This document shows positions 1-64,000 of a stretch of DNA of 64,000 nucleotides, one piece after another. The notes below the pieces were generated by a model. It worked only from the letters and a program-made list of their open reading frames with translations, had not been told where the DNA came from and did no database searches. The first letter of the stretch is position 1. Every line of letters starts with the position of its first letter. A program made the translations under genes and the position numbers. The stretch is from the IMG/VR virus record IMGVR_UViG_3300045988_179062; one strand, 5' to 3'. The stretch is from a virus.

Positions 1-1166
1 CGTGCTCCTTCGTCGTCAACGAAAAGGACCGTCCGCTCAGCAAAGCCAAGCGCCACGAGCTTTACGAAAAGGCGCAGACGGCACCGCCGGCCATTTACTT
101 CATCAATCGCGAACTGGTCTGCGACCTTGTCGAGCACACCAAGCACTGGTGCTATCCCATCGTCGTGCTTGATGAAGCGCAATCCTTCAAGACCTATAAC
201 TCCGCAAGATTCAAAGCCCTCAAGAAGGTCCGTCCGCAAATCCAGCGTCTTATCGAGCTGACGGGTACGCCGTCGCCCAACGGGCTGATGGACCTGTGGA
301 GCCAAATCTACCTGCTGGATGAAGGCGAGCGTCTCGGCCGCACCATCACGGCATATCGCAACCGTTTCTTCTATCCGGGCATGATAGTCAACGGCTATCC
401 GGTCAAATGGATACCGAAACCGGGTGCGGAACAGGAGATTTACGAACTCATTTCCGACCTTGTCATCTCCATGAAGAACACGGCGTTGACCCTGCCGCCA
501 CTGACGATGAACAACGTCTACGTCCACATGGAGCCGAAGGAGAAGAAACTCTACGACGAGATGAAGAAGGAATACGTCCTCAGCTTCAAGACGGGCGTTG
601 CCGAAGACGATGTCGTGGATGTCATCGCGGCTAACGCGGCTGTGCTGTCCGCAAAACTGCGACAGATGGCATCTGGCGCCTTGTATGTCGACGATGCGCA
701 TAACTACCGCATCATACATCGTCGCAAACTGGAACATGTCGCATACCTACTGCGCAGCACGTCATCACCGGTCATCATCGCATACCATTTCCAAACGGAC
801 AGAATCATGCTGGAAACCTACCTCACGTCACTCGGGTTCGACGTCCAGTCGTTCGACGGCTCAGCCGGCATGATACGCGCATGGAACGCGGGGCAGATAC
901 CGGTCATGCTGCTGCAGCCCGCATCCGCCGGTCACGGATTGAACCTGCAGGACGGCGGTCATACGCTCATCTGGTATACCATCCCGTGGTCGCTGGAGGA
1001 ATATCAGCAGACCAATGCCCGCCTGTACCGACAGGGACAGACCGACCCCGTCGTCATTCACCATATCCTGACCAAAGGCACCATCGACGAGCAGGTACTC
1101 AGAGCAATCGACAAGAAGGACATGTCGCAGTCCCAGCTCATCGACGCCGTCATGGCAGAATTTTAA
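1..1166 (+). CDS. SNF2-family helicase, C-terminal part (5' end lies outside the window)
   Basis: The frame is open from position 3. 'VVLDEAQSFK' is a DEAH/DEAQ box (helicase motif II). Downstream lie the HELICc motifs 'LLQPASAGHGLNLQ' and 'YRQGQT' (motif VI-like). No start codon falls within the window. Confidence 0.8.
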   Translation, partial: CSFVVNEKDRPLSKAKRHELYEKAQTAPPAIYFINRELVCDLVEHTKHWCYPIVVLDEAQSFKTYNSARFKALKKVRPQIQRLIELTGTPSPNGLMDLWSQIYLLDEGERLGRTITAYRNRFFYPGMIVNGYPVKWIPKPGAEQEIYELISDLVISMKNTALTLPPLTMNNVYVHMEPKEKKLYDEMKKEYVLSFKTGVAEDDVVDVIAANAAVLSAKLRQMASGALYVDDAHNYRIIHRRKLEHVAYLLRSTSSPVIIAYHFQTDRIMLETYLTSLGFDVQSFDGSAGMIRAWNAGQIPVMLLQPASAGHGLNLQDGGHTLIWYTIPWSLEEYQQTNARLYRQGQTDPVVIHHILTKGTIDEQVLRAIDKKDMSQSQLIDAVMAEF

Positions 1167-1179
1167 TAACAAAAGGAGG

Positions 1180-1677
1180 ATGCCCATCGTGTCCGATTCA
1201 ACCAATGTTCCCACACCGGTCTCCGATGTCATCGCAAAGATGAACGAAGTGCTTAACGCACTGGATACCAACGAATCAGTATCGGATGTACGAACCCTTG
1301 CCGAATACGTCAAGGGCATGCTCGATGCAACAAGTACGGTCGAGACCGAACTCGCGCAGAAAGGCATCAGCTTGGTCGACGTAACTAACGCCGACCCCGC
1401 ACATATCGCTGATGCCCTGCCACCCACTATCGTGGAGGCAGCATATAGAAAGCAGGAGCTTTCTTATCGCATGCAGGACGCACACGTGCATGTCATTGAC
1501 ATGCACGAAACCTACGCGTGCGTACCAGACCCAGAAGCGATGCAGTCGTCGGATTTTGAGGAGATTGCTCGGCGTTTTCTTGATGACTATGACTGCAATT
1601 TGAGCGAAAATCAGCAATGGGAGAACGTGATTCTCCAATATGCAAAGGATTTTCGCTTTGACTGTATGTCGTCCTGA
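1180..1677 (+). CDS. hypothetical protein (the true start may be the GTG at 1192)
   Basis: GGAGG at 1175-1179 sits directly against the ATG at 1180 and 9 nt before the GTG at 1192. The gene is co-directional and tightly spaced after the helicase gene. No recognisable motif. Confidence 0.5.
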   Translation: MPIVSDSTNVPTPVSDVIAKMNEVLNALDTNESVSDVRTLAEYVKGMLDATSTVETELAQKGISLVDVTNADPAHIADALPPTIVEAAYRKQELSYRMQDAHVHVIDMHETYACVPDPEAMQSSDFEEIARRFLDDYDCNLSENQQWENVILQYAKDFRFDCMSS

Positions 1678-1852
1678 CCTATGCAGGTCAGGGGTCGTTA
1701 TACAACACGATTCCCCCAACCGTCCTTCGGGCGGTCGGGGGAAACACATTAAGCAGATAAGCGCCGATGTTCCATCGGCCGATTGCCTTTTTGAAGGAAT
1801 GTAAACTGCACATTCCAAATCAATAATTTTCAACGAAAAGGAGTTGGTACGT

Positions 1853-3118
1853 ATGTTCAAACACAATACTTCACCTGACAAGTCAGGTATCCACAACGTG
1901 ACACAGAAGGTGTCACAGAATATCGCAAAGGCAAGGACTTGGGCTGGTAGCCACAAGCCTCAGACGATTGCAATCATCGTGGTGGTAATCCTCGCAGTTG
2001 GTGCAATCGGAGTTGGCGTTGCCTATTCCGCTGGCGCTTTCGCACCGCAGACCAAGCATGCCGCAACCACAGTCGACAAGTCTACTGAAGAGGAGACTGT
2101 CGATGTGACCCTTAATGTTACAGCCGACAACGGCTGGGACGAGAACTCCACACCCGCTATCGCCCATATCGAGAGCGAGAACAACGATGTGGACTTCTAC
2201 CACGCGGTGACCCCTGATGCCGAGGGCAACAAGGGCACTTCCACGGTCGCACTTGCCGAGGGCGACTACACCGTGAGCTTCGTCAGCCCTGTCAACTCTG
2301 ACGGTTCCGCCTTCGACATCTACGACACGGGCGCTCCTGTCGACATCACCGTTGATGCTGACGCGAAGACCGCACCTGCAGTCGACTGCCCTATGACGCA
2401 GATTCCTGCTGACCAAGTTACGGACGAGATGCTTGCACACATCATCGACCAGACCAAGGACGCCATCGAGAAGGGTGACGAGACCTTGAAGGGCGATGCT
2501 GGCACTGGCATCCTCGACAAACTTGAGGGCAATGTCGCGCAGAACCCGAACGCAAGCGACGAGACTAAGCAGGAGGCAACTGACGCCGACAAGGAAGTCG
2601 ATGTCAACAAGGAGCCTGCTCAGACGACTCCGCCTGCTACGACTGACAACAGCAACACTGGTTCTCAGTCTTCCAACACTGGCAACCAGTCTACCAGCAC
2701 TGGTTCTTCGAACTCTGGTTCTACCAGCACTGGTAACTCTGGCAACTCTGGTTCGTCTTCCAGCAAGCCTTCTCAGACTTCCAAGCCTGCCCACACGCAC
2801 ACTTGGGTGAACCATACGGCTACCCGTCAGGTCTGGGTGAGCAACTGGGTTGATGTGCCTGACTACGGTACTCAGCAGGTTGCTGTCTGTAACAAGTATA
2901 TCTTCGCTTACGACGGCTATGCCACTACCGACATCAACGACGCCAAAGCCCATGCCCGTGCGTTGCTTATACAGGGCGTACCTGAAAACTACCGTACTGA
3001 GCCTGTCTACGAGACCCAGACGGTTCAGACTGGTTCCCACAAGGAGGACCACGGTTCCTACACGACCGAAACCTACGTGGACTACGTGTATTGCAGTTCG
3101 TGTGGTGCTCGTCAGTAG
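1853..3118 (+). CDS. secreted/membrane-anchored protein with a Ser/Thr/Gly/Asn-rich low-complexity linker
   Basis: RBS AAAGGAG lies 9 nt before the ATG at 1853 (the ORF track starts at a TTG at 1844). There is an N-terminal hydrophobic helix, 'IAIIVVVILAVGAIGVGVAY'. The linker is a long 'TGSQSSNTGNQSTSTGSSNSGSTSTGNSGNSGSSSS' stretch. The C-terminal domain is Cys-containing. Confidence 0.55.
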   Translation: MFKHNTSPDKSGIHNVTQKVSQNIAKARTWAGSHKPQTIAIIVVVILAVGAIGVGVAYSAGAFAPQTKHAATTVDKSTEEETVDVTLNVTADNGWDENSTPAIAHIESENNDVDFYHAVTPDAEGNKGTSTVALAEGDYTVSFVSPVNSDGSAFDIYDTGAPVDITVDADAKTAPAVDCPMTQIPADQVTDEMLAHIIDQTKDAIEKGDETLKGDAGTGILDKLEGNVAQNPNASDETKQEATDADKEVDVNKEPAQTTPPATTDNSNTGSQSSNTGNQSTSTGSSNSGSTSTGNSGNSGSSSSKPSQTSKPAHTHTWVNHTATRQVWVSNWVDVPDYGTQQVAVCNKYIFAYDGYATTDINDAKAHARALLIQGVPENYRTEPVYETQTVQTGSHKEDHGSYTTETYVDYVYCSSCGARQ

Positions 3119-3278
3119 CACCACTCCCGCCTAAGCGGGATGCGGGTGCTCGCCAGTAACGGGTGACATAGCCATCAATAACGACGAGACCATCACGGCA
3201 CGTACTGTGTTCGGGCATAGCCCTCACAGACCCGCGCGCTCCCTTTCGGTCGCGTGCAGGTGTCCGTTTCCCGAACAA

Positions 3279-3316
3279 GGGGAGCGTCCGTATAACGGAT
3301 GCTCCCCTTTATTTTT
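3279..3316 (+). terminator. Rho-independent terminator
   Basis: A 12-bp stem, GGGGAGCGTCCG / CGGATGCTCCCC (one G.U pair), has loop TATAA and is followed by TTTATTTTT. Confidence 0.7.
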
Positions 3317-3597
3317 ACGCGAAGGGCAATAGCATGTCGCGGCGTTGCCGCGGACCATCAAGGGAATCATAATCAAGGCTTGCCATCGAAAATACGACTT
3401 AACGAACGCAAGCCGACGGTTTCCAAACAAACTGAGAGGCAATTTAAGACCCCGAAACAGACGCGTTGGCATCCTTGTACCAACAACCAAATAAAATCGC
3501 TTCTAAGCATAAATAAACGCCTCTATCCCGTATAACCGACTCCCGTCGGCGAGAGCCGAAAACGCAAAACCGTATAACGAAAGGAGGAACACACCCC

Positions 3598-4332
3598 ATG
3601 CGCTACTTCACATCCGACCTGCATCTGGCACACCCGTTCGTCGCCGCGACGCGCGGTTTCTGGAAACCCGGGCAGAAGCCCGACCGCGACATCATCGAGG
3701 AGCCTGACGGCATCAACCAACTGCGACGCGAGCTGTCGGAATACCGATTCAACGAGATGGTCGACACGGAGGCCCATGACAGGCTCATCATCAGACGCAT
3801 CAACGCCGTGTGCGGTAAGAACGACGACCTCTACATCGCGGGCGACCTGTCCGCCGGCGGCCACAAGAGCCTCCGCCGCGCCCTGTACCTGCTCGACGGC
3901 CTGACCGTACCTCATTCGCGCATCCACCTGATACTGGGAAACCACGACGGCTTCCACATCCGAAACACCAACGCGTACGACTTCGCGTCCGTCTGCATCG
4001 GCTCCATATCGGACAACCTGTTCCTGACGCTTGCGAACGGCATGCCCGCCATCATCTCGCATACGCCACGCAAGACGTACATCGAACGGGGAGTCGAGCT
4101 GAAGGACGCCGCATCGAACTCGCTGGACAAGACATTGCTGAAATATGCGACCGACGTGCCGGACAATATCGTCCATCTCTACGGGCACACCCACGGGAAA
4201 TCGCCCGACGAGTTCCATGACGGGACGAGCATCAACATCGGACTCGACGCGTGGCGCCTTCGCCCGGTATCCGAGCGTCAAATCATCGAGACACTTGCGC
4301 AGATGCAGGCGACCGACTGCACGCAGACCTGA
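3598..4332 (+). CDS. calcineurin-like metallophosphoesterase
   Basis: Metallophosphatase signature blocks are present: 'SDLHLAHP', 'GDLS', 'GNHD' and 'GHTHG'. RBS GAAAGGAGG is upstream. Confidence 0.75.
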   Translation: MRYFTSDLHLAHPFVAATRGFWKPGQKPDRDIIEEPDGINQLRRELSEYRFNEMVDTEAHDRLIIRRINAVCGKNDDLYIAGDLSAGGHKSLRRALYLLDGLTVPHSRIHLILGNHDGFHIRNTNAYDFASVCIGSISDNLFLTLANGMPAIISHTPRKTYIERGVELKDAASNSLDKTLLKYATDVPDNIVHLYGHTHGKSPDEFHDGTSINIGLDAWRLRPVSERQIIETLAQMQATDCTQT

Positions 4333-4803
4333 TTGAGACGATAATGCGCCTCACGGCGCGAGCATGCGTGCACGGACCACATCCGGCCTTCCGAAAAGCG
4401 CCTGACGGCGCCGGAAGCGCTATTGAATGTGGTTCCGAAAACATAGAAAACGCCTCGTGGGAAAACCTGCGGGGCGTTTGCTTTCGCAAACAAAAGCCAC
4501 GCCGTGGCTTCGAGAACGATAGTAGAATCCATGGGTGAGATACCTTGCGGGTGCAAACGTAAGAATATTCGAATCCATGCAGAACTCCAGCAAGAGTTGC
4601 ACCTCTTGCGGTCTTACTCTCAGACGGATGACCTCGAAAATCATCGACAGTCGGGGTCCGGGTTGCCAAAAGGGCAGTCGCGGACGGAGTAAGACCTATT
4701 TTTTTTCAGGCACGCACACCATGACGCCAAAAGGCGTCCGACAGGTGACGTGCTGACGGGGTTCATGACAAGCATTACCCCACGTCAGACGCCTATTTTC
4801 ACT

Positions 4804-4842
4804 TGAAAATGAGTAGAAAAAATGAGATAATAATGTATACAC
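4804..4842 (+). promoter_or_regulatory. sigma70-like promoter (TTGAAA-17-GATAAT) with an adjacent TGTATACA palindrome upstream of nrdD
   Basis: TTGAAA lies at 4804-4809, a 17-nt spacer follows, and GATAAT lies at 4827-4832. The 8-bp perfect palindrome TGTATACA at 4835-4842 is a possible operator. Confidence 0.5.
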
Positions 4843-4860
4843 ATAACAGGAAAGGAGGCA

Positions 4861-5031
4861 ATGTCAACTATGGTGAAACGAACCATTACTCATGATGAAC
4901 TTGCTGCTCTGTGTGAGGCCCGCGATACGCTCTGCGGTTATTGCGAAGCCGATGAATGCGAGAAGTGCATCGTCACCAACCTAATTGACGATGCATACAA
5001 TGAACTGGAAGATGACGAATCATCTGATTAG
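4861..5031 (+). CDS. small Cys-rich (zinc-ribbon-like) protein, 56 aa, missed by the >=60-aa ORF track
   Basis: ATG at 4861 is preceded by GGAAAGGAGG. The translation is MSTMVKRTITHDELAALCEARDTLCGYCEADECEKCIVTNLIDDAYNELEDDESSD. It stops 15 nt before nrdD. Confidence 0.4.
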   Translation: MSTMVKRTITHDELAALCEARDTLCGYCEADECEKCIVTNLIDDAYNELEDDESSD

Positions 5032-5046
5032 AAAGGAGACTGGAAC

Positions 5047-7299
5047 ATGAACGTTATCAAACGCAACGGAACCGAAGTTCCGTTCAACCCCCAAAACATC
5101 ATCAACGCCGTGACCAAGGCCAACAATTCCATCGACGACGTATCCAAGCGAATGTCCGCGCTGCAGATTCGCGTCATAGAGGAGCAGGTCGAGAAAAAGC
5201 TCATGACCTTGGGTCGTGCGGCACATATCGAGGAGATTCAGGACCTCGTCATTCACGCCATCATGGCGCAACAAGCGTATGAGGTCGCCCAACACTACAC
5301 CGAGTACCGTTACAAGAAGGCACTCATCCGCAAGAGCAATTCCACCGATGACGCGATTCTCGCCCTCGTCGATTACGAGAACGAGGACATGAAACAGGAG
5401 AACTCCAACAAGAACCCGCAGATTGCATCGACACAGCGCGACTACATCGCCGGCATCGTGTCCCGTGACATCACATGGCGATTGCTTCTCCCTGAGGACA
5501 TCTCGGAGGCACAGAAGCAGGGCATCCTGCACTTCCACGATGCCGATTACTTCATGCAGCACATCCAGAACTGCAGCCTCATCAATCTGGACGACATGCT
5601 GCAGAACGGCACGGTCATCACCGACACGCTGATTGAGAGGCCCCAGAGTCTGGCATCTGCCGCCAACATCGCCACGCAGATTGTGGCGCAGGTCGCATCC
5701 AACCAATACGGCGGTCAGACCTTCACCCTGTCGCATCTGGCACCGTTCGTCGACGTGTCCCGCCGAAAGATTCGCTATCGCATCGAGGACGAGCTTGCCG
5801 AATGCGGCGCCTGCCTCAACGACAAGCAGATTGCGTCCATCGTCGAGGACCAGCTGGCCTATGAGATTCGCTCTGCCGTGCAGACCATCCAGTACCAGCT
5901 CATCACGCTGATGACGACCAACGGCCAGACGCCGTTCGTGAGCATGTGCATGTACCTCGACGAGGTTCCCGCCGGACGTACACGCGATGACCTTGCCCTG
6001 CTGATTCAAGAGGTCCTCAACCAGCGCATCCTTGGCGTAAAGAACAAGGAAGGCGCTTACGTCACGCCCGCGTTCCCGAAGCTCCTCTACGTCCTCGATG
6101 AGGACAACATTCACAAGGACAGCCCGTACTACTATCTGACGGAACTTGCCGCCAAGTGCACGGCGAAGCGCATGGTTCCCGACTACATCTCGGCCAAGGT
6201 CATGCGCGAGATGAAGAATGGCGATGTCTACCCGTGCATGGGCTGCCGCTCGTTCCTGACGCCGTGGCGCGTTCCTGATGAGAAAGGCAACATCGCCAAT
6301 GCCGGCAACTACGTTCCCGGACAGCACAAGTATTACGGCCGCTTCAATCAGGGCGTTGTGACCATCAACCTGCCTGACGTCGCGCTGTCGTCACATCAGG
6401 ACATGGATGATTTCTGGCGCATCTTCGACGAACGTCTGGAACTGTGCCATAAGGCACTGCGCATCCGCCATGAACGTCTGAAAGGAACCACATCGGACAT
6501 CGCGCCGATTCTGTACCAGCATGGAGCTATCGCCCGATTCAAGCCCGGTGAGGTCATCGACCCGTTGCTCTATGACGGATACTCCACGCTGAGCCTCGGC
6601 TACGCCGGCCTCTACGAGTGCGTGAAGTACATGACCGGCCAGTCCCATACGGAAGAGAACGGCAAGACGTTCGCTCTGCAGGTCATGCAGCACCTCAACG
6701 ACAAGTGCAACGAATGGAAGGCAGCCGAGAACATCGACTACTCCCTGTACGGAACGCCTATCGAGTCGACCACGTACACGTTCGCCCGCAAGCTGCAGGA
6801 GCGCTTCGGCATCATCAAGGACGTGACCGACCACGAATACATCACCAACAGCTATCACGTGAACGTGCGCGAGGACATCGACGCGTTCGAGAAGCTGCGC
6901 TTGGAAGGTGAGTTCCAGAAGCTGTCCCCGGGCGGTGCCGTCTCTTACGTCGAGGCGCCGAACATGGAGAACAACATCCCCGCCGTGCTCAAGATTGTCC
7001 GCTGCATCTACGACAGCATCCTGTATGCGGAGATTAACATCAAGAGCGACCACTGCCAGAAGTGCGGCTACGACGGCGAGGCCAAAATCGTCGATGACGA
7101 GAACGGCAAGCATATCTGGCAATGCCCGAACTGCGGCAACACCGACCAGCGCTATCTCAACGTGGCGCGCCGCACTTGCGGCTATATCGGGACCCAGTTC
7201 TGGAACCAAGGCCGCACGGAGGAGATTCGCGACCGCGTACTCCACGTATCGCTTCCCGAGTTCGACGACGCCGACGCCGCCGGCAATCGACCGCGATAG
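5047..7299 (+). CDS. nrdD: anaerobic ribonucleoside-triphosphate reductase (class III), large subunit
   Basis: An N-terminal ATP-cone ('VIKRNGTEVPF') is present. The C-terminal zinc ribbon is 'CQKCGY...CPNCG'. The glycyl-radical motif is 'RTCGYIG'. The length is typical for NrdD. Confidence 0.9.
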   Translation: MNVIKRNGTEVPFNPQNIINAVTKANNSIDDVSKRMSALQIRVIEEQVEKKLMTLGRAAHIEEIQDLVIHAIMAQQAYEVAQHYTEYRYKKALIRKSNSTDDAILALVDYENEDMKQENSNKNPQIASTQRDYIAGIVSRDITWRLLLPEDISEAQKQGILHFHDADYFMQHIQNCSLINLDDMLQNGTVITDTLIERPQSLASAANIATQIVAQVASNQYGGQTFTLSHLAPFVDVSRRKIRYRIEDELAECGACLNDKQIASIVEDQLAYEIRSAVQTIQYQLITLMTTNGQTPFVSMCMYLDEVPAGRTRDDLALLIQEVLNQRILGVKNKEGAYVTPAFPKLLYVLDEDNIHKDSPYYYLTELAAKCTAKRMVPDYISAKVMREMKNGDVYPCMGCRSFLTPWRVPDEKGNIANAGNYVPGQHKYYGRFNQGVVTINLPDVALSSHQDMDDFWRIFDERLELCHKALRIRHERLKGTTSDIAPILYQHGAIARFKPGEVIDPLLYDGYSTLSLGYAGLYECVKYMTGQSHTEENGKTFALQVMQHLNDKCNEWKAAENIDYSLYGTPIESTTYTFARKLQERFGIIKDVTDHEYITNSYHVNVREDIDAFEKLRLEGEFQKLSPGGAVSYVEAPNMENNIPAVLKIVRCIYDSILYAEINIKSDHCQKCGYDGEAKIVDDENGKHIWQCPNCGNTDQRYLNVARRTCGYIGTQFWNQGRTEEIRDRVLHVSLPEFDDADAAGNRPR

Positions 7300-7401
7300 G
7301 CGACGGTCCGCATAGACGCAGCAAAAGGGGCGAACCATCTGACGACGGTCGCCCCTTTTGCTACTGCACCTATACCAACAACAGAAAGAAGGTATGCATC
7401 T

Positions 7402-7959
7402 ATGATAACAGATAAAATCCCGCCTGTCCATATCGGGCAAATCATCAAAGACGATGTCGCCAACGGCCCCGGCATAAGGCTGTCCGTGTTCCTGTCCGGC
7501 TGTCGCATCCACTGCAAAGGCTGCTTCCAGCCACAAACATGGAACTTCTGCTTCGGACACCCCGTCACCACTGACATGTACAACGACATCATGGACGAAC
7601 TGTCGAAACCGCAATATGACGGCATCACCGTACTCGGCGGCGAACCGTTCGAACCGGAAAATCAGCCGTTTTTGCTGAAACTGCTCCATGACCTGTATAT
7701 GCGCTATCCGCACATGTCGACATGGGTTTACAGCGGATGCACATTGGATGAGCTTCGCGACCCGTCATCGACGCATCATACGGATGACACCGATGAGATT
7801 CTCAGCCTCATTGATGTACTTGTCGCCGGTCCGTTTGAGCTTGACAAGAAAGACATCACCTTGGCTTGGTACGGGTCATCCAACCAAAAAGTCATTGACA
7901 TGACACGCACAAGGGCCGCTTCGTACCAAAAAGTATACGAATATGCACCCAAATCATAA
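7402..7959 (+). CDS. nrdG: anaerobic RNR activating protein (radical SAM)
   Basis: 'CRIHCKGC' is a CxxxCxxC radical-SAM cluster motif. The gene lies immediately downstream of nrdD. Its ~185-aa size is typical. Confidence 0.85.
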   Translation: MITDKIPPVHIGQIIKDDVANGPGIRLSVFLSGCRIHCKGCFQPQTWNFCFGHPVTTDMYNDIMDELSKPQYDGITVLGGEPFEPENQPFLLKLLHDLYMRYPHMSTWVYSGCTLDELRDPSSTHHTDDTDEILSLIDVLVAGPFELDKKDITLAWYGSSNQKVIDMTRTRAASYQKVYEYAPKS

Positions 7960-7965
7960 CGAAAC

Positions 7966-8009
7966 GGCGTTGAGCATTGACAACAGTCATACTCAGCGCC
8001 TTTTTCTTT
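7966..8009. terminator. bidirectional Rho-independent terminator between the nrdG (+) and 7993..8469 (-) genes
   Basis: The stem is GGCGTTGAG / CTCAGCGCC, followed by TTTTTCTTT. Confidence 0.6.
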
Positions 8010-8469
8010 CACAAAAGCCGTATATGCGACGACCGCACTTCGCTACCAGCACATCGCACTGACCGGCACGACATGTCTCGCACGACAAAACCGTGACATT
8101 ATCATCAGACACATCATCGCAATGCACAGAAGACGTGCAATGATGCTTCCCCTCACGGTCAGGTGCGACACAATCTATGGACCCGTCCATGACCTTGATA
8201 AACAACATGCCACGTCCGATATAACACGCCTTGAATATCAGCGACAAAACAATGAGGCCGACCATGACTGACAAAAGCCACAAATCGCGCTCGATACCGC
8301 CCATAGCCGTGCCGGCGACCATGAAAGCACAAAACCAAATGCCTACGTCCAAAAGACCATTGACTATCGTACGGTCGTGCTTCCTGAGAGCATACAAACG
8401 GCGACGAACACGCCGACGCTCCGCTGATGACGGCTTACGCCAACCATTCCCACCGTGAATGGTAATCAC
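7993..8469 (-). CDS. hypothetical membrane protein, Cys-rich C-terminus
   Basis: Two predicted TM helices ('GIWFCAFMVAGTAMGG', 'LLSVMVGLIVLSLIF') are present. The C-terminal cysteine cluster is 'CETCRAGQCDVLVAKCG'. Confidence 0.45.
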   Translation of the reverse strand: MITIHGGNGWRKPSSAERRRVRRRLYALRKHDRTIVNGLLDVGIWFCAFMVAGTAMGGIERDLWLLSVMVGLIVLSLIFKACYIGRGMLFIKVMDGSIDCVAPDREGKHHCTSSVHCDDVSDDNVTVLSCETCRAGQCDVLVAKCGRRIYGFCERKRR

Positions 8470-8558
8470 ATCTCATCATCCCCTTTCACCTTCATAAGAA
8501 AAGAGCTTTGCCCTTGCGAGCAAAGCCCCTATCTGTGCCTCAATCCGTATCGTACGTA

Positions 8559-9056
8559 TCAATCAACAGGAATACGCAAAGCGGAGTTCGCGTAAATCAG
8601 ATTGACATTACGAATCTGATTGAAGTTTGCCAACTCATCCACCGAGTAACCAAAAGCTGCGGAAAGAGATGTCAATGTATCACCCGGTGCAATAAGATAC
8701 ACATAGACACCATCTTCTGTCTGTATGACTCTCGACGAATCCAAACCCGCAGCTTCGAGAGTCGTGGAGAACGTCGGGTCATCTAACGAGCCTTCCGGTA
8801 TGGCGACACCGAGGACTTCGTCCTTGCTGTTCTGTGCCAGAACCAAATCGTCAAGATACGACAGGGACGCATCCGCATAACGGTTGTAATACGTACCCTG
8901 CAGACCAACCAACTCAGTGGATGCACGGTCCACCATGTTGTGATATGCATTTCCTGCCGTAGTACCAACAACACCCAGTAGCAAAAGCCCAACGACTGCA
9001 CTACCGCATATCAAAGAGATTGCCTTGCCACCGGGTCTACTTGGACATTTGCCCAT
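8559..9056 (-). CDS. LysM domain protein with an N-terminal signal/TM helix
   Basis: The C-terminal LysM consensus is 'YLIAPGDTLTSLSAAFGYSVDELANFNQI...IYANSALRIP'. There is an N-terminal hydrophobic helix. Confidence 0.65.
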   Translation of the reverse strand: MGKCPSRPGGKAISLICGSAVVGLLLLGVVGTTAGNAYHNMVDRASTELVGLQGTYYNRYADASLSYLDDLVLAQNSKDEVLGVAIPEGSLDDPTFSTTLEAAGLDSSRVIQTEDGVYVYLIAPGDTLTSLSAAFGYSVDELANFNQIRNVNLIYANSALRIPVD

Positions 9057-9098
9057 TGGCGTTCAGCCTCCTTTCTTATCGTATTTCTCGGAAATCCA

Positions 9099-9127
9099 TT
9101 GATTTACGAGATAAAATGTGCTATACT
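9099..9127 (+). promoter_or_regulatory. near-consensus sigma70 promoter (TTGATT-17-TATACT)
   Basis: TTGATT lies at 9099-9104 and TATACT at 9122-9127, ~200 nt upstream of the SSB-like gene. Confidence 0.45.
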
Positions 9128-9329
9128 AATTATACGCCAGAAAGGCGAAGATTTCAAGACCTTTCCTCTCATATACGAAAGGAACGGAGGTATGTTACCC
9201 CAACATGCGTATATGCCCTGATTCAGGGTTGTTACGACCGCATCGTCAGGTCGGATGGGAACCAAAACGGTGCGGTAATACTAAGACGCAGACTAAGACT
9301 AAGACTAAAATCAAGGAGGACTATTTACC

Positions 9330-10190
9330 ATGAGCAATCGAACGATTAGTACGAATCAGTTGACGCCGGGGCGAATCTTCCTCGTTCGCGGTAAGGTCGG
9401 ATTCTCCCGACTGACTTCCCGAATCGAGGGCGAGGAGCTTCAGCAGGACATCCAGCGCCGTCGCAGCAAGGGATGGCTGCCTATTGAGAAGCCCTACACG
9501 ACCATCACCATCAATCAGGCTGAGGTCATCGTGAAGGACCGCAACAACATTCAGCCCGAGGAGCAGTATGCCATCGAGTCGCTCTACATGAGCAGCTCTC
9601 AGCGCGGACAGGGAGGTTACTCCTACACCGCCAACAACAAGGGCACTCGCTCCCTTCCTTACATCGCAGTGACCCGCGCCGGTGCGCAGGGCGTTGTCGA
9701 CCAGATTCAGCCTGAGGGCGAGCTGGCCAACGGACTTGATGTCACGCTTGTTATGCGTGTCTTCAAGGGCAAGCCGAACATCGGTGTGAGCCTTGACGGT
9801 GTCATCGTCAACGAGCCGATTCGTTACTTCGATAACACTCGCGCAGGTGCCGGCCTTGACGGCTTTGGCATCACGTTCAACCCGCTGGCTCCGGGAACTC
9901 TGCCTACTGCCGCCGAGAACGACAACGGCTACAGTGCAGACCAGCCTGCTTATGCGGGTCATGAGGACCTTCCGTTCGTCTCCGAGGGAGCGGCTGCCGC
10001 TGGCAACACCGCCAACCCCGTCGCACCTATCGGTGCGATGCCCGGAGCGACCGGTACGGCGCCTGTGACTCCCGTAGCACCTGCGGGCAATGCGATGAAC
10101 GCGCCTATCAACCCGATGGGAACTGCTCCGCAGAACGGCGGGATTCGCTATGACCCCAATCAGCCCGGAAGCGAGAATCGCGGGTACTAA
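9330..10190 (+). CDS. phage/plasmid ssDNA-binding protein-like (DUF2815-like OB-fold) with an Ala/Pro/Gly-rich acidic C-terminal tail
   Basis: The N-terminal 'GRIFLVRGKVGFSRL' block resembles the DUF2815/SSB-like family. The low-complexity C-terminal tail ending in ...GSENRGY resembles SSB tails. A strong RBS is present. This is a resemblance call, not a database hit. Confidence 0.4.
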   Translation: MSNRTISTNQLTPGRIFLVRGKVGFSRLTSRIEGEELQQDIQRRRSKGWLPIEKPYTTITINQAEVIVKDRNNIQPEEQYAIESLYMSSSQRGQGGYSYTANNKGTRSLPYIAVTRAGAQGVVDQIQPEGELANGLDVTLVMRVFKGKPNIGVSLDGVIVNEPIRYFDNTRAGAGLDGFGITFNPLAPGTLPTAAENDNGYSADQPAYAGHEDLPFVSEGAAAAGNTANPVAPIGAMPGATGTAPVTPVAPAGNAMNAPINPMGTAPQNGGIRYDPNQPGSENRGY

Positions 10191-10292
10191 GACTAAGACA
10201 TAGACTTGACCCGGCAAATCATCGCCACTGCCTGCCGCACAGACCCATCCTCTGTGCGGCTTTTCTTTTATCTACAGAAAGGAGGTAACCAC

Positions 10293-10664
10293 ATGAAAAT
10301 CAAGGACTTCACCGTCGGACAGCCTGCATACCTACTCGAAGGACGGCATGGCCGACTCGAAGGGACAGACCGCATCAGAAAGGTCAATGTCCTGAAGGTC
10401 GGACGCGTCTACGTAACCATCGACGACTATGGTCGACGCTTTGGCTTGCTGGGAAGTCGGGACCCATATCTCTCCGAGGTATCCCCCGTCACGATGGCGG
10501 CAAAACTATTCCTTACATACGATGACGCCGTCGATGAGATAAAGCGGGAAACCCTCATCAGGAAAATCCACAGCGCACCGTTCAAGTCCATCTGCGACTG
10601 CACACTCGCCCAGCTTGAGCAAATCGACGATATACTTTTCTCTGACAAGGAAGGCGAGCGATGA
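10293..10664 (+). CDS. hypothetical protein
   Basis: ATG at 10293 follows GAAAGGAGG. It is translationally coupled to the next gene (ATGA overlap at 10662-10667). Confidence 0.45.
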   Translation: MKIKDFTVGQPAYLLEGRHGRLEGTDRIRKVNVLKVGRVYVTIDDYGRRFGLLGSRDPYLSEVSPVTMAAKLFLTYDDAVDEIKRETLIRKIHSAPFKSICDCTLAQLEQIDDILFSDKEGER

Positions 10665-11216
10665 ATGACGACGAATGACATAGAACGCACTTTCCGGTTT
10701 TCCGGCATCTATTTTCCCGGACGCAAACGCCCCATGTCCATCCTCATCACGTTGTACCTCATCCACGACAGCAAAAATCGACCCGTATTCGCCGTACGGG
10801 CAAATGCCTATGGACTGAAGAACGCAACAGCCATGTCCATCGCATGGAACATCGCGAAACAGCATGATGGGATGGCCAAAACAGCAAAACCGCTTCGCGA
10901 TAACCCATTATTCGCTGAACTGTATCGCCTATACAATCTGTATAACCGAAACGACCTGCATGCTGGAACGCCAGCACAGGAAGAGGCGATACGGCAAGCC
11001 ATACACGATGGAAAACTGAATGACCCCACGCAGGTCGCCATCGTCTCCTATCTCAAATCGCTGCGTCTCTACATAGACGAGACCGTCCGTGACGCGGCGG
11101 GGGAACCCCACCGCTACGGACACGGGAGAGTATATGCTGAGATACCGAAATACGACCTTTATCGTATCCGGCATCTCATCGAAACCGGCAACATTCACTA
11201 CGAACAGAAAGCATAA
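10665..11216 (+). CDS. hypothetical protein
   Basis: Coding compositional bias is present and the gene is coupled to the upstream gene. Confidence 0.45.
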   Translation: MTTNDIERTFRFSGIYFPGRKRPMSILITLYLIHDSKNRPVFAVRANAYGLKNATAMSIAWNIAKQHDGMAKTAKPLRDNPLFAELYRLYNLYNRNDLHAGTPAQEEAIRQAIHDGKLNDPTQVAIVSYLKSLRLYIDETVRDAAGEPHRYGHGRVYAEIPKYDLYRIRHLIETGNIHYEQKA

Positions 11217-11233
11217 CAAGGAGGTGATAGTCC

Positions 11234-12223
11234 ATGCCGACCATAAAACAGGTCCATAGTCACTATCAGACATTTCTGTCCAATCCAACTATCCAGCGAC
11301 TCATGTCCATCCCCAAATGGACTATCTCGGACAAGGACAAGCGCCCCATCAGCATGTACAACCTGCTTTACCGCAATCAGGTACGAGGCGCACAGACCGA
11401 CATGCCCGGAGACATGCTCGAACTGCCAAAGCTCATCGAACGGTTCAGCATGCACTTTCCCGGCGAAGGCATGATATCGAACTTCGTATTCTACCTTGAT
11501 GTCATGGTCGATGACATCGTCATTCTCGACATCGAGCCGTCCTGTCCATCGACATTGAAACGAGAGTTTCTGCAACTGCCGTACCTCTATGGCGAAACCT
11601 CGCTATCCGGCAAGGGCATCCACTTGGTCTTTCCGAAGCCCAAGAACTTCGACAATTTCCCTGCCGCCGCCAAGAAGGTCGCCATGAAGGGACCCGGCAA
11701 GCACTACGAGATTCTCATGAACCATTGGGTCACGTTCACCGGACGACCGCTCGGGCATCCTGTCGGCAAGAATCCCGAAAACCAAAAGCCGTTTGAGCTT
11801 CTGTATGCAAAACTCGCCATAAAACAGAAGGAAGCGCAGACCGCAGAACTGCATCTCGACGCGCAAAGGCTCAAGGACGACATTGCCGAGATTCCTGATT
11901 CGGACTACATCATGGACATTCTGCTCCGTCCGGCCAACGATGTCCGCATCAGCGTGGAACAATACGATGGCGACATGTCCCGTTACGAGTTCGCATACTT
12001 CGGTATCAAGTATTCTCAGCTGGCAAATCTGCTGTCCAGCACGCGAATCAAAAAGAACGGGCACACTTACACAGCCGAAGACTATATTCGCCTTTTGTAT
12101 GCCATCAGCGTTCAACAGCTGCCGCATCGTGATAAGCACGACACCGTACGTCAGCACATGCCATGGTTACTCTATGAAGCAACGCAAATCGTTGGGCAGC
12201 GCGCCAGCGAAAAGAAAAAGTAA
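11234..12223 (+). CDS. archaeo-eukaryotic primase-like (bifunctional Prim-Pol domain) protein
   Basis: AEP motif I is 'IVILDIEPS' (an acidic D-x-E dyad). Motif II is 'SLSGKGIHLVF' (sGxGxHhhh). RBS AAGGAGG is upstream. Confidence 0.55.
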   Translation: MPTIKQVHSHYQTFLSNPTIQRLMSIPKWTISDKDKRPISMYNLLYRNQVRGAQTDMPGDMLELPKLIERFSMHFPGEGMISNFVFYLDVMVDDIVILDIEPSCPSTLKREFLQLPYLYGETSLSGKGIHLVFPKPKNFDNFPAAAKKVAMKGPGKHYEILMNHWVTFTGRPLGHPVGKNPENQKPFELLYAKLAIKQKEAQTAELHLDAQRLKDDIAEIPDSDYIMDILLRPANDVRISVEQYDGDMSRYEFAYFGIKYSQLANLLSSTRIKKNGHTYTAEDYIRLLYAISVQQLPHRDKHDTVRQHMPWLLYEATQIVGQRASEKKK

Positions 12224-12244
12224 ACCCGAAAGGAGGGATTGCCG

Positions 12245-13369
12245 ATGGGGAAATCGCGCAAAAACCGAAGGAACAAACCGCGCATGGTCTATAAACCGAG
12301 AAACACCCGAGACATGCCGTCAATCAACAAGACCATGCAGGACGACTTAATCGCGCTCGCGCACAACAGAAATATCGTCGATGATGCCAAATTCAAAGCC
12401 CTGATACGGCAATACGAAGGTCGCCTCATGGACCAATACAACCGAGCGCTTGTTCGTAAAGGCATGCCTGACATCTTCGACATGGCCGATTACGATGTCA
12501 TAGACATCGCACGCATCATGGTCAATAAGGACGGCATGTTCCATGTTCAGCTCTCTGATGACCAGTGGCGCGACAGCGAGGAATATCTCAACCAGAACCA
12601 ATGGATGGCATTCCTCCCCTGTTTCCCCTATGGAATACTGTCGTATGCGTCGAAAAACGGCGTCTACTTCGAACTCAGACATGTAGACGCAGAGCGCCAC
12701 ATGATGGACGTTCGCATCGTGCGCTATGCCATAAACGGTCAAGAGCTTTGCTTCGGCGATGACATTTACGCCACAGTGGATTTCGAGCATACCGACAACA
12801 GTATCGAACCGAACATCATGCTCAGCCCACGCACCCGAACTTATATGGACCTGTACACCAGTCTGAACGCTGAACGCAAGTGCACATGGAACAAGTTCGA
12901 CTCACAGGTGTGGCGCAAACTTATCATGGACAAACGCGACATCGTCAACATGAATGAGCATCTGCAGGACATGAAAGACCAAGTGAAGCAGTTTATCTAC
13001 CTCATTGCCCTTGTAAACAGCATCATCAACAAGCGTTCGCGACATGTCCAGTCAACACCTGCCGGGCAACGTATCACGACCGATACGGCCATCATTTTCG
13101 ACAAAAACGATTACACGCCGGAAATGAATATCCACGCATACGGGAACCTGATACTCATTCGTTCCGTGTATCAGCCCGTCGCTCCGATTGCCAACATCAA
13201 ATACACGACGCCCTCATGGCATGTACGCGGTCACCTGCGTCACTATAAAAGCGGGGTCGTCACGCATGTCACGCCCCATACGCGCACGCGACATGGGCTT
13301 GAAGATGATGGCATATCACCCAAAACAATTATCCGAATCGAATGCGATGACGACGGCAAGGAGGGATAA
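12245..13369 (+). CDS. hypothetical protein
   Basis: ATG at 12245 lies 7 nt after AGGAGGG (the track start at 12239 is a TTG). No motifs are recognised. Confidence 0.5.
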   Translation: MGKSRKNRRNKPRMVYKPRNTRDMPSINKTMQDDLIALAHNRNIVDDAKFKALIRQYEGRLMDQYNRALVRKGMPDIFDMADYDVIDIARIMVNKDGMFHVQLSDDQWRDSEEYLNQNQWMAFLPCFPYGILSYASKNGVYFELRHVDAERHMMDVRIVRYAINGQELCFGDDIYATVDFEHTDNSIEPNIMLSPRTRTYMDLYTSLNAERKCTWNKFDSQVWRKLIMDKRDIVNMNEHLQDMKDQVKQFIYLIALVNSIINKRSRHVQSTPAGQRITTDTAIIFDKNDYTPEMNIHAYGNLILIRSVYQPVAPIANIKYTTPSWHVRGHLRHYKSGVVTHVTPHTRTRHGLEDDGISPKTIIRIECDDDGKEG

Positions 13370-13478
13370 TCACTGACTATCATCGCGTTTAACCGATATC
13401 ATCGGGTCGACGGCAAATCCCAAGCGCCGACGACATAGGAATATCCAAACCCGATAACCAGAAAGGAGACAATAAACA

Positions 13479-14168
13479 ATGACCGATTTTATTCCTACCG
13501 CGTTTGTGACAGGAATCATCGCTGTCGTATGCCTCGTCGTCACCTTGCTCGTTTTCGTTGCGATGTACTTCGCAAAACGAAACGACACGACAACCGCAAT
13601 CAGCCTCGATAACGACGGCGTAAAACAAGTCGTAAAGACCAAACCGACTGAATGGTTTCGCCGACGCATTGTGTGCGCTATTGCACTCGTTATCAACGTC
13701 ATAGCCCTTGCATCCATCATCGCAATGGCCTTCGTCTACAACCAAGGTGCGCAAAAAGGCATGACAATGGATAACTGGAAAACGATGAATCTTGGCGAAA
13801 TCGTTACGACAAACGATAAAACGCCTGTCAGTCAAACGCTTCCAAACGAACGAAACGGCGCCATCGTCATTCTCTACAAGTACAACTGCGCAGATTGCGA
13901 AGCCATATACGACCAGTTGAATGACGCTATTAAAGACATTGACGCCAAAGACGTCTACTTCGTTGCGTCTTCATCCGAAACCGGACAGGACCTCATCGAG
14001 GAAGGCGACATCCAAACTGCGCCGACAGGCATTTATCTCAGACATGAGGCTTTGAATAATGGCGCTGCCATTACTCACATCCCTCTTTCCACATCAAACG
14101 GCAACGAAACCATTCTCGATGTCGCAGCGCTGAAACGACTTGTTCTTTTGCAAAGCAACGAAAAATAA
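13479..14168 (+). CDS. membrane-anchored thioredoxin-like (CxxC) protein
   Basis: Two N-terminal TM helices are predicted. The extracytoplasmic domain carries 'IVILYKYNCADCEAIY', which resembles a thioredoxin-fold CxxC active site. Confidence 0.35.
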   Translation: MTDFIPTAFVTGIIAVVCLVVTLLVFVAMYFAKRNDTTTAISLDNDGVKQVVKTKPTEWFRRRIVCAIALVINVIALASIIAMAFVYNQGAQKGMTMDNWKTMNLGEIVTTNDKTPVSQTLPNERNGAIVILYKYNCADCEAIYDQLNDAIKDIDAKDVYFVASSSETGQDLIEEGDIQTAPTGIYLRHEALNNGAAITHIPLSTSNGNETILDVAALKRLVLLQSNEK

Positions 14169-14174
14169 GGAGGG

Positions 14175-15092
14175 TTGCCCATGTCAAAACCGAAAAACCG
14201 CAATGCGGAACGCATCAAGAACGGAAAGCAACCGCACAACATCTGCAAAACTGCGAAGAATAAGCCCTTCATCGGGAACAACGTCTTCACTACCGAAGAC
14301 ATCGACATCGTCAAGCGATTCACCGAGACGTATCCCGATGACTGGACCCTGCAGGAAATCAAGGACATCCTTCCCAACACGCATACGCTGAAGAACGTCA
14401 GCAACTTCCTGCTCAGGATGTTCCCGCAGCAGGTCATCGACGAGCACGCAGCCATGCCGCAGCCCGTACGCGAGACTGCGGAGCCGAAAAGCAAACCGAA
14501 CACGAAGCCCACGAAGGAAGAACTCGCCCGCATGCGAATCGACTGCTGGGTTCAACAGCTCTTCCCCTACCTCGGCCCCTCGTATACGAACTATCCCGAC
14601 ATCATGCGCAAATACACCGGCCTCGAAGTGTCGAACGACGAGGTTATCGCCCATGCGGCAAAGCTGGGCGTTTCCTACATCGAGCCGATATGGACGACCA
14701 CTGAGGACGAGCTGCTCATCGACTGCAAGGACGACCTGCTCACCGACGGCAACGCGGACTGGCACATCTACACAGATACCTTCGACACGAAACGGTCGAA
14801 ATATCAAGTTATCAACCGCATCAGCCTGCTTGAGCAGGCGCTGCTCACTCCTGAAGACGAGCAGACCGACGATACGATTGACGACACCACCACAGAAAAG
14901 GAGGACGACGCTATGAACAATAACACTAACACCGATACCACCGTAACCGATAGCGAAAAGAATCGCGAGGACTTCCGTAAGCTCAGCGACATCCTGATGA
15001 GCCTCTCGCCCGACGTGACGCTTCACATCGACATTAAGTTCCCCGACGGCATGGCCATCCGCTTTGACCGTGAGGCGAAAGGAGGGAACTAA
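14175..15092 (+). CDS. hypothetical acidic protein
   Basis: A strong RBS is present. There is a highly acidic Thr/Asp-rich C-terminal region. Confidence 0.5.
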   Translation: MPMSKPKNRNAERIKNGKQPHNICKTAKNKPFIGNNVFTTEDIDIVKRFTETYPDDWTLQEIKDILPNTHTLKNVSNFLLRMFPQQVIDEHAAMPQPVRETAEPKSKPNTKPTKEELARMRIDCWVQQLFPYLGPSYTNYPDIMRKYTGLEVSNDEVIAHAAKLGVSYIEPIWTTTEDELLIDCKDDLLTDGNADWHIYTDTFDTKRSKYQVINRISLLEQALLTPEDEQTDDTIDDTTTEKEDDAMNNNTNTDTTVTDSEKNREDFRKLSDILMSLSPDVTLHIDIKFPDGMAIRFDREAKGGN

Positions 15093-15094
15093 TC

Positions 15095-15886
15095 ATGATG
15101 TATCTCATCCTCGGTCGCACCGGCTCCGGCAAGACCCATCTCGCCAACCTGCTCGAGCGCCACGGTCTTTCCCGTGTGAAGTCCCGCACAACGCGAGCGC
15201 CTCGCTCCGAGAACGAGGACAGCTATATCTTCGTCAGCGAGGAAGAGGCAGCCGCTTGCCAGAACCGCATCACGGATACCGTCATCAACGGTGCTACGTA
15301 CTACACGACGCCTGACGACCTTGTTGGAAAGGATTTCTATATCATTGACCCCATCGGCGCCAAGAAGCTCGCCGAGGCGATACCCGATGAGACATTCGTC
15401 ATCCTGTACGTCTCAGCCAAGGACGATGCACAACGCAAGGAACACGCCACAAACCGCGATGACGCTTATACGTCAGAGGCGTTTGACGCGCGTGATGCCA
15501 GCGAGGACGAACAGTTCTCTGCGTTCGAGCAGCAAATCAGCGATTCCACAGACATGAGTGCCATGGACATCCCCGATAACGTGCGCGCAGTGCATGTCAT
15601 CGTCAACGACTACGCCCCGGAAACGCTGCGAAACGAAGCCATCGCTCAGCGAAACCAGATGGTCCTCGTTCGTCGCATCGCGACGCTTGTTACCGATGCC
15701 GCCGCACAGGGCGTAATGAAGTCCGACGAATCCGGCCATATCCTTATGCACGACCGTGACGGCAAGGAGACATGGCACAACGCCGAAGATGTGGCGCTTC
15801 TGCTACTGCTTGACCGCAATGCGTTCTATGGCTTCATGTGCACCATGACGGTTCGTTCCGACCGCATGTCCGCGCTTGACGTATAA
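15095..15886 (+). CDS. guanylate kinase-like P-loop protein with a C-terminal extension
   Basis: The Walker A is 'GRTGSGKTHLA'. The guanylate-kinase signature is 'SRTTRAPRSENEDSYIFVSEEE' (compare S-x-TTR-x-PR...Y-x-FVS). The C-terminal ~120 aa is unrelated to GMP kinase. Confidence 0.55.
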   Translation: MMYLILGRTGSGKTHLANLLERHGLSRVKSRTTRAPRSENEDSYIFVSEEEAAACQNRITDTVINGATYYTTPDDLVGKDFYIIDPIGAKKLAEAIPDETFVILYVSAKDDAQRKEHATNRDDAYTSEAFDARDASEDEQFSAFEQQISDSTDMSAMDIPDNVRAVHVIVNDYAPETLRNEAIAQRNQMVLVRRIATLVTDAAAQGVMKSDESGHILMHDRDGKETWHNAEDVALLLLLDRNAFYGFMCTMTVRSDRMSALDV

Positions 15887-15889
15887 CGC

Positions 15890-15925
15890 AAAAATCCCCG
15901 ACCCTACACGGGTCGGGGATATCGT
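15890..15925. terminator. bidirectional terminator between convergent genes
   Basis: The stem is CCCCGACCC / GGGTCGGGG with loop TACAC. An A-run lies upstream and a T-rich tract follows on the minus strand. Confidence 0.65.
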
Positions 15926-15946
15926 TTCACACCTATGACATTGCGC

Positions 15947-16534
15947 TTACCACGGAACCGGTCTGCCAAAGTACAAGTAAACGCAGATGATGGCGACAGC
16001 TACGATGCTTCCTGTCACGATATATTCGGAGACACCGCCGACGGAATATAGCTTTGCCCAATGACGGCGTTTTACCTTCGCACCTCCGCTATACGAGACA
16101 TAGCGGGAAATCGGGTAGAACCAGCACACGCCGCCACGGCTGAGCGAGTCCCAGAACAAATGCAAGGCATATCCGAGAGCGGCCCACCACATGGGTGGGA
16201 ACGCAAAGCCTGCCAGAACGAATATCAGCGGAAGCCAAATCGCATGGGTCCACGTGCGATGTTCCATCGGCAGATGGATATATCGCCCCAACATCGACCG
16301 CTCGCTGTCAATATCGGGCAAAAGCGTACCGATATAGAAAAACACCAGTCCAAGTCCTATCACGGCAGATGGGTCGATGCTTCCGTATTGTGTAAAGGCC
16401 GAAATAACCGCAGTCGTAGCGGGCGCAAGCGCCCCGACAGGCGATGCGACTGGCTGTTCGGCTAACGTCATCATCCCGGTGGAGAGAATCGCCAAAGATG
16501 CGGTGTTGACTATCAGATGGTCTCTTCCAAGCAT
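15947..16534 (-). CDS. membrane-bound metal-dependent hydrolase (YdjM-like) family protein
   Basis: The polytopic membrane protein carries conserved His/Asp residues typical of the family ('RTWTHAIWLP', 'LHLFWDSL'). Its ~195-aa size fits. Confidence 0.4.
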   Translation of the reverse strand: MLGRDHLIVNTASLAILSTGMMTLAEQPVASPVGALAPATTAVISAFTQYGSIDPSAVIGLGLVFFYIGTLLPDIDSERSMLGRYIHLPMEHRTWTHAIWLPLIFVLAGFAFPPMWWAALGYALHLFWDSLSRGGVCWFYPISRYVSYSGGAKVKRRHWAKLYSVGGVSEYIVTGSIVAVAIICVYLYFGRPVPW

Positions 16535-16702
16535 AGAAAAACCCCCTTTCCGTTAATCATATTGCTGTCAGTATACCATAAATATGCTGATTTATCAATA
16601 GATTTAACGTAAAAGGGCACGGACAGACGGGGTCCGTGCCCCGAGAGGGGTCATAGCCAGATGCGTCTGGCATATCAAACGCGGAAAGGAGTGAATCACA
16701 TT

Positions 16703-16885
16703 ATGCTGTACGATGAAGCGACCATGACCCGACAGGAAATGGACCAGCTGGAACAGGAGTACATGGAACAGAAGATGCTTGATTTTGGTCGTCTTGCCTT
16801 CTACAGCGACAAGTTCGACCATGACATCGAAATTGCCATGGCTCGGAATCCCTCGTGTAACTGCGTTCGCGTGCCGATGCGATAA
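16703..16885 (+). CDS. small hypothetical protein (60 aa)
   Basis: ATG at 16703 lies 8 nt after GAAAGGAG, in an intergenic gap. Confidence 0.3.
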   Translation: MLYDEATMTRQEMDQLEQEYMEQKMLDFGRLAFYSDKFDHDIEIAMARNPSCNCVRVPMR

Positions 16886-16951
16886 AAAATCCAACCCACA
16901 TCTGCCGGCACGGACGCAAATCAAATCATTCAGAAAAGGAGACTGTTTATC

Positions 16952-18184
16952 ATGAAATTTGACAACGTACTTATGACCTGCGTCCGCAAGGACCTCGAAA
17001 AGAATCTTATTCCCATGTTGCTCGGTGAGCCGGGTATCGGTAAGTCCTCGTGGCTGATGGCACTTGCCGACATGATGCACACGAAGTGCTTCGTTCTCGC
17101 CTGCAACCAGCTTGCCGACAAGGCTGACTTGACCGGTGCCAGACTGGTTCCCGTTACCGATGAGGACGGCAACGTCAAATCCTACAAGCAGGAGTTCTAT
17201 CCTCACGCCGTCATCCATGACGCCATCGAGTATGCCAACGAGCATCCGCATGAGACTCCCATCCTGTTCATGGACGAGTTGAACCGTACGACGCCTGACG
17301 TTACGTCTGAGGCGCTGTCCATCCCTACCCTTCGTGCCATCGGTTCCGTTCATCTTCCGAACAACCTTCGCGTGGTCATCGCCGGCAACGACAAGGGTAA
17401 CGTGACCTCGCTGGACGAGGCTTCCATCTCCCGATTCGTGCTGTACCGCACCCAGCCAGACGTCGAAACGTTCATCAGCGTAAACCCTGAGCTGAATCCG
17501 TTCGTCCGCAACGTGCTGAACGCGCATCCCGAGTGCATCTTCTGCAAGACCATCGGCGACATCACCGCGACCAAGAAGGACGACGATGATGACAGCGACG
17601 ACGATATGTTCATCGAGGACATCATCGACGACGGCGAGACCATGCTGCAGATTACCACTCCGCGTACCATCTCTGCCGTCAGCAATTGGCTGAACGCCTT
17701 CGACAATCAGGAGCTGATTCAGATGCTCACTGATACGCATACGGTGGACGGTGCCGAGATATCCATGCTTCAGGAGGCCATCGAGGGTCACATCGGCGCT
17801 ACGATGTTCTCGACCTACCTCATGGAGGAGATTGCCCGCAACATCATGAACACCAACAACCAGAGCGCAACGCTTCAGGTCGGTAAGCCTGCGGTTTACG
17901 ACACGATGAAGTCCTGCGGTGACGTCAACGCTTTGAATGAGCTGATTGACGACATGTCCGACAATGACCGCTCCGGCTGCTTGCTGTACGCTTTGTACGA
18001 GGCGCAGGACAACACGCCTTACATCAAGGCTCTGTCCGCCAACATCAAGACGTTCACGTCCGGCGACATGAAGACGCTGATGAAGCTCTACGGTGCCGAC
18101 AAGCTGGACAGCCAGAACGTGCAGGCGTTCCTTGCAACCAACTCCCCGATTTCGCAGAAGCTGAGCGTTATCTTGGAGTCTTAA
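16952..18184 (+). CDS. AAA+ ATPase, AAA_5/MoxR-CobS-like
   Basis: The Walker A is 'GEPGIGKSS' and the Walker B is 'ILFMDELNR'. The sensor/arginine region is 'VVIAGNDKG...ISRF'. An acidic Asp-rich insert lies at the C-terminus. Confidence 0.75.
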   Translation: MKFDNVLMTCVRKDLEKNLIPMLLGEPGIGKSSWLMALADMMHTKCFVLACNQLADKADLTGARLVPVTDEDGNVKSYKQEFYPHAVIHDAIEYANEHPHETPILFMDELNRTTPDVTSEALSIPTLRAIGSVHLPNNLRVVIAGNDKGNVTSLDEASISRFVLYRTQPDVETFISVNPELNPFVRNVLNAHPECIFCKTIGDITATKKDDDDDSDDDMFIEDIIDDGETMLQITTPRTISAVSNWLNAFDNQELIQMLTDTHTVDGAEISMLQEAIEGHIGATMFSTYLMEEIARNIMNTNNQSATLQVGKPAVYDTMKSCGDVNALNELIDDMSDNDRSGCLLYALYEAQDNTPYIKALSANIKTFTSGDMKTLMKLYGADKLDSQNVQAFLATNSPISQKLSVILES

Positions 18185-18206
18185 TCAGAAAGGAGATGAC
18201 AGCATA

Positions 18207-19862
18207 ATGCAAATCACAAACCAGAAACCCGTCGAGCTGTCCCCAGTGTATGACGCTGTCATCACGGGGCAGTTCGAACCGGTTGATTACCTCAAAGAGA
18301 CGGTTATCAAACCGCTCATGACGCCACTGTCTCCATCGGCTCCCGTGCAGTTCTCTACCAACGGGAGCCAGCTGGATGAAGACAACCTGACGCAGTACGT
18401 GCTGAACTGTCTGACTGATACGTTCGACGCTGCCGCTGAAGCCGTCGCCAAGGATATGTTCCACAAGACCCTTGTCTACTTCGACAAGACCAGCGACCTG
18501 TCCATTCAGGACTTGTTCGCCATCCAGTCCGCGGTGAAGGAGCAGCTCCCTGCTCCGACGGCGCAGGTCGTCTATACGCCGGCCACCGACGTCATCCCGG
18601 CATGCCGTGAGTTCCTCGCCGGTATCTGCACGTATGACAAGCTGTTCGCGTCGCTAGACTTCTACGCGCGCCCGCAGGTGCTCGGCTTCTACTTCGCCAA
18701 CTCGACTGAGTTCGACAACTTCAAGACGTGGCTGAACGGTGAGCTGCAGGTACTCGGAAGCGCCCTTCCGCAGAACACCAATAAGCTGTTCGCTGATTTT
18801 CAGGCGCTGAACCTCAACGGTCTGACCGAGTCGCTCATCCTTCGCAACGATGACAACGAGAACAACGACCCTTGCAGCTTCGCACGTACGCTCGTCGCTC
18901 TGATGATGAAGTACACCAAGGCGACATCGCCTGCGCTGTATGGCGTCCTTCCGTTCCAGCTCGGTGAGCTGTATTGCCCGAAGGCTGTCGTGTTCGTCAA
19001 CATCGAGCGCCACAGCCGTGCAACGGCAAAGCAGGTCGCTGATGAGTGGCAGATTATCAACCAGTCTCAGCAGATGAAAATCAAGGTCGTATCCACCAAC
19101 AAGCTGAACAAGCTGACTGGTGCGGTTCGTGCCATGAAGAAAATCTCATCTGGCGCCGTTGCCGCCAACATGGCGCAGAACAACCCCGGCGTTGCCCGTG
19201 CCGCTCGCGCGAAATTCCGCAAGACGCAACCGACACAGACCGACTTGGTTCGAATCCTTCGCCGTGTCGTCAAGAAGATGGCTACTGTCGCAAAATCCGA
19301 GAACAGCTACAAGTCCGTCAAGATGTCCTTTGCCCGTCCGAACCGACGTGACCCGGACAACTTCAACTTGATGGGTAAGCTGGTTTCCACGAAGTACAAG
19401 CCCGACATCCATATCTATCTGGATACGTCAGGTTCTATCTCCGAGCGTAACTATCAGGATGCCATCAAGGCGCTCATCATCATGGCTCGCAAGATGAACG
19501 TGAACCTGTACTTCAACAGCTTCAGCCATTGTCTCAGCCAGTGCTCCCACCTTCGCACGAAGGACCGCTCGCTCAAAGAGGTCTACGCCGCCTTCCAGAA
19601 GATTCCGAAGGTTGACGGCGGCACCGACTACGAGCAGATTTGGCATTACATCAATGCCAGCAAGAAGCGTCGTCGCGAACTGTCCATCATCATGACGGAC
19701 TTCGAGTGGACCGCACCGAACCGCTATGTCAAGCATCCGAAGAACCTGTTCTACATCCCTATCTCGCATACGGATTGGCAGGGACTGACATACTGGGCCG
19801 ACAAGTTCGTCAAGAGCATGGCTCACATCGACCCCAACTGCAGAGCAAGACTGCTCTTTTAA
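18207..19862 (+). CDS. von Willebrand factor A (VWA) domain protein, CobT-like partner of the AAA_5 ATPase
   Basis: The C-terminal MIDAS motif is 'DTSGSIS', with 'GGTDY' and 'IIMTDFE' nearby. It lies immediately downstream of and co-directional with the AAA_5 gene (23-nt gap). Confidence 0.7.
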   Translation: MQITNQKPVELSPVYDAVITGQFEPVDYLKETVIKPLMTPLSPSAPVQFSTNGSQLDEDNLTQYVLNCLTDTFDAAAEAVAKDMFHKTLVYFDKTSDLSIQDLFAIQSAVKEQLPAPTAQVVYTPATDVIPACREFLAGICTYDKLFASLDFYARPQVLGFYFANSTEFDNFKTWLNGELQVLGSALPQNTNKLFADFQALNLNGLTESLILRNDDNENNDPCSFARTLVALMMKYTKATSPALYGVLPFQLGELYCPKAVVFVNIERHSRATAKQVADEWQIINQSQQMKIKVVSTNKLNKLTGAVRAMKKISSGAVAANMAQNNPGVARAARAKFRKTQPTQTDLVRILRRVVKKMATVAKSENSYKSVKMSFARPNRRDPDNFNLMGKLVSTKYKPDIHIYLDTSGSISERNYQDAIKALIIMARKMNVNLYFNSFSHCLSQCSHLRTKDRSLKEVYAAFQKIPKVDGGTDYEQIWHYINASKKRRRELSIIMTDFEWTAPNRYVKHPKNLFYIPISHTDWQGLTYWADKFVKSMAHIDPNCRARLLF

Positions 19863-19892
19863 GCGCTTTGGGAAGTCTCTCGCCACATAGGC

Positions 19893-19946
19893 AAGCCCCT
19901 CGTCCTATGGGCGAGGGGCGAGGGGCTTTCCGAAGCTATTCTTTTC
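19893..19946 (+). terminator. GC-rich hairpin with a T-rich tail
   Basis: The stem is GCCCCTCG...CGAGGGGC (the 3' arm is duplicated), followed by TTTCC...TTCTTTTC. Confidence 0.45.
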
Positions 19947-20036
19947 AGCGGATAACGAATGGTCAACCCACGCCTTACGGCAGAAAAATCCCACGACCAT
20001 CGCCGCTCAATGAGCTATCAGAAAGGAGAAATACAC

Positions 20037-21872
20037 ATGGGAATAAGCAATTTCACCGGTAATGGCAACAACACCGGAAACGGCAACAATGCCGGTGGTA
20101 ACGGCGGTGGTTTCCCGTTTTCGGCACCTCAGATGCCCAACCAGACCAATGATGATGCGACTGAGTATCTCATCAATTACAATGAACGTTTCAAGACCGC
20201 AGGGAACGCCATGTTCCGCGACGCCATCGTCAACCAGACCATGGCCGTACTTATCGGCAAGAACAAGCCGAACGCCCTGCTGGTCGGTTCCGCTGGCGTA
20301 GGCAAGACGAAAATCGTCGAGGACATCGCCTACCGCATCGAAAATAAGGACCCGTCCGTGCCGGACAAGCTGGCAGGCTATACCGTGTGGGAGCTTCCGC
20401 TCTCCAACATCGTGTCCGGTTCCAGCTACGTCGGTCAGCTTGAGGAAAAGCTCAAGACCGTCATCGAATTTGCCTGCGACAAGGCAAACAAGGTCATCCT
20501 GTTCATCGACGAGATTCATCAGCTTGTCGGCGAGTCCAGCGTCTACGGCAAGATTGCCCAGATTCTGAAGCCCGCACTCGCCCGTGGCGACATCAAGGTT
20601 ATTGGCGCCACCACGTTGCAGGAGTCCTCGCAACTGATGGACGACCCCGCTCTGAATCGTCGATTCTCTCGACTTATCGTCGATGAACTGACACAGGAGC
20701 AGACCGTTGAGGTGTTGCGCTGCGCACTGCCGGGCTACTTCGCCCACTATGGCAACTGCATCAGCGTAAACCAAGACATGTTGCCGACCATCGTCGCCAT
20801 CGCCGACCAATACGCGTCTGCAGGCAACCATCGCCCCGACACGGCTCTGACGCTGTTCGACCGCGCCTGCGGCGACGCCGTCATTGCCCGTAAGCAGAAG
20901 GAGCTTGCGCTCGCAAACGACCCGACCTTGCTGGCGGCACTCAAGCAGAACCCGCTCATCCCTATCACGGAGAAGCAGATTCGCACCACAGCGATGCATC
21001 TCATGACCGGAAATGCCGTGCATGAGAGCTTGGACGTCGACTCCCTGCGTGCACGTTTCGCCCGCATCAAGGGTCAGGACGACATCCTCGCGACCATCGT
21101 AGACCGTCTGAAGCGCAATGACTCCAACCTGTTCCCTCGCAAGCGTCCTCTGACCTTCCTGTTCGCTGGCGCATCCGGCGTCGGCAAGACCGAGGTCACG
21201 AAGATTATCGCCGAGGAGATGACAGGCGTGAAGCCCATCACGCTGAACATGGCGGAATACCACTCCCCTGCATCCATCAACCGCATCATCGGCGCACCTG
21301 CCGGTTACGTCGGTTCCGAATCCCACGCCGAACTTCCGTTTGACACGCTGGAGTCCAACCCCTATCAGGTCATCCTGCTCGATGAGTTCGAGAAGGCAGA
21401 CCGCAGCGTACAGCGCCTGTTCATGAACGCATTCGATGAGGGCAACATCAAGACCTCAAAGGGTCGCACCGTTGACTTCTCAAAGGCTATCATCATCGCC
21501 ACGACCAATGCGTCCCACACTACAGGCGCAACCCATGCGCTTGGCTTCGTGAGCGTCGGCGACAGCAAGGCGAACGCGCATCGCAACACCGTCGACACGC
21601 TTGCCAACTGGTTCGACACGGAGCTGCTCAACCGCTTCACAATGATTCTCACGTTCCACGAACTGAGCCGTGACGTATACCGCGACATCGTCGCTGACAT
21701 CTACAAGCGCGAAATCGCTCGTATCAAGCACGAATATCGCAGCGTGAAGATGGCAGATGAACTTGACGACGCTACGCTTGACACTATCGTGGATGAGACG
21801 TATGTACCGAAGTTCGGTGCGCGCCCTGCCGGCCGTGCCGTACAGGACTACATCGAATCCAACGCCATTTAA
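20037..21872 (+). CDS. ClpA/ClpB-like double-AAA+ ATPase lacking the N-domain and M-domain
   Basis: D1 is 'LVGSAGVGKTKIVEDIAYRI ... ILFIDEIHQLVG ... GATT'. D2 is 'FLFAGASGVGKTEV ... VILLDEFEKA ... NRFTMILTFHELS'. The N-terminus is a Gly/Asn-rich low-complexity region. The start is taken at 20037 (RBS GAAAGGAG); the track ORF begins at 19959. Confidence 0.75.
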   Translation: MGISNFTGNGNNTGNGNNAGGNGGGFPFSAPQMPNQTNDDATEYLINYNERFKTAGNAMFRDAIVNQTMAVLIGKNKPNALLVGSAGVGKTKIVEDIAYRIENKDPSVPDKLAGYTVWELPLSNIVSGSSYVGQLEEKLKTVIEFACDKANKVILFIDEIHQLVGESSVYGKIAQILKPALARGDIKVIGATTLQESSQLMDDPALNRRFSRLIVDELTQEQTVEVLRCALPGYFAHYGNCISVNQDMLPTIVAIADQYASAGNHRPDTALTLFDRACGDAVIARKQKELALANDPTLLAALKQNPLIPITEKQIRTTAMHLMTGNAVHESLDVDSLRARFARIKGQDDILATIVDRLKRNDSNLFPRKRPLTFLFAGASGVGKTEVTKIIAEEMTGVKPITLNMAEYHSPASINRIIGAPAGYVGSESHAELPFDTLESNPYQVILLDEFEKADRSVQRLFMNAFDEGNIKTSKGRTVDFSKAIIIATTNASHTTGATHALGFVSVGDSKANAHRNTVDTLANWFDTELLNRFTMILTFHELSRDVYRDIVADIYKREIARIKHEYRSVKMADELDDATLDTIVDETYVPKFGARPAGRAVQDYIESNAI

Positions 21873-21949
21873 CGCAGAAATACGGAAGGCGGGCTTTACG
21901 CCCGCCGACCGTGTATCTGAATCAACATACATGAAAGGAGACAACCAAA

Positions 21950-24859
21950 ATGCCAGTTATTCTCAATGACTTGACAAAGAATGTACCTATCAAGGTATAT
22001 TCGCCTAAGTTCTTCGACTCCAAACTCACCGGCACGGGTAAGAAAATCGGACTTCTCAACGAGGCCCGCAACCCTATCCACATAGACAAGTCGCAGAACA
22101 CCTCGAACGAGAATATCAACGTCTACAAACACCATTACTCCAATGGTCAGGCTGACGTGACGTTCGTTCCGTTCTATATCATCACACCCGATGCTTGGTC
22201 TTACATGACCCAGTTCAATCGTCCCGACCTGCAGGACCTTACCTGCTTTGCTAAAAAATCCAACACCGGCGGTCAGACGATGAAGATGTACTGCTCGATG
22301 GACGTTCACAGCATCGTGCTGGAAGAAATCGTCCCTCAGTATAAGAACGCCCCAACCAAGAAGAATCTGACGGCATGCTATCAGCTCTTCTTCTGGTGCA
22401 TCTCCGATGATGCAGACCCGTCTTGCGAGCAGGCATACGACGTTGACCGCATGGTCTACAATGCCCGCTATGGCGCAAACAACAACGCCTTCGCTCAGGT
22501 CATCACCTGCAACCCGATGCGCATGATTCAGAATGCCATCGGCACGCTAACCACGGAGGGTTGGACCGTCGACTCTCAGGCAATTCAGAACTTCATGCAG
22601 GACTACAGCCTCTACGATGGCATCTGCCGTCGCAGCGAGCAGTGGCAGACCACGATTCACGAGCTTCTTGACACGTTCTTCAAGAGTGTCGCCAACAGGC
22701 TCAGCAATGGAGTCAACAAGAACAATGCCCTCAACGAGGTAAGCCGTGTGCTTCACCGCATCGAGGACTACAACGTTCCTTTGGACCTGTACCGCAACAT
22801 CTACCACAGCCTGTCTGCGAACTTCCATGCAGACGACGCCACGGTGCTCTGCAAGCAGAATCTGAACCTGTTGCTGTCCGATACGCTGAACAACCTCAAT
22901 CAGAACAAGGCTCAGCTGACTTGCCTGCCGACCCCGGCAAAGCCCGTCCAGCTCGACTCGTACTTCTCCCGCGAACAGCGCGATGCAATCTCGACTACCG
23001 AGCCGCTCGTCCTTGTTCAGGCAGGTGCGGGTACCGGTAAGTCCACAGTCGTTCTCGCGCGAATCCAGTACATGGTCGATTGCGGAATCCCTCCGCAGGA
23101 CATCACCGTGCTGAGCTTCACCAATGCTGCCGCCGACCACATCACGGACAAGAACCCTTACGTTCACTCCATGACCATCGCCAGCATGATTCACACGATT
23201 TATACGGCCAACTTCAAGGGTCACGAGCTATCCAGCATTGATACCATCATCAACTCGCTCGACATCTACTTCCCGAACGACGACTTCGCCTATGACTTCC
23301 GCCGTAAGTTGCAGAGCGTTCAGAAGAACGACCGTGACAGCTTCACTCGCATGAACAACTTCATCGAGCGCCACTACGACGAGGTCATGAAGGTGCTTGA
23401 CACCATCGGCCAGACGTCGCTTGAACTGGAAATCATCATCTGCTACCAGCAGATTGAGAACCTTGTGGAACCACCGGAGGTTCAGAGCCGCTACCTCATC
23501 ATCGACGAGGTGCAGGACAACTCCATCTTCGAGTTCGTCTATACGCTCAAGTACGTCGACAAGCACAAGGAATCCCTGTTCATGGTGGGCGACTGCTCCC
23601 AGACGCTGTACGAGTTCCGTGCATCCAACCCGAAGGCACTGAATGTGCTGGAAGGCTCCGGTGTGTTCGCTACGTATCAGCTGCAGACCAACTACCGCTC
23701 GAATCAGGAGATTCTGGACTTCGCCAACGTGACGCTGTCCAACATCGAGGCGAACCAGTACGCTCACATCCAGCTTCAGGCCAACAGCTTGGCGCCGGTA
23801 ACCGAGCAGTCGTTCCAAGAGAAGGTCCGCCTGCATTACGAGCAGTTGAGCCGTATCAGCGAGTTCAACGATGCGTTGCACGGCATCTTCGCAACCAAGC
23901 TCTACAAGTACATCGAAGAGAAACTTGTCGCTGGAGAGCAGATTGCGTTCCTCGCATACACGCGCTTCCACGTGAACCTTATGCGAGAAATCGTCGAGAA
24001 GATGTATCCCAACGCGACGACGGCGAACCTCGTGCCCGACAAGGTCTACAACGCGACTGTCTTCTCTGAGTTCATCAAGCGCTACTGGGGAGACGTCAAG
24101 TTCGTACCGAGTCGTTCCATCATGGTTATCATCTCGCAGGAGATTATCCAGCGTCTGGACTCCCTTGTCTACGACAAGAACAAGTCACTCAACCATGTGA
24201 AGAAGCTGATTTCCGACTGGGTCAACGAGAATCGTGCCACGGTCGGCGTATGGCAGAACGAGCTTGCCGCCGGTCGCATGTCGCAGGACGCATTCCTGTC
24301 CAACGTGCGAAACAACATGTTGCAGTTCGAGATTAAGCACAACGCCATCCGCCAGTCGCTGGTCAGTGCCCGTAACCAGCAGAACAAGCAGAACCAGAAC
24401 GTCAACACGGCGAACTTCCTGTTCTCAACGATTCACAGCGCCAAGGGCTTGGAGTTCGAAAACACGGTCGTCCTCTATCAGGCGAAGAACGACATGGACG
24501 AGGAAAAGAAACGTATGTACTACGTCGCCTTCACTCGCGCCATGAAGTCCGAATACATCGTGGCTTACGACACGGTGGTAACGCCTAAGATTCAGGCTGA
24601 CTACGAAGCCATTCTGGAAAATCTGCACGACAAGGCACAGGGCAGCCAGCTTCAGCAGGCTGACCGTGACGTCACGGTCGTTACCACCGGCGAAGAGTCC
24701 ACCGAGGACATCCTCGAAGCCATCGAAGAGACGGCAGATGCCGTCGCCGATGACAAAGCTGACAATCTCCCGATTGCCGAAATCAAGACTGGTGCCCTCG
24801 CCATCAAGGCACCCGCCGAAATCGTCAAGGTCGACACGACTGACGACGACAACAACTAA
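21950..24859 (+). CDS. UvrD/Rep-like SF1 helicase with a ~330-aa N-terminal domain of unknown function
   Basis: Motif I is 'LVQAGAGTGKSTV'. 'LSFTNAAADHI' and 'YLIIDEVQD' (motif II) follow. C-terminal 'FSTIHSAKGLEFENTVVLY' is motif VI. The N-terminal third has no recognisable motif. The tail is acidic. Confidence 0.75.
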   Translation: MPVILNDLTKNVPIKVYSPKFFDSKLTGTGKKIGLLNEARNPIHIDKSQNTSNENINVYKHHYSNGQADVTFVPFYIITPDAWSYMTQFNRPDLQDLTCFAKKSNTGGQTMKMYCSMDVHSIVLEEIVPQYKNAPTKKNLTACYQLFFWCISDDADPSCEQAYDVDRMVYNARYGANNNAFAQVITCNPMRMIQNAIGTLTTEGWTVDSQAIQNFMQDYSLYDGICRRSEQWQTTIHELLDTFFKSVANRLSNGVNKNNALNEVSRVLHRIEDYNVPLDLYRNIYHSLSANFHADDATVLCKQNLNLLLSDTLNNLNQNKAQLTCLPTPAKPVQLDSYFSREQRDAISTTEPLVLVQAGAGTGKSTVVLARIQYMVDCGIPPQDITVLSFTNAAADHITDKNPYVHSMTIASMIHTIYTANFKGHELSSIDTIINSLDIYFPNDDFAYDFRRKLQSVQKNDRDSFTRMNNFIERHYDEVMKVLDTIGQTSLELEIIICYQQIENLVEPPEVQSRYLIIDEVQDNSIFEFVYTLKYVDKHKESLFMVGDCSQTLYEFRASNPKALNVLEGSGVFATYQLQTNYRSNQEILDFANVTLSNIEANQYAHIQLQANSLAPVTEQSFQEKVRLHYEQLSRISEFNDALHGIFATKLYKYIEEKLVAGEQIAFLAYTRFHVNLMREIVEKMYPNATTANLVPDKVYNATVFSEFIKRYWGDVKFVPSRSIMVIISQEIIQRLDSLVYDKNKSLNHVKKLISDWVNENRATVGVWQNELAAGRMSQDAFLSNVRNNMLQFEIKHNAIRQSLVSARNQQNKQNQNVNTANFLFSTIHSAKGLEFENTVVLYQAKNDMDEEKKRMYYVAFTRAMKSEYIVAYDTVVTPKIQADYEAILENLHDKAQGSQLQQADRDVTVVTTGEESTEDILEAIEETADAVADDKADNLPIAEIKTGALAIKAPAEIVKVDTTDDDNN

Positions 24860-24865
24860 CCATCA

Positions 24866-24897
24866 GGGCGGGCGGCAACAGACCGCCCGCCTTTATC
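24866..24897 (+). terminator. Rho-independent terminator
   Basis: The stem is GGGCGGGCGG / CCGCCCGCC, followed by TTTATCTAT. Confidence 0.55.
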
Positions 24898-24920
24898 TAT
24901 ATCAAAGGAGACCACCGACA

Positions 24921-25499
24921 ATGAACGATAAAATCCTAAAAGGAGACATCTTTTATATACGCAGCTCTGACACTGTTCCCCCGATAGGATGTGAGATATG
25001 GTCGGACCGTCCTGCGTTGGTGGTGAGCAATAACACGACAAATCAGACTGCAGGCGCAATCGAAATCGTGTATCTGTCCACCTCGATGCACAAGCGTCCC
25101 TCACCTCTCCACGTCCGTGTTCAATCCGGCAACCGCAATGCCATTGCCATGTGCGGACAAATTCACAGCGTCGACAAGAGCCGTCTTGTACAAAAGCTGG
25201 GTTCCATCACACCGAAGGAGCTTGAGACCATCGACAAAGCCCTATGCTTCTCGCTGGGAATCCAGCACGAGAACTATCGCTCCCTCTTCAAGAAGTGGGA
25301 GAACTACATCCGCGAGTACCATATCCCCGTCATCGAGGAAATCGAATCCATGGCGGCCGCCACGATGGATGACGCATTCTCTGTCCTCAGGCGCCAGATT
25401 TCCGTGCTGACGAAGGAACGGGATGGTTATAAAGCTCTCGCAGAGGCCCGAGAGGAACAGCTGAATGCAATTCAGTTGCAAAATATTCATACCGAATAA
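24921..25499 (+). CDS. MazF/PemK/EndoA-family endoribonuclease toxin fused to a ~75-aa C-terminal coiled-coil extension
   Basis: Residues 1-115 align along their full length with EndoA/Kid. 'GDIFYIRS...RPALVVSNNTTNQ' matches 'GDVYFADL...RPVLVIQNDIGNR'. 'MCGQIHSVDKSRLVQKLGSITPKELETIDKALCFSLGI' matches '..[35 protein letters not shown]'. RBS AAAGGAG is upstream. No MazE-like small gene lies on either side. Confidence 0.7.
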   Translation: MNDKILKGDIFYIRSSDTVPPIGCEIWSDRPALVVSNNTTNQTAGAIEIVYLSTSMHKRPSPLHVRVQSGNRNAIAMCGQIHSVDKSRLVQKLGSITPKELETIDKALCFSLGIQHENYRSLFKKWENYIREYHIPVIEEIESMAAATMDDAFSVLRRQISVLTKERDGYKALAEAREEQLNAIQLQNIHTE

Positions 25500-25513
25500 G
25501 AAAGGAAATTATT

Positions 25514-26491
25514 ATGTCTATCAATCTTGGAACCCCAATCAAAACCAACTTGAAGCCGGAACTGTACGCTATCACCCCAGAGATTGCAGCACAGTTGCTC
25601 CGCAATACCGAAGACAATCCACGTACCGCCACAAAGGGCGTCTACTATCGCTACGCTGAAGACATGCGCCTTGGACTTTGGCAGCCCGGTGGTGTCGATA
25701 TGATTGCTATCGACCACAACGGTTGCCTCATCAACGGTCAAAATCGTATGCAAGCAGTCGTTGCCAGCGGAACCACTCAGGAATTTTGGGTGATTCAGAA
25801 CGTTGAGCCAGACTATTGCGATAACACCGACAGCGGCAAGAAACGTCGTCTGAAAGACTACATCAACATCCGCACAAAGCAGAAGAACTGCGGTGTTACC
25901 GACATCTTCGAAACGCTTCTTCCTCGTATGTACACGTTCATCCACGGAAGCGACAGTCTCGGAAATGCCATGAACGCACGCGGACATCGTAACGTAAGCA
26001 TATCTCGTTCACAGGCACTGTCTGTGCTCGAAGAGAGCTTCGACGAAATGTTCTACTATGCAACCCGCGCAAAGGGTATCTGCAAGGCACACTTCGAGAA
26101 CAAGAACCGAGGATATGTCGCCACTGCGCTCATGTTCATTAACAAGCTCGGGCAATCTGACCGACTGGACGAGTTCTGCCATCAGATGGATGCGGTAACC
26201 ACGGAACATCCCGCTATCATTGAGACATGGGCGCGTCTGCGCACCGTGCAGGAGCCAGCAAGGGCGATGAACATCGACGTACAGAAATACGTCATCTTCA
26301 CCATTTTGGCTGCATACGAGTTGTTCCTACAGGATGACACCCGCATGTCACCTCGACAGATTACCAGCAGCATGAACAACCTTGGCGATGTTGCCTACAA
26401 GTACGACCGTCTGTTTATGATGAAGTACAACGACGGCGCAGTAAACCCCAACTCTTTCGCGTTGAAGATGCAGGCGCAACTCAGAAGCTAA
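25514..26491 (+). CDS. ParB/sulfiredoxin-like nuclease-domain protein (tentative)
   Basis: 'IAIDHNGCLINGQNRMQAVV' resembles the ParB/Srx 'DGxHR / DGQQR' box. The remainder is unrecognised. Confidence 0.35.
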   Translation: MSINLGTPIKTNLKPELYAITPEIAAQLLRNTEDNPRTATKGVYYRYAEDMRLGLWQPGGVDMIAIDHNGCLINGQNRMQAVVASGTTQEFWVIQNVEPDYCDNTDSGKKRRLKDYINIRTKQKNCGVTDIFETLLPRMYTFIHGSDSLGNAMNARGHRNVSISRSQALSVLEESFDEMFYYATRAKGICKAHFENKNRGYVATALMFINKLGQSDRLDEFCHQMDAVTTEHPAIIETWARLRTVQEPARAMNIDVQKYVIFTILAAYELFLQDDTRMSPRQITSSMNNLGDVAYKYDRLFMMKYNDGAVNPNSFALKMQAQLRS

Positions 26492-26510
26492 CAACGCATA
26501 GCGCGCATAA

Positions 26511-26545
26511 CAGGCGCCCTCTTCACAAAGAGGGCGCCATAATTA
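26511..26545 (+). terminator. Rho-independent terminator
   Basis: An 11-bp stem, GGCGCCCTCTT / AAGAGGGCGCC, is followed by an AT-rich tract. Confidence 0.55.
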
Positions 26546-26566
26546 TTCAAAGAAAGGAGATGTGCC

Positions 26567-26893
26567 ATGCATTACGACGCCAGACAGGCAGTCAACAAAG
26601 ACAAAGCGAAGCTCGTCGATAACACCATCCGCCTCACATCGGCGCAAATCCGAGACCGCTACGGCATTCGACCGGGCCTCATCACCCTTGAGACGGTGCG
26701 CATCTACGGCACACCCTATGAAATCGACATCAAGCTCGTCGCATCCACCGATGACGACGCCACACCTTGGTCCGAAGCCGTGCTGTTCCGCTACGGACAC
26801 AAAGTCGCCGTGACCGAGGTCTGTGACGAGTTCTTCGGCACATGGGAGCTTGCATACGATGAGGACAGCTTCACCATCGAGCTGACTCGATAG
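26567..26893 (+). CDS. hypothetical protein
   Basis: A strong RBS, GAAAGGAG, is present. No motif is recognised. Confidence 0.5.
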   Translation: MHYDARQAVNKDKAKLVDNTIRLTSAQIRDRYGIRPGLITLETVRIYGTPYEIDIKLVASTDDDATPWSEAVLFRYGHKVAVTEVCDEFFGTWELAYDEDSFTIELTR

Positions 26894-26937
26894 GCTTGCC
26901 CGTACCTCATCTCACACAACAGAAAGGAGGAAATCAC

Positions 26938-28167
26938 ATGCCACTCGCAGACCGCTGTCGTCCGAAGACATTCGACGACATGGCTGGACAGCAGCACTTG
27001 GTCGGTCCCGGCGGGATTCTCCGCAACATGGCCGACAACCACAACCTGCAGTCCATCATCTTCTATGGCCCGCCCGGAACGGGCAAGACCACCGCCGCGC
27101 TCATCCTCGCGGAAAGCGCAGGAAAGCCGTTGCACAAGCTCAACGGCGTATCGGCGAGCACCAAGGACATCAAAGCCATCGCCGATGGCGCACCGGACAC
27201 GGGCTGTGTGCTGTACTTGGATGAAATCCAATACTTCAACAAGCGCCAGCAACAGACCCTGCTCCCCTACATCGAGTCAGGCGTCATCACACTCATCGCA
27301 TCCACGACGGAAAACCCCTATCACGATGTCTACGATGCCATCCTGTCTCGATGCATCGTCGTCGAGTTCAAACGACTCACACCGGACGATATCTATATGA
27401 GACTCGTAAATGCCGTTTTAAGCCCCGAAATCGGTTTAGGAAACATCTGTACCGATGTACTCCATTTCGTAGCTCAGATAGCCTCTGGTGACGTCAGACG
27501 GGCATTTAACACCGTCGAACTTATCGTCGCACAGTACGGAGACCGTCTGGACACCGTGACGATTGACGACGTGAAGGCCCTGCTGCCGTCTGCCCAGATG
27601 GCAGGCTTCGACATGGACGGCGACAATCACTACGCTTACATCGCCGCCCTGCAGAAATCCATTCGAGGCTCCGACCCCGATGCCGCCGTCTTCTGGCTCA
27701 CCAAGCTCCTGTCGGGAGGCGACATCATCAGCCCATCCCGTCGCATGCTGGTCATGGCTTACGAAGACATCGGACTGGCCGCGCCGGAAGTCGCCGGATA
27801 TGTCCTTGCCTGCGTGCAGTCAGCCGAGATGCTCGGCTTGCCCGAAGCATACAAGCCACTAACGCAGGCCGCTCTCCTGCTCGCGCTGGCACCGAAATCC
27901 AACAGCAATGAACCGGCGTACATGAGCGCACAGGAAGACATCCGCCACGGACTCGGAGCGACTGTGCCAAAGCACATCAGCAAAGAGTGCCCGCCGGGAT
28001 ATGTCTACCCGCACGACTTCGTCAACCACTGGTGCCCACAGCAGTACATGCCCGACGACCTCATCGGACGGCGCTACTACGTGCCGGGCGACAACCAGTA
28101 CGAACAGGGTCTCGACGCCTACTGGAAGCACATCAAGTCCCTGCCAGCGACGAGACGCAACCGATAA
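26938..28167 (+). CDS. rarA: replication-associated recombination protein A (RarA/MgsA-type AAA+ ATPase)
   Basis: 'RPKTFDDMAGQQHLVGPGGILRN' is the RarA N-terminal signature. The Walker A is 'FYGPPGTGKTTAA' and the Walker B is 'VLYLDEIQYFNKRQQ'. Sensor-2 is 'ILSRC'. The start is ATG at 26938 after GAAAGGAGG. Confidence 0.8.
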   Translation: MPLADRCRPKTFDDMAGQQHLVGPGGILRNMADNHNLQSIIFYGPPGTGKTTAALILAESAGKPLHKLNGVSASTKDIKAIADGAPDTGCVLYLDEIQYFNKRQQQTLLPYIESGVITLIASTTENPYHDVYDAILSRCIVVEFKRLTPDDIYMRLVNAVLSPEIGLGNICTDVLHFVAQIASGDVRRAFNTVELIVAQYGDRLDTVTIDDVKALLPSAQMAGFDMDGDNHYAYIAALQKSIRGSDPDAAVFWLTKLLSGGDIISPSRRMLVMAYEDIGLAAPEVAGYVLACVQSAEMLGLPEAYKPLTQAALLLALAPKSNSNEPAYMSAQEDIRHGLGATVPKHISKECPPGYVYPHDFVNHWCPQQYMPDDLIGRRYYVPGDNQYEQGLDAYWKHIKSLPATRRNR

Positions 28168-28185
28168 CCGAAAGGAACGAAACCC

Positions 28186-28419
28186 ATGCCCCGCTGTCTG
28201 CTCATCACGTCTTCCGACACGAGCGACATCGACGACTGCACCGAATACCCGGACGAGGACGCTGCCAAGGCCGCCATGGTCGAAGCATATAACTCGTTCA
28301 TCGAGACATACGCCCCTCAGGTCGACGACAGGTTCTCAGGCGTACGCGACGACAACGCGTTCGCCGTGACGGAGACCGAAACGCGTTTCTGGAAAATCTA
28401 TCCCTTGTTCATCCCGTAG
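28186..28419 (+). CDS. hypothetical acidic protein
   Basis: RBS GAAAGGAACG is upstream and the composition is coding-like. Confidence 0.4.
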   Translation: MPRCLLITSSDTSDIDDCTEYPDEDAAKAAMVEAYNSFIETYAPQVDDRFSGVRDDNAFAVTETETRFWKIYPLFIP

Positions 28420-28460
28420 AGGGGTGTATGTCCCACCCATATCCACAAGGAGGTATAACC

Positions 28461-28958
28461 ATGTCCTATGGCTGCTGCTATGAAATCTCGACGGACCCGT
28501 GCCTGTACCCCATCGGACTGCTGACGCCCGATGAGATTGCCAACGACAGACCGTACGGCGTCTATTCGGCAATCACACCCGATGACTGCACGAACATCGT
28601 CGACAACTTCCTCGAATCGCTCATCGAAGCCGGCGCGACCGTGCGTGAGATGACCGATGAGGACTACGAGGACTCGACGTCTTTCGGCGCCATCGCCATC
28701 ATTGAGTTCCCACCCGACTTCCGCGAACGTTACTTCGAGAACGCCTACCGCGCACTCAAACGCAAGGTCGACAACCTCTCGCTGACGACGTTCGCCACCG
28801 ACAGTGCCGAAACGATGTCTCTGTCGCAGATTATCAACGACGAGACAGAACTCGTGTACTTCGATTCCACGTATTACACTGTCGATGAATTTATCCGTGG
28901 GATGATGCCCGATACGCGATACTTCGTCGCAAAAGACAACGCCCTTATCATCGACTGA
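28461..28958 (+). CDS. hypothetical acidic protein
   Basis: ATG at 28461 follows AAGGAGG. The translation is Asp/Glu-rich. Confidence 0.45.
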   Translation: MSYGCCYEISTDPCLYPIGLLTPDEIANDRPYGVYSAITPDDCTNIVDNFLESLIEAGATVREMTDEDYEDSTSFGAIAIIEFPPDFRERYFENAYRALKRKVDNLSLTTFATDSAETMSLSQIINDETELVYFDSTYYTVDEFIRGMMPDTRYFVAKDNALIID

Positions 28959-28975
28959 AAGGAGGGAACCGACCC

Positions 28976-29164
28976 ATGCCAAGCGTTTCCACCATTCTGA
29001 TTGTCCTCACCGTTATCGCATGCGTTCTCGCATTGCTCGTCATCGCGGTATGTCTCGCTACAGCCACACGGCCCAAAAGCGCCGTGGAACAGGCATACGA
29101 AGACAAGATGCAGATGCGCTATCTCAAGGAACACATGAAGAAACATCCGCGAAAACGCAAATGA
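28976..29164 (+). CDS. small membrane protein
   Basis: A single TM helix, 'ILIVLTVIACVLALLVIAVCLA', is predicted. RBS AAAGGAGGG is upstream. Confidence 0.4.
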   Translation: MPSVSTILIVLTVIACVLALLVIAVCLATATRPKSAVEQAYEDKMQMRYLKEHMKKHPRKRK

Positions 29165-29170
29165 CCGCAT

Positions 29171-29208
29171 AAAAAAGGCACTCGAATCAATCGAGTGCCT
29201 TTTGTTTT
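29171..29208. terminator. bidirectional Rho-independent terminator
   Basis: The stem is GGCACTCGA / TCGAGTGCC with loop ATCAA. It is flanked by an A-run and TTTTGTTTT. Confidence 0.75.
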
Positions 29209-29391
29209 ATATGTCGGCGTATCGCTCAAAATCACAATACTGTTCGATTGGATACCGGTTTTTCGAAATCAGGTCGTACTCAAAACGAATCCAGCGCTTA
29301 TCCCGAATGAACCGTATGTCGAAGATGTACATACAACCAAGACGACATCGCATTTCTTCAAATAAGTCACTGCCCGCACCACCCAACGAAC

Positions 29392-29952
29392 TCACTTCCC
29401 CGTATGGCCAAACCCGCCTTCACGCTCGACGTTCTTCACACGGAGACCCTCAACAGGGCGAAGCACCTTCTGGAACATGCCCTGACCGATACGCTCACCG
29501 GCCTTCAACTCCACATCATGGAAGTGGAAGTTGTAAAACGCGAACATGATGTCGCCATCATTGTCCAAATTCCCGTAATAGTCACGGTCGATGACACCGA
29601 TGCTGTTCGACATCACCAGACCGCGCTTAGCGGGACCGGACGAACGATTGGCGATGATTAAGACCTCGTCCTCTTCCATCTGCGCACGGATTCCGGTATG
29701 CACCAGTACGGGCTTGATGTCACGCACCGTCTTGCGCAGGGTCACGCTGTGACGACGTCCGATAACCGTACGGATGTTGTGCAGCAAAAGACGCCAGATA
29801 CTCGGGACAACGACGTCCTCGGCACAGAAGAAATCGGCGGCCGCCGAATACTTCGTCTGATACTCAGGCAACTGCGCCTGCTCGAACAACTTCGTGCCGT
29901 CCACGCGCATGCCATGGTCATCGACATCACGTACAAACTCAAAACTTCTCAT
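29392..29952 (-). CDS. dut: dUTP diphosphatase (trimeric dUTPase)
   Basis: The motifs are 'GLVMSNSIGVIDRDYYG', 'GERIGQ' and a C-terminal 'GGFGHTG'. Confidence 0.8.
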   Translation of the reverse strand: MRSFEFVRDVDDHGMRVDGTKLFEQAQLPEYQTKYSAAADFFCAEDVVVPSIWRLLLHNIRTVIGRRHSVTLRKTVRDIKPVLVHTGIRAQMEEDEVLIIANRSSGPAKRGLVMSNSIGVIDRDYYGNLDNDGDIMFAFYNFHFHDVELKAGERIGQGMFQKVLRPVEGLRVKNVEREGGFGHTGK

Positions 29953-29969
29953 ATAACTCCTCCTCGTCT

Positions 29970-31085
29970 CTAATCACGAAATTCATCGGCAAACAACGAC
30001 GCCATGGTCGGATTGCCACGCACCAGCTTGCGCACCGTGAGCGCATCAAGTTTATCCCCGGCCAGCCTGACGTTACGCCCAGCCGACACGATAGCCGACT
30101 TCGCCTTCTGCAGACGGTCAATCGCCTTGTCGATTTCATCGACCGCCTCATCGAGCTTACGCGCGGACAGCTCATGATTCTTGCTGAACTTCGCCTTGAA
30201 ATCATCCAAGTCAGCCTCGAAACGGGACACGTCCAGATTGCGGGCGCGTTCCTGCTCCAACAGCTGGCGATATTCCAAAGAATCCAGCGCGGCGTTGCGC
30301 AGCAACGTGATAATCGGAATGAAGAACTGCGGGCGCACCACGTACATCTTCGGATACCGATACGACACGTCGACGATACCGGCGTTGTACAGCTCGCTGT
30401 CGGCTTCCAGCATCGACACAAGGACGGCGTACTCGCAGCCCTTCTCACGACGGTCGCGGTCCAATTCCTTGAAGAAGTCCTCGTTCTTGTGCTTCTTCGC
30501 CGTATCATCCATCTCGTTCTTCATCTCGAACATGATGGAGAGAAACTCCACGCCGCCCTGCGACTCACGGAAGATATAATCACCCTTGCTGCCGGTACGC
30601 GCATCATTATCCTTATCGAACTGCGCACGCGGGAAACAGGCGGCGCGAATCCTGTTGAACTCGTTCTCGCAATGACGCTCCAGCGATTCGCCGACCATCT
30701 TGGTCGACATCCGCATCTTGAAATCGCGGTATCGCTCGATTTGCTCGTCCTTGAGCGCAAGCTCCAACGCATGACGCTCGTCGTTCTGGCGAATACGCTC
30801 CTCGTAGCGCTCCCTCTGCTGTACCATACCGGTCTCAAGCTCAGCGATACGGTTCCTGTCGGCGGAACGCTCCTGCGCCCTCTTCGTCTCGTACCGCGCC
30901 TCGATGGCATCACGCTCGGCAGCATCAACACGCTTGACCTGTTCGACGGCTTTCGCGACATCCGACTCGAACTCATGCGTTCGAACCTGACGGACGATAT
31001 CGGCATAGCCTGCGTCGGAAAGACGGAACTCATGCCCGCACTCCGGGCATGTCACGCTATGGTCTTCTGCCATGTGCGTCATCAC
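29970..31085 (-). CDS. zinc-ribbon + long coiled-coil protein (DUF2130-like architecture, tentative)
   Basis: The N-terminal 'VTCPECGHEF' is a zinc ribbon. A long coiled coil is followed by a compact C-terminal domain ('GSKGDYIFRESQGGVEFLSIMFEMKNE'). Confidence 0.4.
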   Translation of the reverse strand: MMTHMAEDHSVTCPECGHEFRLSDAGYADIVRQVRTHEFESDVAKAVEQVKRVDAAERDAIEARYETKRAQERSADRNRIAELETGMVQQRERYEERIRQNDERHALELALKDEQIERYRDFKMRMSTKMVGESLERHCENEFNRIRAACFPRAQFDKDNDARTGSKGDYIFRESQGGVEFLSIMFEMKNEMDDTAKKHKNEDFFKELDRDRREKGCEYAVLVSMLEADSELYNAGIVDVSYRYPKMYVVRPQFFIPIITLLRNAALDSLEYRQLLEQERARNLDVSRFEADLDDFKAKFSKNHELSARKLDEAVDEIDKAIDRLQKAKSAIVSAGRNVRLAGDKLDALTVRKLVRGNPTMASLFADEFRD

Positions 31086-31322
31086 CCCTTTCGTCTGAAA
31101 TATACTTCTATTATACGCCGCTTCCGCTCATAAATCAACAAAAATAAAACAAGGAAAAACGATGTCCCCCTGTTTGCCCTGCCAAAAAGGCAATACGAAT
31201 GATATAATACTTCCGCTGATAAATCAGTGCATTCGATAAGGTGCGCAACAGCGCACCGACCGAATCCGTGCAACGAACGTACATAGATTCAAAATACAAG
31301 GAAAAAGGAGGAGATTCATTCT

Positions 31323-32717
31323 ATGTTAACTGATATTCTCGCTATAGCGATTCCCGTTGTCATTGCCATTGTCGTCATTGTCATCGTTGCCTGTTCCTGC
31401 TACACCGTAGCGCCCACCGACCGTGTACTGGTCATCACAGGACCCAGAGGCCGAAGGTTCGTCATCGGCAAGTCGGCACTCATCGTGCCCTTCGTCATGC
31501 GCCGTGACTGGCTGAACCTCGGCGTCATTCAGGTGAAGCTCCAGACGGAGCAGAGCATCCCCACACGAGACGCCTTGCTTATCGACGTCGGCGCCGTCGC
31601 CAACGTCCAGATTCGAACCAAAAGTTACGTCGATAAGGACGGCGTTGAGCACAACCCGTTAGAGATTGCCGCCCGCAACTATCTGAATCAGGACAAGACC
31701 AAGATGATGACCGATGTGTCCGAGGTCTTGCTGGGCAAGATGCGTGAGGCTATCGGCAGCACCGACATCCGCCATCTGATGCAGAACCGCGATGAGTTCA
31801 ATGCGACCATCGCCAACGCGGCCTACGACGACATGCTTGCTCTCGGTCTTGAGCTTGTCACGTTCAACGTACAGGACTTCTCCGACCAGCAGGGCGTCAT
31901 CGCCGACATGGGCGCCGAGATGGCATCAAAGATTACGCAGGAGGCACAGCTCGCCCGCATCAACTCCGAGCAGAGCGTCGCTGAGCGCCAGAACGAGCTT
32001 GACTTGAAGAAGGCCGACCTGCAGAAGCAGTCCGACAAGGCTCGCGCCGAGGCGGACATGGTCTACGACATCACCAAGGCCGCACGCCAGAAGGACCTCA
32101 ACATCGCCATGCGTGATGCCGAGATTGCCGCCGAGGAGCGCCAGATTGAGCTGGAGCGCCGTAAGGCCGAGACCCGCGAGCAGGAGCTGAACGCCACCGT
32201 CCGCAAGCAGGCAGAGGCTGACCGCTTCGCCGCCGAGCAGAAGGCTGACGCCGCGCTCTACACTCGCCAGAAGGAGTCCGAAGCTGTCAAGGTCGAGGCT
32301 GCCGCACAGGCTGAGGCCATCAAGCTGAAGGGTGCCGCCGAGGGTGACGCCATCGCCAAGAAGGGCAAGGGCGAGGCCGAGGGTATTGACGCACAGGCCG
32401 AGGCGTACAACAAGATGAACAACCAGTACATCTTGCTTCAGCAGTACATCGCCATCCTGCCCGACATCGCCAAGGCGATTGCCGGTCCGCTTAACAATGT
32501 GGACAGCATCACCATGTACGGCGAGGGCAACACCAGCAAGCTGGTCGGCGACACGACCAAGACCATCGCCCAGATTGACTCCGCGTTTCAGGATTCCATG
32601 GGAATCGACATCAAGACGATTCTCGGCAGCATGATTGGCGGAGCCGTAGCTGGCAAGACGGCTGCATCGGCCACAGATGACACGGTCGACAATCAGGCGG
32701 ATGCCCCGACTGAGTAA
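31323..32717 (+). CDS. SPFH/band-7 (flotillin/YqiK-like) protein
   Basis: An N-terminal TM helix is followed by the SPFH core ('VAPTDRVLVITGPRGRRFVIGKSALIVPF...IQVKLQT'). A long Ala/Glu-rich coiled coil is typical of flotillins. Confidence 0.75.
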   Translation: MLTDILAIAIPVVIAIVVIVIVACSCYTVAPTDRVLVITGPRGRRFVIGKSALIVPFVMRRDWLNLGVIQVKLQTEQSIPTRDALLIDVGAVANVQIRTKSYVDKDGVEHNPLEIAARNYLNQDKTKMMTDVSEVLLGKMREAIGSTDIRHLMQNRDEFNATIANAAYDDMLALGLELVTFNVQDFSDQQGVIADMGAEMASKITQEAQLARINSEQSVAERQNELDLKKADLQKQSDKARAEADMVYDITKAARQKDLNIAMRDAEIAAEERQIELERRKAETREQELNATVRKQAEADRFAAEQKADAALYTRQKESEAVKVEAAAQAEAIKLKGAAEGDAIAKKGKGEAEGIDAQAEAYNKMNNQYILLQQYIAILPDIAKAIAGPLNNVDSITMYGEGNTSKLVGDTTKTIAQIDSAFQDSMGIDIKTILGSMIGGAVAGKTAASATDDTVDNQADAPTE

Positions 32718-32743
32718 CTGACAACATGTAACCGATGGCAAAG

Positions 32744-32787
32744 GCCCCCGACAAACCCGACACGGGCGTCGGGGGCTTTTCTTTTTC
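32744..32787 (+). terminator. Rho-independent terminator
   Basis: The stem is GCCCCCGAC / GTCGGGGGC, followed by TTTTCTTTTT. Confidence 0.7.
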
Positions 32788-32807
32788 CGATAGAAGGAAT
32801 GCAATCA

Positions 32808-34111
32808 TGACTGATAGCAACGAAATGAACGACGCCGAGGCGGCACTCGAACACCTGCGGCAAAAGCACGGGAAGGGCAAGACAACGCCCGCCGAGGAAC
32901 CGTCGAAAGACCTCGGAGCGACCGACAATGAGCCGGACACGGACCCGGAAGATGCAACGGAAAAGCCCGAAGATAGCCCAGAACCGGGACGCAAGAAGAC
33001 CCGAAACGGTCCCCTCAAACGTCTCGTCGACAACCACCCGCGAATCACGACGGGCATCATCTTGGGCGTCACGGCCTTTACCATCGCAGCCGCCGCCGCG
33101 TCCATCACCTACACCACGCAGACCATCGACGGCAAGCTGGACAACGTCACCGACCGGTACCAGACCTCCCAAAAGGCATTGGACACCAAACAGGACGAGC
33201 TGCAGAAAGCGCTGGACACGGCCGATGCCACGTTGAAGTCCGTGATTGCCGAACAGGTGCTCGACGAGTCCACGCTCGACAACCTGAAAACGACTGCCGA
33301 CGAGGCAAAGCCCCTCCTCACCGACCCCGGCGAGGAACCGTCATCCGACGAGTTCATCCTCAAGCGTATCTATAGCTACGAGCAGCTCGCCGATGCCTGC
33401 GATAAGCAGGAGAACAAGGTCTCCGAGAATATCGTCTTGGTCAACGTCGGCGTCAAGTCCGTCAATGACTCCGTCACCGCGAAGCAGCGCGATGATGCCA
33501 TGAAGGCTACCGCCGCAAAAGTCGACGAGGCGAAAGACGTGCTCGACAAGAGCAAGGACGCCGTCCTCGACGACACCAACCGCAACGCGCTGAACGGTCT
33601 CATCGACGAGGCAAACGCCCTCGTCAACAACGCCGACGCCACGAAGGAACAGCTCGATGACGAGACGAACCGTCTGCAGGGCGGTATTGACAGCGTCAAC
33701 GCCGACATGCAGGCGAAAGTCGAGCACGACGAGGCCGTCCGCAAGGCAGAAGAGGAAAAGAAGGCTCGCGGTTCCGCGTCCGCCGGTTCCAGTGCCTTCG
33801 ACACATGGACTCCGTCGTACTACAACGCCTACGGCACAGACGAAGCTGACGCCAACGGAGCGCTGACCCAGTGGGCAGACAACTACTTCATCGCCCACAA
33901 CTGGAGTGCCAACGGAAAGCGCATCGCGTCCCGCCCGGCACACGTCATCATCAACGGGACGACCTACCACTACGTCTCCAAGATGGTCGTCAGCCGAGAC
34001 ACATGCTTCGACGACACCATCAAGGCGTTCTGCTACGCCAACAACGGCATCGCCTTCCAGACGTGCTATGGGGCAAACTACCTCATCACGCACTACGAGC
34101 CGGGGTACTAA
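32808..34111 (+). CDS. membrane-anchored coiled-coil protein with a C-terminal ~120-aa globular domain
   Basis: ATG at 32808 follows GAAGGAATG. It has a TM helix ('ITTGIILGVTAFTIAAAAASI') and an extended coiled coil. The C-terminal domain ('WSANGKRIASRPAHVIINGTTYHYV...AFQTCYGANYLITHYEP') is unrecognised. Confidence 0.5.
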
Positions 34112-34127
34112 GACCCCAATGCACAAA

Positions 34128-34165
34128 GAAAAGCGCCCGGTCATCTGACCGAACGCTTTTCTTTT
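34128..34165. terminator. bidirectional terminator
   Basis: The stem is AAAAGCG...CGCTTTT with an internal GGTCA/TGACC stem, followed by TTTTCTTTTTT. Confidence 0.55.
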
Positions 34166-34389
34166 TTGATGATTCCATCTGGCAACTCACGCTACGAAGA
34201 CTATCGTAACCAGCTCTCCGTCACGGCAACCGGCCTCACCGTCATTCCCAAGAAGAGCCAAGTAAACAACCGTGCGTTACAGCAATAATGCTTCGACTAT
34301 CGTGTCGCTGCAGACAATTCAAGGGAATCATCACGCCTCAAGTTGTCGCAGGCGTTATTATATCGCACCCGCAAGCTCGTAGCAAGACC

Positions 34390-35118
34390 CTATCTGGCAG
34401 AAATTTGAATGCGATTGTTCTTGCGCAGATTGCACTTGTCGCATAACACCTGCAGATTCGACTCCACGGTCTTGCCACCCTTCGACACAGGAATGATATG
34501 GTCGATATGCAACCCCACCTCATCAGGCATGTACTTTCCGCACTCCTGACAGGTGTAACGGTCGCGAATCTTGATGCGACGTCGCAGCTCCGGCGTCATC
34601 AGATTCCTCTGGTTCTTGGCGAAATACTTCGCCGTCGTGGTTTCGAACCCGATGGCGCGCAACGCACGATAGCGCTCCTTCAAATAATCGAATGAGCACA
34701 CGAACTCCGACTCCACGTCCGTCACGACATACGGCGTCTTCACGTAGTTATGCTGCCGATAACGGGTATGCTGACGCACCAGACGGAACTTGAAGGGAGC
34801 CAGACTGTCGTCGAGCCGTTGATACTGATGCAGGCGATGCTCGCGAAACGGCGAATTACACGCCTTATCGACGCAATCCCCGCGCCATCGCGTCACCATC
34901 ACATCCTGACGCTGGAACTCACGGAATCCGTGGTCCAAAATATATTGCTCTATCTCATTGGCCATCGACACATTTCGCCTGCCTGTCACGTCGATATCTA
35001 CGACATGGCAGGGATATGCTTCGAACGGCATGCGAAAATAAATACACAGCGTGACGATGGCGATAACGATAACAATCACGCCGATGCCAATCGGCACTGC
35101 TTCATACAAACCAAACAC
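34390..35118 (-). CDS. HNH endonuclease with an N-terminal transmembrane helix
   Basis: The C-terminal HNH motif is 'CQECGKY...HIDHIIPVSKGGKTVESNLQVLCDKCN'. An N-terminal hydrophobic helix, 'IGIGVIVIVIAIVTLCIYF', is present. Confidence 0.7.
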   Translation of the reverse strand: MFGLYEAVPIGIGVIVIVIAIVTLCIYFRMPFEAYPCHVVDIDVTGRRNVSMANEIEQYILDHGFREFQRQDVMVTRWRGDCVDKACNSPFREHRLHQYQRLDDSLAPFKFRLVRQHTRYRQHNYVKTPYVVTDVESEFVCSFDYLKERYRALRAIGFETTTAKYFAKNQRNLMTPELRRRIKIRDRYTCQECGKYMPDEVGLHIDHIIPVSKGGKTVESNLQVLCDKCNLRKNNRIQISAR

Positions 35119-35476
35119 CTACCTTTTGCAGATTGACACACAGACCGCCCGGAATGCCCCACAGGAGACGTTTACGCCCTCGGTCGATAAACTGTCCACC
35201 TAAGACATTTGGACGGCTTACAGAGCGTCTGAGCGCCTCACGTTACCGCATCCCATGCCACAGCATGACACTTTCGTAATTCGCCTCATCGCAAACCACA
35301 TGGCGCCCGCGCAACGCGGAAAGATACGGCGTGAAATCCATCGCAATACGCACCATGTGCGCCGCCTTGTCCAGCTTCGCTTCCATCTTGTCCGTCGCCT
35401 CCTTTCTCATGTAATGAAAAAGGCGCCGTACGAATACGACGCCCTTGGACGTTATCGAAACGACGCCGGTCCCGTC

Positions 35477-36274
35477 TTACTCGACCGTCGGAACCAACAG
35501 ACGGCTGCCACGAACGGGCATCATCAACACGCGGCCCGTGCCGCGATAGACGTTGACGAGGCCCTCGCCCGACGCTGCGGAACCCAACAAGGTCTTGCCG
35601 GAACGCTCGACGGTAAAGTTCAGACCCGCGCTCCATGCCACGGCGAAATTGCCGTCAATCTTGAGCACATCATCCTGCATGTTTATCTCGATAAGCTCCT
35701 CACGCGGGCAATCCGCCTCGATGCAGAACACGCCCTTACCATCCAACTTGAGGTTGAACAGGCCCTCTCCGCCAGCAAGCGCCGAAGAGAAGTTCGAGCG
35801 CATCACCGTGCTGTGACGCAGCGTGGACTCGCACGCCAAGAACAGCCCGTCATCCAACACGACACCGCCCGGCCACTCGGACGCATCCATCAGCAACAGA
35901 TAGCGATACGTCGGCTCCAACACCAGAAGACCGCTACCCACGTACTCCGGCTTGATAGCCGACTCACCGGTCGCCTTGCCACGGAACGCCTTGCTGACGA
36001 AATCACCGGCACCCTTAATGCCCGTGGTGCAGTTGACATCACCGGCGAACCACTGCATAGCGCCCGCCTGCGTCGTGATACCATTGCCATTCATACGGCA
36101 CACCAGCTGACGCTTGCGAACGTTCATCTCGCTGCTAAAGTACGCCACCACGGAATCAGCCGGCGAAACGCTCAGGTCACGCTTGTACTCGGCGACGCGG
36201 AACGGACCCTTCTCATCGGTCACAGCGATGTCGTCGTTACCTGCGGCACCTACGAAATTCTTCACTTGAAACAT
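35477..36274 (-). CDS. AIM24-family (DUF124/TIGR00266-like) protein
   Basis: The start is taken at the ATG giving 'MFQVKNFVG...', 8 nt after AAGGAGG. 'VAYFSSEMNVRKRQLVC', 'LLVLEP', 'GEGLFNLKL.GKG' and 'GEGLVNVYRGTGRV' resemble the AIM24 fold signature. Confidence 0.5.
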   Translation of the reverse strand: MFQVKNFVGAAGNDDIAVTDEKGPFRVAEYKRDLSVSPADSVVAYFSSEMNVRKRQLVCRMNGNGITTQAGAMQWFAGDVNCTTGIKGAGDFVSKAFRGKATGESAIKPEYVGSGLLVLEPTYRYLLLMDASEWPGGVVLDDGLFLACESTLRHSTVMRSNFSSALAGGEGLFNLKLDGKGVFCIEADCPREELIEINMQDDVLKIDGNFAVAWSAGLNFTVERSGKTLLGSAASGEGLVNVYRGTGRVLMMPVRGSRLLVPTVE

Positions 36275-36500
36275 TGCGATATTCCTCCTTTTCTTCGTTG
36301 ATACGAATTTGTGGTCCACGTTCGGACCGCACGTAAAATGATTATGCCTATCGTATGAATTATACCATAATTGTGCACATATATCAACGAAAAATGACCT
36401 GTCACCAGGTCATTTCCTGTGCTACAATCATATGCAATCGCGGTGCGCAGCCTTCGGGTCGCACCTGAGGCGGCTCGATGCGTCGGGCCGCCTTTTTTTG

Positions 36501-36779
36501 TTACTGATTCACGCCACGTTGATGTTCGTTCCAATATCGCTTATACATTCCGTTGCGCCATACGGAAAAGAAGCATGCACACTGCGCACGCGTCATACCT
36601 TGGCAATCAACATACGGCTTGGTCAGGTTGAGACGCTCACCAACCAAAATCGTGCCGTACATGCGCTCGATATACGCGATATCGGCCTTCAAGTCCTTAA
36701 TCTCGAGCGCGATATCATCCCGCGTGACCTGCTCGTTCAACTGCTCGAAGTTCGAGCCATACTTTTCCAAAATACCCAC
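36501..36779 (-). CDS. hypothetical protein
   Basis: The composition is coding-like and the gene is co-directional within the minus-strand cluster. Confidence 0.4.
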   Translation of the reverse strand: MGILEKYGSNFEQLNEQVTRDDIALEIKDLKADIAYIERMYGTILVGERLNLTKPYVDCQGMTRAQCACFFSVWRNGMYKRYWNEHQRGVNQ

Positions 36780-36869
36780 TATTTGTTCGACCTCCGATAT
36801 AGAATCGTACGTAAATACATGCTCAAATTATAAAGCCCGCCGCCCAAAAGAGCGACGAGCTTTATCGGC

Positions 36870-37079
36870 TTACTCCTGCGCGCCCTTCTTCAGGTTACAG
36901 TCGCGACAGAGCATCTGGCAGTTATCGGGTGTTGTGTGTCCGCCCTTGCTCCACGGCTTGATATGGTCGCCGTGCATCTGCTCGAACTCGAACTCCTCGC
37001 CGCAGATGGCGCACTTGTGACCCTGACGCTCGTATGCCTCGCGCTTCGCAGCGCCTAAATTACTGTTATTACCTGCCAT
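36870..37079 (-). CDS. minimal HNH endonuclease (69 aa)
   Basis: The HNH motif is 'CAICGEEF...[27 protein letters not shown]'. Confidence 0.65.
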
Positions 37080-37107
37080 TTCATGTCTCCTTTTCTATAA
37101 TTGCCCC

Positions 37108-37347
37108 CTACAGCACGAATGCCCATACGAGCATACTCACCGTAATCGTGCAGCCCACCACGGCCCACACGATGGTCATGACCTTCACATTGCGATACAG
37201 CAATCGCTGCAACTGCTGTTTCTGCTGGTCACGCGCAGCCTTCTTCATCTGATAACGATATATCGCATATATCACGCCGAAGGCTATCGACCATATCAGC
37301 AAAGGCGTCAGTCCGATGCCGATAAGCACAATCGGTGCTACTTTCAT
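37108..37347 (-). CDS. small two-TM membrane protein
   Basis: Two hydrophobic helices are predicted. Confidence 0.4.
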   Translation of the reverse strand: MKVAPIVLIGIGLTPLLIWSIAFGVIYAIYRYQMKKAARDQQKQQLQRLLYRNVKVMTIVWAVVGCTITVSMLVWAFVL

Positions 37348-37493
37348 ACGTAAGACCCCTTTCTTGAAAACATCCCGCGGTACCCCGCGGATACAACGCG
37401 GTCAGGGCAATACGCCCTGAAGAGGCGGCGATACGCCGCCGGGAGGTTCGGAAAGTCATTTCCGATACTCGGAGAGGAGAAGGAGAACAAATC

Positions 37494-37799
37494 ATGACAA
37501 GCGAAAAGACCTATCGCATCATACATACGCTGCAGGCCGTCACGGGAACCATCGTCGGTATCGGCATGTTCCTGCTCATCGGAACCTGCGGTTCCCTTGA
37601 GTGCGACACCATTTCCCTCGGCACCGCGTTCATCCGACTCGTCGTCATCACGCTGGTCGGCGCGCCGTTCGCCTACGCTCTCAACTACCTGACGGAGATT
37701 GAGAGGTCCCTGCGCGAGAATGATGCCATCGAACGTGAGCGCATCGCCGCACGCGAGCGCAGGCGCCAAAAGCAGTGGAACGCCTATTTCCACAGCTGA
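37494..37799 (+). CDS. small membrane protein
   Basis: Two TM helices are predicted. RBS GGAGAAGGAGAA is upstream. Confidence 0.4.
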   Translation: MTSEKTYRIIHTLQAVTGTIVGIGMFLLIGTCGSLECDTISLGTAFIRLVVITLVGAPFAYALNYLTEIERSLRENDAIERERIAARERRRQKQWNAYFHS

Positions 37800-38204
37800 T
37801 GCGAGAGACACCATGCCATCACGGCACGGTGTCTTTTCTTTTTCGCAGACGCTCCGCATGTCGACCTCGCTTCCGTTTCCACCGTGTTTTTCTCATTATA
37901 TCGCAATTCTGCTCATTTATCAAGGTAAAACGACGAATTTGTTCTAAAACACGGCTCTCAAAAACATGCCTCTCAACATCAAAATCAAAACCCTCACACC
38001 ACAATCCCGTACGCATAGCTTATGACGCACAGAAATGCCCCGAGAAGCTCGTTAAAACCTCTTGGGGCACTCCTTATCGACCCATGATATAAACACATCT
38101 TAAAACGGCTCTCAGGGCCTCAGCCCCTGCCGTGTACCTTCATCCATGACCGCCGGTGCAGTCTCTCTTCAGGCACTTACGCACGTACATGCGAGAACGA
38201 AGAG

Positions 38205-40466
38205 TTACTCTTCTCCATCATCGTTTCCCTCCATGGCCTCGGCGATGAACTCGCAAAGGCGGGTATGGCGGGGAGCCATCTCGTTTGCCAAGCACACGCG
38301 CAGGGCGTCCTGCGAGCCGAACAGCGTCACTGCATCCTTCGCGCGGGTTACCGCCGTATACATCAGGTTACGTGTCGCGAAGTTCGCGGCCCACGACGCC
38401 GACAGACGGGGCGATACCGCGAGCAGGATGCGCTTGTACTCGCTGCCCTGACTCTTGTGGACCGTCAGCGCATAGCCAAGCTCGATGCTGGGGAAATCGC
38501 TTCGGGTCAAAACGATGTCCGCACCCTTGTCGAGCGTGATGACGACCGAATCACCGTAATACGACTCCAGCGTGCCCACATCGCCGTTGACCGCATCGGC
38601 ATCCGGCAGATTGTCGACGATGATGACGCGGTCGCCCACACGGATATCGGTCCCGTGGTACTTCAACCCCGGAATCACGGTGCCGTTGGGATTCACCTTG
38701 TCGCGCAGGCGGATATTCAGATTCACGATGGAGAACGGGTCCTTATCCGACTTGAACGCACCCAGCAGACACACGTCCGACGGCTCGAAGCCTTTCGCCA
38801 GAAGACCCGTGTACTCATGCACGATGTCCTCGAACGGGGATGCGCCCGTGCTCCACGAAAACGAATGGTCGTACGCCAAATCGTCCAGACGGTTCTCCAC
38901 GATGGCATCGCCGTTTTGCACCAAGGTCATGGCGCCCTTGCTGCGATAGCAAGTCGCCAGCTCCGTCACCGGGAACGCCCCGCAGTCCAGCAGGTCGCGG
39001 AGCACCTGTCCGTTGCCGATGGACGGCAACTGATTGGCATCCCCGATGATAACGACCTGAGCGCCCCTCAGGTAATCGACGAACTTGCCCATGGTCGCCG
39101 TGTCCACCATCGACATCTCGTCGATAATGACCAGACAGCCGTTCAGGGAATCAGGACTCACCGTCGGCGAATACAGAAGCGACGACATCGTGCGGCAGAC
39201 CACACGCTCATCATCGGTTCCCCTGACCATCTCGCCCAGACGGGCCGTTGCCTTACCCGTGTACGACGTCAGATAGATACGTCCGCCCATACGCTGAGAC
39301 CAGCAGGAACAGATACACGACGCCACCAGCGTCTTTCCTCGACCCGGTCCGCCCGTGATGATGGACACACGGTTCAACAGGGCATTCTCGACCGCCATCC
39401 ACTGATAGCCGTCTACCGCCGCGTCACCGTTGGAATCCACGATGCCCTTCATGCGATAGAATCGGTCGATATCCTTGGATGCCGTCTTGCCGTTGCCCGT
39501 GTAAATCGGAGGTAACTGAGATGCCTCGCGGACGTAATCGGCAATCTTGTGCTCCAAATCCGTCATGTGACGCAGGCAGAACAGCCAGTTCCCGTCTGCA
39601 TCCTGCTCACGCATGACCGTCTCCGTGTCAATCAGGTCGTTGACCCTCGTTGCCAGAAACGATGCCGACAGATACTTGGCCGCATCCGCCTTGCCGGACA
39701 TACCGCAGGCCATATCCAGCCAATGCGTGAACTCACCCATATCGGATGCGTTGAGATACGTATCGCCTTTCTCATTCAAGACCGTACGAAGCGCATACAG
39801 CAACAGCCCCGATGTACGCACCGGGTCATCCGACAAACGGTTGTTGCTGAAAAACACGCGGTCGGCATGGGTCACGGAAAAGCCCTTGACCCTGTACGCC
39901 ACCAGATACGGGTCCTTGTCCAACTTATCAAGGACGGTGGCTGCCGTCCCGTACTCGGCAATCAGCGTCTCCGTCAACGACAGAGGCAGAAACGGATACG
40001 TCGCCTTGACGGCGTTCGTATCCCGAACCTCACGGATACGGGAACGAAGCGCCTGAATCTCATCTGTGCTGAACAGCCCGCGCACACGCTTCATGCACGA
40101 ATCCGTGTTCGTTATCAGGTCATAGGCCGCGTTTCCGCCGAGAATGGCGTAAATCTTGTCCGACACATCCTCGCTCAGATAAAAATTGTGCATCATGTAG
40201 CGAACAACCGCCACATGGTCATGCGCCGGCACATAGCGCTCCATACGGTACATCGGCGTACCGTGCCAGTCTCCGCTGAACACGACCTGCCCGCGCACCA
40301 TATCGCCACGGGAGAGTGCCAACGGCTCATTGCCGACCAGAGCGACCGTGCGCCCGGACGACATATCGGTTGCATAGCAACCGAATCCATATCGTGCGTT
40401 CTTCCACACACCGCTGACGCAATACTTCGTCCAGCGTGCATTCGCACTCATCGATGTCTGTTTCAT
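38205..40466 (-). CDS. RecD2-like SF1B DNA helicase
   Basis: The Walker A is 'IITGGPGRGKT' and motif II is 'LVIIDEMSMVD'. 'VIIGDANQLPSIGNG' is present. C-terminal 'YALTVHKSQGSEYKRILL...YTAVTRAKDAVTLFG' is motif VI. The ~360-aa N-terminal region is typical of RecD2. Confidence 0.75.
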   Translation of the reverse strand: MKQTSMSANARWTKYCVSGVWKNARYGFGCYATDMSSGRTVALVGNEPLALSRGDMVRGQVVFSGDWHGTPMYRMERYVPAHDHVAVVRYMMHNFYLSEDVSDKIYAILGGNAAYDLITNTDSCMKRVRGLFSTDEIQALRSRIREVRDTNAVKATYPFLPLSLTETLIAEYGTAATVLDKLDKDPYLVAYRVKGFSVTHADRVFFSNNRLSDDPVRTSGLLLYALRTVLNEKGDTYLNASDMGEFTHWLDMACGMSGKADAAKYLSASFLATRVNDLIDTETVMREQDADGNWLFCLRHMTDLEHKIADYVREASQLPPIYTGNGKTASKDIDRFYRMKGIVDSNGDAAVDGYQWMAVENALLNRVSIITGGPGRGKTLVASCICSCWSQRMGGRIYLTSYTGKATARLGEMVRGTDDERVVCRTMSSLLYSPTVSPDSLNGCLVIIDEMSMVDTATMGKFVDYLRGAQVVIIGDANQLPSIGNGQVLRDLLDCGAFPVTELATCYRSKGAMTLVQNGDAIVENRLDDLAYDHSFSWSTGASPFEDIVHEYTGLLAKGFEPSDVCLLGAFKSDKDPFSIVNLNIRLRDKVNPNGTVIPGLKYHGTDIRVGDRVIIVDNLPDADAVNGDVGTLESYYGDSVVITLDKGADIVLTRSDFPSIELGYALTVHKSQGSEYKRILLAVSPRLSASWAANFATRNLMYTAVTRAKDAVTLFGSQDALRVCLANEMAPRHTRLCEFIAEAMEGNDDGEE

Positions 40467-40700
40467 ATCTGCAATCCCTCATATATCAAATGTTATGTTT
40501 CAACTCGTGATTCTATAAATAGTATACCATAAAAACGCTGATATATCAAGGGTTTTCGCTTCTATCCGACCATGTTTTACGGAACCAGACGGCTACGCCG
40601 CCGGTTGCCTAACGGCCAGAAAAAGCTGGAAAAATGCTCATTTACGTGCTATAATAAACACATATGACTGTCATTTCGACAGAGGAAAGGAGAGATTTTC

Positions 40701-41054
40701 ATGACACACACTATCAGACCTGCCGACATCGCCAATATGGTCGCCGTCGGCTCGCATATCCTGCCAGCCATGAAGGCAGAGCTTGAGCGTCAGGACATCC
40801 GGGTGCTGAAAGTCTTCACCACGTCCCGTCTGCTCCGGGAACGCATCGACGACATGGATGCGTTGACCACGGAATACGAGAACACCTTCCGTCACTGCAA
40901 GACGAATCCCGGCAACGTATGCGCTATCGTCGCCAAGGCGGAAGCGTCCGACATGCGCATGCTCGCCCGCGACCTGTGCAGCGCCATCCCCGAGACCAGA
41001 CAGCGTTCGGAAGAGGAGGATGCCGCGCTGATGCGTGAGGAGGGTATCCTATGA
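40701..41054 (+). CDS. hypothetical protein
   Basis: RBS GGAAAGGAG is upstream. Confidence 0.45.
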   Translation: MTHTIRPADIANMVAVGSHILPAMKAELERQDIRVLKVFTTSRLLRERIDDMDALTTEYENTFRHCKTNPGNVCAIVAKAEASDMRMLARDLCSAIPETRQRSEEEDAALMREEGIL

Positions 41055-42052
41055 CGAAGATACCCGAATATGTTCGCCAGCTGAGCCGTACCATCGCCGA
41101 GGACGTCGCCAACGGCACGTTCTGGGACAACATCACCGACGAACACACTCACGCCAATTCCCGCCATGTGGGCATGACGTCCAAGAGCATGCTGGAACGC
41201 ATGTTCAAGGACGGCAAGCCCCAAGTCAGCGCATTCAACCGTGACCGCGACATGCGCGAGTGCATCGTCGAATGCGTGCTGTCCGACCTGCCGGCCATTT
41301 GCAAGAAGAACAGACAGAAGGGCAGTCGCCCCTACTCCCACAGCGTCCAGCTCGCCGATGACATCTATCAGGCAGAAGGCGACGCCGTAGACTTCAAGAC
41401 CCGTCATCGCGGTATCATACGCGGTCGCGACGGAGGCATCCGCGAGATGACCTCGGATGTGACTACCATCATTCTTCGCCCTGATGACAAGAGCAAATAC
41501 GGATTCCGACTCATCACGGCATTCCCCGAAATGAGCGCCGAGAGCGCCCACGAGACCGGTCGCGACCTGACCGACATCTGCCGTCAGACGGAAGCCTACA
41601 AGACCGGCACAGAGACCTGTCGCGCCTACATGATGGCGGCGACCGATGAAATCCCGAAAGGTTTCTCCATCGCCTACCATCCCGCCGACCGAGGATTCCC
41701 CGACAGCCTGTCCGTGTCCTTCCCGTCCAACAACTCCGGCGCCGAGCACTGCGTCTACATCGACGAGATAAGCATGAACATGCGCACCTACACGTACACA
41801 TCGGACAACAAACGCGTGTCGGCGCCCTGCACCGTCGGAGAGAAGCCTTGCAGGCGCCTTGACCTCATCAATGAGGTCAACACGGCTATGTTCACAGAAC
41901 AATATCCCGACGCCGCCCGCTACATCGACAAGATTCTCGACCAAATCTCTGAAGAACGCATGAAGATACGCGCCGAACGTCCCCGCCGCATGCCGAACGT
42001 CAACATTCCATCCGGCCCTGACCTGCAAACAGACAAGGACTTCGGTGACTGA
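41051..42052 (+). CDS. hypothetical protein
   Basis: The ATGA overlap indicates translational coupling with the upstream gene. Confidence 0.5.
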   Translation: MTKIPEYVRQLSRTIAEDVANGTFWDNITDEHTHANSRHVGMTSKSMLERMFKDGKPQVSAFNRDRDMRECIVECVLSDLPAICKKNRQKGSRPYSHSVQLADDIYQAEGDAVDFKTRHRGIIRGRDGGIREMTSDVTTIILRPDDKSKYGFRLITAFPEMSAESAHETGRDLTDICRQTEAYKTGTETCRAYMMAATDEIPKGFSIAYHPADRGFPDSLSVSFPSNNSGAEHCVYIDEISMNMRTYTYTSDNKRVSAPCTVGEKPCRRLDLINEVNTAMFTEQYPDAARYIDKILDQISEERMKIRAERPRRMPNVNIPSGPDLQTDKDFGD

Positions 42053-42192
42053 AAGGGATTGATAAACAAGCGCAAATATGCTATAATATATGGAGCCGGC
42101 ATGAGAAGTGCGGAGTCTTACTCCTTTCTTCTCCGCCATACCGCCGGATATTGCGCAAACGTTCCCGACACTACCACAGGCGCAATAGAAAA

Positions 42193-42235
42193 CCCCCGTT
42201 CGAACCTCTACTCGAACGGGGGTCTTTCTTTTTAT
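42193..42235. terminator. bidirectional Rho-independent terminator
   Basis: The stem is CCCCCGTTCGA / TCGAACGGGGG, with T-runs on both strands. Confidence 0.7.
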
Positions 42236-42546
42236 TCAGCCGGCTCATCGTCAAAACGAACAGGCGTCTCGGTCACAGGGGGCGTCGCCTCCGTGCTCGA
42301 TGCGACATCAGGCGCCACGGTCTGCGCACTCGCAGGATGTGCCTTGTCGTACAGCTCGCGAAGCTCACGGCAGAACGCCTTGGTATCCTTCTGACCGTTC
42401 AAGCCTGCCAGCTCAACGGAAAACACCGCATACATCGCACGACCCACAGGCTCGTACTTACGGCGCTCAGCCGCCGCCTTTTGCTGCTTGATGCGCTTGA
42501 CCTTCGCCTCGGCATCCGCCAGTTCCTTTTCGTAATTTCGTGCCAT
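42232..42546 (-). CDS. hypothetical Lys/Glu-rich protein
   Basis: The composition is coding-like. Confidence 0.4.
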   Translation of the reverse strand: MARNYEKELADAEAKVKRIKQQKAAAERRKYEPVGRAMYAVFSVELAGLNGQKDTKAFCRELRELYDKAHPASAQTVAPDVASSTEATPPVTETPVRFDDEPAE

Positions 42547-42651
42547 CTATCTATCACTCCTTTCCGGCAATCGTCTCATGATATGCAAAAAGGAGACGCT
42601 TCCGTGCAGAAACGCCTCCCTCTCACATCAGATGCATCAGAACGCGTTCGC

Positions 42652-42945
42652 TTACTCGTTCACAGCGCTCTTCAGGGCTGAACCGGGAACAAACTTGACT
42701 GCCCTCTTAGCGGCAATCTCCATCGGCTCATGGGTAGCGGGGTTCACACCGGTACGAGCCGCACGGTCAACGACCTTGAACGAGCCAAAACCGATAATCT
42801 GAACGCCCTCTCCGCTGGCGATGGCCTTGGTCAGGTTGTCAATGACAGAATCAACGATACGTCCCGCCTGTGCGTGACTGTCAATCGGATGACTCTGCTC
42901 AGCCATGTCCTTCTCAACAGCCTCAATCAATGTTGCCTTGTTCAT
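42652..42945 (-). CDS. hup: HU/IHF-family nucleoid-associated DNA-binding protein
   Basis: The family signature is 'MNKATLIEAV...GFGSFKVVDRAARTGVNPATHEPMEIAAKRAVKFVPGSALK'. Confidence 0.8.
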   Translation of the reverse strand: MNKATLIEAVEKDMAEQSHPIDSHAQAGRIVDSVIDNLTKAIASGEGVQIIGFGSFKVVDRAARTGVNPATHEPMEIAAKRAVKFVPGSALKSAVNE

Positions 42946-43081
42946 AATACAATACGCTCCTTTCGCAATTTGCCTTATCCCAACCGATACTCCATCGGTC
43001 GTCTAACCCGATTATATCACGCTTCTCCGTAAATTACAAGCATTTCTGCTCATTTATGCGTCGAAATATTATTTCCGCAGG

Positions 43082-43474
43082 TCACGGCATGATTTCAAAC
43101 AGCCGAAGCACGGTCATCCGCTTGTCCATCGGCACCTCGCGCTCCGACTTGATGATAACAGAGCCGACGCCGTCCGCAACAAAACGGATGAAGTGCTCCT
43201 GTACCAAGACATCACGCGTCTTGCGGTACGGGACGAACATCTCGCCCGCCTTGGTATGAACGACCAACCCGTCATCGCAGAACGCCACATAGCCGTCGTA
43301 GCGGGGCTTGTGCCCAATCTGCACCCGGCCGGCCATACGGTAGCGCTCTTCCCCGGTCATCGCACGCAGCATCGCCTTGTCGGAATGCCGGCGCACCAAG
43401 AAGATGACGGTCAGCAAGATGATGCACAGGACGGCGCCAATGCCGAGAACGATACCTATCTCCTCTACGCTCAT
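43082..43474 (-). CDS. hypothetical membrane protein
   Basis: An N-terminal TM helix is predicted. Confidence 0.4.
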   Translation of the reverse strand: MSVEEIGIVLGIGAVLCIILLTVIFLVRRHSDKAMLRAMTGEERYRMAGRVQIGHKPRYDGYVAFCDDGLVVHTKAGEMFVPYRKTRDVLVQEHFIRFVADGVGSVIIKSEREVPMDKRMTVLRLFEIMP

Positions 43475-44046
43475 GCCACCTCACCCCGTGCCACATGCTC
43501 AGCAAGAATCTTCTCGGCGGCCATCAGCTTGATATCGCTGTTGCACGTCACACGGCAACGGTCGTCCTCGGCGAACCACAGCTCGATGACATGCTTGTTC
43601 GGAACCGTATACTGGAACAGCGCCACCCAAGGACAGGTCTCCTGTGCCTCATCGCCGTCGATGATGAAGCCCTGCTCGCATAGCATGACGTTCCCGAAGT
43701 CATGCAGACCGTCCGACCACTTCAGCGACACGTCCTTGACCTCTACACGGACATTGCCCACCGAACGCACGCGCTTACGCTTATTCGCCTTACGGTCCAT
43801 ACGGACCAGTTCGAACACCACGAACACCAGCACGAGCACGGCGCTGAGGATGATGATACCCTCGACCAGATGCTCAAACAGGATACAGGCGATACCCATA
43901 AGCGTCGCGGCAACCGCAAGGACAGCCACCAAGACATACATCAATATCTGCGACGCACGCAACGGCTCCTTGCGCTTCGGTTTTCTCTGATTCTGTTTCT
44001 TATGTTTACTCACTTTCTTCAGCACGCTCCTTTCCACGGGCGGCAA
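43471..44046 (-). CDS. hypothetical membrane protein
   Basis: Two TM helices are predicted. It overlaps the downstream gene start by 4 nt (coupled). Confidence 0.45.
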   Translation of the reverse strand: MPPVERSVLKKVSKHKKQNQRKPKRKEPLRASQILMYVLVAVLAVAATLMGIACILFEHLVEGIIILSAVLVLVFVVFELVRMDRKANKRKRVRSVGNVRVEVKDVSLKWSDGLHDFGNVMLCEQGFIIDGDEAQETCPWVALFQYTVPNKHVIELWFAEDDRCRVTCNSDIKLMAAEKILAEHVARGEVA

Positions 44047-44102
44047 AGCCGACCGATATCATGCTCTTATGCTTCATTCTAACACAAATCTGCTCATAAA
44101 TC

Positions 44103-44132
44103 AATAGAAAACGCCCACCAAAATCGGTGGGC
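44103..44132 (-). terminator. Rho-independent terminator (minus strand)
   Basis: The stem is CGCCCACC / GGTGGGCG, followed on the minus strand by TTTTCTATT. Confidence 0.6.
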
Positions 44133-44161
44133 GCTCGCATAAAGCCGCATATAACGGCGCA

Positions 44162-44476
44162 CTACGTCGGAATAACAATCTGTCCGTCTGCATCTTCCTG
44201 ACGAAAGCGCTTGTTCAACACATCAGAAGCGGAGAACTTGAAAATCACGTAGTCCTCCACGTTCGAACGCCCCTCAAACTGTACGGGGTGTCCCTTGTGC
44301 CTCTGCAGATAGAACGAACCGAAACCTGTCAGCGACAGTGTCCGTCCGCTCGCAACAACATCATGAATACCATTCACAATCGCATTGTAAGCATCCGTAA
44401 TATCCTCAAGGGACATGTCGTTATTGCGAGCAACGTCTGCGAGAAACTGGTTCTTGCTTATCTTGTTCTTCGTCAC
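44162..44476 (-). CDS. second, divergent HU/IHF-like DNA-binding protein
   Basis: 'LSLTGFGSFYLQRHKGHPVQFEGRSNVEDYVIFKFSAS' shows the HU beta-arm architecture. Confidence 0.65.
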   Translation of the reverse strand: MTKNKISKNQFLADVARNNDMSLEDITDAYNAIVNGIHDVVASGRTLSLTGFGSFYLQRHKGHPVQFEGRSNVEDYVIFKFSASDVLNKRFRQEDADGQIVIPT

Positions 44477-44703
44477 GTCACATCCTCTTTTCTATACAAT
44501 CGCATGTTCAACATTTTCACGGGATAATGCAAACCGCGCCAGCCGTATCCCGAAACGGCCCGCGCACAGTCGAGTTCGATTACCACCTTGCCAATAGTAT
44601 ACCTCAAAAACGCCCATAAATCAAGCAAAACAAAAGAAAAAAGAGCCGAAACGAAACGCACGTTCGTTCGGCTCTTCATCGTTGCTTATAACAAAGCTAT
44701 AGC

Positions 44704-44916
44704 TTACGGCTCGTAGAATTTGTCAGACGCGGCCTTGCCCGCCTCAATCTCCAACTTCAGACGCTCAATACGCTGCTCGCGCTCACGCTGTTCAGCGGCT
44801 GCCTCAGCAGAAGCACGCTCAGCGGGCGTCGCCTTCTCACTGCGAATACGTGCCATGCGCTGCGAAAACGTCTCAGGACGCAGACGGCGAGCCGTCTTAT
44901 CGGAAATCTCTGCCAT
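44704..44916 (-). CDS. hypothetical small protein (Glu/Arg/Ala-rich)
   Basis: RBS AAAGGGGTG is present. It is the last gene of the minus-strand operon. Confidence 0.35.
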   Translation of the reverse strand: MAEISDKTARRLRPETFSQRMARIRSEKATPAERASAEAAAEQREREQRIERLKLEIEAGKAASDKFYEP

Positions 44917-44933
44917 AACGGTACACCCCTTTC

Positions 44934-45305
44934 TTACTCGAACTCCATACCCGACTGAGGACCAGACGGACTTGCCACACGAGTGCTCAACTCAGTCGTA
45001 CGATACTTCAAATCGGGACGACGGCTGGAATGCCCACTGCTGGGACCGGAACGGGCATGTGCCTCCTCACGCGCCACCTGCTCCTCCAATCGTCCAACAT
45101 TCGCATCGTCACGCATCTGACGGTCGTTTGCACGGTCGTTGTACTGCATGCGAATCGCAAACTCGGATGCCATCAACAGCTGATTGGAAATATCCAACAT
45201 GCCGTCGATGACACGCGTCGAAACACGGTTCTCCTTGGCTTCCTTCTTCTCGCGGGCAACGACCTCGGGATTGCGATAACTATCAATCTCATCAATGAAA
45301 CTCAT
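44934..45305 (-). CDS. hypothetical protein
   Basis: RBS AAAGGAGG is present. Confidence 0.4.
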   Translation of the reverse strand: MSFIDEIDSYRNPEVVAREKKEAKENRVSTRVIDGMLDISNQLLMASEFAIRMQYNDRANDRQMRDDANVGRLEEQVAREEAHARSGPSSGHSSRRPDLKYRTTELSTRVASPSGPQSGMEFE

Positions 45306-45319
45306 AGCGATTACCTCCT

Positions 45320-45856
45320 TTACATGTACTTCTCAAGGGTCGACATGCCGGGATAAATATCCTCGTCATCCTTCCCCTCGTCGTAAACGGCTTCCTTCAG
45401 CTCCTTCGGAAGACGGCGACTGACATATCGGTCGTCCGCCTTGGTCTCCGTGCGAGACGCTATCGCCCCAGCGTGACCCAAAACTCTCTCGGCTGCAATG
45501 CCCTTGCGAACCTCATGCGAGACAACACGCTCGCCCGTCGACAGAACACCATACCCGTCGTCCTCGAACCGCTCGCGTATTTCCTCTGCATGCCTGCCGA
45601 CCATTTCGTCGTGCGCTTCCGAGCGCTTGTCCGTCGGCGTGAACGCTTCCGTCTTGCGAAGACCCGCATCAGCGAGCTTATGACGCTCCTGCTCAAACTC
45701 ATCCATCCCCTTCAAATCAGCCACACGCTCGCGGTACTCGGTAGAACCGAGTGCCAGCGAAGCGCCGTCGGAACGAGACGAGTTCTCACGGTCGCTCGAC
45801 GTATTATTCTGCCACGGTGCATGCGGAAGTCGACGTCGCTTATTATCTGCCATCAC
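45320..45856 (-). CDS. hypothetical protein
   Basis: RBS AAAGGAGG is present. Confidence 0.45.
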   Translation of the reverse strand: MMADNKRRRLPHAPWQNNTSSDRENSSRSDGASLALGSTEYRERVADLKGMDEFEQERHKLADAGLRKTEAFTPTDKRSEAHDEMVGRHAEEIRERFEDDGYGVLSTGERVVSHEVRKGIAAERVLGHAGAIASRTETKADDRYVSRRLPKELKEAVYDEGKDDEDIYPGMSTLEKYM

Positions 45857-45867
45857 AATCGCCTCCT

Positions 45868-47841
45868 TTAATCATACTGCGGACCGCCATCGTATCCGTC
45901 ATTACCCAAATCACCGAACTTGGCTTCTGCCTGACGTGCACGCTGAGCGGCCTTCTCTGCACGAGACGACTGCGCCGTACGCCCTGCCTGCTGCTGATAG
46001 CAACCCTTGGCGTACGACGTATCCACATCAGACAAATCCAGACAGCCAATCTGCTTATCGGCCCACGAACGGGCCTCATACAGACCATCAACGTTCTCAG
46101 GCACAGACTTGCCATCGACCTCGTACCAAATCTTGGCGCCTTCGTCCTCCGAATAACGAAGCATCTCCATCGCCTCGTCCTTGGACGCGCCCATGGCCAT
46201 CATGTTCGTCACACTGGATGCATACGTACGCATCACGCCGAACGCCGTGTTCGCCATGTCGTTGTAACGCCGCTCGTTCTCCGGCGAGGATGCGATGAAC
46301 TCCTTGACCGCCTTGCGGTTCTCCGGGTTCGTCATATCCATGTCGATACCCGCATCCACACAAGCCGACGCCGTCGCATACCAGCTGCTCAAATTAGCGG
46401 CATGCTTGCCGAACGCCTCGGACGACGGGTCGACACCGGCGGTGCGCTCCGCGAACGCCACGGCCAGAGACGAAATGTCAGCCGCATGCTGACCATCCAC
46501 CGAATCAAACGGCGTTGCCGTATCGCTGTACGAATCCGCGTACAGGAGCACGGATGCCTGCTTTGCGATGGCACCGTTCAGACCCATCGTAGCGGCGCGA
46601 CGCTCACGGGCCGAAACGCCCTCGGCGCCCGACGTGTTCTTCCAGTCAGCCATCGCCATATCGCGATACGCAGACATGTCGGCGCACGCCTTGTCGAACG
46701 CCATCTGGTCGTCCGGATTCTTCGACGCGCAGGTTGCCGTCTTATCGCCCGTCACACGACGCACCACATTGCTGATATCCTCACGTGCCGTATGAAGCTC
46801 ATCCGGGTTCGTCAGGTCGTAGGCGTTATCGTGCTCATCCATGACCTGCATGACGTTCTTGGCATACTCCATGTCCGTCATCGGCTCACGCACGGTAAAC
46901 GTCGCCTCGGAATCGACAGGAACCGTCGCCCCGTTCGCATCGCATGTCGCATACTCGCCACGCCACACGCGCATGGTCTCCATATGCGGAATGTTGTTCT
47001 CATCATAGACGGGAACACGCTCTTCCGTCGGCTCACCCTGCACCCACGTGCCGTAACCCATCTCACGGAACATATCCTTATAGGACGGGTCACGCTCCAC
47101 GGCCTTGCCGATGATGATGCGCTGGGAACGGGCCATGTCTTCACGACTCACGCCGTCCGCCTGCATCAGGGAATCAAGGGTCGAACGCGCCTCGTTGTAA
47201 CGGTCCATGACCTCCGCCGGGTCATGCTTGCCATCACGCATCTGCGCATAGGCTTCCTTCGCCATGCGAATGTCGGCTACCGCAGCGGTCTCCGGCGTAA
47301 ACGGCATACAACCCTGATTCGCGGCGGCGAGATACTTATCTCGCTTCTCCATCAACGTCTTGGTCAAGAAATTACGACCCAAGAACTTCTTATCGGGATG
47401 GTCCGCCATGAAATTCAACGCAGCGCCAATGCCCTGTGCCTTCGTATTGGTGACCATGTCACGAAACGCGGGATTCAACGCGGCCATGCCGGCATACATG
47501 CCAACTGCGGAAAGCACCTTTCCTATGGAAAGACCGCCGCGAAGCTGCTGTACGCAGGCGTAAAGCATACGACGCTGCATAATCTCGCCCATCATGCGCT
47601 GATGGTTCGTACGCTCACCCTTGTCCTGAATGTCAATCCATGCCTGACCCTTGTTCGTGAACGACACCATGTCGAACTGGATGTCATCCACATCCGACAT
47701 CAGCTTCTTCATCTGCTCGTCGCTGCGCTCGTCATTCAGATACAGACTGTCCTGACGACGACGCTCACGATTGGCTCGGGTCGCACGCTCCTTGTCAAGG
47801 CGCTTCTCCAGCTTCTTACGCTGCTTGCTTGCCATATTCAT
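45868..47841 (-). CDS. hypothetical 657-aa protein (operon with the RNAP-like gene)
   Basis: RBS GAAAGGAG is present. The composition is coding-like and no motif is recognised. Confidence 0.55.
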   Translation of the reverse strand: MNMASKQRKKLEKRLDKERATRANRERRRQDSLYLNDERSDEQMKKLMSDVDDIQFDMVSFTNKGQAWIDIQDKGERTNHQRMMGEIMQRRMLYACVQQLRGGLSIGKVLSAVGMYAGMAALNPAFRDMVTNTKAQGIGAALNFMADHPDKKFLGRNFLTKTLMEKRDKYLAAANQGCMPFTPETAAVADIRMAKEAYAQMRDGKHDPAEVMDRYNEARSTLDSLMQADGVSREDMARSQRIIIGKAVERDPSYKDMFREMGYGTWVQGEPTEERVPVYDENNIPHMETMRVWRGEYATCDANGATVPVDSEATFTVREPMTDMEYAKNVMQVMDEHDNAYDLTNPDELHTAREDISNVVRRVTGDKTATCASKNPDDQMAFDKACADMSAYRDMAMADWKNTSGAEGVSARERRAATMGLNGAIAKQASVLLYADSYSDTATPFDSVDGQHAADISSLAVAFAERTAGVDPSSEAFGKHAANLSSWYATASACVDAGIDMDMTNPENRKAVKEFIASSPENERRYNDMANTAFGVMRTYASSVTNMMAMGASKDEAMEMLRYSEDEGAKIWYEVDGKSVPENVDGLYEARSWADKQIGCLDLSDVDTSYAKGCYQQQAGRTAQSSRAEKAAQRARQAEAKFGDLGNDGYDGGPQYD

Positions 47842-47852
47842 TCACTCCTTTC

Positions 47853-49055
47853 TTAATCATTGTCCCCGTAATCGCCAACCGGCTTCTGCACGGACTGCGC
47901 GCCCGCCTGCTTAGCGACATCGCCAAACTTCTGCTGCGCCTGCTTGACGCGACCGGACAAGTCCTTGGTCGCCGTCTTCGCCTGAGAAGCCTGCTTCTGC
48001 ACCACATAAGGGTTCGGAGAAGCAATGCCACGGCTGAAGTCGATGCCCGACTTCGCCGTACCGACACGCTCAACCTGCTGCTTGGCATAGCCCTGCAACT
48101 TCTGCTGGTAGAACTTATCGTAACCAGCGCCAAGCTCGTTGTACGTCGCTCGACTCACGCGCAGGTCCTTCGGACGGCACTGGCCGACGGTTTCGGCAGG
48201 AAGGCCCTCGAAATCGCGATTATCGTACGCATACACCGTCTCGTAGAACTGACGCATATCGTCCGTGTAGGTGCGGCCCACGTTCTCGCCGAACTCATCG
48301 GCTTCCGCATGCAAATCCTCAGCGGACTTGCCGAACTTGTGGTCACGCGCCTCGTACCATGGAATATCCGGCTCATCGCCCTGAATCCCGTCTGCCTCGC
48401 GCTTGCGGTCGATGTCGTCCGCCTCGGCGTGCATCATGTCTTCCTGCATGGCGCCCTCATAGGCTTCCTGCTCGATGGCATCGCGGACTGCGATAATCTT
48501 CTCGTTCAGCATCTTGCCGTCTTCCGGCGTCCATGCCTGACCGTGGTCCATGCGGAAGTCCAGCATCTTGTTGAACGGCACGTCCTCGATACGGTCCGGG
48601 AACGTCGTCGGCGCCAGCTCGCTTGCGAGGGAACGGTCGCCGCGCGTATAAGGCTCCCCTTGATAATAGGCCGCCTCGCGGGCACGCTCATCGGCCCACA
48701 CGCGCATATCACTGCCCTCGCTCGGCACGAAACCGTAGGACTTCGCGAAACGGGTCAGGCTCTCACCCCAGCGCTCGGCGGACACGCTCGGATACTCCTC
48801 GTTCAGCGTATGGATTTCATCCATCGCGTCGGCGATTTCCGTCCAATCCTCGGCCGTCAACGGATGCTCATGAGCCTCAGGGATTACGTGGGACACCACG
48901 TAATCGACGTGCATGCCCAAATCGTCCTCTTCGGTGGGAAATCCGTCATTCTGCAGCCGGCTCGCCTCTTCCATCGCCTCGTCGTACTCCTCGGGCGTGA
49001 TGCCAAAGCGATTGAACATATCCATATCAGCGCCATCATGCTCATACGCTGCCAT
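47853..49055 (-). CDS. hypothetical highly acidic 400-aa protein
   Basis: RBS AAAGGAG is present. The protein is very Asp/Glu-rich. Confidence 0.55.
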   Translation of the reverse strand: MAAYEHDGADMDMFNRFGITPEEYDEAMEEASRLQNDGFPTEEDDLGMHVDYVVSHVIPEAHEHPLTAEDWTEIADAMDEIHTLNEEYPSVSAERWGESLTRFAKSYGFVPSEGSDMRVWADERAREAAYYQGEPYTRGDRSLASELAPTTFPDRIEDVPFNKMLDFRMDHGQAWTPEDGKMLNEKIIAVRDAIEQEAYEGAMQEDMMHAEADDIDRKREADGIQGDEPDIPWYEARDHKFGKSAEDLHAEADEFGENVGRTYTDDMRQFYETVYAYDNRDFEGLPAETVGQCRPKDLRVSRATYNELGAGYDKFYQQKLQGYAKQQVERVGTAKSGIDFSRGIASPNPYVVQKQASQAKTATKDLSGRVKQAQQKFGDVAKQAGAQSVQKPVGDYGDND

Positions 49056-49115
49056 ATCTCATCTACTCCTTTCATAAAGGGCAGCGGACGGAAAGCCCGC
49101 CACCCTGCATATCAG

Positions 49116-52100
49116 TTAGTCTTCGCCAAGGCCGCCATGACCGTTGTCCGACGGACTCGCCACGTTGTTGTTCGGCAAGCGACGAGGACCGACCGACACC
49201 GTACGCTTCGGACCGACCTTACGGTCATGACCGGACTCCACGGTATCCGTCTTCGTGAACGCGCGCATCGTCTTCGACGCATCCGCGCCCTCGACGCCAG
49301 CCTCGCGCTCTTCGAGCACATGCTCATTGTACTTCACCGAACGCGGTGCGAACTGGCTGTTGCACTCGCCACGGAAGAGGTTCTCTCCGTCACGGCACAT
49401 GCCGACCAGCATCTCGAAATTGCCGCCATACGCCAGCTTATCGAGCGGAGCCGCCATATCGACGTCTTCGGACTCGATATTGACGATATGCCCCGTCTTA
49501 TCGGACAAGGCGTCTGCGACCTGCTCGACGTAATCGGCGTTAAACGCCACGTTCAAGCCATCGCCTGCGGAATACAGGGTCTTGAAGCTCTTGACCCACG
49601 CGTCACGCTCGGCGGGGATAATCTCGCCGTTCTCATCCTTGGCGGCACGCCACTGACCGTTATCGTCCTTGGCGACATCGGCACCGCGCCACAGGTCGCG
49701 TGCGGGACCCATCAGAAGCTCATACTTGCGACGGGCCTCCTCGGCATTGTGCTTCGCCTGCAGAAGCGACTGAGTAACCGGCATGGTCAGCTCCAGCACT
49801 GCCTTCTGGCAGGTGTTGCGCATCGCGGACACGCCACGCTGCGAGTAGGAGCCGGCGATGCCCGTACCGAAGGACTTGACGGCACACGCCGTCATGACCT
49901 CCTGATTGTCCGCACGAGTCGCACCGGTATGTTCGCCCATCGTAGCGCCGGTGAAATCCATGTTCTGCGCGTTCGGCGCATCCATGCCACCCCAGCGCAT
50001 GTAATTCAACAGGTTCGCCGGCTTACCCTTTGCCCCCGTCTTGATACATGCCTCGTTGATGGACTCCAGATGCGACTCAGGGCTGTCGTAGCGGATAGCC
50101 GCACGACCGCACTGACCGGAGAAGACCTCATGGTACAGACCGGACAGAGCCTCGACCGTCTCCTTACGGGCCTCGGTAATCTCCGCCTTCGTCATGTTGC
50201 CGGCCAGATAGTCCGCCTCATTGGAGTTCACCGTCTTAGCGATGCTGTCGAAACGCTCCTTGAAGTGCGAATCCGGGCTGTTGGCAAACGCCACCTTGAC
50301 ATCCAGCGACTGCTGCATGAACAGCTCGAACGGCTTCTCAAGGTCGTCGCTCTTGACACCGTAGTCCAAAAGGTTCGCCTGCACGGAGAAGTTCTCCATC
50401 GCCTCGCGACGCGCCGCCGGAGTCATCAGATTAACCACGGCCACGGTATCGCCGTCGAAGTCACCATCGAAGGACTTATCCATGACAGGGTTGATGGCGA
50501 CACCCGTCAGGCTGTCATCAATCTTGGCGCGCATATAACGCATGCCACCGTCACGCAGGATAGGGTCACGCCAAATCAAAACGTAATCGTCATCCTTGAC
50601 GCCGATGGAATCCGCCATCGCGCGACCGACCGCCACTTGGTCGATATCCAGACGCGGGTCGGCGTTCCAGATGGCCGTCGCAGAGTTCGGCATCTTGTGC
50701 GCCATGACCTCGTCACGGAACACATTGTGCTTGCCCGTAAAGGCACGCTGCACCACATCGCCCGTGATACGGTCGAAGCTCGCCTGAGCCGTCGTCTGGC
50801 AGCGCTCCATCTGCGCACGCAGCGCCTCCTGCGTCTTGTCGTCCAGACCCGGCTTGCGGAGCTGTTCCTGACAAGCGCGGTACATGTTGGCCTGATTGAA
50901 GACCTCGATGTACTGATGCGTGTAATCGTGCACGCTGGACGTACCGTCAACGAACGTCTGACCGGAACGCAAGTACGAACTCATGACCGGCAGACCCCAC
51001 GTGACGTTATCGGTCTGGCGCTGACCGGCTTCCTGACGACGATGCACCGTGGTCGGACGGACATACACGCCATCCTTGCGGGTATAGCCCTTACGCTCCC
51101 ACTCCTGCTTCGTGTACACCACGTCGGTCTTGCCGTCGTTCATCGGGGCGATGGCCTCGCCCGTCGGATACTTCAGCTCGAACGGAAGCTCCATGACGCC
51201 ACCGGACTTGGCAATCAGCTCAGCGAAGTCACTGTCCATCGACTTGACGTCAAGCGACGGACGACCGTCCTTCGTCACACCCGGTGTACGATACTTCAGC
51301 TCCGGCATCTCGATGACGCGACGGACCTCGCCCTCGTGAGGCTGATAGCCCACACGGAACTGACCCGTCTCGCTGATGTCCAGACCGCACGTGATAAGCT
51401 GCTCACGGATGTTCGACAGCACCGAGCTGTTATTACCGAAGCACTCACGCATGATAGCCGGCGAACCCTTGGCGTTCGCAGCCCATGCCGCCTGTGCGGA
51501 GAACTTACGTCCGCCCTCCTCATCATAGACATGGGTCTTCGCATCTGCCGACTTGTCGGTCACGATGATGCGCATGGAACCCATGGCGCCCTTGATGACC
51601 GTGCCATCCGGCGCCTTCAAATCCTGCGGATTCTCCATCAACTCGCGCGCCGTACCGCCGTTAAAGCGGGACACGGCCGGGAACGGAGCCATGACCATAT
51701 CCAAATCAGGGTTGGCACGCAGCCACTTCACCTGCTCCAGAATGCCCTTGTCCTTGGCTTCCTCGTCCGACATGTTCGGGTCCATCACATAGACGACGCC
51801 CTTGTTGCCGTACGGGTCGGTGACCTTGTCACCGTTCACCATCGGACGAAGATGACCGTCACGGGTACGAATCTTGTACTCCTCGGCCAGACGCTTCGTG
51901 ATGACCACTTGGTCATCCATCGTCCAACCGCCAAAGGTCATCTGCGCCACATTGACCGGACGGGTCACGGCGCTTGCCTGCATCAGGTTCGACACCGTCA
52001 TGTTCTGACGGTCAAACGGGTTGAACTCCATATAACGGGCCAGCGGATGGTTCATAATGGCGCAACGGGCGTTCTTGTCCGACGACGGAGTGATACGTCC

Positions 52101-54758
52101 GTCCGCCTCCACATGAGCGCCGGAAACCAGATAACGCAGCGTACCCTGATTCGTGCTGGTCGCCGTCGTTGCCACCGGGTCGAAATACCCGTCGGACTCC
52201 TCGGTCAGCACAGCCATGTTGCGACCGCCCGTCAACACGAAAGCATCGCCCGTGTTGTCGTTCGCCATGTCGCGACCATAGGAACGAGCCGTGTAATCGG
52301 CATGGATGGTCGACCCGTCACGGATGGCGTTCGGATAACGAACGCGCTGCCCCTCGGTCTCGATGATGGCCCACAGCACATCATCCTCCATGCCCTGCTC
52401 GCGGAACTGCTCAACGAAATCGTAATCGTGACGCTCGTCATAGAGATGACGATACGTGTCGTTCACGCTGGTCGGAGCGCCATAGACACCGTCGCGGTTC
52501 ATCGACAGGAAATCCTGACGAATCTGGTAACGAATGCTCTCGCGCATCGCCTGCTCGTAACCGCGCAGGCGCGTACGCTCCTCGACCGTCGACGGATGAC
52601 CCGGCGTCTGCGCCAGCACATGCGCCTCGTAGCCCGGAACGAATGCATAGTTCTCGATGCCCGTGAAATTGGTGTACACCACGCCATGCTCATCCGGCTC
52701 GAAGAACTGACCAATCTCGCCCTCGACCTGCTGCAGAGGGTTCTTGCCGGTCGTATACGCCGACGTCGCAATCTGACCCTTGTAATGCACGATGCCGTTG
52801 CCGTCGATACGGATGTCCTCATCCTTGAAATCGACGCCGTTGGCTTCCAGCGAATCGTGAATCTCCTGATACATGCTGCGCATGAACGGAGACTTCACGT
52901 CCTTCATCGCACGGGCAGACGCATAATCGAACTTGACCAGCTTACTCTTCATCGCCTGCGTATAGAAATCGTCGCCCTTCAGCTCGTCGGGCTTGATATC
53001 CAGCATACGCATCGCCTTGACGAGGTCATCGTTGTTACGGTAAATGCCGTAAGCCGACGTCTGGAACGCCGACACGCCAACCGGGTTGAAACGCTGACCA
53101 TTCTCGTCCGGCGTGTAATCGCCGATACGGTATTCCACCGACGACGAAGCATGGGCGCGAACCATATCCTCAGGCGACATATCCGACGGATAGACCAAAT
53201 CGGACAGCTCGTTACGATACAACGTGCTGGCCACCGCATCATCGGTCTCCAGCTCGCCGACCTCGGAGATACGCTCCTCGAACTCCTCGGCCTGACGACC
53301 CGGACGCATCAGGGTCGACTTGTTGCCAAGCAGGACATCGTAATAGCCCTGCTGAATCACGGCGATGTCGGGATTGCCCGACAGCTCCGACGCGAAATCC
53401 TCGTCATGACCATGCTCGGCAACATGCTGGATGATACGCTCCGCGTCCAGCTCGGTAGCGTAATTCTCACGCGCCGTACGAACCGCCTCGCGCAGATACT
53501 CATCCGCATCCGCCTGACTGACCATGGTGGTCGTCGCAGCGGAACGCCCGCTCACATCCACGTTGATGTAGAGCTGGTTGTTATAACGGTCGCCTTCCTT
53601 GCCCGTATGGGCGTTACGGTGGGGCTTGCCGATAGTGACATGGGAACCACGGGAGTTATGGTACGTGCCGTAGACCGTCTTGCGCTGGTTGCGCTCGATA
53701 CGGGTATACGTGCCGAACTTGCCGACCGGTTCGTCGGTACCCGGCTTCGTCATCGGCTCGCCGAGACCGTACTTCACCATCATCAGCGTCTCATCCACCG
53801 TAGGCTCCGGCGCATCACTGATGCTGGTGGACATGGTCGTCTTCAACAGCATGAACATGCCGTTGTCATACACACGACCAATCATGCGGGCATTGTCCGG
53901 CGTATCCATCACACGGATGCTCACGCGCGTGCCGTCCACCGTCGCCTGCAGCTGTCCCGGACGCATGTCGGGACGAATGCTGTAATCGCGTCCCTCTCGG
54001 TCCAGCTCCTCCATGATGGCAACGGCCTTATCCATGGAGCGGCGGTGAGTCTGCATCTGCTCCGGCGTCATCTTCGACAAGTCAAAGCCGCGCTCAACCC
54101 ACGACGAGCACTTCGCATAGTCCTCAGCGGACATAAAGCGCTTCAGACGGGTCATCCCCAACAGGTCCGCCTTGCACGTCAGCGAGCGACCACGGTCGCT
54201 GCCACGCCACACGGCGTCCTTGCCGCGCATGGACAGATTGCCCGCATACGGTGCCGCAAACCCGCCACGCGTCGTCGCGAGCGCCTCGGCGGAAGGCACC
54301 TTGCTATCCATAGCGACACCGCCAAGACGAGTGCCGTTGTCCATAACGGCATCGTTCATGGCAAACCGAGGGTCATACGGCGAAATCGGCATATAATGCC
54401 CCTCGCTCGTCACCTCGGACTCCTTACCAGTCTCCAGACCGACCAGCGACTTATAGTCGGCGAACTGGTGATTGAACAAACGACGACCTGCATCTCCGTC
54501 CGCATACGGGGCATGCCCCATGCGCTCGGAAAGAACCGCATTCGTCGCTGCGATGAAGTCTGGAATCCTCAGAGTCTCCATCGACTTTCCTTCGGACGCC
54601 AATCGCTGACCCAAACGAGTGCGGAACATACGACCCTCGGACGCCATGATGTAATCAGGGCGACTCTCAGTGACCTGCGACTCGTTATAGTCGCGAATCA
54701 CGTCGTAGAACGCATACTCGTAAAGGTAACGAGTCTTGTCCTTAGCAGTCAGTTTCAT
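49116..54758 (-). CDS. giant single-chain multisubunit-type RNA polymerase-like protein (fused beta-like and beta-prime-like double-psi beta-barrels)
   Basis: The beta-DPBB signature 'MVNGDKVTDPYGNKGVV...PDLDMVMAPFPAVSRFNGG' is encoded at 51795-51842. Compare RpoB 'GDKMAGRHGNKGV...DIVLNPLGVPSRMNIGQ'. The beta-prime-DPBB signature 'WRDPILRDGGMRYM...INPVMDKSFDGDFDGDTVAVVNLMTPAARREA' includes DFDGD at ~50447-50475. Compare RpoC 'NRAPTLHRLGIQAF...[23 protein letters not shown]'. The start is taken at ATG 54758 (AAGGA 4 nt upstream). The track ORF extends to a GTG at 54923 with an Arg/Ser-rich, non-protein-like leader. Confidence 0.75.
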   Translation of the reverse strand: MKLTAKDKTRYLYEYAFYDVIRDYNESQVTESRPDYIMASEGRMFRTRLGQRLASEGKSMETLRIPDFIAATNAVLSERMGHAPYADGDAGRRLFNHQFADYKSLVGLETGKESEVTSEGHYMPISPYDPRFAMNDAVMDNGTRLGGVAMDSKVPSAEALATTRGGFAAPYAGNLSMRGKDAVWRGSDRGRSLTCKADLLGMTRLKRFMSAEDYAKCSSWVERGFDLSKMTPEQMQTHRRSMDKAVAIMEELDREGRDYSIRPDMRPGQLQATVDGTRVSIRVMDTPDNARMIGRVYDNGMFMLLKTTMSTSISDAPEPTVDETLMMVKYGLGEPMTKPGTDEPVGKFGTYTRIERNQRKTVYGTYHNSRGSHVTIGKPHRNAHTGKEGDRYNNQLYINVDVSGRSAATTTMVSQADADEYLREAVRTARENYATELDAERIIQHVAEHGHDEDFASELSGNPDIAVIQQGYYDVLLGNKSTLMRPGRQAEEFEERISEVGELETDDAVASTLYRNELSDLVYPSDMSPEDMVRAHASSSVEYRIGDYTPDENGQRFNPVGVSAFQTSAYGIYRNNDDLVKAMRMLDIKPDELKGDDFYTQAMKSKLVKFDYASARAMKDVKSPFMRSMYQEIHDSLEANGVDFKDEDIRIDGNGIVHYKGQIATSAYTTGKNPLQQVEGEIGQFFEPDEHGVVYTNFTGIENYAFVPGYEAHVLAQTPGHPSTVEERTRLRGYEQAMRESIRYQIRQDFLSMNRDGVYGAPTSVNDTYRHLYDERHDYDFVEQFREQGMEDDVLWAIIETEGQRVRYPNAIRDGSTIHADYTARSYGRDMANDNTGDAFVLTGGRNMAVLTEESDGYFDPVATTATSTNQGTLRYLVSGAHVEADGRITPSSDKNARCAIMNHPLARYMEFNPFDRQNMTVSNLMQASAVTRPVNVAQMTFGGWTMDDQVVITKRLAEEYKIRTRDGHLRPMVNGDKVTDPYGNKGVVYVMDPNMSDEEAKDKGILEQVKWLRANPDLDMVMAPFPAVSRFNGGTARELMENPQDLKAPDGTVIKGAMGSMRIIVTDKSADAKTHVYDEEGGRKFSAQAAWAANAKGSPAIMRECFGNNSSVLSNIREQLITCGLDISETGQFRVGYQPHEGEVRRVIEMPELKYRTPGVTKDGRPSLDVKSMDSDFAELIAKSGGVMELPFELKYPTGEAIAPMNDGKTDVVYTKQEWERKGYTRKDGVYVRPTTVHRRQEAGQRQTDNVTWGLPVMSSYLRSGQTFVDGTSSVHDYTHQYIEVFNQANMYRACQEQLRKPGLDDKTQEALRAQMERCQTTAQASFDRITGDVVQRAFTGKHNVFRDEVMAHKMPNSATAIWNADPRLDIDQVAVGRAMADSIGVKDDDYVLIWRDPILRDGGMRYMRAKIDDSLTGVAINPVMDKSFDGDFDGDTVAVVNLMTPAARREAMENFSVQANLLDYGVKSDDLEKPFELFMQQSLDVKVAFANSPDSHFKERFDSIAKTVNSNEADYLAGNMTKAEITEARKETVEALSGLYHEVFSGQCGRAAIRYDSPESHLESINEACIKTGAKGKPANLLNYMRWGGMDAPNAQNMDFTGATMGEHTGATRADNQEVMTACAVKSFGTGIAGSYSQRGVSAMRNTCQKAVLELTMPVTQSLLQAKHNAEEARRKYELLMGPARDLWRGADVAKDDNGQWRAAKDENGEIIPAERDAWVKSFKTLYSAGDGLNVAFNADYVEQVADALSDKTGHIVNIESEDVDMAAPLDKLAYGGNFEMLVGMCRDGENLFRGECNSQFAPRSVKYNEHVLEEREAGVEGADASKTMRAFTKTDTVESGHDRKVGPKRTVSVGPRRLPNNNVASPSDNGHGGLGED

Positions 54759-55069
54759 CGTATCCTTCACATCCTTTCCGATGTCGTGAACGTAAACACA
54801 AAAGAAGCCGGAACCCAACGACATCTCGTCGGAATCCCGGCTTCTGCAACGCATTGGCACAGACCTTCGCGACGACTCGCTCTTATTGCCCGACGGCAAC
54901 CTTCCGTGGTCACATTCATGCACCTATAATCTTAGAAAAGTATACCATATACGAACAGAAATTTCAAGACTTCAGAGCAACATAACCGCAGGTAAAATAA
55001 GAAGAACACCTTCCCTGCTGCGTACAGAATAAATACGACAAGGCGCGACGCCTTGCGATGGGAATCCTG

Positions 55070-55217
55070 AGAATCGTAGCTCAGTGGTAGAGCTTCGGGC
55101 GTTCCGTCCATGAGAGGGTTCGAGTCCCTTTGTTCTTGCGGGAAGAGTGGGTAGCGGGCGACAGGCCGAAAGGCGACGCACCGGGTACAGCGCGGGTTCG
55201 AATCCCGTCGGTTCTCT
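55070..55217 (+). tRNA. tRNA-like locus: one D-arm and two T-arm/3'-acceptor segments (tRNA with an inserted or duplicated 3' portion, or a tRNA plus pseudo-tRNA)
   Basis: A canonical D-arm, GCTCAGTGGTAGAGC, lies at 55079-55093 and is preceded by TA and the acceptor 5' arm AGAATCG at 55070-55076. T-arms lie at 55114-55130 (GAGGG-TTCGAGT-CCCTT) and 55192-55208 (GCGGG-TTCGAAT-CCCGT). The 3' strand CGGTTCT at 55209-55215 pairs with AGAATCG (one G.U). No clean anticodon arm could be folded by eye. Confidence 0.4.
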
Positions 55218-55245
55218 TATTTTTTAACAAGAAAGGAGCACACCC

Positions 55246-55455
55246 ATGGAGGAAACCAAGACCAAAACGCTGAATCTGTCCATCGAATGCCGGGCTTACT
55301 ACAACACACACATCGAGGTGCCGGCTAACCTCACCTTTGACGAGGCCATCGAGTACGCCAAGCAGCGCCTCGACGAGGTGCCCATCGAAGGTCATCTCGA
55401 ATACGTATCAGGCTCTGACGTTCTCGACATCAACAACTGCAACTTCAACGAATAA
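55246..55455 (+). CDS. hypothetical small protein
   Basis: RBS GAAAGGAG is upstream. Confidence 0.4.
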   Translation: MEETKTKTLNLSIECRAYYNTHIEVPANLTFDEAIEYAKQRLDEVPIEGHLEYVSGSDVLDINNCNFNE

Positions 55456-55469
55456 AGGAGGACAACACA

Positions 55470-55697
55470 ATGGCAAATCTCAAACGAACCGCAGTCGGAG
55501 GGGAATCACAAGGACCCCGACCATGGCAGTACACCCACACGGAGACGTGGGTTGCCGACGACGCCATCACCGATAACGACTTGGAGCAACTGAAGGAAGA
55601 GCATTACAACATGTTCCCCGTCGTCGGCGTCGGATTCGAAATCGGACCCGATTCCAAGACCGTCATCGCCACAGTTGTCCTCGACAACTGCCAGTAA
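55470..55697 (+). CDS. hypothetical small protein
   Basis: RBS AAAGGAGG is upstream. Confidence 0.4.
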   Translation: MANLKRTAVGGESQGPRPWQYTHTETWVADDAITDNDLEQLKEEHYNMFPVVGVGFEIGPDSKTVIATVVLDNCQ

Positions 55698-55700
55698 CGC

Positions 55701-55735
55701 AAATACGCCACCCATACGGGTGGCGTATTTTTTAT
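55701..55735. terminator. bidirectional Rho-independent terminator
   Basis: The stem is ATACGCCACCC / GGGTGGCGTAT with loop ATAC, followed by TTTTTTAT. Confidence 0.7.
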
Positions 55736-55739
55736 CGTA

Positions 55740-56093
55740 TCAAGACTCCTCTGTCGCGTCGAAATACGCATCCAGCATCGTCTGCGCCGCTTGGAGCTGT
55801 GGCCAAATCGTCGCCATCTCCTCGGGCGAGATGTCGCGGAACGGTCGCCCGCCGACAAAATGAAGCTCGTACCCCTCGTCGTCGCGTATCCACCACGCCA
55901 CGACGTAACAGTAGTGATGACCCTCGTCCCACTTCACCAGCTCCACGGGGATGGCACGACGAATCGCAGAGTCATTGTCGTACCGGAACCTGTCATTGGT
56001 GTACTTCTCTCTCACCGTGGTGATTTCAAAACAGCCGAACCGCCAGTGAAAATCAAAGACCCCGTCTTGAGAAAACATCTGCTCCTGCTCCAT
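55740..56093 (-). CDS. hypothetical protein
   Basis: The start at 'MEQEQ...' overlaps the upstream stop (TAATG coupling). Confidence 0.4.
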   Translation of the reverse strand: MEQEQMFSQDGVFDFHWRFGCFEITTVREKYTNDRFRYDNDSAIRRAIPVELVKWDEGHHYCYVVAWWIRDDEGYELHFVGGRPFRDISPEEMATIWPQLQAAQTMLDAYFDATEES

Positions 56094-56464
56094 TATGAAA
56101 CCACCACCTTCTCCTTCGCACGGCGAAGCATCGCCGGCAGATAATACAGATAGTTCGACAGCACCGTGACATGGAGCTGTACCTCCACCGGCACATTCCA
56201 ATAGGCATCCGACAAGCACAGGCTGCGACGCAGACTCATGCCCGCCTGCTTCGCCGTGTCCACGGCATCGCTGTCAGACCATGAGCGATTGCCGCAATCA
56301 TCGACACGGGCGAAACTTTTCTCCGTCAGTATCGCCTCGCGCTCGATGTATCGCTTCACAATGCCCACCGATACGGCAATCACCGACGGATGGGGATTGC
56401 CGATATGCTCCAGAACACTGTCGACGAAACAGATGTCACGCCAGTCCTCAATTACCTTACCCAT
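56093..56464 (-). CDS. hypothetical protein
   Basis: RBS GAAAGGGG is present. It lies 5 nt after the primase gene. Confidence 0.4.
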   Translation of the reverse strand: MGKVIEDWRDICFVDSVLEHIGNPHPSVIAVSVGIVKRYIEREAILTEKSFARVDDCGNRSWSDSDAVDTAKQAGMSLRRSLCLSDAYWNVPVEVQLHVTVLSNYLYYLPAMLRRAKEKVVVS

Positions 56465-56469
56465 ATAAA

Positions 56470-58308
56470 TTACGCCCCTTTCTTCTCAACGGTGCCGGCA
56501 TCTTCAACCATATCCCCGACAACCGTGCGACGCACATGCACCGCATTATCCGTGCGCAACAGTCCTCGCGCACGGCTCGGCACATCCGGGGAACACAGCT
56601 GGTCGAGATTCGACCCGCGAAAACCCGATTTCATCAAACTCTTGACGTCATACTCCAGAATCAGCGGCTCGGGATAGTCCATACGTCCCGACGTGCTGAC
56701 CTGATTATCCGAACACGTCCAGTCGGGATACTCTTCGAGCACCTGACGGAAGTCCTTCAGGAAACCCTTCTTGCTCTGAATCTTTCCCGACGGCATATAC
56801 GTGCGATACCAGCCCTCGTAGAACCGATACAGCCAGTCCCATGGAATCAAGTCCCACGAGAAGCGAGGCAACGTATCCTCGGTGAACTGGCGCACCGGGT
56901 CGTTGAACGACTTATAGTCTTCCAACAGGTCAACGCACGCTGTCGGCTCGTCAAGCTCGTAATAATCAGTCTCGGCAAGCACGTGATACAACACGTATTC
57001 AAGCACGTCCTGACGATACAGATAATCGTCCTTGATGTACTTGCGCTCGCGACCCTGAAATCGCTTGTCGAACGGAATCACCAGCAGGCGACGGTACATC
57101 GACTCCGACTTGTCCTTGAGCTTGGGCATCTCGTTGACACACTGCACCATGAACCCGCGAAACAGAAGCGACCTCGGGTCCTTGAACTTGCGGTTTATCT
57201 GGAACGGGTCATGGGTGATGACGCACTTGAGCGCGGCCGCATCGTCCACGAACGTACCGGTGTCGTTCTCATCGGTGATGATGGCCGACACACGGGTCAG
57301 AGGCTCCAGCATGAACTGCTCGGAGAAGTTCTTCAACGGGATGGACTCCCACGCGCCCGGACCGCACAGATTGCGCATCAACACGCACAGCGTTCCCTTG
57401 CCGTTGTTACCCAGCGTCGAATAGAACCATGCGCTCTTGTTCCAGCTCACGTTCGGACGGATGACCGCCCCGATAATCTCCCACAACAGCCTGACGATTT
57501 CCGGGTCGTCGGAAAGCTCGTTCATCCACGAGACGACGTCCCAGTCCGTGTTGTCATCGCTGTTATGTATCACGGGATTTTTCGCGCCGTCGACGAAGTT
57601 GACGTGGCTCTTGCTGGTAAAGACAAAATCCGGGTCGAACGCCATCAGAATCTTGTTGCCGTAATCGTAGATGCCGTTGTTCACGGCGACCAAATCGCGG
57701 TCGCGACAACGCTCCACACGGGGGCAAATCGCACGAAGCACGGCAACCGTCTCGGCGACGTCCTTGATGCTCATGGCTTTGTTGTAGCGCCGAATCAGAC
57801 GCTCGATACCGTCGAAGCTGGTATCGTAGCAACCCATGTTGTCGCCCTCGGTCTGATAGATGCCGATGTCATAGTTGCCCTCGTCGCGAACGCTGGCCCA
57901 GCAGACGCACACGGCATGGTGCAACTTGTACAGAAGCACCGCAATCTGCATCGGATGCAGACCGCTGATGCGCTTATAGCGCTCCACGCCCTGCTTCTGG
58001 TCAGGATAGGCATCCCTCTGCTTCGCGCCGGCAGGTGCGTTCGGGTCGCACTTGCCCAAGTTGTACGCGTCAATGCAACGGTTCGTCAAGGTGAGAAGCT
58101 CGTATTTGAGTGTATCGCGAGCAGGAGGGTTCTCCGTGTCGATGCCCTGCAGATAGAACAGCGTCGCATACTCCAAAAGGTCATCATAAGCAATGACCTG
58201 CTCAGAACAGTATGATACAATGTCAGCAGCGCAATCGTCAGGTAAGCGCATATCTTCCTCCGTCGCTCCGATGTCAACTGCATCGGGGCGATTTTCTTGT
58301 AAACTCAC
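56470..58308 (-). CDS. phage/plasmid primase-helicase, P4/D5 family (C-terminal SF3 NTPase domain)
   Basis: The D5_N/Primase_C-type region has Walker A 'STLGNNGKGTL' and Walker B 'AIITDENDTG'. 'FKDPRSLLFRGFMVQCVNEMP' is present. The N-terminal half is a primase-type domain. Confidence 0.7.
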   Translation of the reverse strand: MSLQENRPDAVDIGATEEDMRLPDDCAADIVSYCSEQVIAYDDLLEYATLFYLQGIDTENPPARDTLKYELLTLTNRCIDAYNLGKCDPNAPAGAKQRDAYPDQKQGVERYKRISGLHPMQIAVLLYKLHHAVCVCWASVRDEGNYDIGIYQTEGDNMGCYDTSFDGIERLIRRYNKAMSIKDVAETVAVLRAICPRVERCRDRDLVAVNNGIYDYGNKILMAFDPDFVFTSKSHVNFVDGAKNPVIHNSDDNTDWDVVSWMNELSDDPEIVRLLWEIIGAVIRPNVSWNKSAWFYSTLGNNGKGTLCVLMRNLCGPGAWESIPLKNFSEQFMLEPLTRVSAIITDENDTGTFVDDAAALKCVITHDPFQINRKFKDPRSLLFRGFMVQCVNEMPKLKDKSESMYRRLLVIPFDKRFQGRERKYIKDDYLYRQDVLEYVLYHVLAETDYYELDEPTACVDLLEDYKSFNDPVRQFTEDTLPRFSWDLIPWDWLYRFYEGWYRTYMPSGKIQSKKGFLKDFRQVLEEYPDWTCSDNQVSTSGRMDYPEPLILEYDVKSLMKSGFRGSNLDQLCSPDVPSRARGLLRTDNAVHVRRTVVGDMVEDAGTVEKKGA

Positions 58309-58310
58309 GC

Positions 58311-58628
58311 TTATCCCTCCTCTCTATAAATATCGTGCTCCAGCATGAAGCGTTCCAGACTCATGCGGTGCACCTTCTTGTGCCGACTGTTCCCTCCGGG
58401 TGCGATAAAAGGACAGTCGGGCTGATTCATCAACTCATTCAATCGGTTGATACCGATGCCGAACAGCTCGGACGCTTCCCGCTTCGTCAGAAACGGCTTG
58501 TACGACAGCGCTTGGATGTACGACGCATAATCTTCCATGGACATCTCAACCCCGCCAATCACATGGCGAGTCGTTGAGACGGCCGGCGTCTCACTCTGAC
58601 TCATCACAGGCTTGCTCATGATAATCAC
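58311..58628 (-). CDS. helix-turn-helix DNA-binding protein (excisionase/AlpA-like)
   Basis: The HTH is 'LTKREASELFGIGINRLNELM'. It sits immediately upstream of the primase and next to the iteron array. Confidence 0.5.
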   Translation of the reverse strand: MIIMSKPVMSQSETPAVSTTRHVIGGVEMSMEDYASYIQALSYKPFLTKREASELFGIGINRLNELMNQPDCPFIAPGGNSRHKKVHRMSLERFMLEHDIYREEG

Positions 58629-58753
58629 CCCTCCCTTTCTTCTTGCCTATATCACAGATATACACAGTATACCACAGTAACACATAAAAAGTCAATACCT
58701 CGCGCATCTATGCCTCGACAGCAAGGCATTCATCCCCACCCGGCGACCGTCTG

Positions 58754-59195
58754 ACTCACTTCGTTCTTACTCACTTACTCACTTGGGAAAAACAAGTGAG
58801 ACCCGCCGAAAACGCCGATTATCACGGGGAAGTACGCCAAAAAGAAGGCGCTTGTCTCACTTTCTTACTCACTTAATCTCACTAAAAAATTGGCAAGTGA
58901 GACGGTGTTTTCCCCCATTTTTCAGGGCTTTTAGGGTCGTTACTCACTTTACTCACATTTTTCCAAACCCTTATATATAGAAAGAAGTACAAAATTACTC
59001 GCCATAAATAGATTGAAAAATAGTGAGTAAAGTGAGTAAGAAAATAGCAAATTGCCCATGTTTACAGGGAAAACGGACAATTTCTTTAGCGTACTAAAGT
59101 GAGTAAGGATTTCGAAAAACGCCCATAAATGAGGCTTTCGCTTACTCACTAAAATTTGCTCAAGTGAGTAACAAGTGAGTAAGAACTGAGTAAGC
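58754..59195. repeat. iteron array: at least 14 copies of the 9-mer AGTGAGTAA/TTACTCACT in both orientations, with an AT-rich tract; putative replication origin
   Basis: Copies lie at ~58767, 58775, 58865, 58939, 58948, 59022, 59031, 59098, 59144, 59164, 59175 and 59185. Related GTCTCAC/GTGAGAC inverted repeats lie at 58854 and 58897. The AT-rich segment 59260-59300 lies between the array and the co-directional HTH-primase operon. Confidence 0.6.
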
Positions 59196-59491
59196 AACAC
59201 GGCATCACTAAAAATTTCCGCACTCGCACTCATTTTCCGCCGTACTCTATTGCATATCGAAAACAATCGTTATATAATAAAAGATTATTTTCAAAAACCT
59301 GCGTGATGACGCGACTAATACCGCGGGCACGCTCCGACCGGTCGTCTCACTTTGCTCACTTCCAACTGAGAGGCGCGACAGAGGTGCGACAAACACCACC
59401 CTCCCCTTTCTCGTACGTCATCCACTCAACCGACGGGGCAATCCCAAATGCAACCGAAATCGCTTTCGTGCGACACGCCCGAATAAAAATG

Positions 59492-59523
59492 ACGCCGTAG
59501 AATGCTCTCTACGGCGTTTTTCT
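59492..59523 (+). terminator. Rho-independent terminator
   Basis: A 10-bp stem, ACGCCGTAGA / TCTACGGCGT, is followed by TTTTTCT. Confidence 0.55.
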
Positions 59524-59604
59524 GACATTACATGGGTTCTTTATCGTCTGACCTATTAAAACGTCTTAAAACGGCTCTCAGAGCCTCATACGGTGTTTCC
59601 CTAT

Positions 59605-59655
59605 ACGCACGAAAAAGACCCGCCGAAGTTTTGCCTAATCGCAAAACCTCGAACG
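59605..59655 (-). terminator. terminator downstream of the T4CP gene (minus strand)
   Basis: A nested hairpin, AAGACCCG...CGGGTCTT with inner GTTTTGC/GCAAAAC, is followed on the minus strand by a T-run. Confidence 0.45.
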
Positions 59656-59690
59656 GGTCTTTTGCCATATCGAGACCGATTATCGTCCCA

Positions 59691-62600
59691 TTAGTCTCTC
59701 AGCAGACGAGCCATCTCGGTCTCGAAACGTCCGTTCGCAAACTTCCAACTCGATTGTGAAATCAGGAAGTCGAGGAACGCATCCGTTACCGTAAACGAAC
59801 CCATGCGCTCCACATCGTGAGCGTTGATATCCTGCTCCGAGTAAACGTTCGATGTCGGGTCATGAATCGCCTCGTTGATGCTGTTCAGCTCTTCGCTCTT
59901 AACGCCCATGACAATGTACGGAACGCCCGTCGCCGAATACAGCGAGCCGTTGCGCATCTCGAAGTTGATGCGGTCCTGCTCGAAATCACCCTTCACCTCA
60001 AGGAACGCGTTCGTAATCGTCTGGTCCAGACTGTGATTGTAACGACCGTTGTTCTTGAAATCGGCCGGCGACAAAGCGCCATCGGCATAGCATGCCGTAT
60101 GCATCGCATCGTATTCGGCCGCCTTCTCGGCGTTCACACGGGCCTGCTCCTCGTTCGGAACGGCACGCGCGGCAAACGATTCCTGCATCGCCATGTAATC
60201 ATCGTCAATCGGCGGAGAGTACATGTCGTCATCATCCGAACCCTTCAGCGTCTCGTTCAGAGAGGTGTTGATGACCTCCATGATTTCATCGGCGTACAGG
60301 TCGGGGTCGAGCTGTTCAATCTGATGCTCCGTGTAATCATACGTCGACTGGTATGCCTCACGGGCCATGTCGACAGCCAACGCCTGCGCGATGCGCTTGT
60401 CGAGCATCTTGTCGAAATCAGGCACGTTCTTGCGCACATCGAAGTCCTTCGCCGAGGACAGCGTCGGGATGGTCTGGAACGTGTACTTGTGACCCGGCTG
60501 CGTGATGGTCTCAGAGAACAGGCGCCAAGACATCGGCAGAATGGTCTCGTTGCGGTTCCAAATCGGCGAGTCACCGGCACGGAAGATGATGGAGTTACGC
60601 TCCGAAATAAACGCCATGTCGTTGTACTTGATAACCGGCTCTTCGACCGTCGTCATCGTGTACGACACCTTGCCCTCGTTACGCATCCAGACCTTCTCGG
60701 TATCACGCGTGATGGTCTTGGAGTTCGTGTAGGCACGATGCTGCGTACCGCTCATCTTCTGCAACGTATCCAACATGCTATCGTCAGTCGACTTCAAAAA
60801 GACGATGTTGGACGTGTTGCCCTGCACGATTTTATCGACGCTATCGCCGTAAACATCGCGCAACTGCTGAAGGGTCTGCAGAATCAGCGTGAACTGCTGC
60901 TCCTGACCGAGTCCGATGGAAAGCATCGTCTCAAAGCCGGAGATACCGTGACCCTCGGACTGCAGGTTACCCAACTCATCGAGCATGAAACGCGTCTTGT
61001 AGAGTGGCTTCTGATTGTCCTTCGTCATGTAGGACTGGTCGAAATTGAGGTCAACCAGCTGCTTGATGAGAATCAGAATCAGCTTCGCATACGACATCAG
61101 GTGCGGAGGCGTGACAAGGAACACCATCTTCTGCTTCTCGCTGTAACGCTGCATGTACTGCGTGATGGCACGGGCCTTCACCGTCTCCTTATGCGGCGTC
61201 GTGGCGATGTCCTTCATCTTCTCCGTCTTGTACGTCACATACCCGCGCTTGAACTCCGTAGCGCCCGTCTTCGGATTCTTCACGGGACGAAGCTCGGTCA
61301 GGATGCCATCATGGACAATCTTGTTGCCCAGAATCGGGTCCTTAACGTACGTACGGCCGTCCAGCGACGTCTGATACGTCTTCACGAACTTGAAGTAGAA
61401 CGTGCGCATCAGCTGGAACGTCTGCGGGTTGCGAATCTCACAGCGCAGATACGCCGTGTCCTTCGGGAAGATTCCCTTGAAATAGAATCGCGACCAACCA
61501 GCCGTGTTGACCAAGTCCTCATGATAGAAGTCCTTGCCCAGCGATTCCTTGAACAACGGGTCGGAGAACGCCTGCCAGATGCACTGCATACCCTTGAGGT
61601 GGTACAGCGCGATGAAATCGGCGCTCATACGGAAACCAAGACGACGCGGGAACGACAGACCAGCCAAGTCCACGTTCTGCATCGGCGTACCGCTGGTCAG
61701 CGTACGGATGGTCGGGTCCGTGAAGAACGACATGGCCGTGATGGCGATACCGTAGACGGAAGCCATCATCTTCTCGGCGCCACCCATGGAACGCAGGGCG
61801 TCATCGGCGTTGCCCAAAAGCGTACGCATCTGGTTACGCGGCAGGAGCTTCGTCGCGTTGAAGTACAGCGTCAGCAGGTCAATCTCGGGCTTCTCTTCCC
61901 ACAGATACTTGGACTGCTTCTCCACACGGGACAGCTCAGCCTCATACTGCTCGTCATTCATCTCAGCGATACGGGCTGCTTCCTCTGTCGCCGGGGTACG
62001 GCCCTCCGCCATGGCGGCATTGGCTTCCTTGGCTTCCTTCGTGAACGCAACAGCCGGGTTCGGGAGCTTCTTGGACGTCAACGTGACGAACAGCTCATAG
62101 CAGTTGTACAGCGTGACGTGACCCCACAGATTGTCGAGCTTGGTCTCCAGCGTCTTCTCGTCCATGTGCGTGCGCTGGGCAATCAGACGCAGTTCCTTCT
62201 CCTCTTCGAGGTAATAGTCGATAAGACCGTACGCAGCACGCTTGAACGCGTTGTTAGCGGCGTTCGGCCACACCGGGTCGTCACCGCCATCGACCGGGAA
62301 GAACACCTCGGCGATGTTGTTGACATACATGGCAACCTTGGTGAAGTCACCCTCGCGGGCTGCCGTCGCGGCCATCATCAACGGGTTGTAAATGTCCGTA
62401 TTCATCGAGTTAATCAGGTTGAACTGCACGACCTGAAAACCGCGATACGTACCGGGCACATAGAACTTCTTCAACAGCTCGCCCTTCGGGTCGTTGATGA
62501 CCATGTTGTTATTGTTCTTCTCACGGGTCCACATGTCAATGGTCGGCTCGATGATGGTCTGACCCTTACCTGCACGCGTGATAGCCAAAACCATCGTGTT

Positions 62601-63797
62601 GACCGGGTCGATGTCCACCAGATACGCACCGCCGGGACGCTGCGTCTCGTAATACGGAATCTCCCAGTCACCGTTAATCATGTCAGCGACCGTATCGTAA
62701 CCCTTCAGCTTGTCACGGTTGGCATTCTTCGGGTTGTACGGAATCTTGGTCGCATCGTAATACTTACGCAGCGACTTATCCTTCGGCAGACCGGACGCGT
62801 CGAACAGTGCCTCCATGAACTCCGTGTTGAACATCGGCACCGTCTTCGTCATCGGCTTGTCGTTATCGTCCAGAAGGATTTCACCCTTCAAATATTCGAC
62901 GTCGCCATCCTCATCGAGGATGTCCTTGTCGGCTCGCACCGAGATGGGAACCTTCTTGATGCCCTTGTTCTGCAGAGCCACATGCGAAATCATACTGGAC
63001 ACCTGCACCGAACAATGGGCACCTGCATCCGGGAACCAGTCGAACTTGCGCATAATCTCTTCCGGCAGGGCGATATGCTGGTCGTTCTGGTATTGGTTGA
63101 TATCCGTCGTGTCGTTCATCAGGTTCTGCGCGGCGAGATTGCGCATCATCAGCGGATACATGATGGCAAACACCAGAAGCGCACCAATCAGAGCACCTAC
63201 GAAGTCAGGCCAGTTGTACAGCGCCGGCGCAATCCAATACGTGAACGACTTCTGCTCTTTAGCAAGCTCCTCTGCCGCCTTCTGCTCAGCAATCTCCCTC
63301 TGTCCCTCTTCAGTGGACATCTTCTGCTCGTACTCGGCCTTGGAGACCGTGTACCACTCAGGCTCGGGGACATCCTCCATGTTGTCGTAGACCGGGCCAA
63401 ATGGCTTGCCGTTCGCATCCTTGGCCTGATACTTCGTACGCATGCCCGTCATCGGGTCGATATCGTCGATATCTTCGATGTAGTTGTACGGGTCATCAGG
63501 GTCGTACGTACCGACTTTAGAGTCACTGCTCCCGTCAGAGGTGACGATGGCGCTCGCGCCGTCGCCGCTCATTGCTGAGATACCGTTCATGCCCCAACGG
63601 ATGCCACCGACGACCATGTACATCAGAATACCGGCCAGAATCGCCACAATGACAGTAGCGATGATACGTGACAGCGAAGACTGCTTCTCTTCGATTTTGG
63701 AACGCTCAAGCTGTTGGTCGTCATACACGTCACGATACTTGGTCGTATCCTGAGGCTGGCGGTCCTTGATGATGTCCCAATTCGTCTTCTTCGCCAT
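59691..63797 (-). CDS. type IV secretion coupling protein (VirD4/TraG/TraD family) with a ~700-aa C-terminal extension
   Basis: Two N-terminal TM helices are predicted. The VirD4-type P-loop is 'VLAITRAGKGQTII' (compare 'APTRSGKGVG'), followed by 'DPKGELLKKF' (compare 'DIKGEN'). The Walker B is 'TRFMLDELGNL'. Also present are 'EQQFTLILQTLQQLRDVYGD' and 'SNIVFLKSTDDSMLDTLQKMSGT'. Confidence 0.7.
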   Translation of the reverse strand: MAKKTNWDIIKDRQPQDTTKYRDVYDDQQLERSKIEEKQSSLSRIIATVIVAILAGILMYMVVGGIRWGMNGISAMSGDGASAIVTSDGSSDSKVGTYDPDDPYNYIEDIDDIDPMTGMRTKYQAKDANGKPFGPVYDNMEDVPEPEWYTVSKAEYEQKMSTEEGQREIAEQKAAEELAKEQKSFTYWIAPALYNWPDFVGALIGALLVFAIMYPLMMRNLAAQNLMNDTTDINQYQNDQHIALPEEIMRKFDWFPDAGAHCSVQVSSMISHVALQNKGIKKVPISVRADKDILDEDGDVEYLKGEILLDDNDKPMTKTVPMFNTEFMEALFDASGLPKDKSLRKYYDATKIPYNPKNANRDKLKGYDTVADMINGDWEIPYYETQRPGGAYLVDIDPVNTMVLAITRAGKGQTIIEPTIDMWTREKNNNNMVINDPKGELLKKFYVPGTYRGFQVVQFNLINSMNTDIYNPLMMAATAAREGDFTKVAMYVNNIAEVFFPVDGGDDPVWPNAANNAFKRAAYGLIDYYLEEEKELRLIAQRTHMDEKTLETKLDNLWGHVTLYNCYELFVTLTSKKLPNPAVAFTKEAKEANAAMAEGRTPATEEAARIAEMNDEQYEAELSRVEKQSKYLWEEKPEIDLLTLYFNATKLLPRNQMRTLLGNADDALRSMGGAEKMMASVYGIAITAMSFFTDPTIRTLTSGTPMQNVDLAGLSFPRRLGFRMSADFIALYHLKGMQCIWQAFSDPLFKESLGKDFYHEDLVNTAGWSRFYFKGIFPKDTAYLRCEIRNPQTFQLMRTFYFKFVKTYQTSLDGRTYVKDPILGNKIVHDGILTELRPVKNPKTGATEFKRGYVTYKTEKMKDIATTPHKETVKARAITQYMQRYSEKQKMVFLVTPPHLMSYAKLILILIKQLVDLNFDQSYMTKDNQKPLYKTRFMLDELGNLQSEGHGISGFETMLSIGLGQEQQFTLILQTLQQLRDVYGDSVDKIVQGNTSNIVFLKSTDDSMLDTLQKMSGTQHRAYTNSKTITRDTEKVWMRNEGKVSYTMTTVEEPVIKYNDMAFISERNSIIFRAGDSPIWNRNETILPMSWRLFSETITQPGHKYTFQTIPTLSSAKDFDVRKNVPDFDKMLDKRIAQALAVDMAREAYQSTYDYTEHQIEQLDPDLYADEIMEVINTSLNETLKGSDDDDMYSPPIDDDYMAMQESFAARAVPNEEQARVNAEKAAEYDAMHTACYADGALSPADFKNNGRYNHSLDQTITNAFLEVKGDFEQDRINFEMRNGSLYSATGVPYIVMGVKSEELNSINEAIHDPTSNVYSEQDINAHDVERMGSFTVTDAFLDFLISQSSWKFANGRFETEMARLLRD

Positions 63798-63841
63798 AGG
63801 TTCCTATCACTCCTTCCTATCAAATCAATCGGTAGTTCCTA

Positions 63842-63884
63842 TATAAAAGGCGCACGGCATAGCATCATGCCATTACCGTGCGCC
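63842..63884 (-). terminator. Rho-independent terminator (minus strand)
   Basis: The stem is GGCGCACGG / CCGTGCGCC, followed on the minus strand by TTTTAT. Confidence 0.55.
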
Positions 63885-63913
63885 CGTAACCCACTCGATT
63901 ATTTCCGCGTGGC

Positions 63914-64000
63914 TTAGTTCTGAGCGGCAGCGCCGTCCGTCTGGGTCTCAGCCGGAGCCTGCTCCGTCGTCTGGCTGGACGCATCGGTCTTGGCGCTTGC
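63914..64000 (-). CDS. 3' end of an upstream minus-strand gene (partial; Ala/Thr/Gln-rich C-terminus)
   Basis: The minus-strand frame is open from the window edge to a TAA at 63916-63914 ('...ASAKTDASSQTTEQAPAETQTDGAAAQN*'), followed by a terminator. Confidence 0.3.
   Translation of the reverse strand, partial: ASAKTDASSQTTEQAPAETQTDGAAAQN

Follow-up and report, generated by a model that had tools for sequence, protein, structure and literature searches.

A MazF-family protein with a predicted helical tail is a syntenic core gene of a lineage of large uncultivated phages

INTRODUCTION

MazF is among the best-studied bacterial toxins and is usually treated as half of a two-gene module. It acts as a dimer, with its RNA site at the dimer interface. 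The MazF proteins of Bacillus subtilis, Staphylococcus aureus, and Bacillus cereus are about 116 residues long, and their genes lie directly after a mazE gene in chromosomal type II toxin-antitoxin (TA) operons. In fused toxin-antitoxins such as CapRel(SJ46) and EzeT, an extra domain neutralizes the toxin in cis.

Mutation of Arg25 and Thr48 abolishes the RNase activity of B. subtilis and B. cereus MazF (PMC7354611). The Arg is assigned the role of general acid/base and the Thr/Ser that of transition-state stabilizer, and MazF7 of Mycobacterium tuberculosis carries a Ser in place of the catalytic Thr (PMC7354611). A solitary MazF, MazF-mx, has been reported in Myxococcus (PMC2701414). Phage T4 encodes RegB, an RNase whose fold is related to the RelE/YoeB family of TA toxins (PMC2701414); it cuts within GGAG and inactivates early phage mRNAs (PMC1702504).

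Here, we analyzed a window of 64,000 nucleotides, the whole stretch of DNA under study, which is part of a large uncultivated phage. A sequence-only reading had singled out in this window an orphan MazF/EndoA-like gene with a fused C-terminal extension and no antitoxin gene, and it had suggested that the extension might regulate the toxin or that the product of the next gene downstream might be its partner. We describe the architecture, the genomic setting, and the distribution of this protein, and we weigh the readings of its role.

RESULTS

The MazF-tail gene lies on the plus strand at positions 24921 to 25499 of the window as an intact open reading frame (ORF) of 192 amino acids (aa), which runs from an ATG start to a TAA stop. 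A Shine-Dalgarno sequence, AAGGAG, can be read on the same strand at 24905 to 24910, 10 nt before the ATG. Upstream, also on the plus strand, is the gene of a 969-aa UvrD-like SF1 helicase (21950 to 24859), recognized by the Pfam families UvrD-helicase, AAA_19, and UvrD_C, by PHROG 1967, and by synteny; its end at 24859 is where it had been placed before. The 61-nt gap between the two genes contains only the ribosome-binding site and a GC-rich hairpin (24865 to 24893, plus strand) that is terminator-like for the helicase gene. RNA folding gave this hairpin an energy of -23.5 kcal/mol (z -4.3), and 0 of 200 shuffled sequences were as stable. A longer ORF of 277 aa (24666 to 25499) was rejected as a hidden upstream gene, since it merely extends the MazF-tail frame backward to a GTG codon within the helicase gene. 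As had been claimed, the next gene starts 14 nt downstream and encodes 325 aa (25514 to 26491, plus strand; PHROG 5931, function unknown). A second terminator-like hairpin (26513 to 26538, plus strand; 11-bp stem with 8 GC pairs) closes the two-gene unit. The same hairpin gave a weak match to the Rfam stem-loop Histone3, which is spurious.

Residues 1 to 115 (24921 to 25265, plus strand) correspond to a MazF/PemK endoribonuclease domain by Pfam, PDB alignments, and Foldseek, in agreement with the sequence-only reading. Residues 7 to 111 matched the Pfam family PemK_toxin (PF02452) over profile positions 2 to 108 of 109, with an E value of 6.3e-20 and a score of 71.9 bits, the curated cutoff of the family being 23.1 bits. 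Residues 3 to 115 aligned with the solved MazF/EndoA chains of S. aureus, B. subtilis, and B. cereus at E values of 4e-10 to 3e-9. In an AlphaFold2 (AF2) model, computed for the monomer from a shallow alignment, the core had pLDDT values of 75 to 91 and was predicted to form the SH3-like barrel of the MazF/Kid/CcdB fold; Foldseek matched it to 1NE8, 4MDX, and 4MZM with E values of about 1e-10 and target-normalized TM scores of 0.79 to 0.84 over about 115 residues.

The active site is also recognizable. R30 (codon 25008 to 25010, plus strand) aligns with Arg25 of B. subtilis and B. cereus MazF, and S53 (codon 25077 to 25079, plus strand) aligns with Thr48, so the catalytic residues are not degenerate, as the earlier reading had allowed that they might be. 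Of about 159 representative domains, 151 have Arg at position 30, and 150 have either Thr or Ser at position 53. The EndoA-like PxH and CxQ positions are kept along with the catalytic Arg and Thr/Ser in about 95% of the representatives, a level of conservation that indicates selection for catalysis. Judged from sequence comparison and prediction, the protein has a MazF fold, and its clade as a whole retains the catalytic Arg and Ser/Thr.

No dedicated antitoxin gene lies beside the MazF-tail gene. The 61-nt gap is filled by the hairpin and the ribosome-binding site and thus has no room for a protein antitoxin, and a short antitoxin ORF in another frame just upstream was looked for and not found. 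A tblastn search of the window for MazE/PemI, with four antitoxin queries, returned short chance matches at E values above 0.02, and no SpoVT-AbrB-like sequence was found in the window. None of the ORFs downstream of the MazF-tail gene is conserved across the related loci examined. A type II MazEF/PemIK module was rejected because there is neither an adjacent antitoxin gene upstream nor a conserved ORF downstream. In the case of an RNA antitoxin, the only tandem repeat detected between 23500 and 27000 was a trivial 9-nt run of 2.3 copies inside the helicase gene, and no Rfam family matched near the MazF-tail gene. A type III (ToxIN-like) module was rejected on these grounds, and the earlier statement that the gene has no antitoxin ORF upstream stands.

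Residues 116 to 192 form a 77-aa tail that AF2 predicted to be helical (helices at residues 119 to 132 and 140 to 190), with pLDDT values of 81 to 88 at residues 151 to 180 and of 54 to 59 at residues 111 to 150. The tail is conserved at full length in 33 of 37 close homologues. Directly after the core, motif A (residues 117 to 135, ENYRSLFKKWENYIREYHI; 25269 to 25325, plus strand) is a predicted amphipathic aromatic helix, helix A, modeled at residues 119 to 132 with a pLDDT of about 59. The close family shows no variation at F123, K125, W126, Y129, and I130, and F.KWE.Y recurs in about half of the distant representatives. An acidic linker of variable sequence and a net charge of -5 (residues 136 to 151, PVIEEIESMAAATMDD; 25326 to 25373, plus strand) leads to motif B (residues 152 to 188, centered on KERDGYKALAEA; 25374 to 25484, plus strand), a leucine-zipper-like heptad helix. 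In the tail alignment, R167 and D168 of motif B are invariant and E166 and Y170 are at least 90% conserved. The heptad a/d positions read from the sequence are F153, L156, I160, L163, R167, Y170, A174, R177, L181, and I184. The tail profile matched the zippers of MafB and MafA (E 7.5e-4) and the coiled coil of EB1; the likeness to MafB and EB1 reflects coiled-coil character, not homology. With its heptads, predicted helix, and zipper matches, motif B fits the structural class of coiled coils or leucine zippers and may be dimeric, and the AF2 helices and the zipper-profile matches bear out the helical, partly coiled-coil tail of some 75 aa that the sequence-only reading had described.

Two further ideas about the tail were tried and rejected. 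An internal start at M144, which would yield a free zipper peptide, is not conserved, the residue being L or I in relatives. An acidic tail that mimics RNA fits poorly with the family, in which the acidic bias is only modest (mean net charge of -2 over 107 representative tails, 57% of them negative).

The tailed architecture had been regarded as unusual, and the survey of homologues for the same fusion gave a different picture. PHROG 1936, "MazF-like growth inhibitor," matched residues 1 to 174 (profile positions 5 to 173 of 188, E 4.9e-24) and therefore includes part of the C-terminal extension. Tails of at least 40 aa are present in 107 of 136 single-domain cluster representatives, and ERDxYK.LY recurs in 37 of the 136. 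The BFVD database holds PemK-like proteins of 170 to 266 aa, among which the same architecture is found, as it is in the Faecalibacterium phages Lagaffe and Brigit. A MazF domain followed by a predicted helical tail is a layout common to many phage MazF relatives and not a one-off fusion, and within its catalogued but unstudied family of phage proteins the gene is fairly ordinary. Literature searches on phage MazF tails found nothing, and they returned no experimental characterization of PHROG 1936 proteins, those of FP_Lagaffe and FP_Brigit included.

Some relatives are tandem MazF-MazF proteins. Motif B was found in 0 of 11 of these versus 37 of the 136 single-domain proteins, a contrast that is not significant (Fisher p 0.066), and motif A is kept after both domains in the tandem proteins P0040 and P0074. 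A search of 5.8 billion proteins with the tail profile for a free-standing tail family returned two fragments only, a weak negative because known full-length homologues were missed as well; the idea that the tail is a fused copy of a free-standing gene was rejected on this result. One of the two, P0187, is a 117-nt remnant of the 3' end of the gene that adjoins an IS605 element on an unrelated contig.

The contigs of the phage lineage are 117 to 169 kb long, and the window encodes NrdD, helicases, a ClpB-like ATPase, an MgsA-like ATPase, a dUTPase, and a RecD-like protein. Around the MazF-tail gene, the order is MoxR-like ATPase, 551-aa protein, ClpB-like ATPase, UvrD-like helicase, MazF-tail, variable genes, and MgsA-like ATPase. 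We found the same synteny in relatives whose MazF proteins are 67%, 54%, 48%, 45%, about 39 to 43%, and 29% identical to the one studied here. The UvrD-like gene is directly upstream in all lineage loci examined (L004 to L013 and L015), and the ClpB-like/UvrD-like replication block precedes the MazF-tail gene in every lineage relative examined, down to 29% identity. The MazF-tail gene is inherited vertically and belongs to the syntenic core of the replication/early block. Scanning 185,579 reference bacterial genomes, prophages included, with two motifs of the lineage's protein returned no copy, and megablast found no close relative among sequenced phages. The suggestion of an orphan toxin carried as abortive-infection cargo on a mobile element does not agree with this distribution. 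In smaller phages, the tailed protein occurs in other contexts, without the UvrD-like gene.

The downstream 325-aa gene is a variable neighbor and not a conserved partner, contrary to the proposal that its product might be a noncanonical partner of the toxin. It is absent from 8 of 11 related loci of the lineage (L007 to L013 and L015), in which MgsA or unrelated small ORFs come next after the MazF-tail gene. The ORFs that occupy its slot are mutually unrelated by BLASTP, and in L007 to L009 the MazF gene overlaps at its end with the MgsA gene. In one and the same sister-phage pair, the 325-aa proteins are 27% identical and the MazF proteins 67%. The label "ParB/Srx-like" that the 325-aa product had received could not be upheld either, as the protein had no Pfam match even at an E value of 10, no PDB sequence match, and, with a poor AF2 model (pLDDT 46.8), no fold match by Foldseek. 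The sole ParB hint is a weak match of its N-terminal 109 aa to the ParB-like phrog_620 (E 0.083).

DISCUSSION

We consider it reasonably likely that the protein is a MazF-family endoribonuclease that the phage deploys for host takeover or RNA processing and whose zipper holds the MazF dimer together. The enzyme would be made during infection and would cleave RNA of the host, the phage, or both at a short motif, and this cutting would lead to host shut-off or to transcript processing, the closest functional analogy being T4 RegB. The solitary MazF of Myxococcus and the kinship of RegB with RelE (PMC2701414) serve as precedents. If the phage is lytic, the host would be killed anyway and an antitoxin would be unnecessary. 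The zipper would most likely pair two C termini in parallel and so stabilize the dimer or join dimers. Such a clamp is in line with the tandem MazF-MazF proteins, which keep motif A for each domain and lack the zipper. We also considered self-avoidance of the EndoA cleavage motif UACAU, and rejected it: the motif occurs 29 times on the coding strand versus 28.9 expected, which is no depletion and gives no sign of self-avoidance, although the phage protein's own motif may differ. Depletion is seen in palindromic words; this pattern points to avoidance of restriction and is uninformative on MazF specificity.

It is rather unlikely that the protein is a toxin-antitoxin in a single chain, in which the aromatic helix A and the acidic linker fold onto the groove of the MazF dimer like the C terminus of MazE. 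The RNase would then stay off until triggered, for example by a host factor, by proteolysis, or by a competing phage, and would serve superinfection exclusion, abortive infection, or a timed switch. Aromatic residues of the MazE C terminus contact the beta3-beta4 loop of MazF (PMC7354611), and helix A offers the conserved aromatics Y119, F123, W126, Y129, and Y133. The linker is acidic, the segments before the zipper are net negative in 70% of the 37 tails with motif B, and no separate antitoxin was found; in addition, motif A accompanies every MazF domain in the tandem proteins, which suggests that it acts per domain. However, helix A itself has a net charge of +1, the acidic bias of the tails is modest, and motif A is missing from about half of the tailed relatives. 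Structure prediction, which the sequence-only reading had recommended as a check of whether the tail docks, placed the segment beside the core in the monomer model at the low pLDDT of residues 111 to 150, with no confident docking. Foldseek comparison with other tailed viral PemK-like models gave full-length rmsd values of 10 to 18 Å, suggesting that the tails are free. Finally, the tail profile resembles neither MazE nor PemI, and the search for a free-standing tail-like family adds its weak negative. We regard as unlikely a form of this reading in which the RNA groove of a zipper-clamped dimer is covered by helix A together with the acidic linker until a specific trigger frees the RNase; the co-conserved ClpB-like machine, for example, could provide the trigger by unfolding or proteolysis, as could a protein of a competing phage.

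A conventional toxin with an unrecognized partner in trans seems distinctly improbable. The partner would be the 325-aa protein, replaced in relatives by nonhomologous small ORFs, or else an unlinked antitoxin of the phage or the host. The two genes, 14 nt apart and bracketed by the two hairpins, would suit such a pair, and the 325-aa family evolves fast, as interaction and defense genes often do. The solitary MazF-mx of Myxococcus, reportedly controlled by an unlinked regulator, provides a precedent. However, most of the related loci lack the 325-aa gene and have mutually unrelated ORFs in its slot, the overlap of MgsA with the MazF gene end in three of them speaks against a partner gene there, and the window contains no MazE, PemI, or SpoVT-AbrB-like sequence.

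A non-RNase role in the replication module, for instance by binding RNA or DNA or by engaging a topoisomerase or helicase in the manner of CcdB, with the zipper as an adaptor to the UvrD-like or ClpB-like machines, is highly improbable: the UvrD-like helicase is an invariant neighbor across the lineage and the MazF/CcdB fold includes the gyrase poison CcdB, but the sequence is of the MazF and not the CcdB type, about 95% of the representatives keep the catalytic positions, and smaller phages have the tailed protein without the UvrD-like gene.

Present evidence establishes architecture and distribution only. Phage MazF proteins without an antitoxin gene, with the active site preserved and with a conserved C-terminal module of an F.KWE.YI helix, a linker, and an ERDxYK.LY zipper, make up a large group to which this locus belongs, and in this phage lineage the MazF-tail gene is inherited as stably as the surrounding replication genes. 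If, as in the preferred reading of a phage-deployed endoribonuclease, these proteins have RNase activity, phages of Firmicutes, many from the human gut, would have in them a widespread means of host takeover or RNA processing, and the group would be a source of new sequence-specific RNases. Should the tail regulate the enzyme, it would represent a new solution to toxin control. Were the single-chain switch true, the widespread phage MazF clade would be a new class of fused toxin-antitoxins, used for timed host shut-off or for the exclusion of rivals.

Compared with B. subtilis EndoA/MazF (YdcE; 1NE8, 4MDX) and S. aureus MazF (4MZM), the phage protein has the same predicted fold (TM score of 0.8) and is 24 to 27% identical over about 115 residues. 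With B. cereus MazF (7BXY) included, R30 and S53 are the equivalents of Arg25 and Thr48, and the GxE...RP, PxH, and CxQ signatures are kept. In contrast to the EndoA/MazF proteins, the phage protein has a 77-aa helical tail and no mazE, and its gene sits in a phage replication module.

The fused toxin-antitoxins CapRel(SJ46) and EzeT resemble it in joining a toxin domain and an extra segment in one polypeptide with no separate antitoxin gene; they differ in toxin family and in belonging to bacterial or prophage defense loci rather than to a phage replication module. Like T4 RegB, a phage-encoded, antitoxin-less, sequence-specific RNase, the protein may act on RNA during infection, a functional analogy only, since the function of the phage MazF is inferred here. 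RegB has a RelE-like and not a MazF-like fold and carries no coiled-coil tail.

Phage MazF domains with no recognizable MazE neighbor are also encoded by Lactobacillus phage Bacchae (gp166, 112 aa), Agathobacter phage NatCom_13861, and Enterocloster phage CB473P1 (118 aa), all of which lack the tail. In Bacchae, a separate 62-aa acidic, zipper-like ORF (gp167; weak bZIP matches) lies upstream of the tail-less MazF; it was rejected as a homologue of the tail, at an hhalign probability of 0.2%. Closer in layout are the proteins of two Faecalibacterium phages, FP_Lagaffe gp50 (169 aa) and FP_Brigit gp83 (172 aa). They come from phages of 48 to 62 kb outside the large ClpB/UvrD-type lineage, are 28 to 29% identical to the protein studied here, and have shorter tails without motif A (F.KWE.YI). 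Like it, they combine a MazF core with a C-terminal helical tail, in which the ERDLYRNLY motif is clear in gp50 and degenerate in gp83, and their genes lie in the early/replication region with no annotated antitoxin.

A conserved MazF domain

The MazF-tail gene (24921-25499, + strand) is an intact ORF of 192 codons followed by TAA, with an AAGGAG ribosome-binding site 10 nt 5' of its ATG. Residues 7-111 of the protein matched Pfam PemK_toxin (E 6.3e-20; 71.9 bits, cut-off 23.1), and the solved MazF/EndoA structures of S. aureus, B. subtilis, B. anthracis, and B. cereus aligned to residues 3-115 (E 4e-10 to 3e-9). In an AlphaFold2 model based on an alignment of 22 homologues, the core was confident (pLDDT 74-91) and superposed over ~115 residues on 1NE8, 4MDX, and 4MZM with target-normalised TM scores of 0.79-0.84. 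Together, these results confirm the MazF/EndoA-type domain that the sequence-only reading had placed at residues 1-115.

Mutation of Arg25 and Thr48 abolishes the RNase activity of Bacillus MazF (PMC7354611). Counted through the HMMER alignment, these residues correspond to R30 and S53 of the MazF-tail protein, and Ser occurs naturally at the Thr position in M. tuberculosis MazF7 (PMC7354611). Degenerate catalytic residues, against which the same reading had cautioned, were not found, since the ~159 aligned representative domains of the clade have Arg at position 30 in 151 cases and Thr or Ser at position 53 in 150. H64, C78, Q80, and R88 are conserved to a similar degree.

A bipartite helical tail

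AlphaFold2 predicted two helices after residue 115 (119-132 and 140-190), with low confidence for the first helix and the linker (pLDDT 54-59) and good confidence for residues 151-180 of the long helix (81-88). These helices and a zipper-like motif agree with the helical/coiled-coil tail originally proposed. Three tail segments emerge from alignments of close and distant tails. Motif A (aa 117-135, consensus F.KWE.YI..Y) forms an amphipathic helix, one face of which is aromatic; the close family shows no variation at F123, K125, W126, Y129, or I130, and about half of the distant representatives have the motif. The linker (aa 136-151 in the MazF-tail protein, net charge -5) varies in length and sequence; over 107 representative tails, an acidic bias is modest (mean -2, 57% negative). 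In motif B (aa 152-188, consensus L..L..ERDxYK.LYE.LL), R167 and D168 never vary, E166 and Y170 are conserved in at least 90% of sequences, and hydrophobic or Arg residues fill the heptad a/d positions from F153 to I184. The tail profile matched the MafB and MafA leucine zippers (E 7.5e-4; aligned 'LKQEVSRLARERDAYK') and the EB1 coiled coil, which we read as a resemblance of structural class, not homology.

Searched exhaustively with HMMER, 1.84 billion cluster representatives yielded 3,218 matches at E up to 1e-3. Among the best 150, motif B was present in 37 of 136 single-domain representatives, FP_Lagaffe-like tails included, versus none of the 11 natural tandem MazF-MazF (or four-domain) proteins (Fisher p 0.066), whereas motif A is kept after each of the two domains in the tandem proteins P0040 and P0074. 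Statistically no more than suggestive, this pattern fits a scheme in which every MazF domain has motif A as its appendage and motif B is a dimerisation device that is needless after covalent duplication. The tandem proteins of this clade span ~250-290 aa; P0040, P0074, P0105, P0134 (four domains, 471 aa), and P0127 (4,240 aa with 10 MazF-like stretches) are multi-domain examples among the matched representatives.

As the main alternative, the tail could inhibit the toxin in cis, with helix A and the acidic linker mimicking the MazE C-terminus, which is aromatic and acidic, and blocking the groove. MazE does place aromatic residues on the MazF beta3-beta4 loop (PMC7354611), and motif A follows each MazF domain. 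However, AlphaFold2 gave no confident docking of the helix A-linker segment, helix A is net basic, the tail has no similarity to antitoxins, and searches turned up no split form of the gene, so that we regard this possibility as unlikely. A single-chain self-regulated toxin switch operating across the whole phage clade appears quite unlikely. Many viral "PemK-like" models in BFVD (170-266 aa) aligned full-length but with an rmsd of 10-18 A, which suggests that the modeled tails are not fixed on the core.

Tailed and tail-less MazF proteins in phages

The tail fusion had been considered unusual, which proved to be an overestimate. Residues 1-174 matched PHROG 1936, a phage family termed "MazF-like growth inhibitor," on profile positions 5-173 of 188 (E 4.9e-24); since the match reaches residue 174, this catalogued family already includes an extension. 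At least 40 residues follow the core in 107 of the 136 single-domain representatives among the best 150 matches, a count biased upward because the query is itself tailed. Likewise, FP_Lagaffe gp50 (169 aa) and FP_Brigit gp83 (172 aa) of Faecalibacterium phages combine a MazF core with a helical tail and have no annotated antitoxin. In contrast, other cultured phages carry tail-less MazF-like genes, namely Bacchae gp166 (112 aa) and those of NatCom_13861 and CB473P1 (118 aa each). As these too lack a recognisable MazE neighbour, an orphan MazF is normal in these phages. Literature searches retrieved no work on tailed MazF proteins of phages; the MazF-tail protein belongs to a catalogued but experimentally untouched family.

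Lactobacillus phage Bacchae (L002) encodes, 65 nt upstream of gp166, a 62-aa very acidic zipper-like ORF (gp167, 2247-2435) with weak bZIP Pfam matches, which might serve tail-less phage MazFs as an antitoxin so far unrecognised; it has no detectable homology to the tail of the MazF-tail protein. A 117-nt remnant (85% identical) of the MazF-tail gene 3' end and intergenic spacer lies at 3088-3204 of an otherwise unrelated contig (L014, Logan SRR17335710), near an IS605 Y1 transposase/TnpB pair. It yields the chimeric 64-aa ORF P0187 and has the appearance of a recombination scar.

A core gene of a phage lineage

The window is phage DNA, with genes for an NrdD-type reductase, several helicases (one UvrD-like), MoxR-like, ClpB-like, and MgsA-like ATPases, a dUTPase, and a RecD-like protein, and without tRNA genes. 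No near relative was found among 50,697 sequenced phages, in which the best match of the ClpB-like protein is <37% identical, and scanning 185,579 reference bacterial genomes for the lineage's two sequence motifs returned no copy. The 37 metagenome homologues of the MazF-tail protein, nearly all of 185-232 aa with 95-100% query coverage, lie on contigs of up to 169 kb.

In every related locus examined from this lineage, the MazF gene comes 57-119 nt after the UvrD-like helicase gene, itself preceded by the gene for the ClpB-like ATPase and, before that, one for a protein of 551-553 aa. MazF identity to the query is 67% in L004-L006, 54% in L011 and L012, 48% in L007-L009, 45% in L010, 43% (alignment) or 39% (BLASTP) in L013, and 29% in L015. 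The 3' neighbour is a 325-aa gene in the window phage and L004-L006, the MgsA gene, overlapping the MazF stop codon, in L007-L009, and unrelated small ORFs in L010, L011/L012, L013, and L015; BLASTP among all downstream neighbours linked only the two 325-aa proteins (27% identity). Because the upstream block is constant and the downstream genes vary, the MazF-tail gene is a vertically inherited core component of the lineage's early/replication module and has no conserved partner gene. The sequence-only reading, which had considered a role on a mobile element plausible, noted a real feature and gave a correct description of the protein but misjudged its context. What merits follow-up is the conserved bipartite tail and the gene's status as a core gene.

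Relatives carry selfish insertions in core genes: a LAGLIDADG gene interrupts the UvrD-like helicase in L015 (994-4915), and an HNH/NUMOD gene interrupts NrdD in L011 (9159-12222). A reverse-transcriptase gene directly 3' of the MazF gene in L013 (6901-8166) is probably a group II intron. Genes for type I restriction-modification specificity and methylase proteins (Methylase_S, N6_Mtase) lie ~7 kb 3' of the MazF gene in the 169-kb sister phages L004-L006 (17637-20579). CCWGG is nearly absent from window positions 1-64000 (one site, 36405-36409, versus ~88 expected from shuffles), and GCWGC, AAGCTT, ATCGAT, GAGCTC, CTCGAG, and CATATG are also strongly depleted in 1-29000, which looks like broad restriction-site avoidance. 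Very long ORFs without PHROG match occupy 45751-54929 (2,366 aa, +) and 59691-63797 (1,368 aa, -); equally long opposite-strand ORFs overlap them, making strand assignment uncertain in this GC-rich half.

No linked antitoxin

The UvrD-like gene stops at 24859, and the ensuing 61-nt gap contains a strong GC hairpin (24865-24893; -23.5 kcal/mol, z -4.3), the ribosome-binding site, and nothing else, in line with the claim that no antitoxin ORF lies upstream. A longer ORF (24666-25499) was rejected as a separate gene, being the same frame extended back to a GTG within the helicase gene. Neither ToxI-type tandem-repeat RNA nor an Rfam family was found near the MazF-tail gene, tblastn with four MazE/PemI query sequences detected nothing similar in the 64 kb, and PADLOC gave no match.

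The downstream 325-aa gene (25514-26491) belongs to PHROG 5931 (function unknown). It had been called ParB/Srx-like, a label that we retain as a weak lead, not a finding, because Pfam (even at E 10), PDB sequence searches (single sequence or profile), and Foldseek with a poor AlphaFold2 model (pLDDT 46.8; the first ~100 residues alone moderately confident) all came back empty. The signals are a match of the N-terminal 109 residues to a ParB-like PHROG (E 0.083) and a DGHHR string in the L004 homologue at the place of NGQNR in the window's protein. No Pfam domain was found in its 11 homologues. The protein is only 27% identical to its L004 counterpart (10639-11616), where the MazF proteins of the same phages share 67%, and its next-closest database homologues are 44-47% identical; the gene either evolves fast or has been replaced, and its slot is variable. 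A second strong GC hairpin (26513-26538), at which a sub-threshold Rfam "Histone3" match is spurious, lies 3' of this gene, and the two hairpins bracket both genes, which suggests a two-gene transcription unit. A partner acting in trans is decidedly unlikely, the 3' neighbour varying across the lineage.

Proposed function

The large phage carries, as a core gene with no linked antitoxin, a MazF fold with conserved catalytic residues and a helical zipper-like tail. We slightly favor the view that the phage deploys this protein without antitoxin as an active endoribonuclease, its zipper clamping or cross-linking dimers; a non-RNase role in replication, which the position in the early/replication module might accommodate, seems highly improbable with R30 and S53 conserved. 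The endoribonuclease would act in the infected cell, to shut off host mRNA/rRNA or to process transcripts. Should the phage be lytic, the cell would need no protection, and therefore no antitoxin would be required. MazF dimerises obligately, and its RNA site lies at the dimer interface (PMC7354611), so that a C-terminal zipper with parallel helices would clamp MazF dimers or cross-link them. Counts of the EndoA motif UACAU on the coding strand of 1-29,000 show no depletion (29 observed versus 28.9 expected), the depleted words there being palindromes. A solitary MazF was reported from Myxococcus (PMC2701414), and T4 RegB, an RNase from the RelE-like superfamily (PMC2701414), is the phage precedent for a toxin-fold RNase used in this way.

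Follow-up and report, generated by a model that had tools for sequence, protein, structure and literature searches.

NCgl1702-like β::β′ RNA polymerases (RNAPs) of mobile elements were reportedly described by Iyer, Koonin and Aravind in 2003 and by Iyer and Aravind in 2012. They are mentioned in PMC2919709 and PMC7824862. These enzymes are single polypeptides of ~1900-2200 aa with both double-psi barrels, carried by mobile elements of Actinomycetota and uncharacterised in function; the polymerase analysed here is alike in these respects and is placed among them by description only. Iyer and Aravind 2012 aside, the literature on NCgl1702-like enzymes is not known to describe the T4CP-RNAP-p657-HU module (T4CP, type IV coupling protein; p657, a 657-aa protein), the p657 family or the five-gene operon reported below. 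Likewise encoded by a mobile element, YonO of the Bacillus prophage SPβ is a single-chain two-barrel RNAP that was shown to work and that transcribes genes of its element (PMC5467207); unlike the polymerase described here, it is ~800 aa long, phage-borne and without coupling-protein context. By analogy, TraC1 (RP4) and Sog (R64/ColIb-P9) may serve as a functional model, since they are RNA-synthesising enzymes from conjugative transfer regions that leave the donor together with the DNA and, once in the recipient, prime complementary-strand synthesis (PMC5512222), although they are Toprim (DnaG-type) primases of unrelated fold. Just as these conjugative primases travel with the DNA, phage N4 injects its virion RNAP along with its genome (PMC5512222). 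N4 gp50 and crAss-like gp66 resemble the role proposed below in that the polymerase arrives with the incoming genome and starts expression, but their route is virion delivery and not a type IV secretion system. The crAss-like gp66 enzyme is of the two-barrel type.

The window analysed here is a stretch of 64,000 nucleotides from the IMG/VR virus record IMGVR_UViG_3300045988_179062. Its minus strand encodes an 1880-aa protein (49116..54758) that Pfam, PDB profile matches and motifs identify as a single-chain β::β′ two-barrel RNAP, predicted to be catalytically intact. The protein matches Pfam RNA_pol_Rpb1_2 (E = 2e-7), to which homologues add RNA_pol_Rpb2_6; in the PDB, β′/Rpc1 matches the family profile over the DFDGD motif (E = 1e-12); and D1433, D1435, D1437 and GDK..GNKGV are invariant. 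The initial annotation had let the gene reach to 54923. Although a GTG can be read there, the start is almost certainly ATG 54758, because homologues align from MKLTAKDKTRYLY, L115, a related locus, does not conserve the frame upstream, and the RBS GGAAAGGA lies ahead of this ATG. Relatives occur at > 100 loci in Actinomycetota chromosomes, plasmids (including pGKT2) and metagenomes, nearly always directly 3′ of a coupling protein gene.

The RNAP gene is the first of six minus-strand genes that form one transcription unit. It is followed by the genes for an acidic 400-aa protein (47853..49055), p657 (45868..47841) and proteins of 178 aa (45320..45856), 123 aa (44934..45305) and 70 aa (44704..44916). 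Codon usage of all six ORFs is of the coding type, with strong log-odds from 42 (70-aa ORF) to 1063 (RNAP); the codon model was trained on the window genes for RNAP, p657 and the coupling protein, and training on RNAP and the coupling protein only gave the same outcome. The gaps between the genes are, in order, 60, 11, 11, 14 and 17 nt, and the five downstream genes are preceded by the RBS-like sequences AAAGGAG, AAAGGAG, AAAGGAGG, AAAGGAGG and AAAGGGG. The short gaps and RBSs seen initially were thus recovered, but at 11-60 nt instead of 12-60 nt and of the AAAGGAG type instead of GGAGG. Upstream of RNAP is a σ70-type promoter (54939..54967, minus strand; TTGAAA-17-TGgTATACT) with 10/12 consensus matches and an extended -10; the same consensus scan detected no promoter or terminator of comparable quality inside the operon. 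The promoter hexamers (TTGA and TATAMT) are kept in the window, L079, L084 and L115, while L082 keeps the -10 and the promoter is shifted in L083. The strong terminator noted initially at the operon end was located on the minus strand at 44632..44676, as a hairpin (44676-44641; -22.7 kcal/mol, z = -3.8, 0/200 shuffles equally stable) followed by a U-tract to ~44632. Co-orientation, tight spacing and bounds of one promoter and one terminator bear out the proposed six-gene operon. The same five-gene series recurs with matching sizes in independent lineages (389/669/176/123/76, 512/690/173/118/69, 559/525/172/159/109 and 351/648/189/115/112 aa), and its order is kept down to 46% RNAP identity.

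The transcript would begin with a structured 5′ leader (54759..54935, minus strand) made up of hairpins, a U-run and then the RBS. Two small hairpins, both invariant, have GUCG loops (motif 54870-54897) and are flanked by a GACC/GGUC helix, and the 3′ part holds a hairpin and U-run at ~54808-54840. The motif occurs once in the window, had 0 matches in 100 shuffles, and is kept in the window, L079, L082, L083 and L115; in L084 it has degenerated. The leader hairpin has a folding energy of -19.8 kcal/mol (z = -3.4); an Rfam search of the leader gave no family match. We regard the leader as a candidate attenuator.

The operon belongs to a DNA-transfer module, carried by a conjugative element that is plasmid-like and large (about 150-160 kb). 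In order, this module comprises MobL relaxase, AAA+ ATPase, 774-aa protein, VirD4-type coupling protein, an insertion with a D5-type helicase, RNAP, the 400-aa, 657-aa, 178-aa, 123-aa and 70-aa proteins, the terminator and HU; the first three genes lie directly upstream of the window, as seen in L086. The VirD4/TraG-type T4CP (1368 aa; 59691..63797, minus strand) matches Pfam T4SS-DNA_transf, TraG-D_C and TrwB_AAD_bind and the NCBIfam VirD4-like CD1115 family. Homologues 52-56% identical to it lie directly 5′ of RNAP in 73/77 genome loci, and the order conserved across relatives is T4CP-RNAP-p657-(about 115 aa)-HU. The HU-family protein (44162..44476, minus strand; Pfam Bac_DNA_binding, E = 2e-8) is encoded outside the operon with its own promoter-like site at 44624-44596, and is the second widespread partner, present 3′ of RNAP in 71/84 relative loci. 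T4CP, p657 and HU accompany RNAP in 73, 74 and 65 of the 77 genome loci and in 27, 25 and 24 of the 28 IMG/VR loci, respectively; HU and the coupling protein are, besides p657, its other constant neighbours. The same context is found in the experimentally transferable plasmid pGKT2 and in L083 and L084, with an RNase H gene adjoining the relaxase in L083. Between coupling protein and RNAP the window carries a lineage-specific insertion (55246..58628) with the D5-type helicase (56470-58308, minus strand; Pfam DUF5906 and D5_N), small ORFs, two plus-strand ORFs and a tRNA-like element; actinobacterial loci lack it, and there RNAP directly follows the coupling protein. One source labels the helicase primase/helicase; priming by RNAP would therefore not be required in the window's lineage. 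Both this point and the 4-kb interruption of the adjacency count against the explanation that we favour below.

A p657 homologue lies 3′ of RNAP in 81/84 relative loci (82/85 counting the window), and p657 is present in ~107/113 relative loci overall. The initially proposed test of co-occurrence with RNAP is therefore positive for this protein, which homology searches identify as a near-constant neighbour across deep divergence: it is kept beside RNAP at 25-40% RNAP identity, in several bacterial phyla and on plasmids, and in most actinobacterial loci starts a few nucleotides past the RNAP stop codon. Look-ups from distant p657 homologues led back to the module: L118 has RNAP, coupling protein and HU, and the short contig L119 has HU and a gene like that for the 178-aa protein. 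The helical protein includes a small β domain (residues 266-308); its conserved core spans residues 40-340. A confident model returned no known fold relatives, and neither fold nor sequence resembled sigma factors, primase accessory proteins, SSBs or any known family.

As first noted, the five downstream proteins have no recognisable motif, and nothing significant was found in Pfam, PHROGs and NCBIfam. The co-occurrence test divided the remaining four. The 178-aa protein (conserved C-terminus YPGMSTLEKYM) recurs directly 3′ of p657 in several lineages; it is 41-69% identical across L079-L084, its HMM matches L118 at 3.5e-24 and L119 at 2.6e-8, and tblastn matches L066. The other three are confined to the window's lineage: homologues of the 400-aa protein occur only in L079-L084, and tblastn matches of the 123-aa and 70-aa proteins only in L079-L082 and L079/L080, respectively, members from L083/L084 (123 aa) and L082-L084 (70 aa) having entered their HMMs as positional seeds. 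HMMs of all three gave 0 matches in 78 other loci, and profile comparison links neither the 123-aa nor the 70-aa protein to the actinobacterial protein of about 115 aa. The exact 70-aa sequence is present on 153 contigs. Being absent from most RNAP loci, these three proteins are, on sequence grounds, lineage-specific additions and therefore not general polymerase factors.

Several proteins of the module end in acidic-aromatic tips, such as ...DDDYGMGY (RNAP), ...EDYQPA (p657) and ...EPDLEL or GFEF (about 115-aa protein). Tips in the window are GDYGDND (400 aa), GPQYD, GMEFE (123 aa) and DKFYEP (70 aa), and the window RNAP tail, GHGGLGED, is without an aromatic residue. By lineage, tips are present in 7/15 RNAPs, 7/14 p657 proteins and 5/7 about 115-aa proteins, against 0/11 for HU, 0/9 for the 774-aa family and an internal baseline of 5-10%, for a motif that was defined post hoc on these sequences and whose strict definition holds in about half of the lineages. 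Acidic C-terminal tips with an aromatic end are found in SSB and in the tails of T7 gp2.5 and gp4, and Dot/Icm substrates carry Glu-rich C-terminal signals. In all these cases several proteins share a short, acidic-hydrophobic peptide at the C-terminus; the known tails dock on one hub, and their likeness to the tips described here is a motif resemblance only. We know of no type IV system, Gram-positive or actinobacterial, with an established secretion signal of this kind.

A close rival to a role in transfer is that the RNAP acts in the donor, transcribing the element's transfer or maintenance genes independently of the host RNAP, with p657 as promoter-specificity factor, HU as architectural factor and no export; we consider this reading, its parts included, possible but doubtful. 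The promoter is of the host type and the leader looks regulated, as one would expect of a master switch, and the constancy and adjacency of p657 resemble those of a specificity subunit. In SPβ, yonO presumably adjoins the HU-like gene yonN. YonO, also single-chain and two-barrel, transcribes late genes of SPβ, an operon of the element that encodes it (PMC5467207). However, p657 lacks a sigma-like or TFIIB-like fold, no repeated promoter-like motif for such an enzyme was seen in the window (of the leader motif, the one checked, there is a single copy), and both the strict position after the coupling protein and the common C-terminal tips would be left unexplained.

The initial annotation suggested that the downstream proteins could be accessory factors, processivity factors or substrates for the polymerase, and that the 400-aa protein could be a DNA mimic. 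Such a mimic would act in anti-restriction or inhibit DNA-binding proteins of the host. Co-transcription with RNAP fits this view, as do the frequency of anti-restriction proteins in transfer regions (PMC5512222) and the variable content of the slot between RNAP and p657, which recalls arms-race genes. The 400-aa protein is strongly acidic (21% D+E, net charge -41, pI 4.5), if not extremely so as first described. Yet it matches neither ArdA, Ocr nor any other family in Pfam, PHROGs and NCBIfam, its AF2 model is all-helical (pLDDT 71) without a PDB match below E = 0.1, and three of the five proteins are missing from most RNAP-bearing loci. The DNA mimic is thus unsupported, and we judge the view as a whole, mimic included, to be unlikely.

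More improbable still is a phage or phage-plasmid whose RNAP and tail-bearing partners are packaged in the virion and injected like crAss-like gp66 or N4 virion RNAP. For it speak 28 related contigs of 41-192 kb listed as viral in IMG/VR, the phage-like nucleotide-metabolism and replication genes of the window (NrdD, dUTPase, D5-type helicase and HNH nuclease) and the presence of the same RNAP barrel in a PHROG profile that bears a tape-measure annotation. Against it, ~36 window proteins scanned with Pfam or PHROGs gave no capsid, portal, terminase or tail match; in 50,697 phage records neither megablast nor tblastn found anything, the window RNAP being without a tblastn match at E = 1e-5; genes for a relaxase and a coupling protein adjoin the module; and relatives reside in chromosomal islands as well as on bona fide plasmids. 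The IMG/VR classification of related elements as viral also stands against our preferred explanation. That the five genes are unrelated cargo 3′ of RNAP is scarcely credible, and for p657 already disfavoured: the five proteins lack domain evidence for transcription and three of the genes are lineage-restricted, but p657 stays beside divergent RNAPs, the five-gene order persists, and gaps of 11-17 nt are of a size that fits translational coupling.

The conjugative context of relaxase, coupling protein and HU changes the likely role of the polymerase: it probably serves conjugative DNA transfer, and not a phage, because the RNAP is consistently paired with p657 and HU beside the coupling ATPase. 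Our favoured, still tentative explanation is that an element-encoded polymerase complex primes or transcribes the transferred DNA and may be delivered via the secretion system. RNAP and p657 would form a two-component polymerase, with p657 as template-loading or specificity subunit (a subunit role suggested by synteny alone), the 178-aa protein as a frequent adaptor, and the 400-aa, 123-aa and 70-aa proteins as lineage-specific accessories in conserved 'slots'. Operon expression would be gated by the conserved leader with its terminator-like hairpin. The acidic-aromatic tips of RNAP, p657 and the small proteins may be docking signals through which the adjacent, unusually large coupling protein recruits them, possibly exporting them to the recipient with the DNA. 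On the transferred plasmid strand, the polymerase would prime complementary-strand synthesis and/or transcribe establishment genes independently of host sigma factors.

All six minus-strand open reading frames (ORFs) of the operon score as coding, as the initial annotation had proposed. Using a codon-usage log-odds model trained on the polymerase (RNAP), p657 and coupling-protein genes of the window, we obtained positive scores throughout, from 42 for the 70-aa ORF up to 1063 for RNAP. Long antisense ORFs failed the model, and training on RNAP and the coupling protein only led to the same coding verdicts. The gene for RNAP (49116-54758) is followed by those for acid400 (47853-49055), p657 (45868-47841), p178 (45320-45856), p123 (44934-45305) and p70 (44704-44916), separated by gaps of 60, 11, 11, 14 and 17 nt; AAAGGAG(G) or AAAGGGG lies ahead of each gene. 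The five downstream proteins had been described as devoid of recognisable motifs, and none has a significant match in Pfam, PHROGs or NCBIfam. The RNAP ORF itself was also upheld, with a change of its start: because alignments with homologues start at MKLTAKDKTRYLY and the related locus L115 does not conserve the upstream frame, translation most likely begins at ATG 54758 (1880 aa) and not at GTG 54923.

The operon is preceded by a σ70-type promoter with an extended −10 element (TTGAAA-17-TGgTATACT; 54967-54939, minus strand). It ends at a Rho-independent terminator (44676-44632, minus strand), in which a stable GC-rich hairpin (−22.7 kcal/mol, z = −3.8) is followed by the U-run UUUUUUCUUUU. 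Between the promoter and the start codon of RNAP lies a leader of conserved structure (54759-54935, minus strand), which is kept in the window and in the relative loci L079, L082, L083 and L115, is degenerate in L084, and is found upstream of the RNAP gene in L115-L117 as well. The leader has two invariant small hairpins, UUGCC-GUCG-GGCAA and GCGA-GUCG-UCGC, both GUCG-looped and flanked by a GACC/GGUC helix. On the 3' side of this pair comes a stable terminator-like hairpin (−19.8 kcal/mol, z = −3.4) with a U-run behind it. No Rfam family matches the motif, which looks like a candidate attenuator or cis-regulatory RNA gating the operon. A repeated promoter or operator was considered and rejected: the motif is single-copy in the window and was found on only three further metagenome contigs. 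We also noted a tRNA-like element on the plus strand (55070-55216; Rfam tRNA, 40.7 bits), where ARAGORN calls no tRNA. Its anticodon region is interrupted by 67 inserted nt, and the T-arm-like sequence GGGUUCGARUCCC is present twice; the element could derive from a tRNA by disruption or fusion, or be what is left of an integration site.

RNAP contains a β'-type barrel with the metal-binding DxDGD motif (NADFDGD; SFDGDFDGDTVAV) and a β-type barrel with the conserved lysines of GDK...HGNKGV (NGDKVTDPYGNKGVV). In the first, D1433, D1435 and D1437 are invariant across 14 diverse homologues; in the second, D977, K978, G984, N985, K986, G987 and V988 are invariant in the homologues. RNAP matches Pfam RNA_pol_Rpb1_2 (E = 2e-7), and a profile of the 14 homologues aligned with Rpc1 and bacterial β' across the catalytic DFDGD (E = 1e-12). 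Many homologues match RNA_pol_Rpb2_6, and the window β-barrel segment alone, searched against the PDB with phmmer, retrieved neither β/Rpb2 nor any other RNAP. Because the three aspartates and GDK...GNKGV are invariant, RNAP is a fused β::β' two-barrel enzyme whose active site is intact. The family has already been noted computationally, and to our knowledge none of its members has been studied experimentally. RNAP likely belongs to the NCgl1702-like family, being matched to C. glutamicum NCgl1702 by description only. No YonO-like phage RNAP was retrieved by tblastn from 50,697 phage records at E = 1e-5, and no Pfam Toprim or archaeo-eukaryotic primase domain was detected in any of the six operon proteins. 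Separately, the barrel of RNAP (residues 1427-1503 of the protein) is matched by phrog_23188, a profile of 5002 positions that bears the annotation tail length tape measure protein; judged from this match, some giant phage 'tape measure' proteins may contain an RNAP module.

The surroundings of the RNAP gene are constant. Scanning one genome per species yielded 77 loci, mostly from Streptomyces, Arthrobacter, Kribbella, Microbacterium and other Actinomycetota, with a few gut metagenome-assembled genomes (MAGs). By tblastn with the window proteins, a coupling protein (T4CP) is encoded upstream in 73 of the 77 loci, at 52-56% identity versus 35-42% for RNAP; downstream, a p657 homologue is present in 74 and an HU gene in 65. 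The core order is AAA+ ATPase, ≈ 750-aa protein, T4CP, RNAP, p657, ≈ 115-aa protein and HU, and p657 starts within a few nt of the RNAP stop codon in most actinobacterial loci. In all, the module spans more than 100 fetched loci from Actinomycetota, gut elements and plasmids. Among the latter is Gordonia pGKT2, with MobL upstream, a plasmid that was moved experimentally into three genera according to the account in PMC5640721, which cites Jung et al. 2011. Less similar relatives of RNAP, with 24-26% identity across the barrels, are annotated as hypothetical on plasmids of Staphylococcus (55-65 kb) and Lactococcus (90-211 kb; plasmid matches H4-H13). On the Staphylococcus plasmid SAP020A (MOBP), the neighbours of the homologue (10321-15744 of L121) are very large unannotated genes and one for topoisomerase III.

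Upstream of RNAP in the window, the T4CP gene (59691-63797, minus strand) encodes 1368 aa, about twice the usual size of a coupling protein. The product has T4SS-DNA_transf/TrwB nucleotide-binding and TraG-D_C domains (Pfam E = 2e-20, 3e-9 and 1e-12) and resembles the NCBIfam VirD4-like CD1115 family at E = 3e-43, with a score below the family cut-off. Just 3' of the operon terminator is the gene for an HU-type bacterial DNA-binding protein (44162-44476, minus strand; Pfam Bac_DNA_binding, E = 2e-8, above the gathering score). A contig carrying exact window proteins continues past the window end, and from it we read a MobL relaxase, an AAA+ ATPase and a 774-aa protein just before T4CP; the MobL-family protein (704 aa) is encoded 6.5 kb upstream of T4CP. 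pGKT2 and L083 likewise encode MobL. With a relaxase and a coupling protein side by side, the setting of the RNAP operon is that of a conjugative transfer module.

Several further features of these regions were observed. The AAA+ ATPase upstream of T4CP carries a LAGLIDADG (intein-type) domain, and the T4CP of L084 appears split into three ORFs; the regions concerned are 4589-7504 of L086, the contig with the region upstream of T4CP, and 1-1156 and 5030-9740 of L084. In one lineage (L083), an RNase H gene (2330-3031; Cauli_VI and RNase_H) directly follows the MobL relaxase gene, as would suit a transfer cycle with RNA-primed DNA synthesis. The window has a further HU-family gene (97 aa; 42652-42945, minus strand) 1.2 kb downstream of the first, and HU is likewise duplicated in L079, L081 and L082. 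Finally, a second AAA+ ATPase, ClpB-like and double, adjoins a UvrD-type helicase (19959-21872 and 21950-24859, plus strand); the same pair occurs close to the RNAP module in L118 (14250-18698) and may represent a further module conserved among such elements.

The expectation that the downstream genes accompany RNAP was borne out for p657, a near-universal partner present in 82 of 85 loci once the window and extra loci were added to the 77. When 1.84 billion representatives were searched exhaustively with HMMER, 260 clusters fell into the p657 family, with a conserved region at residues 40-340; a word-index search with the family alignment returned the same 38 close relatives. Distant members used as anchors led back to the module. 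In L118, the order is T4CP, RNAP (1814 aa), a 173-aa protein, a p657-like protein (444 aa), a p178-like protein, a 111-aa protein and HU; in L119, it is a p657-like protein (1439 aa), a p178-like protein, a 110-aa protein and HU. The AlphaFold model of p657, built from a 100-sequence alignment, is confident (pLDDT 91.5, pTM 0.84) and almost wholly helical, with a small β domain at residues 266-308. We found in it no sigma region 2/4, TFIIB-like or other initiation-factor fold, and nine long homologues (875-1439 aa) gave no Pfam domain and hence no fusion clue.

For acid400, p123 and p70, the same expectation failed: their association with RNAP is restricted to the window lineage (L079-L084), where RNAP identity to the window is at least 46%. 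Similarity searches for p123 and p70 reach only part of this lineage, and the L083 and L084 members were placed by position and used as HMM seeds. HMMs of these three proteins and p178 gave no match among all ORFs of 78 other loci. p178, which is 41-69% identical within the lineage and has a conserved C-terminus (...L(E/R)KYM), also occurs in L066 and was later matched in L118 and L119, beyond the 78-locus scan. In other lineages, the slot between RNAP and p657 holds different proteins, and an ≈ 115-aa protein stands in front of HU. Homology of p70 and p123 to this protein was rejected (hhalign probability below 1% for both); only position and tail type agree. The very acidic acid400 (pI 4.5, net charge −41) had been thought a possible DNA mimic. 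Its all-helical model is of moderate quality (pLDDT 71) and gave nothing below E = 0.1 in a Foldseek search of the PDB; with no Pfam, PHROG, NCBIfam or fold match to ArdA or Ocr, the proposal is unsupported. At this model quality, acid400 may still be a mimic of a type unrelated to the known ones.

Many module proteins end in an acidic stretch whose last few positions include an aromatic or hydrophobic residue. Examples are ...DDDYGMGY in the RNAP family, ...EDYQPA and ...GPQYD in the p657 family, ...EPD(L/F)EL and ...GFEF in the ≈ 115-aa family, GDYGDND, GMEFE and DKFYEP in window proteins, and ...DYDFDEFDFD in the 173-aa slot protein of L118. We traced such tips in the products of 49116-54758, 47853-49055, 45868-47841, 44934-45305 and 44704-44916 and in homologues from L001-L118; HU, T4CP and the 774-aa family have no such conserved acidic-aromatic tips. 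Using a motif defined after viewing the data (an aromatic next to an acidic residue and no K/R in the last eight residues) and counting by lineage at 70% RNAP identity, we found it in RNAP of 7/15 lineages, p657 of 7/14 and the ≈ 115-aa protein of 5/7, compared with 0/11 for HU, 0/9 for the 774-aa family and 5-10% for internal 8-mers. These tips, the main basis of the idea, are suggestive of proteins that dock on one hub, for which the neighbouring coupling protein would be the obvious candidate.

A phage origin of the element was rejected: no virion gene was detected among the ≈ 36 window proteins scanned, the phage collection yielded no relative by DNA (megablast) or protein (tblastn), and PHROG scans of window proteins returned metabolism and replication families only. 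In IMG/VR, 28 related contigs have the same module. These 'viral' contigs (L087-L114) carry a relaxase-type module, and at least one of them, 88,668 bp long, is also on record as a MAG contig under the label uncultured Actinomyces (compared with L005 and L064). The module-bearing IMG/VR contigs are either misclassified plasmids or integrative and conjugative elements, or else phage-plasmids. Many metagenome contigs of 124-163 kb encode proteins identical or nearly identical to those of the window, and one RefSeq record puts near-identical proteins in Alistipes putredinis (Bacteroidota); a sister lineage, on contigs of 169-181 kb, is labelled Coriobacteriaceae. The strong Shine–Dalgarno sites at 44700-49120 and the TTGACA/TATAAT-type promoter at 54939-54967 are more in keeping with a host from Actinomycetota or Firmicutes than with one from Bacteroidota. 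The Alistipes assignment looks doubtful, or the element looks recently acquired.

How a conjugative plasmid obtains its first primers and transcripts in a new host is partly understood; the known establishment routes are host RNAP acting on single-stranded DNA promoters and exported Toprim primases. The elements described here carry an operon for an RNAP with an intact active site, set in a relaxase/T4CP module with p657 and HU as constant partners. We infer that RNAP and p657 constitute an element-encoded polymerase serving conjugative DNA processing, and we favour a role on the transferred strand, where the polymerase would carry out priming and/or early transcription. The coupling protein would recruit, and possibly export, the polymerase proteins via their C-terminal tips. 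In the fullest form of this scheme, which we regard as unlikely, RNAP, p657 and the small tail-bearing proteins would be type IV secretion substrates whose shared tips are read by the giant coupling protein; having entered the recipient with the single strand, they would make the first RNA there, as primers and/or early transcripts. Two kinds of enzyme serve as analogues (PMC5512222): TraC1 and Sog, which are exported primases, and the virion RNAPs that phages inject. An exported polymerase would be the conjugative counterpart of the virion RNAPs. A close rival is a dedicated transcriptase on the donor side, YonO-like (PMC5467207), with p657 as its specificity factor; the present data cannot separate it from the transferred-strand reading.

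In the literature outside the primary papers on NCgl1702-like RNAPs, we found no account of the T4CP–RNAP–p657–HU module, the p657 family, the lineage-specific operon, the tails or the leader. The module places a complete two-barrel RNAP and an uncharacterised, confidently folded partner directly behind a coupling protein. A polymerase acting on transferred DNA would solve the problem of establishment in a new way and would help to account for host-range independence; if exported, it would be the first two-barrel polymerase known to pass between cells. A donor-side transcriptase would be the second minimal RNAP amenable to experiment whose specificity factor is not a sigma. In both cases, p657 represents a new protein family of 260 representative clusters.

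Follow-up and report, generated by a model that had tools for sequence, protein, structure and literature searches.

A single-chain, two-barrel RNA polymerase homologue as a core gene of a conjugation module in Gram-positive-type mobile elements

The locus described here raises the question of what a polymerase built like the core of a cellular RNA polymerase (RNAP) would do on an element that also encodes a type IV coupling protein (T4CP). The window analysed is a stretch of 64,000 nucleotides filed as a virus in IMG/VR (IMGVR_UViG_3300045988_179062), and a first-pass annotation, made from the sequence alone, had read a single polypeptide of about 1900 amino acids encoded in it as a fused beta/beta-prime RNAP. 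Our analysis confirms the observation and supports this reading. The open reading frame (ORF) at 49116..54923 on the minus strand runs for 1,935 codons without a stop from a GTG at 54923, and all of the motif strings that had been quoted are found in its translation: GDKVTDPYGNKGVV at amino acids 1031-1044, DMVMAPFPAVSRFNGG at 1075-1090, RDPILRDGGMRYM at 1452-1464 and DKSFDGDFDGDTVAVVNLMTPAARREA at 1482-1508. The true start is probably the ATG at 54758 (M56), because the promoter of the unit ends at 54939, an AGGA Shine-Dalgarno-like site lies just 5' of 54758, the family alignment begins at M56 and one RefSeq cluster member is 1,880 amino acids long; the uninterrupted polypeptide thus measures 1,880-1,935 amino acids, depending on the start. 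The minus-strand frame is taken as the coding frame because of its codon-position GC content (0.60/0.42/0.75, that is a GC3 of 0.75). A plus-strand ORF at 47829..54929 (2,366 amino acids) shows the wrong codon-position pattern and was rejected as an antisense shadow of the RNAP gene.

Both catalytic signatures of multisubunit RNAPs are present in this chain, in the claimed order of beta then beta-prime. The beta-type double-psi beta-barrel (amino acids ~990-1095; 51639..51956, minus strand) carries the motifs GGWTMDD with D1004, GDK...GNKG with K1033 and K1041, and P..SRFNGG. Its profile aligned to cellular fused beta-beta-prime with an hhalign probability of 93.8% (E 1.7e-7), and a profile search of the PDB matched Thermus beta (E 8e-8), the alignment falling into two pieces and skipping residues 697-822, which form the flap. 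The Pfam domain PF00562 scored 33.2 bits against a cut-off of 23.4 in one homologue (L013) and is present as precomputed annotation in many others. Just 28 amino acids separate D1004 from D1032, and the flap or SBHM insert, which in the beta subunit binds sigma region 4 and forms the sigma region 4/TFIIB contact, is absent. GDK..GNKG is found in 177 of 181 family proteins, and the family alignment shows no variation at the two basic residues, K1033 and K1041, or at D1004, the acid of the (E)D motif.

The beta-prime-type segment (amino acids 1310-1545; 50289..50996, minus strand) consists, in this order, of a lid-like LPVMSSYLRSGQ, a clamp-helix region, a switch-2-like GKHNVFR..M..K..NSATA and the second double-psi beta-barrel, which contains R1452-D-P1454. 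Pfam RNA_pol_Rpb1_2 (PF00623) matched amino acids 1442-1510 with 31.9 bits, above its gathering cut-off of 25.3 (E 1.9e-7). The family profile aligned to cellular beta-prime over 233 columns spanning the lid, switch 2 and the barrel (hhalign probability 96.7%, E 3.6e-10), and the PDB profile search matched bacterial beta-prime at E ~1e-12, with residues 241-492 of E. coli beta-prime at E 5e-12. The three aspartates of the Mg2+-binding loop, D1488-F-D1490-G-D1492 (50448..50462, minus strand), are invariant in alignment A1, and GDFDGD is kept in 168 of 181 family proteins. The profile search and the conservation of this loop had been named by the first-pass annotation as points to be checked, and both came out in favour of its reading.

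Altogether eight residues (D1004, K1033, K1041, R1452, P1454, D1488, D1490 and D1492) are invariant in the 31 sequences of alignment A1, which share 32-79% identity. They correspond to the eight that PMC2919709 lists as universal to two-barrel polymerases. Across the wider family identity falls to 25-40% with all eight kept, and the catalytic residues are also retained in homologues of ~25% identity on Staphylococcus and Lactococcus plasmids. At the level of sequence, the motif and profile matches are far beyond chance. One confident AF2 model (pTM 0.81) can be aligned with beta-like and also with beta-prime-like subunits.

Outside the two barrels, the N-terminal region (amino acids 56-700; 52824..54758, minus strand) is conserved in the family and has a confident fold prediction; no structural neighbour of these ~700 amino acids was found in the PDB, and we therefore regard them as a family-specific module. 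Downstream of the second barrel, region F, the bridge helix and the trigger loop with its histidine are probably retained (49710..50037, minus strand). The candidate region F is TGAKG at amino acids 1629-1633, the candidate bridge helix a long predicted helix at 1670-1701, and the candidate trigger loop a helix-QAKH-helix at 1706-1738, in which TQ..L..KH is invariant and P.TQ..L..KH is conserved in the helix-loop-helix following the long helix. We infer the bridge helix and trigger loop from predicted secondary structure, motif comparison and conservation, since the profile of this region (A4) gave chance-level gyrase matches in the PDB and none against cellular beta-prime. The low-complexity C-terminal tail (amino acids ~1880-1935; 49119..49286, minus strand) begins basic and turns acidic at its tip (GGLGED), a two-part pattern that recurs across the family; on a speculative note, it might act as a docking or export signal.

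Judged by these features, the protein fuses the two large subunits of cellular RNAP in a reduced form that keeps both barrels, the lid, switch 2 and the clamp-helix region and lacks the flap. The large subunits of multisubunit RNAPs (bacterial beta/beta-prime, Rpb2/Rpb1 and vaccinia rpo132/rpo147) are separate chains with the flap insert and about a dozen Rpb1/Rpb2 Pfam domains, whereas the protein described here is a single chain with its own 700-amino-acid N terminus and a location on a conjugative element. Only PF00623 and PF00562 are detectable in its family: the protein in the window has PF00623 only and its homologues have one or both, while the cellular matches have 5-11 Rpb domains. 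In the accessible text of PMC2919709 and PMC7824862, NCgl1702-like RNAPs are single polypeptides of ~2,000 amino acids with beta-then-beta-prime order, encoded mainly on actinobacterial mobile elements and lacking the SBHM insert. Our family fits all of these descriptions and may be this in-silico lineage; the same text describes neither a link to a T4CP/MobL conjugation module nor any experiment for NCgl1702-like RNAPs.

Several other single-chain enzymes invite comparison. YonO of the Bacillus subtilis prophage SPbeta is likewise a single-chain two-barrel polymerase of a mobile element, and it has been reported to be a DNA-dependent RNAP of ~100 kDa that transcribes its own set of genes with no host factor known to take part, with few residues matching multisubunit RNAPs and no trigger-loop homology (PMC5467207). 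The protein in the window is, in contrast, of twice that size, its homology to beta-prime shows at profile level over the 233 columns mentioned above, and a tblastn search of 50,697 phage records revealed no sequence relationship to YonO or YonO-like phage proteins (E<=1e-5). The virion RNAP gp66 of the crAss-like phage phi14:2 (PDB 6VR4, 2,166 amino acids) has two barrels in one chain of comparable size, and the RNA-dependent RNA polymerases QDE-1 and RDR2 of eukaryotes also have both barrels in one chain. P23-45 gp96 (PDB 8H2M/8H2N) is an active single-chain virion RNAP that is fused to the tape measure protein and delivered with the incoming DNA (PMC10770324); structurally it is more distant from the protein studied here than the multisubunit subunits are, with no similarity outside the core. 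Both virion-packaged enzymes are phage-encoded, unlike the present one, whose gene has a relaxase, a T4CP and helicases as neighbours. Orf6 of the yeast linear killer plasmid pGKL2 is, like our protein, a plasmid-encoded fusion in the order second-largest then largest subunit, derived from multisubunit RNAP subunits as Rpb2::Rpb1 (PMC2919709) and retaining the SBHM insert (PMC7824862); however, it has only 982 amino acids and belongs to a eukaryotic cytoplasmic plasmid with no conjugation link.

The RNAP family comprises 377 clusters at E<=1e-30, mainly from Actinobacteria. Relatives of 2,140-2,180 amino acids exist. A single-protein pattern scan of species genomes gave no close relatives, while an alignment-based scan recovered them, and 70 genomic loci, none of them from Corynebacterium, were kept for synteny counts; a second, word-indexed protein search added cellular RNAPs only. 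The literature searched contained no biochemical or genetic data on members of the family. One cluster member is labelled Alistipes putredinis in RefSeq, but a Bacteroidota host is unlikely because AGGAGG-type Shine-Dalgarno sequences precede nearly every gene and TTGACA/TATAAT-type promoters are used. A phage origin was likewise rejected: tblastn with the protein gave no match in the phage records, the PHROG search returned only the P23-45 tape measure family and one weak beta-subunit family, the neighbours had no meaningful PHROG matches, and relatives on IMG/VR 'viral' contigs are accompanied there by a T4CP gene. Nor did PADLOC match the protein or its two downstream partners, and a defence-system reading was set aside.

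The genomic setting is instead that of conjugation, and the RNAP gene belongs to the core of a conserved conjugation module, whose members are a MobL relaxase, a ClpB-like AAA+ ATPase, a ~700-870-amino-acid protein, a VirD4-type T4CP, the RNAP, a ~610-730-amino-acid protein and an HU-like protein. The T4CP attributed to this element by the first-pass annotation is indeed encoded at 59691..63797 (minus strand; VirD4/TraG family, 1,368 amino acids, Pfam T4SS-DNA_transf and TraG-D_C). In 66 of the 70 loci the T4CP gene lies directly upstream of the RNAP gene on the same strand, with a median gap of 215 bp. Here the two are separated by a D5/DUF5906-type helicase, a probable replication protein (56470..58308, minus strand), and by iteron-like repeats at 58747-59202; this helicase is absent from the interval in actinobacterial loci. 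The MobL gene also lies upstream, as does that of the ClpB-like ATPase (53/70 loci). Directly downstream is a gene for a 400-amino-acid protein (47853..49055, minus strand), syntenic in close relatives, which has no known domain and is joined to the RNAP gene with no terminator-like site between them. It is followed by the conserved partner of 657 amino acids (45868..47841, minus strand), with no match in Pfam, PHROG or PADLOC, whose homologue is found downstream on the same strand in 68/70 loci, and by the HU-like DNA-binding protein (44162..44476, minus strand; Pfam Bac_DNA_binding), downstream in 60/70. Gordonia pGKT2 has the identical module gene order, a homologue on a Staphylococcus plasmid is linked to a T4CP, and genes for SSB, RarA and a topoisomerase neighbour homologues in relatives. 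No alpha or omega RNAP genes were found among the annotated neighbours. A tRNA-like element was rejected as part of the locus; it is missing from three related loci and is therefore incidental.

The RNAP unit itself is preceded by a sigma-70/sigma-A-type host promoter, TTGAAA-17-TG-TATACT (54939..54974, minus strand), which is one copy of a promoter/operator motif found nine times on the minus and twice on the plus strand of the window. It is the sole family of intergenic repeats, a canonical sigma-70-type promoter that carries a palindromic operator. A second recurring motif that could act as an RNAP-specific promoter was not found in the window, and that candidate was dropped.

The reading that we favour, and to which we give an even chance, is that this gene specifies a catalytically competent nucleotide polymerase with both barrels in a single chain (beta::beta-prime type), most likely a DNA-dependent RNAP, that serves conjugation. 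The gene's position almost always behind that of the T4CP suggests that for conjugation these elements supply an RNA-making enzyme of their own, and its most likely function would be sigma-independent RNA synthesis tied to conjugative transfer. We infer its activity, template and timing as follows. The host RNAP would read the gene from the operator-bearing sigma-70-type promoter, and the enzyme so produced would make RNA on element DNA without a host sigma factor, the template being most plausibly the just-transferred DNA and the products early transcripts, second-strand primers or both. Several points count against this reading. The visible units of the window have host-type promoters, so that a general transcriptase is not obviously needed. 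The candidate bridge helix and trigger loop find no support from sequence profiles. In addition, the position equivalent to beta-prime N458, a residue that helps read ribose, is occupied by Asp (FDGDFDGD), which bears on sugar specificity.

It is conceivable, though somewhat unlikely, that the enzyme works in the donor only and, like YonO, which transcribes the SPbeta late operon (PMC5467207), transcribes long element operons such as the transfer genes from promoters of its own after induction. Besides this precedent, the operator-bearing host promoter common to about ten units suggests a regulated cascade, and the lid, switch 2 and trigger-loop-like element would fit processive transcription of double-stranded DNA. 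However, the visible units already have strong host-type promoters with no second promoter-like repeat family in sight, and the gene is tightly linked to a T4CP and DNA-handling proteins (HU-like here; SSB, RarA and topoisomerase in relatives) rather than to a structural operon.

By analogy with phage virion RNAPs, the protein might itself be recognised by the T4CP, perhaps through its C-terminal tail, be unfolded by the ClpB-like ATPase and be exported with the transferred strand into the recipient, where it would transcribe the incoming single-stranded DNA, prime it or do both before host sigma-dependent expression is possible. We consider this unlikely; as a sign of export through the type IV secretion system (T4SS) or of action in the recipient, the adjacency of the RNAP and T4CP genes is only circumstantial.

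Another proposal that we consider unlikely is that the protein would only make short RNA primers on the transferred single strand, from which the host DNA polymerase would build the complementary strand, in place of TOPRIM or AEP conjugative primases such as Sog and TraC. The gene does sit beside the T4CP gene in the DNA-transfer module, among neighbours typical of establishment (HU-like, SSB, RarA and topoisomerase). Host RNAP is the priming enzyme at the single-strand origins of Gram-positive plasmids and integrative and conjugative elements (ICEs), and some two-barrel enzymes, QDE-1 among them, accept single-stranded DNA as template. A 210-kDa enzyme with a lid and a trigger-loop-like element exceeds the needs of priming, however, and the element also has the D5-type helicase/primase-like gene. 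Searches of Pfam, NCBIfam, PHROG and the PDB found no TOPRIM or AEP domain in the protein, whose fold is of the two-barrel type.

We regard it as very improbable that the enzyme differs from a DNA-dependent RNAP in its template or product, whether by copying RNA into RNA, as QDE-1/RDR do, or by making DNA, as archaeal PolD does. That it is a catalytically dead relic, retained by the transfer apparatus for scaffolding or DNA binding, is barely credible, since the sole and non-specific point in favour is that Gram-positive conjugation modules often hold large conserved proteins of unknown role, whereas the invariance of eight catalytic residues down to 25-40% identity would hardly be expected if catalysis were not under selection.

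To our knowledge, work on single-chain relatives of cellular RNAP is limited to a few phages (YonO, crAss gp66 and P23-45) and to RNAi polymerases, and we know of hardly any work on T4SS-type conjugation in Actinobacteria. The family described here keeps more of the cellular enzyme than any of these relatives: the lid and switch 2 are retained, as probably are the bridge helix and trigger loop. Its place is in the module for DNA transfer on conjugative plasmids and ICEs of the Gram-positive type. An active protein would mean that conjugative elements can, as phages do, bring along transcription or priming machinery of their own, with direct consequences for the establishment of incoming DNA in its new host. 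The protein would also provide a compact, one-gene model (~210 kDa) of the multisubunit RNAP core for studies of mechanism and evolution, and a testable candidate for a protein that is co-transferred in actinobacterial conjugation.

In this study, the minus-strand ORF 49116..54923, numbered here over the 1,935 codons counted from GTG 54923, was found by translation of the window to be uninterrupted and real, and the four strings quoted from its product in the first-pass annotation are all present (aa 1031-1044, 1075-1090, 1452-1464 and 1482-1508). Its codon-position GC of 0.60/0.42/0.75 follows the same pattern as the remaining window genes. A plus-strand ORF (47829..54929, 2,366 aa), antisense to this gene and to that of the 400-aa protein directly downstream, was rejected as a gene based on its mirror codon-GC pattern, which marks it as a shadow; long shadow ORFs of this sort, which are not genes, lie opposite most window genes because of high GC3 and the avoidance of TTA, CTA and TCA codons.

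The proposal that this protein (RNAP) carries both a beta-type and a beta-prime-type barrel was borne out by profile matches to both subunits and by invariant catalytic signatures. In Pfam, RNA_pol_Rpb1_2 was matched at aa 1442-1510 (31.9 bits vs 25.3 gathering score) and RNA_pol_Rpb2_6 stayed below cut-off in the window RNAP itself; the latter domain is precomputed in many homologues and reaches 33.2 bits (cut-off 23.4) in a Streptomyces homologue (locus L013). In a family alignment of 31 sequences, 32-79% identical to the window RNAP, the residues D1004, D1032-K1033, N1040-K1041-G-V, P1080, S1085-R1086 and N1088 are invariant on the beta side, and so are R1452-D-P1454 and the DFDGD loop (D1488-x-D1490-G-D1492), as its assignment had implied. 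Eight residues have been described as universal to two-barrel polymerases (Ruprich-Robert & Thuriaux; PMC2919709), and all eight are among the invariant residues of the RNAP family. Run against the PDB, the family profile hit beta-prime chains of bacteria (E ~1e-12), spanning E. coli beta-prime 241-492, and hhalign aligned aa 1310-1545 with a cellular beta-prime (probability 96.7%, E 3.6e-10), pairing LPVMSSYLRSGQ with VLPVIPPNLRP of the lid region, WRDPILR with NRAPTLHR, DGDFDGD with NADFDGD, and GKHNVFR..M..K..NSATA with switch 2. For the beta barrel, profile matches were obtained to Thermus beta (E 8e-8) and to a cellular fused beta-beta-prime (E 1.7e-7). As Thermus beta aligns in two separate pieces (residues 670-696 and 823-853), the ~126-aa flap (SBHM), the domain inserted in the beta barrel of cellular RNAPs, is absent.

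AlphaFold2, run with the family alignment, modelled aa 700-1880 confidently (pLDDT 86.7, pTM 0.81), and for this model Foldseek returned bacterial beta-prime chains as top PDB matches (E 4e-11). Largest subunits (structural scores: Pol V 15.7, Pol IV 15.1, rpo147 14.7, Sulfolobus A' 14.6) mostly outscore single-chain enzymes (P23-45 gp96 11.9, QDE-1 9.7, RDR2 8.7, crAss gp66 8.7), the exception being M. tuberculosis beta-prime, which at 11.1, with 498 residues aligned, lies just under gp96. By these structural matches, ~900 of the 1,181 modelled residues are equivalent to the core of both large subunits. C-terminal to the second barrel, the model contains a 32-residue helix (aa 1670-1701) and then a helix-loop-helix (1706-1738), the loop of which bears an invariant TQ..L..KH; TQ..L..KHD is kept even in Staphylococcus and Lactococcus plasmid homologues of ~25% identity. 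Compared by eye with cellular beta-prime, TACAVKSFGTGIAGSYSQRGV is a candidate bridge helix (cf. DTALKTAQAGYLTRRLV), MPVTQSLLQAKH a candidate trigger loop (cf. EPGTQLTMRTFH) and TGAKG a candidate region F (cf. SGARG); sequence profiles gave no confirmation of these three elements, for which reason they stay candidates. The C-termini of the family (window aa ~1880-1935) share a two-part tail, in which an Arg/Lys-rich stretch, e.g. R..G..RRS..AV.V..PRR.P, precedes a tip that is acidic and in many cases aromatic (GGLGED, DDYHL, EDFQL, DGEFSL). This tail resembles docking tails of the peptide type, of which the C-terminus of SSB is an example.

A YonO-type, a crAss-type and a canonical multisubunit identity were rejected, since for each a tested defining feature is missing. 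The RNAP fits published descriptions of the NCgl1702-like beta::beta-prime RNAPs of mobile elements, and by this comparison with descriptions it likely belongs to that lineage; the enzyme class is already known. The literature searched yielded no experimental study of any family member and no paper tying a two-barrel RNAP to conjugative plasmids save a passing mention in PMC7824862.

An exhaustive phmmer search over 1.84 billion cluster representatives retrieved 555 proteins at E<=1e-3, 377 of them at E<=1e-30; among the 150 matches listed, nearly all are 1,800-2,900 aa long, and the few shorter ones are apparently fragments. Scanning one genome per species gave 70 loci, overwhelmingly from Actinobacteria (Streptomyces, Arthrobacter, Pseudarthrobacter, Kribbella, Microbacterium, Nocardiopsis and Actinomyces) with a few gut MAGs. 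Plasmids of Streptomyces, Gordonia and Rhodococcus carry full-length homologues and those of Staphylococcus and Lactococcus partial, more distant ones, every one annotated 'hypothetical'. No match to the window RNAP was found in a search of phage records, and 35 IMG/VR contigs (67-230 kb) classed as viral that carry family members, 28 of them with a coupling protein gene upstream, have the look of conjugative plasmids or ICEs, not of phages. The window RNAP shares 98% identity with a cluster of 233 sequences from metagenomes, on contigs of up to 157 kb; RefSeq lists one member of this cluster, located on a 130-kb contig, as WP_418708797.1 'hypothetical protein [Alistipes putredinis]'. Across the whole window, strong AGGAGG ribosome-binding sites and promoters of the TTGACA/TATAAT type indicate a Gram-positive-type host; given these signals and nearest relatives in Coriobacteriaceae and Actinobacteria, the Alistipes label may reflect contamination or mis-binning.

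The window itself is a conjugative plasmid-like element. It encodes a VirD4/TraG-type coupling protein (T4CP; 1,368 aa, 59691-63797), upstream of RNAP on the same strand. Past the window edge, related contigs carry, in order, a MobL relaxase, two small genes, a ClpB-like AAA+ ATPase, a 774-aa protein and T4CP, and the MobL-to-T4CP order recurs in Gordonia pGKT2 and Streptomyces. Upstream of RNAP, T4CP is found on the same strand at 66 of the 70 loci (median gap 215 bp) and the ClpB-like ATPase at 53; downstream, 68 loci have a homologue of the window's 657-aa protein (45868-47841) and 60 have an HU-like protein (44162-44476 in the window). Close relatives have in common a block of D5-like, RNAP, ~400-aa, ~670-aa, small, HU-like and RecD2-like genes, and on a Staphylococcus plasmid the order is T4CP, two genes and the RNAP homologue, with a topoisomerase further along. 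In the window's element (contig L075, 4589-7504) and the Streptomyces relative (L013, 6-2348), the ClpB-like ATPase contains a LAGLIDADG/homing-endonuclease (intein-like) insertion; a second copy without intein lies at window 19959-21872 (+). The T4CP gene ends at a hairpin terminator (59554-59588) 89% identical to a hairpin at 38088-38122. In this window a replication cassette has been inserted between T4CP and RNAP, and in it at least six direct and inverted iteron-like AAGTGAGTAAG repeats (58747-59202), the adjoining 105-aa gene and a D5_N/DUF5906 helicase (56470-58308, minus strand; with the 105-aa gene, 56470-58628) are probably a plasmid replication origin and initiator. The plus-strand cargo (1-37000 and 41051-42052) is unusual for a plasmid. 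Among it are NrdD, an anaerobic ribonucleotide reductase (5047-7299), and, at the window edge, part of an SNF2-type helicase; further members are a UvrD/GajB-like helicase (21950-24859), a toxin domain of MazF/PemK type (24666-25499), MgsA/RarA (26896-28167), flotillin/SPFH (31323-32717) and AIM24 (35477-36319), along with a CdiA-CT RNase A-like domain (41051-42052) matched weakly, under the Pfam cut-off.

GTG 54923 is unlikely to be the start used, in view of the position of a sigma-70-type promoter (TTGAAA-17-TG-TATACT, 54967-54939, minus strand), the AGGA Shine-Dalgarno-like site preceding ATG 54758, the family alignment, which starts at the Met encoded there, and the 1,880-aa length of the RefSeq protein in the 90% cluster. 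A terminator-like hairpin (55056-55038) lies ahead of this promoter. Immediately upstream of the promoter, the gap contains an antisense 147-nt tRNA-like element (55070-55216, +; Rfam tRNA 40.7 bits vs gathering score 29) whose acceptor, D and T arms are canonical and whose anticodon region is enlarged by a 67-nt insert, in which another T-arm-like hairpin lies; ARAGORN called no tRNA here, and the element was not found in three related loci compared. A ~45-nt motif, cTTGATwwATsAGC-N9-TATGGTATAMT, occurs nine times on the minus strand (16565-16609, 31105-31149, 31194-31238, 36354-36398, 37890-37934, 40516-40560, 44071-44115, 44591-44635 and, for the RNAP unit, 54934-54978) and twice on the plus strand (9088-9132, 42048-42092). 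It combines a sigma-70-type -35 with an extended -10, the -35 overlapping a palindrome, (C)TGATAAATCA(G), which has the look of a shared operator. As read from these motifs, RNAP expression depends on host RNAP, and the shared operator-like palindrome suggests a single repressor for ~11 transcription units including that of RNAP. The RNAP is unlikely to be the general transcriptase of the element, since the other visible units also have host-type promoters.

In bacterial RNAP, the flap is the contact for sigma region 4. With the flap missing and this contact with it, the element's enzyme would likely initiate without host sigma; PMC7824862 likewise states that flap loss removes the contact. 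Our analysis establishes the fold, the family, an active site that is intact and held by purifying selection, and a fixed linkage to DNA-transfer genes, whereas NTP polymerisation on DNA, and its time and place, are what we infer. Our leading reading, held at about even odds, is that the enzyme synthesises early transcripts, primers or both on transferred DNA. Its fixed position behind T4CP among DNA-handling, establishment-type genes (HU-like in the window; SSB, RarA and topoisomerase in relatives) points this way, and so does the precedent set by two phage enzymes, P23-45 gp96 and crAss gp66, that enter the cell together with DNA (PMC10770324). A dedicated transcriptase on the donor side, by analogy with YonO (PMC5467207), is a possible though clearly weaker explanation, and a pure primase role is less probable again. 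Another chemistry is very improbable, and a dead scaffold, set against the intact active site, is scarcely credible. The RNAP might also, though this is rather doubtful, be exported through the T4SS, with the ClpB-like ATPase as unfoldase and the conserved basic-then-acidic tail as candidate signal. What is new or unreported for this family is its linkage to a conjugation module, its closeness to multisubunit RNAPs and its novel N-terminal module.

Follow-up and report, generated by a model that had tools for sequence, protein, structure and literature searches.

A candidate SaPI/PICI-type replication origin in an iteron array upstream of a P4/D5-family helicase gene of a human-gut element

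The window analyzed here is a 64,000-nucleotide stretch of the IMG/VR virus record IMGVR_UViG_3300045988_179062. Towards its right end, an array of short repeats (iterons) lies between the gene of a coupling protein and an operon encoding a small HTH protein and a helicase called Rep. The array is located 440-880 bp upstream of the rep start, past the HTH gene, and small ORFs follow the rep stop. The loci used for comparison bear L numbers: L002-L005 were fetched from IMG/VR, L006 and L007 from assemblies, and L008-L087 from GTDB genomes, most of them of Collinsella and other Coriobacteriia, with some Clostridia. The features of the locus are the following.

49116-54923, minus strand: RNAP-like protein, 1935 aa (RNAP Rpb1 domain-2 match)
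56470..58308, minus strand: Rep, 612 aa, SF3 initiator-helicase of the P4/D5 family (family and structure matches)
56470..56958, minus strand: Rep C-terminal domain, residues 451-612, proposed iteron-recognition domain (from co-variation)
56737-56772, minus strand: candidate recognition helix, Rep residues 513-524 (position taken from the model)
58311..58619, minus strand: small HTH protein of Tn916-Xis/HTH_17 type, 102-aa gene call (PF09035, E = 1e-7)
58666..58695, minus strand: predicted sigma-70-like HTH-rep promoter, TTGACT-18-TGnTATACT (prediction; conserved in L006)
58752..59193, both strands: main iteron array, 17 copies of (A/T)GTGAG(TAA/AC) or one-mismatch variants
58775..58803, no strand: inverted-pair module TTACTCACT-N11-AGTGAGACC, 20 bp start to start, conserved in L006
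58875-58904 and 59142-59171, no strand: similar inverted-pair modules, 21 bp start to start
58940..58957, minus strand: inner left doublet TTACTCACTTTACTCACA, facing the centre, with a counterpart in relatives whatever their motif
58958..59021, no strand: AT-rich centre, proposed melting site (stability scan, A+T content, family comparison)
59022..59039, plus strand: inner right doublet AGTGAGTAAAGTGAGTAA (motif positions)
59249..59277, plus strand: promoter-like TTGCAT-17-TATAAT, directed away from rep (sequence reading)
59343..59360, minus strand: distal doublet AGTGAGCAAAGTGAGAC, ~150 bp beyond the main array
59492..59517, no strand: bidirectional hairpin/terminator separating the T4CP gene from the origin region (sequence, prediction)
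59623-59652, no strand: second hairpin/terminator (sequence, prediction)
59691-63797, minus strand: VirD4/TraG-type coupling protein (T4CP), 1368 aa (family match)

Among the other products of the window are NrdD/NrdG, a dUTPase, ClpB-, UvrD-, RecD2-, MgsA- and SNF2-type proteins, HNH and MazF. Human-gut metagenome contigs of 71 and 91 kb carry the same genes, and a relative with 79% identity is located on a contig of 105 kb. Neither an integrase nor a relaxase was detected among the ORFs scanned, and no par genes adjoin the array. Two observations concern the region downstream of rep. The RNAP-like gene, a few genes away and kept in L001, L006 and L007, has its sole family match at residues 1442-1510, within which lies a DFDGDFDGD metal-site-like motif; its 1935-aa product may serve the element as a giant RNAP-like enzyme made of a single chain. 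At 55070-55216(+), an Rfam tRNA match of 40.7 bits, above the gathering score, keeps its acceptor, D and T arms intact; 67 nt are inserted in its anticodon region, its variable arm is long, and ARAGORN makes no call there. It could correspond to an interrupted or intron-containing tRNA or to a tRNA-like element.

The GC skew is negative across 1-64000, while the genes lie on the plus strand in 1-34 kb and on the minus strand in 34-64 kb. Since the skew keeps its sign where the coding strand flips, the strand asymmetry is independent of transcription direction; unidirectional replication and single-strand transfer are possible causes. The earlier note on this DNA, made from the sequence alone, had suggested looking for a skew switch at the array. 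None was found through 67.5 kb, that is, ~8 kb beyond the array. With no switch, bidirectional replication is unsupported as an explanation of the skew; for origin function, the result carries little weight and is uninformative.

The repeats themselves stand out clearly from the rest of the window. A motif search returned 11 exact matches to AGTGAGTAA in the 64 kb, ten of them within 58767-59182 and a stray one at 44006, when dinucleotide-preserving shuffles of the whole window contain 0.16 on average and 1 at most. Copies with one mismatch at 58752(-), 58949(-), 59185(+) and 59352(-) bring the array to 14, and GTGAGAC/GTGAGAT variants at 58795(+), 58853(-), 58875(-), 58896(+) and 59343(-) bring the total to 19 sites. 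Similarly, 17 of the 23 AGTGAG hexamers of the window fall in 58700-59400. The array is non-random and limited to one spot in the window, and its main part has an irregular start-to-start spacing of 8-73 nt. The earlier count of at least 14 copies of a 9-mer in both orientations was thus borne out (10 exact, for 0.16 expected, and the four one-mismatch copies), and the three tandem doublets and interleaved GTCTCAC/GTGAGAC repeats were all found as the earlier note had them.

Two other readings of this DNA were discarded. The sequence TTACTCAC(A/T) could be taken for a DnaA box, but it is two mismatches off TTATNCACA, and the motif varies with Rep across relatives. A 105-aa ORF predicted by gene callers over the array, at 58949-59266(-), has codon-position GC values of 0.37/0.33/0.38, which carry no coding signal, and was judged spurious. 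An Rfam search of the region, as of the corresponding region of L009, returned sub-threshold miRNA, intron and sRNA matches only, which are explained by the palindromic nature of the array.

The orientation of the copies is ordered. All copies left of 58958 are on the minus strand, except two variant copies that form inverted pairs, and all copies right of 59021 are on the plus strand, with one exception. Between the two inward-facing doublets sits a 64-bp centre (58958-59021) of ~75% A+T, whose edges are kept across the family, with TTTTT..AACCCTTATATA on one side and TTGAAAAAT on the other. In a nearest-neighbour scan, no 60-mer of the 64 kb is less stable than 58971-59030, whose dG is -64.8 (mean -87.4, sd 5.0). 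Two iteron sets of opposite direction, with at least two copies per side, therefore flank an AT-rich region, and the outer copies keep this polarity. The arms also contain inverted pairs starting at 58775/58795, 58875/58896 and 59142/59163, at 20-21 bp start to start, and the same layout of pairs recurs with other motifs in L009 and L017. Beyond the main array, the distal doublet has a homolog in L006 (4853-4871) and is present in L196 as well.

A second AT-rich tract, to the right of the array, had been proposed as the unwinding element, at 59260-59300. The segment 59260-59299 is indeed 82% A+T; in the stability scan of the window, though, 59242-59301 ranks fourth and the array centre first. 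The tract contains the promoter-like sequence TTGCAT-17-TATAAT, kept in the same-element variant L196 but absent from L006, which is 79% identical and has the same iterons. The unwinding role is thus not retained for this tract: the AT-rich element found family-wide is 58958-59021, and 59249-59277 is probably, from its sequence, a promoter located outside the origin core. This near-consensus promoter would read along 59249-59526(+), through the distal doublet and up to the bidirectional hairpin. Its product could be the protein of a 65-aa GTG ORF (59303-59500) or a non-coding RNA; the 243-nt stretch folds only modestly better than its shuffles (z = -2.1).

In the related loci, the 3-kb stretch preceding each rep gene was searched for arrays by k-mer scan. 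About 40 loci have an array of 7-14 motif copies in both orientations, mostly 0.6-1.2 kb upstream and further in some. These loci share a layout, namely opposed doublets around an AT-rich centre, and differ in the repeated sequence, of which there are ~20. The motif is AGTGAGTAA in the window and L006, GTGTGCA in L002, L003 and L005, TGGAACA in L008-14 and L057-60, GGCACAAC in L017 and L019, TGAGACA in L018, TGACACACT in L020-23 and L061, AGTGGAACA in L024 and L027, AGTGGGCA in L025, TGCTACA in L026 and TGGCACA in L053 and L062; other motifs are found in further loci. The edges of the centre are independent of the motif, with TTTTT..AACC.. on one side and TATATAAG..TTGAAAAA on the other. In many chromosomal loci, the array accompanies rep with no adjacent T4CP gene. 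The adjacency of array and operon is not obligatory, because L007, whose Rep is 73% identical, has no array beside its HTH-rep operon (region 3900-5720), where pilus/T2SSE-type genes are found instead. L007 shares the rep and RNAP-like gene neighborhood, and its origin must be elsewhere or differently organized.

Two peculiarities of the relatives deserve mention. A second array, TGACCA(C/G)ATG in both orientations with its own AT-rich centre, precedes the TGCACAC array by ~200 bp in L002 and L003 (4655-4860); it could serve as a further origin or be bound by another protein. In chromosomal relatives, a conserved leader of ~200 nt with an intrinsic terminator lies directly upstream of the HTH-rep operon (L002 5500-5766, L009 4500-4766, L017 4560-4709, and equivalents in L024 and L026). 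It is attenuator-like and unmatched in Rfam; in the window and L006 it is absent, and its place is taken by the promoter.

Broader collections were searched as well. With 56400-59700 as query, blastn against PLSDB and INPHARED matched the helicase core only, in two actinobacterial plasmids, and left the array unmatched. When viral and metagenome collections were scanned for the doublet AGTGAGYAAAGTGAGYAA, more than 130 stretches matched, nearly all of them chance occurrences or simple tandem repeats; the only relatives among them were L196, a variant of the same element whose Rep is 99% identical, and the array fragment L105 (88%). These two served for a direct comparison of iterons and spacers. 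Between the window and L105, 4 of 143 iteron positions have changed (2.8%), against 39 of 228 in the spacers (17.1%; Fisher p = 9e-6), and the centre drifts at a spacer-like rate yet remains AT-rich. In L006, likewise, the iterons, the centre edges and the HTH promoter are conserved, whereas the spacers and the 59249-59300 tract have diverged. These sequence comparisons support purifying selection on the iterons relative to the spacers.

The helicase gene of the operon had been annotated in the earlier note as a P4/D5 primase-helicase. The helicase part of this annotation stands. Rep matches DUF5906/D5_N/Pox_D5 and the P4-family helicase domain TIGR01613 (E = 1e-51), and a phmmer search of the PDB aligned its residues 138-527 with chain positions 371-749 of SaPI5 PriRep (7OLA, E = 3e-52), its sole solved-structure relative by sequence. 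The AlphaFold model of Rep (pLDDT 83.5) has as best Foldseek match 7ola_C, with E = 1e-29, a target-normalized TM of 0.74 and 30% identity; across the 7OLA chains, the target-normalized TM is 0.70-0.84, and where the C-terminal domain is built in the chain the alignment covers 427 of 431 residues. By sequence and model, Rep is a homolog of the self-loading initiator-helicase PriRep of SaPI5. The primase part was not recovered: matches begin at residues ~138-146, the first 137 residues, predicted to be helical in the model, are unmatched in Pfam, NCBIfam and PHROG, and no pri gene was identified next to rep. At the other end of the protein, the model places helices over residues 490-504 and 513-524, and strands over 530-538 and 579-585.

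The variety of motifs makes it possible to ask which protein reads them. The small HTH protein had been put forward as one possible binder of the 9-mer. One identical 92-aa HTH adjoins three array types, GGCACAAC in L017/19, TGAGACA in L018 and TGGAACA in L057-60, and so the HTH is excluded as the factor that sets repeat specificity. Conversely, TGACACACT arrays adjoin two unrelated HTH types (L020-22 versus L023). A separate set of repeats could be its target: CACAG occurs three times with exact 10-bp phasing at 58653-58677, with a degenerate fourth copy at 58683, overlapping the -10 of the HTH-rep promoter. These repeats, distinct from the iterons, are a plausible operator for an Xis-like HTH.

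Mosaic loci point to Rep instead. Identity between L017 and L057 is 95-97% in the flank, the leader, the HTH, the first 44 rep codons and the downstream genes, while their arrays cannot be aligned and their Rep bodies are 60% identical. L008 and L057 both have TGGAACA, and within ±5 kb Rep is the sole protein that they have in common besides a weak 37% match; the latter cannot set specificity because it is 97% identical between L017 and L057, whose motifs differ. L027 is a mosaic whose HTH and Rep N-terminus resemble those of L020 (85%), whereas its array and Rep C-terminal domain resemble those of L024 (90%, versus 53% with L020). In L017 and L018, the arrays align copy for copy, all copies having changed in concert from GGCACAAC to GTCTCAAC, and the Reps, which share 89% identity, differ in the C-terminal domain, helix 513-524 included.

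The same trend was quantified over 465 pairs from 31 dereplicated loci. Pairs with the same motif are told apart from those with different motifs by identity over residues 451-612 with an AUC of 0.99, also after regression on core identity, as compared with 0.66 for the Rep N-terminus; the p-values of the pairs are nominal and the pairwise statistics are inflated by shared ancestry. Among different-motif pairs, the most similar C-terminal domains are those with similar motifs. The window and L006, with the same motif, are 83% identical in the core, 72% in the C-terminal domain and 88% over residues 505-530; for the window against L018 or L002, whose motifs are different, the corresponding figures are 74-76%, 40-43% and 35-38%. 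As an exception, two loci with the core TGGCACA have C-terminal domains no more than ~38% identical in the most discriminating segment. Helix 513-524 reads KKxFLKDFRQ with AGTGAGTAA, RNxF with TGGAACA/TGGGCA and RKxLI with GTGTG(T)CA; this grouping by motif class, on a helix placed from the model, is suggestive only. Taken together, the sequence comparisons support a tie between iteron specificity and the C-terminal domain of Rep, which is predicted to bind the repeats.

On these grounds, the region 58752-59193 with the doublet 59343-59360 is quite probably the vegetative origin of the element, an origin of SaPI/PICI type that would be bound by Rep, melted at its centre and used for self-loading of the helicase. 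The earlier suggestion of a candidate origin served by a P4/D5-family helicase gains support from the ~40 related loci, the co-variation with Rep, the conservation of the iterons and the homology with SaPI5. We infer the steps of binding, melting, helicase loading and replication at the array as follows. The C-terminal, winged-helix-type domain of Rep (~451-612) would recognize the 9-bp iterons, and Rep oligomers would form on both iteron sets, which point in opposite directions. Rep would then melt the AT-rich centre (58958-59021) and load there, as proposed for SaPI/PICI Reps. Cooperative binding and/or control of copy number or of the promoter is probably contributed by the outer iterons and by the inverted pairs of 20-21 bp, and the small HTH would be a separate regulator or an excisionase-type factor rather than the reader of the origin. 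The element, found on contigs of ~91-105 kb, could carry another replicon beyond the window.

Other functions can be considered for the same repeats. The array could be bound by Rep as an incompatibility, handcuffing copy-control or partition-like site, the origin being elsewhere in the element. Such a site would account for the 19 copies, versus 6-12 in SaPI origins (PMC9371898), and for the outer inverted-pair modules and the distal doublet; the second, different array of L002-type relatives and the lack of a skew switch also fit with it. What the whole family conserves, on the contrary, is the origin-like core, a pair of facing doublets with the window's most easily melted DNA between them, and the array has no par genes next to it. 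In iteron replicons, moreover, control iterons normally accompany the origin set and do not replace it. A control site separate from the origin is therefore unlikely.

The proximity of the 3' end of the T4CP gene raises the question of an oriT, or of a loading site for a relaxosome or coupling protein. The gene of this 1368-aa protein ends at 59691, the order T4CP-array-HTH-rep is found in L006 too, and the skew has a single sign across the window. Across chromosomal loci, nevertheless, the array follows rep where no T4CP lies alongside, and it co-varies with the C-terminal domain of Rep; no relaxase appears among the ORFs scanned and no nic-like conserved sequence stands out, the iterons alone being conserved. 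We regard this possibility as very improbable. Scarcely credible, finally, is an operator field of the Xis/HTH protein, serving in autoregulation of HTH-rep or as an architectural site of the excision type. Xis-type proteins do bind arrays of short repeats, the HTH matches Tn916-Xis, and the predicted HTH-rep promoter is 60-500 bp downstream of the array. The association of one identical HTH with three iteron types, and of two HTH types with one iteron type, argues against it, and the three CACAG repeats over the promoter are a better operator candidate.

At least ~20 iteron types occur, many of them with a TGnnACA-like frame; all copies have changed in concert in one pair of loci. It is quite possible, and tentatively proposed here, that the module is one allele of a cassette-like system in elements of gut Coriobacteriia and Clostridia, in which the origin and the helicase C-terminal domain switch together and a SaPI-type replicon drives an element of ~90-105 kb. 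Such co-switching, if true, would presumably allow related elements to reside together without being incompatible, and would provide a natural read-out of the recognition code between winged helix and DNA. The comparative set, ~20 iteron types each matched to a C-terminal domain, near-isogenic swaps included, constitutes a dataset on DNA reading by the winged-helix domains of SaPI-type Reps. On the practical side, the locus offers a candidate origin and initiator for an uncultured gut element, probably from Collinsella-type hosts, which could be of use for Coriobacteriia shuttle vectors and for the prediction of incompatibility groups.

The architecture had been described in the earlier note as the classic one of theta/P4-type origins. 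As in the theta plasmids pPS10, R6K, RK2 and F, initiator repeats lie beside an AT-rich segment and the specificities of Rep and iteron are matched. In these plasmids, however, tandem iterons of 17-22 bp in the same orientation and at helical phasing are combined with an unwinding element at one end and with DnaA boxes, and the initiator is a Rep_3-type winged-helix protein that is not a helicase and recruits the host DnaB (PMC4980987). The repeats of the window are 9 bp long, occur in both orientations, are irregular and are symmetric about a centre; the initiator is itself a helicase, and no Rep_3-type protein is encoded next to the array. With the alpha protein of P4 and its ori/crr, the points in common are these: Rep matches the P4-family helicase domain (TIGR01613) and a Vis/AlpA-like HTH is nearby. 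In the P4 paradigm, a C-terminal DNA-binding domain reads the short repeats of the origin. Unlike alpha, Rep has no detected N-terminal primase domain, the helicase and C-terminal domains being present, and unlike in P4 no crr-like second site several kb away was seen, the sole stray copy being that at 44006.

The best counterpart is found in the replication modules of SaPIs and PICIs, such as SaPI1, SaPIbov1, SaPI5 and EcCICFT073, in which a self-loading SF3 helicase (Rep or Pri-Rep) is combined with an iteron origin. SaPI Reps are self-loading initiator-helicases whose C-terminal winged-helix domain recognizes short iterons, and the SaPI origin has six to twelve iterons and an AT-rich centre, with at least two iterons per side in opposite directions (PMC9371898); in PICI origins, the AT-rich region is said to lie "always" between two iteron sets (PMC6092414). 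The window differs in several respects. Its putative origin is 5' of the HTH-rep operon instead of immediately 3' of rep, its iterons are of 9 bp (a 6-bp core plus TAA) instead of 5-6 bp, its 19 sites are spread over ~600 bp with inverted-pair modules, and neither a primase domain nor an adjacent pri gene was detected in it. The contigs of ~90-105 kb, with T4CP, NrdDG and a giant RNAP-like gene, are not those of a ~15-kb phage satellite, and the element does not fit the phage-inducible satellites, which have int, packaging and interference genes in ~10-15 kb. The features in common are those of the replicon itself: an SF3 Rep closest to SaPI5 PriRep by sequence and by fold, opposed sets of short iterons around an AT-rich centre with at least two per side, a specificity tied to the C-terminal domain of Rep, and a small Xis/AlpA-type HTH gene just upstream of rep. 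The architecture is thus of the SaPI/PICI type instead of that of tandem-iteron theta plasmids. This origin design is not new, being already well known from the staphylococcal pathogenicity islands, and the current picture of how such origins work is left unchanged.
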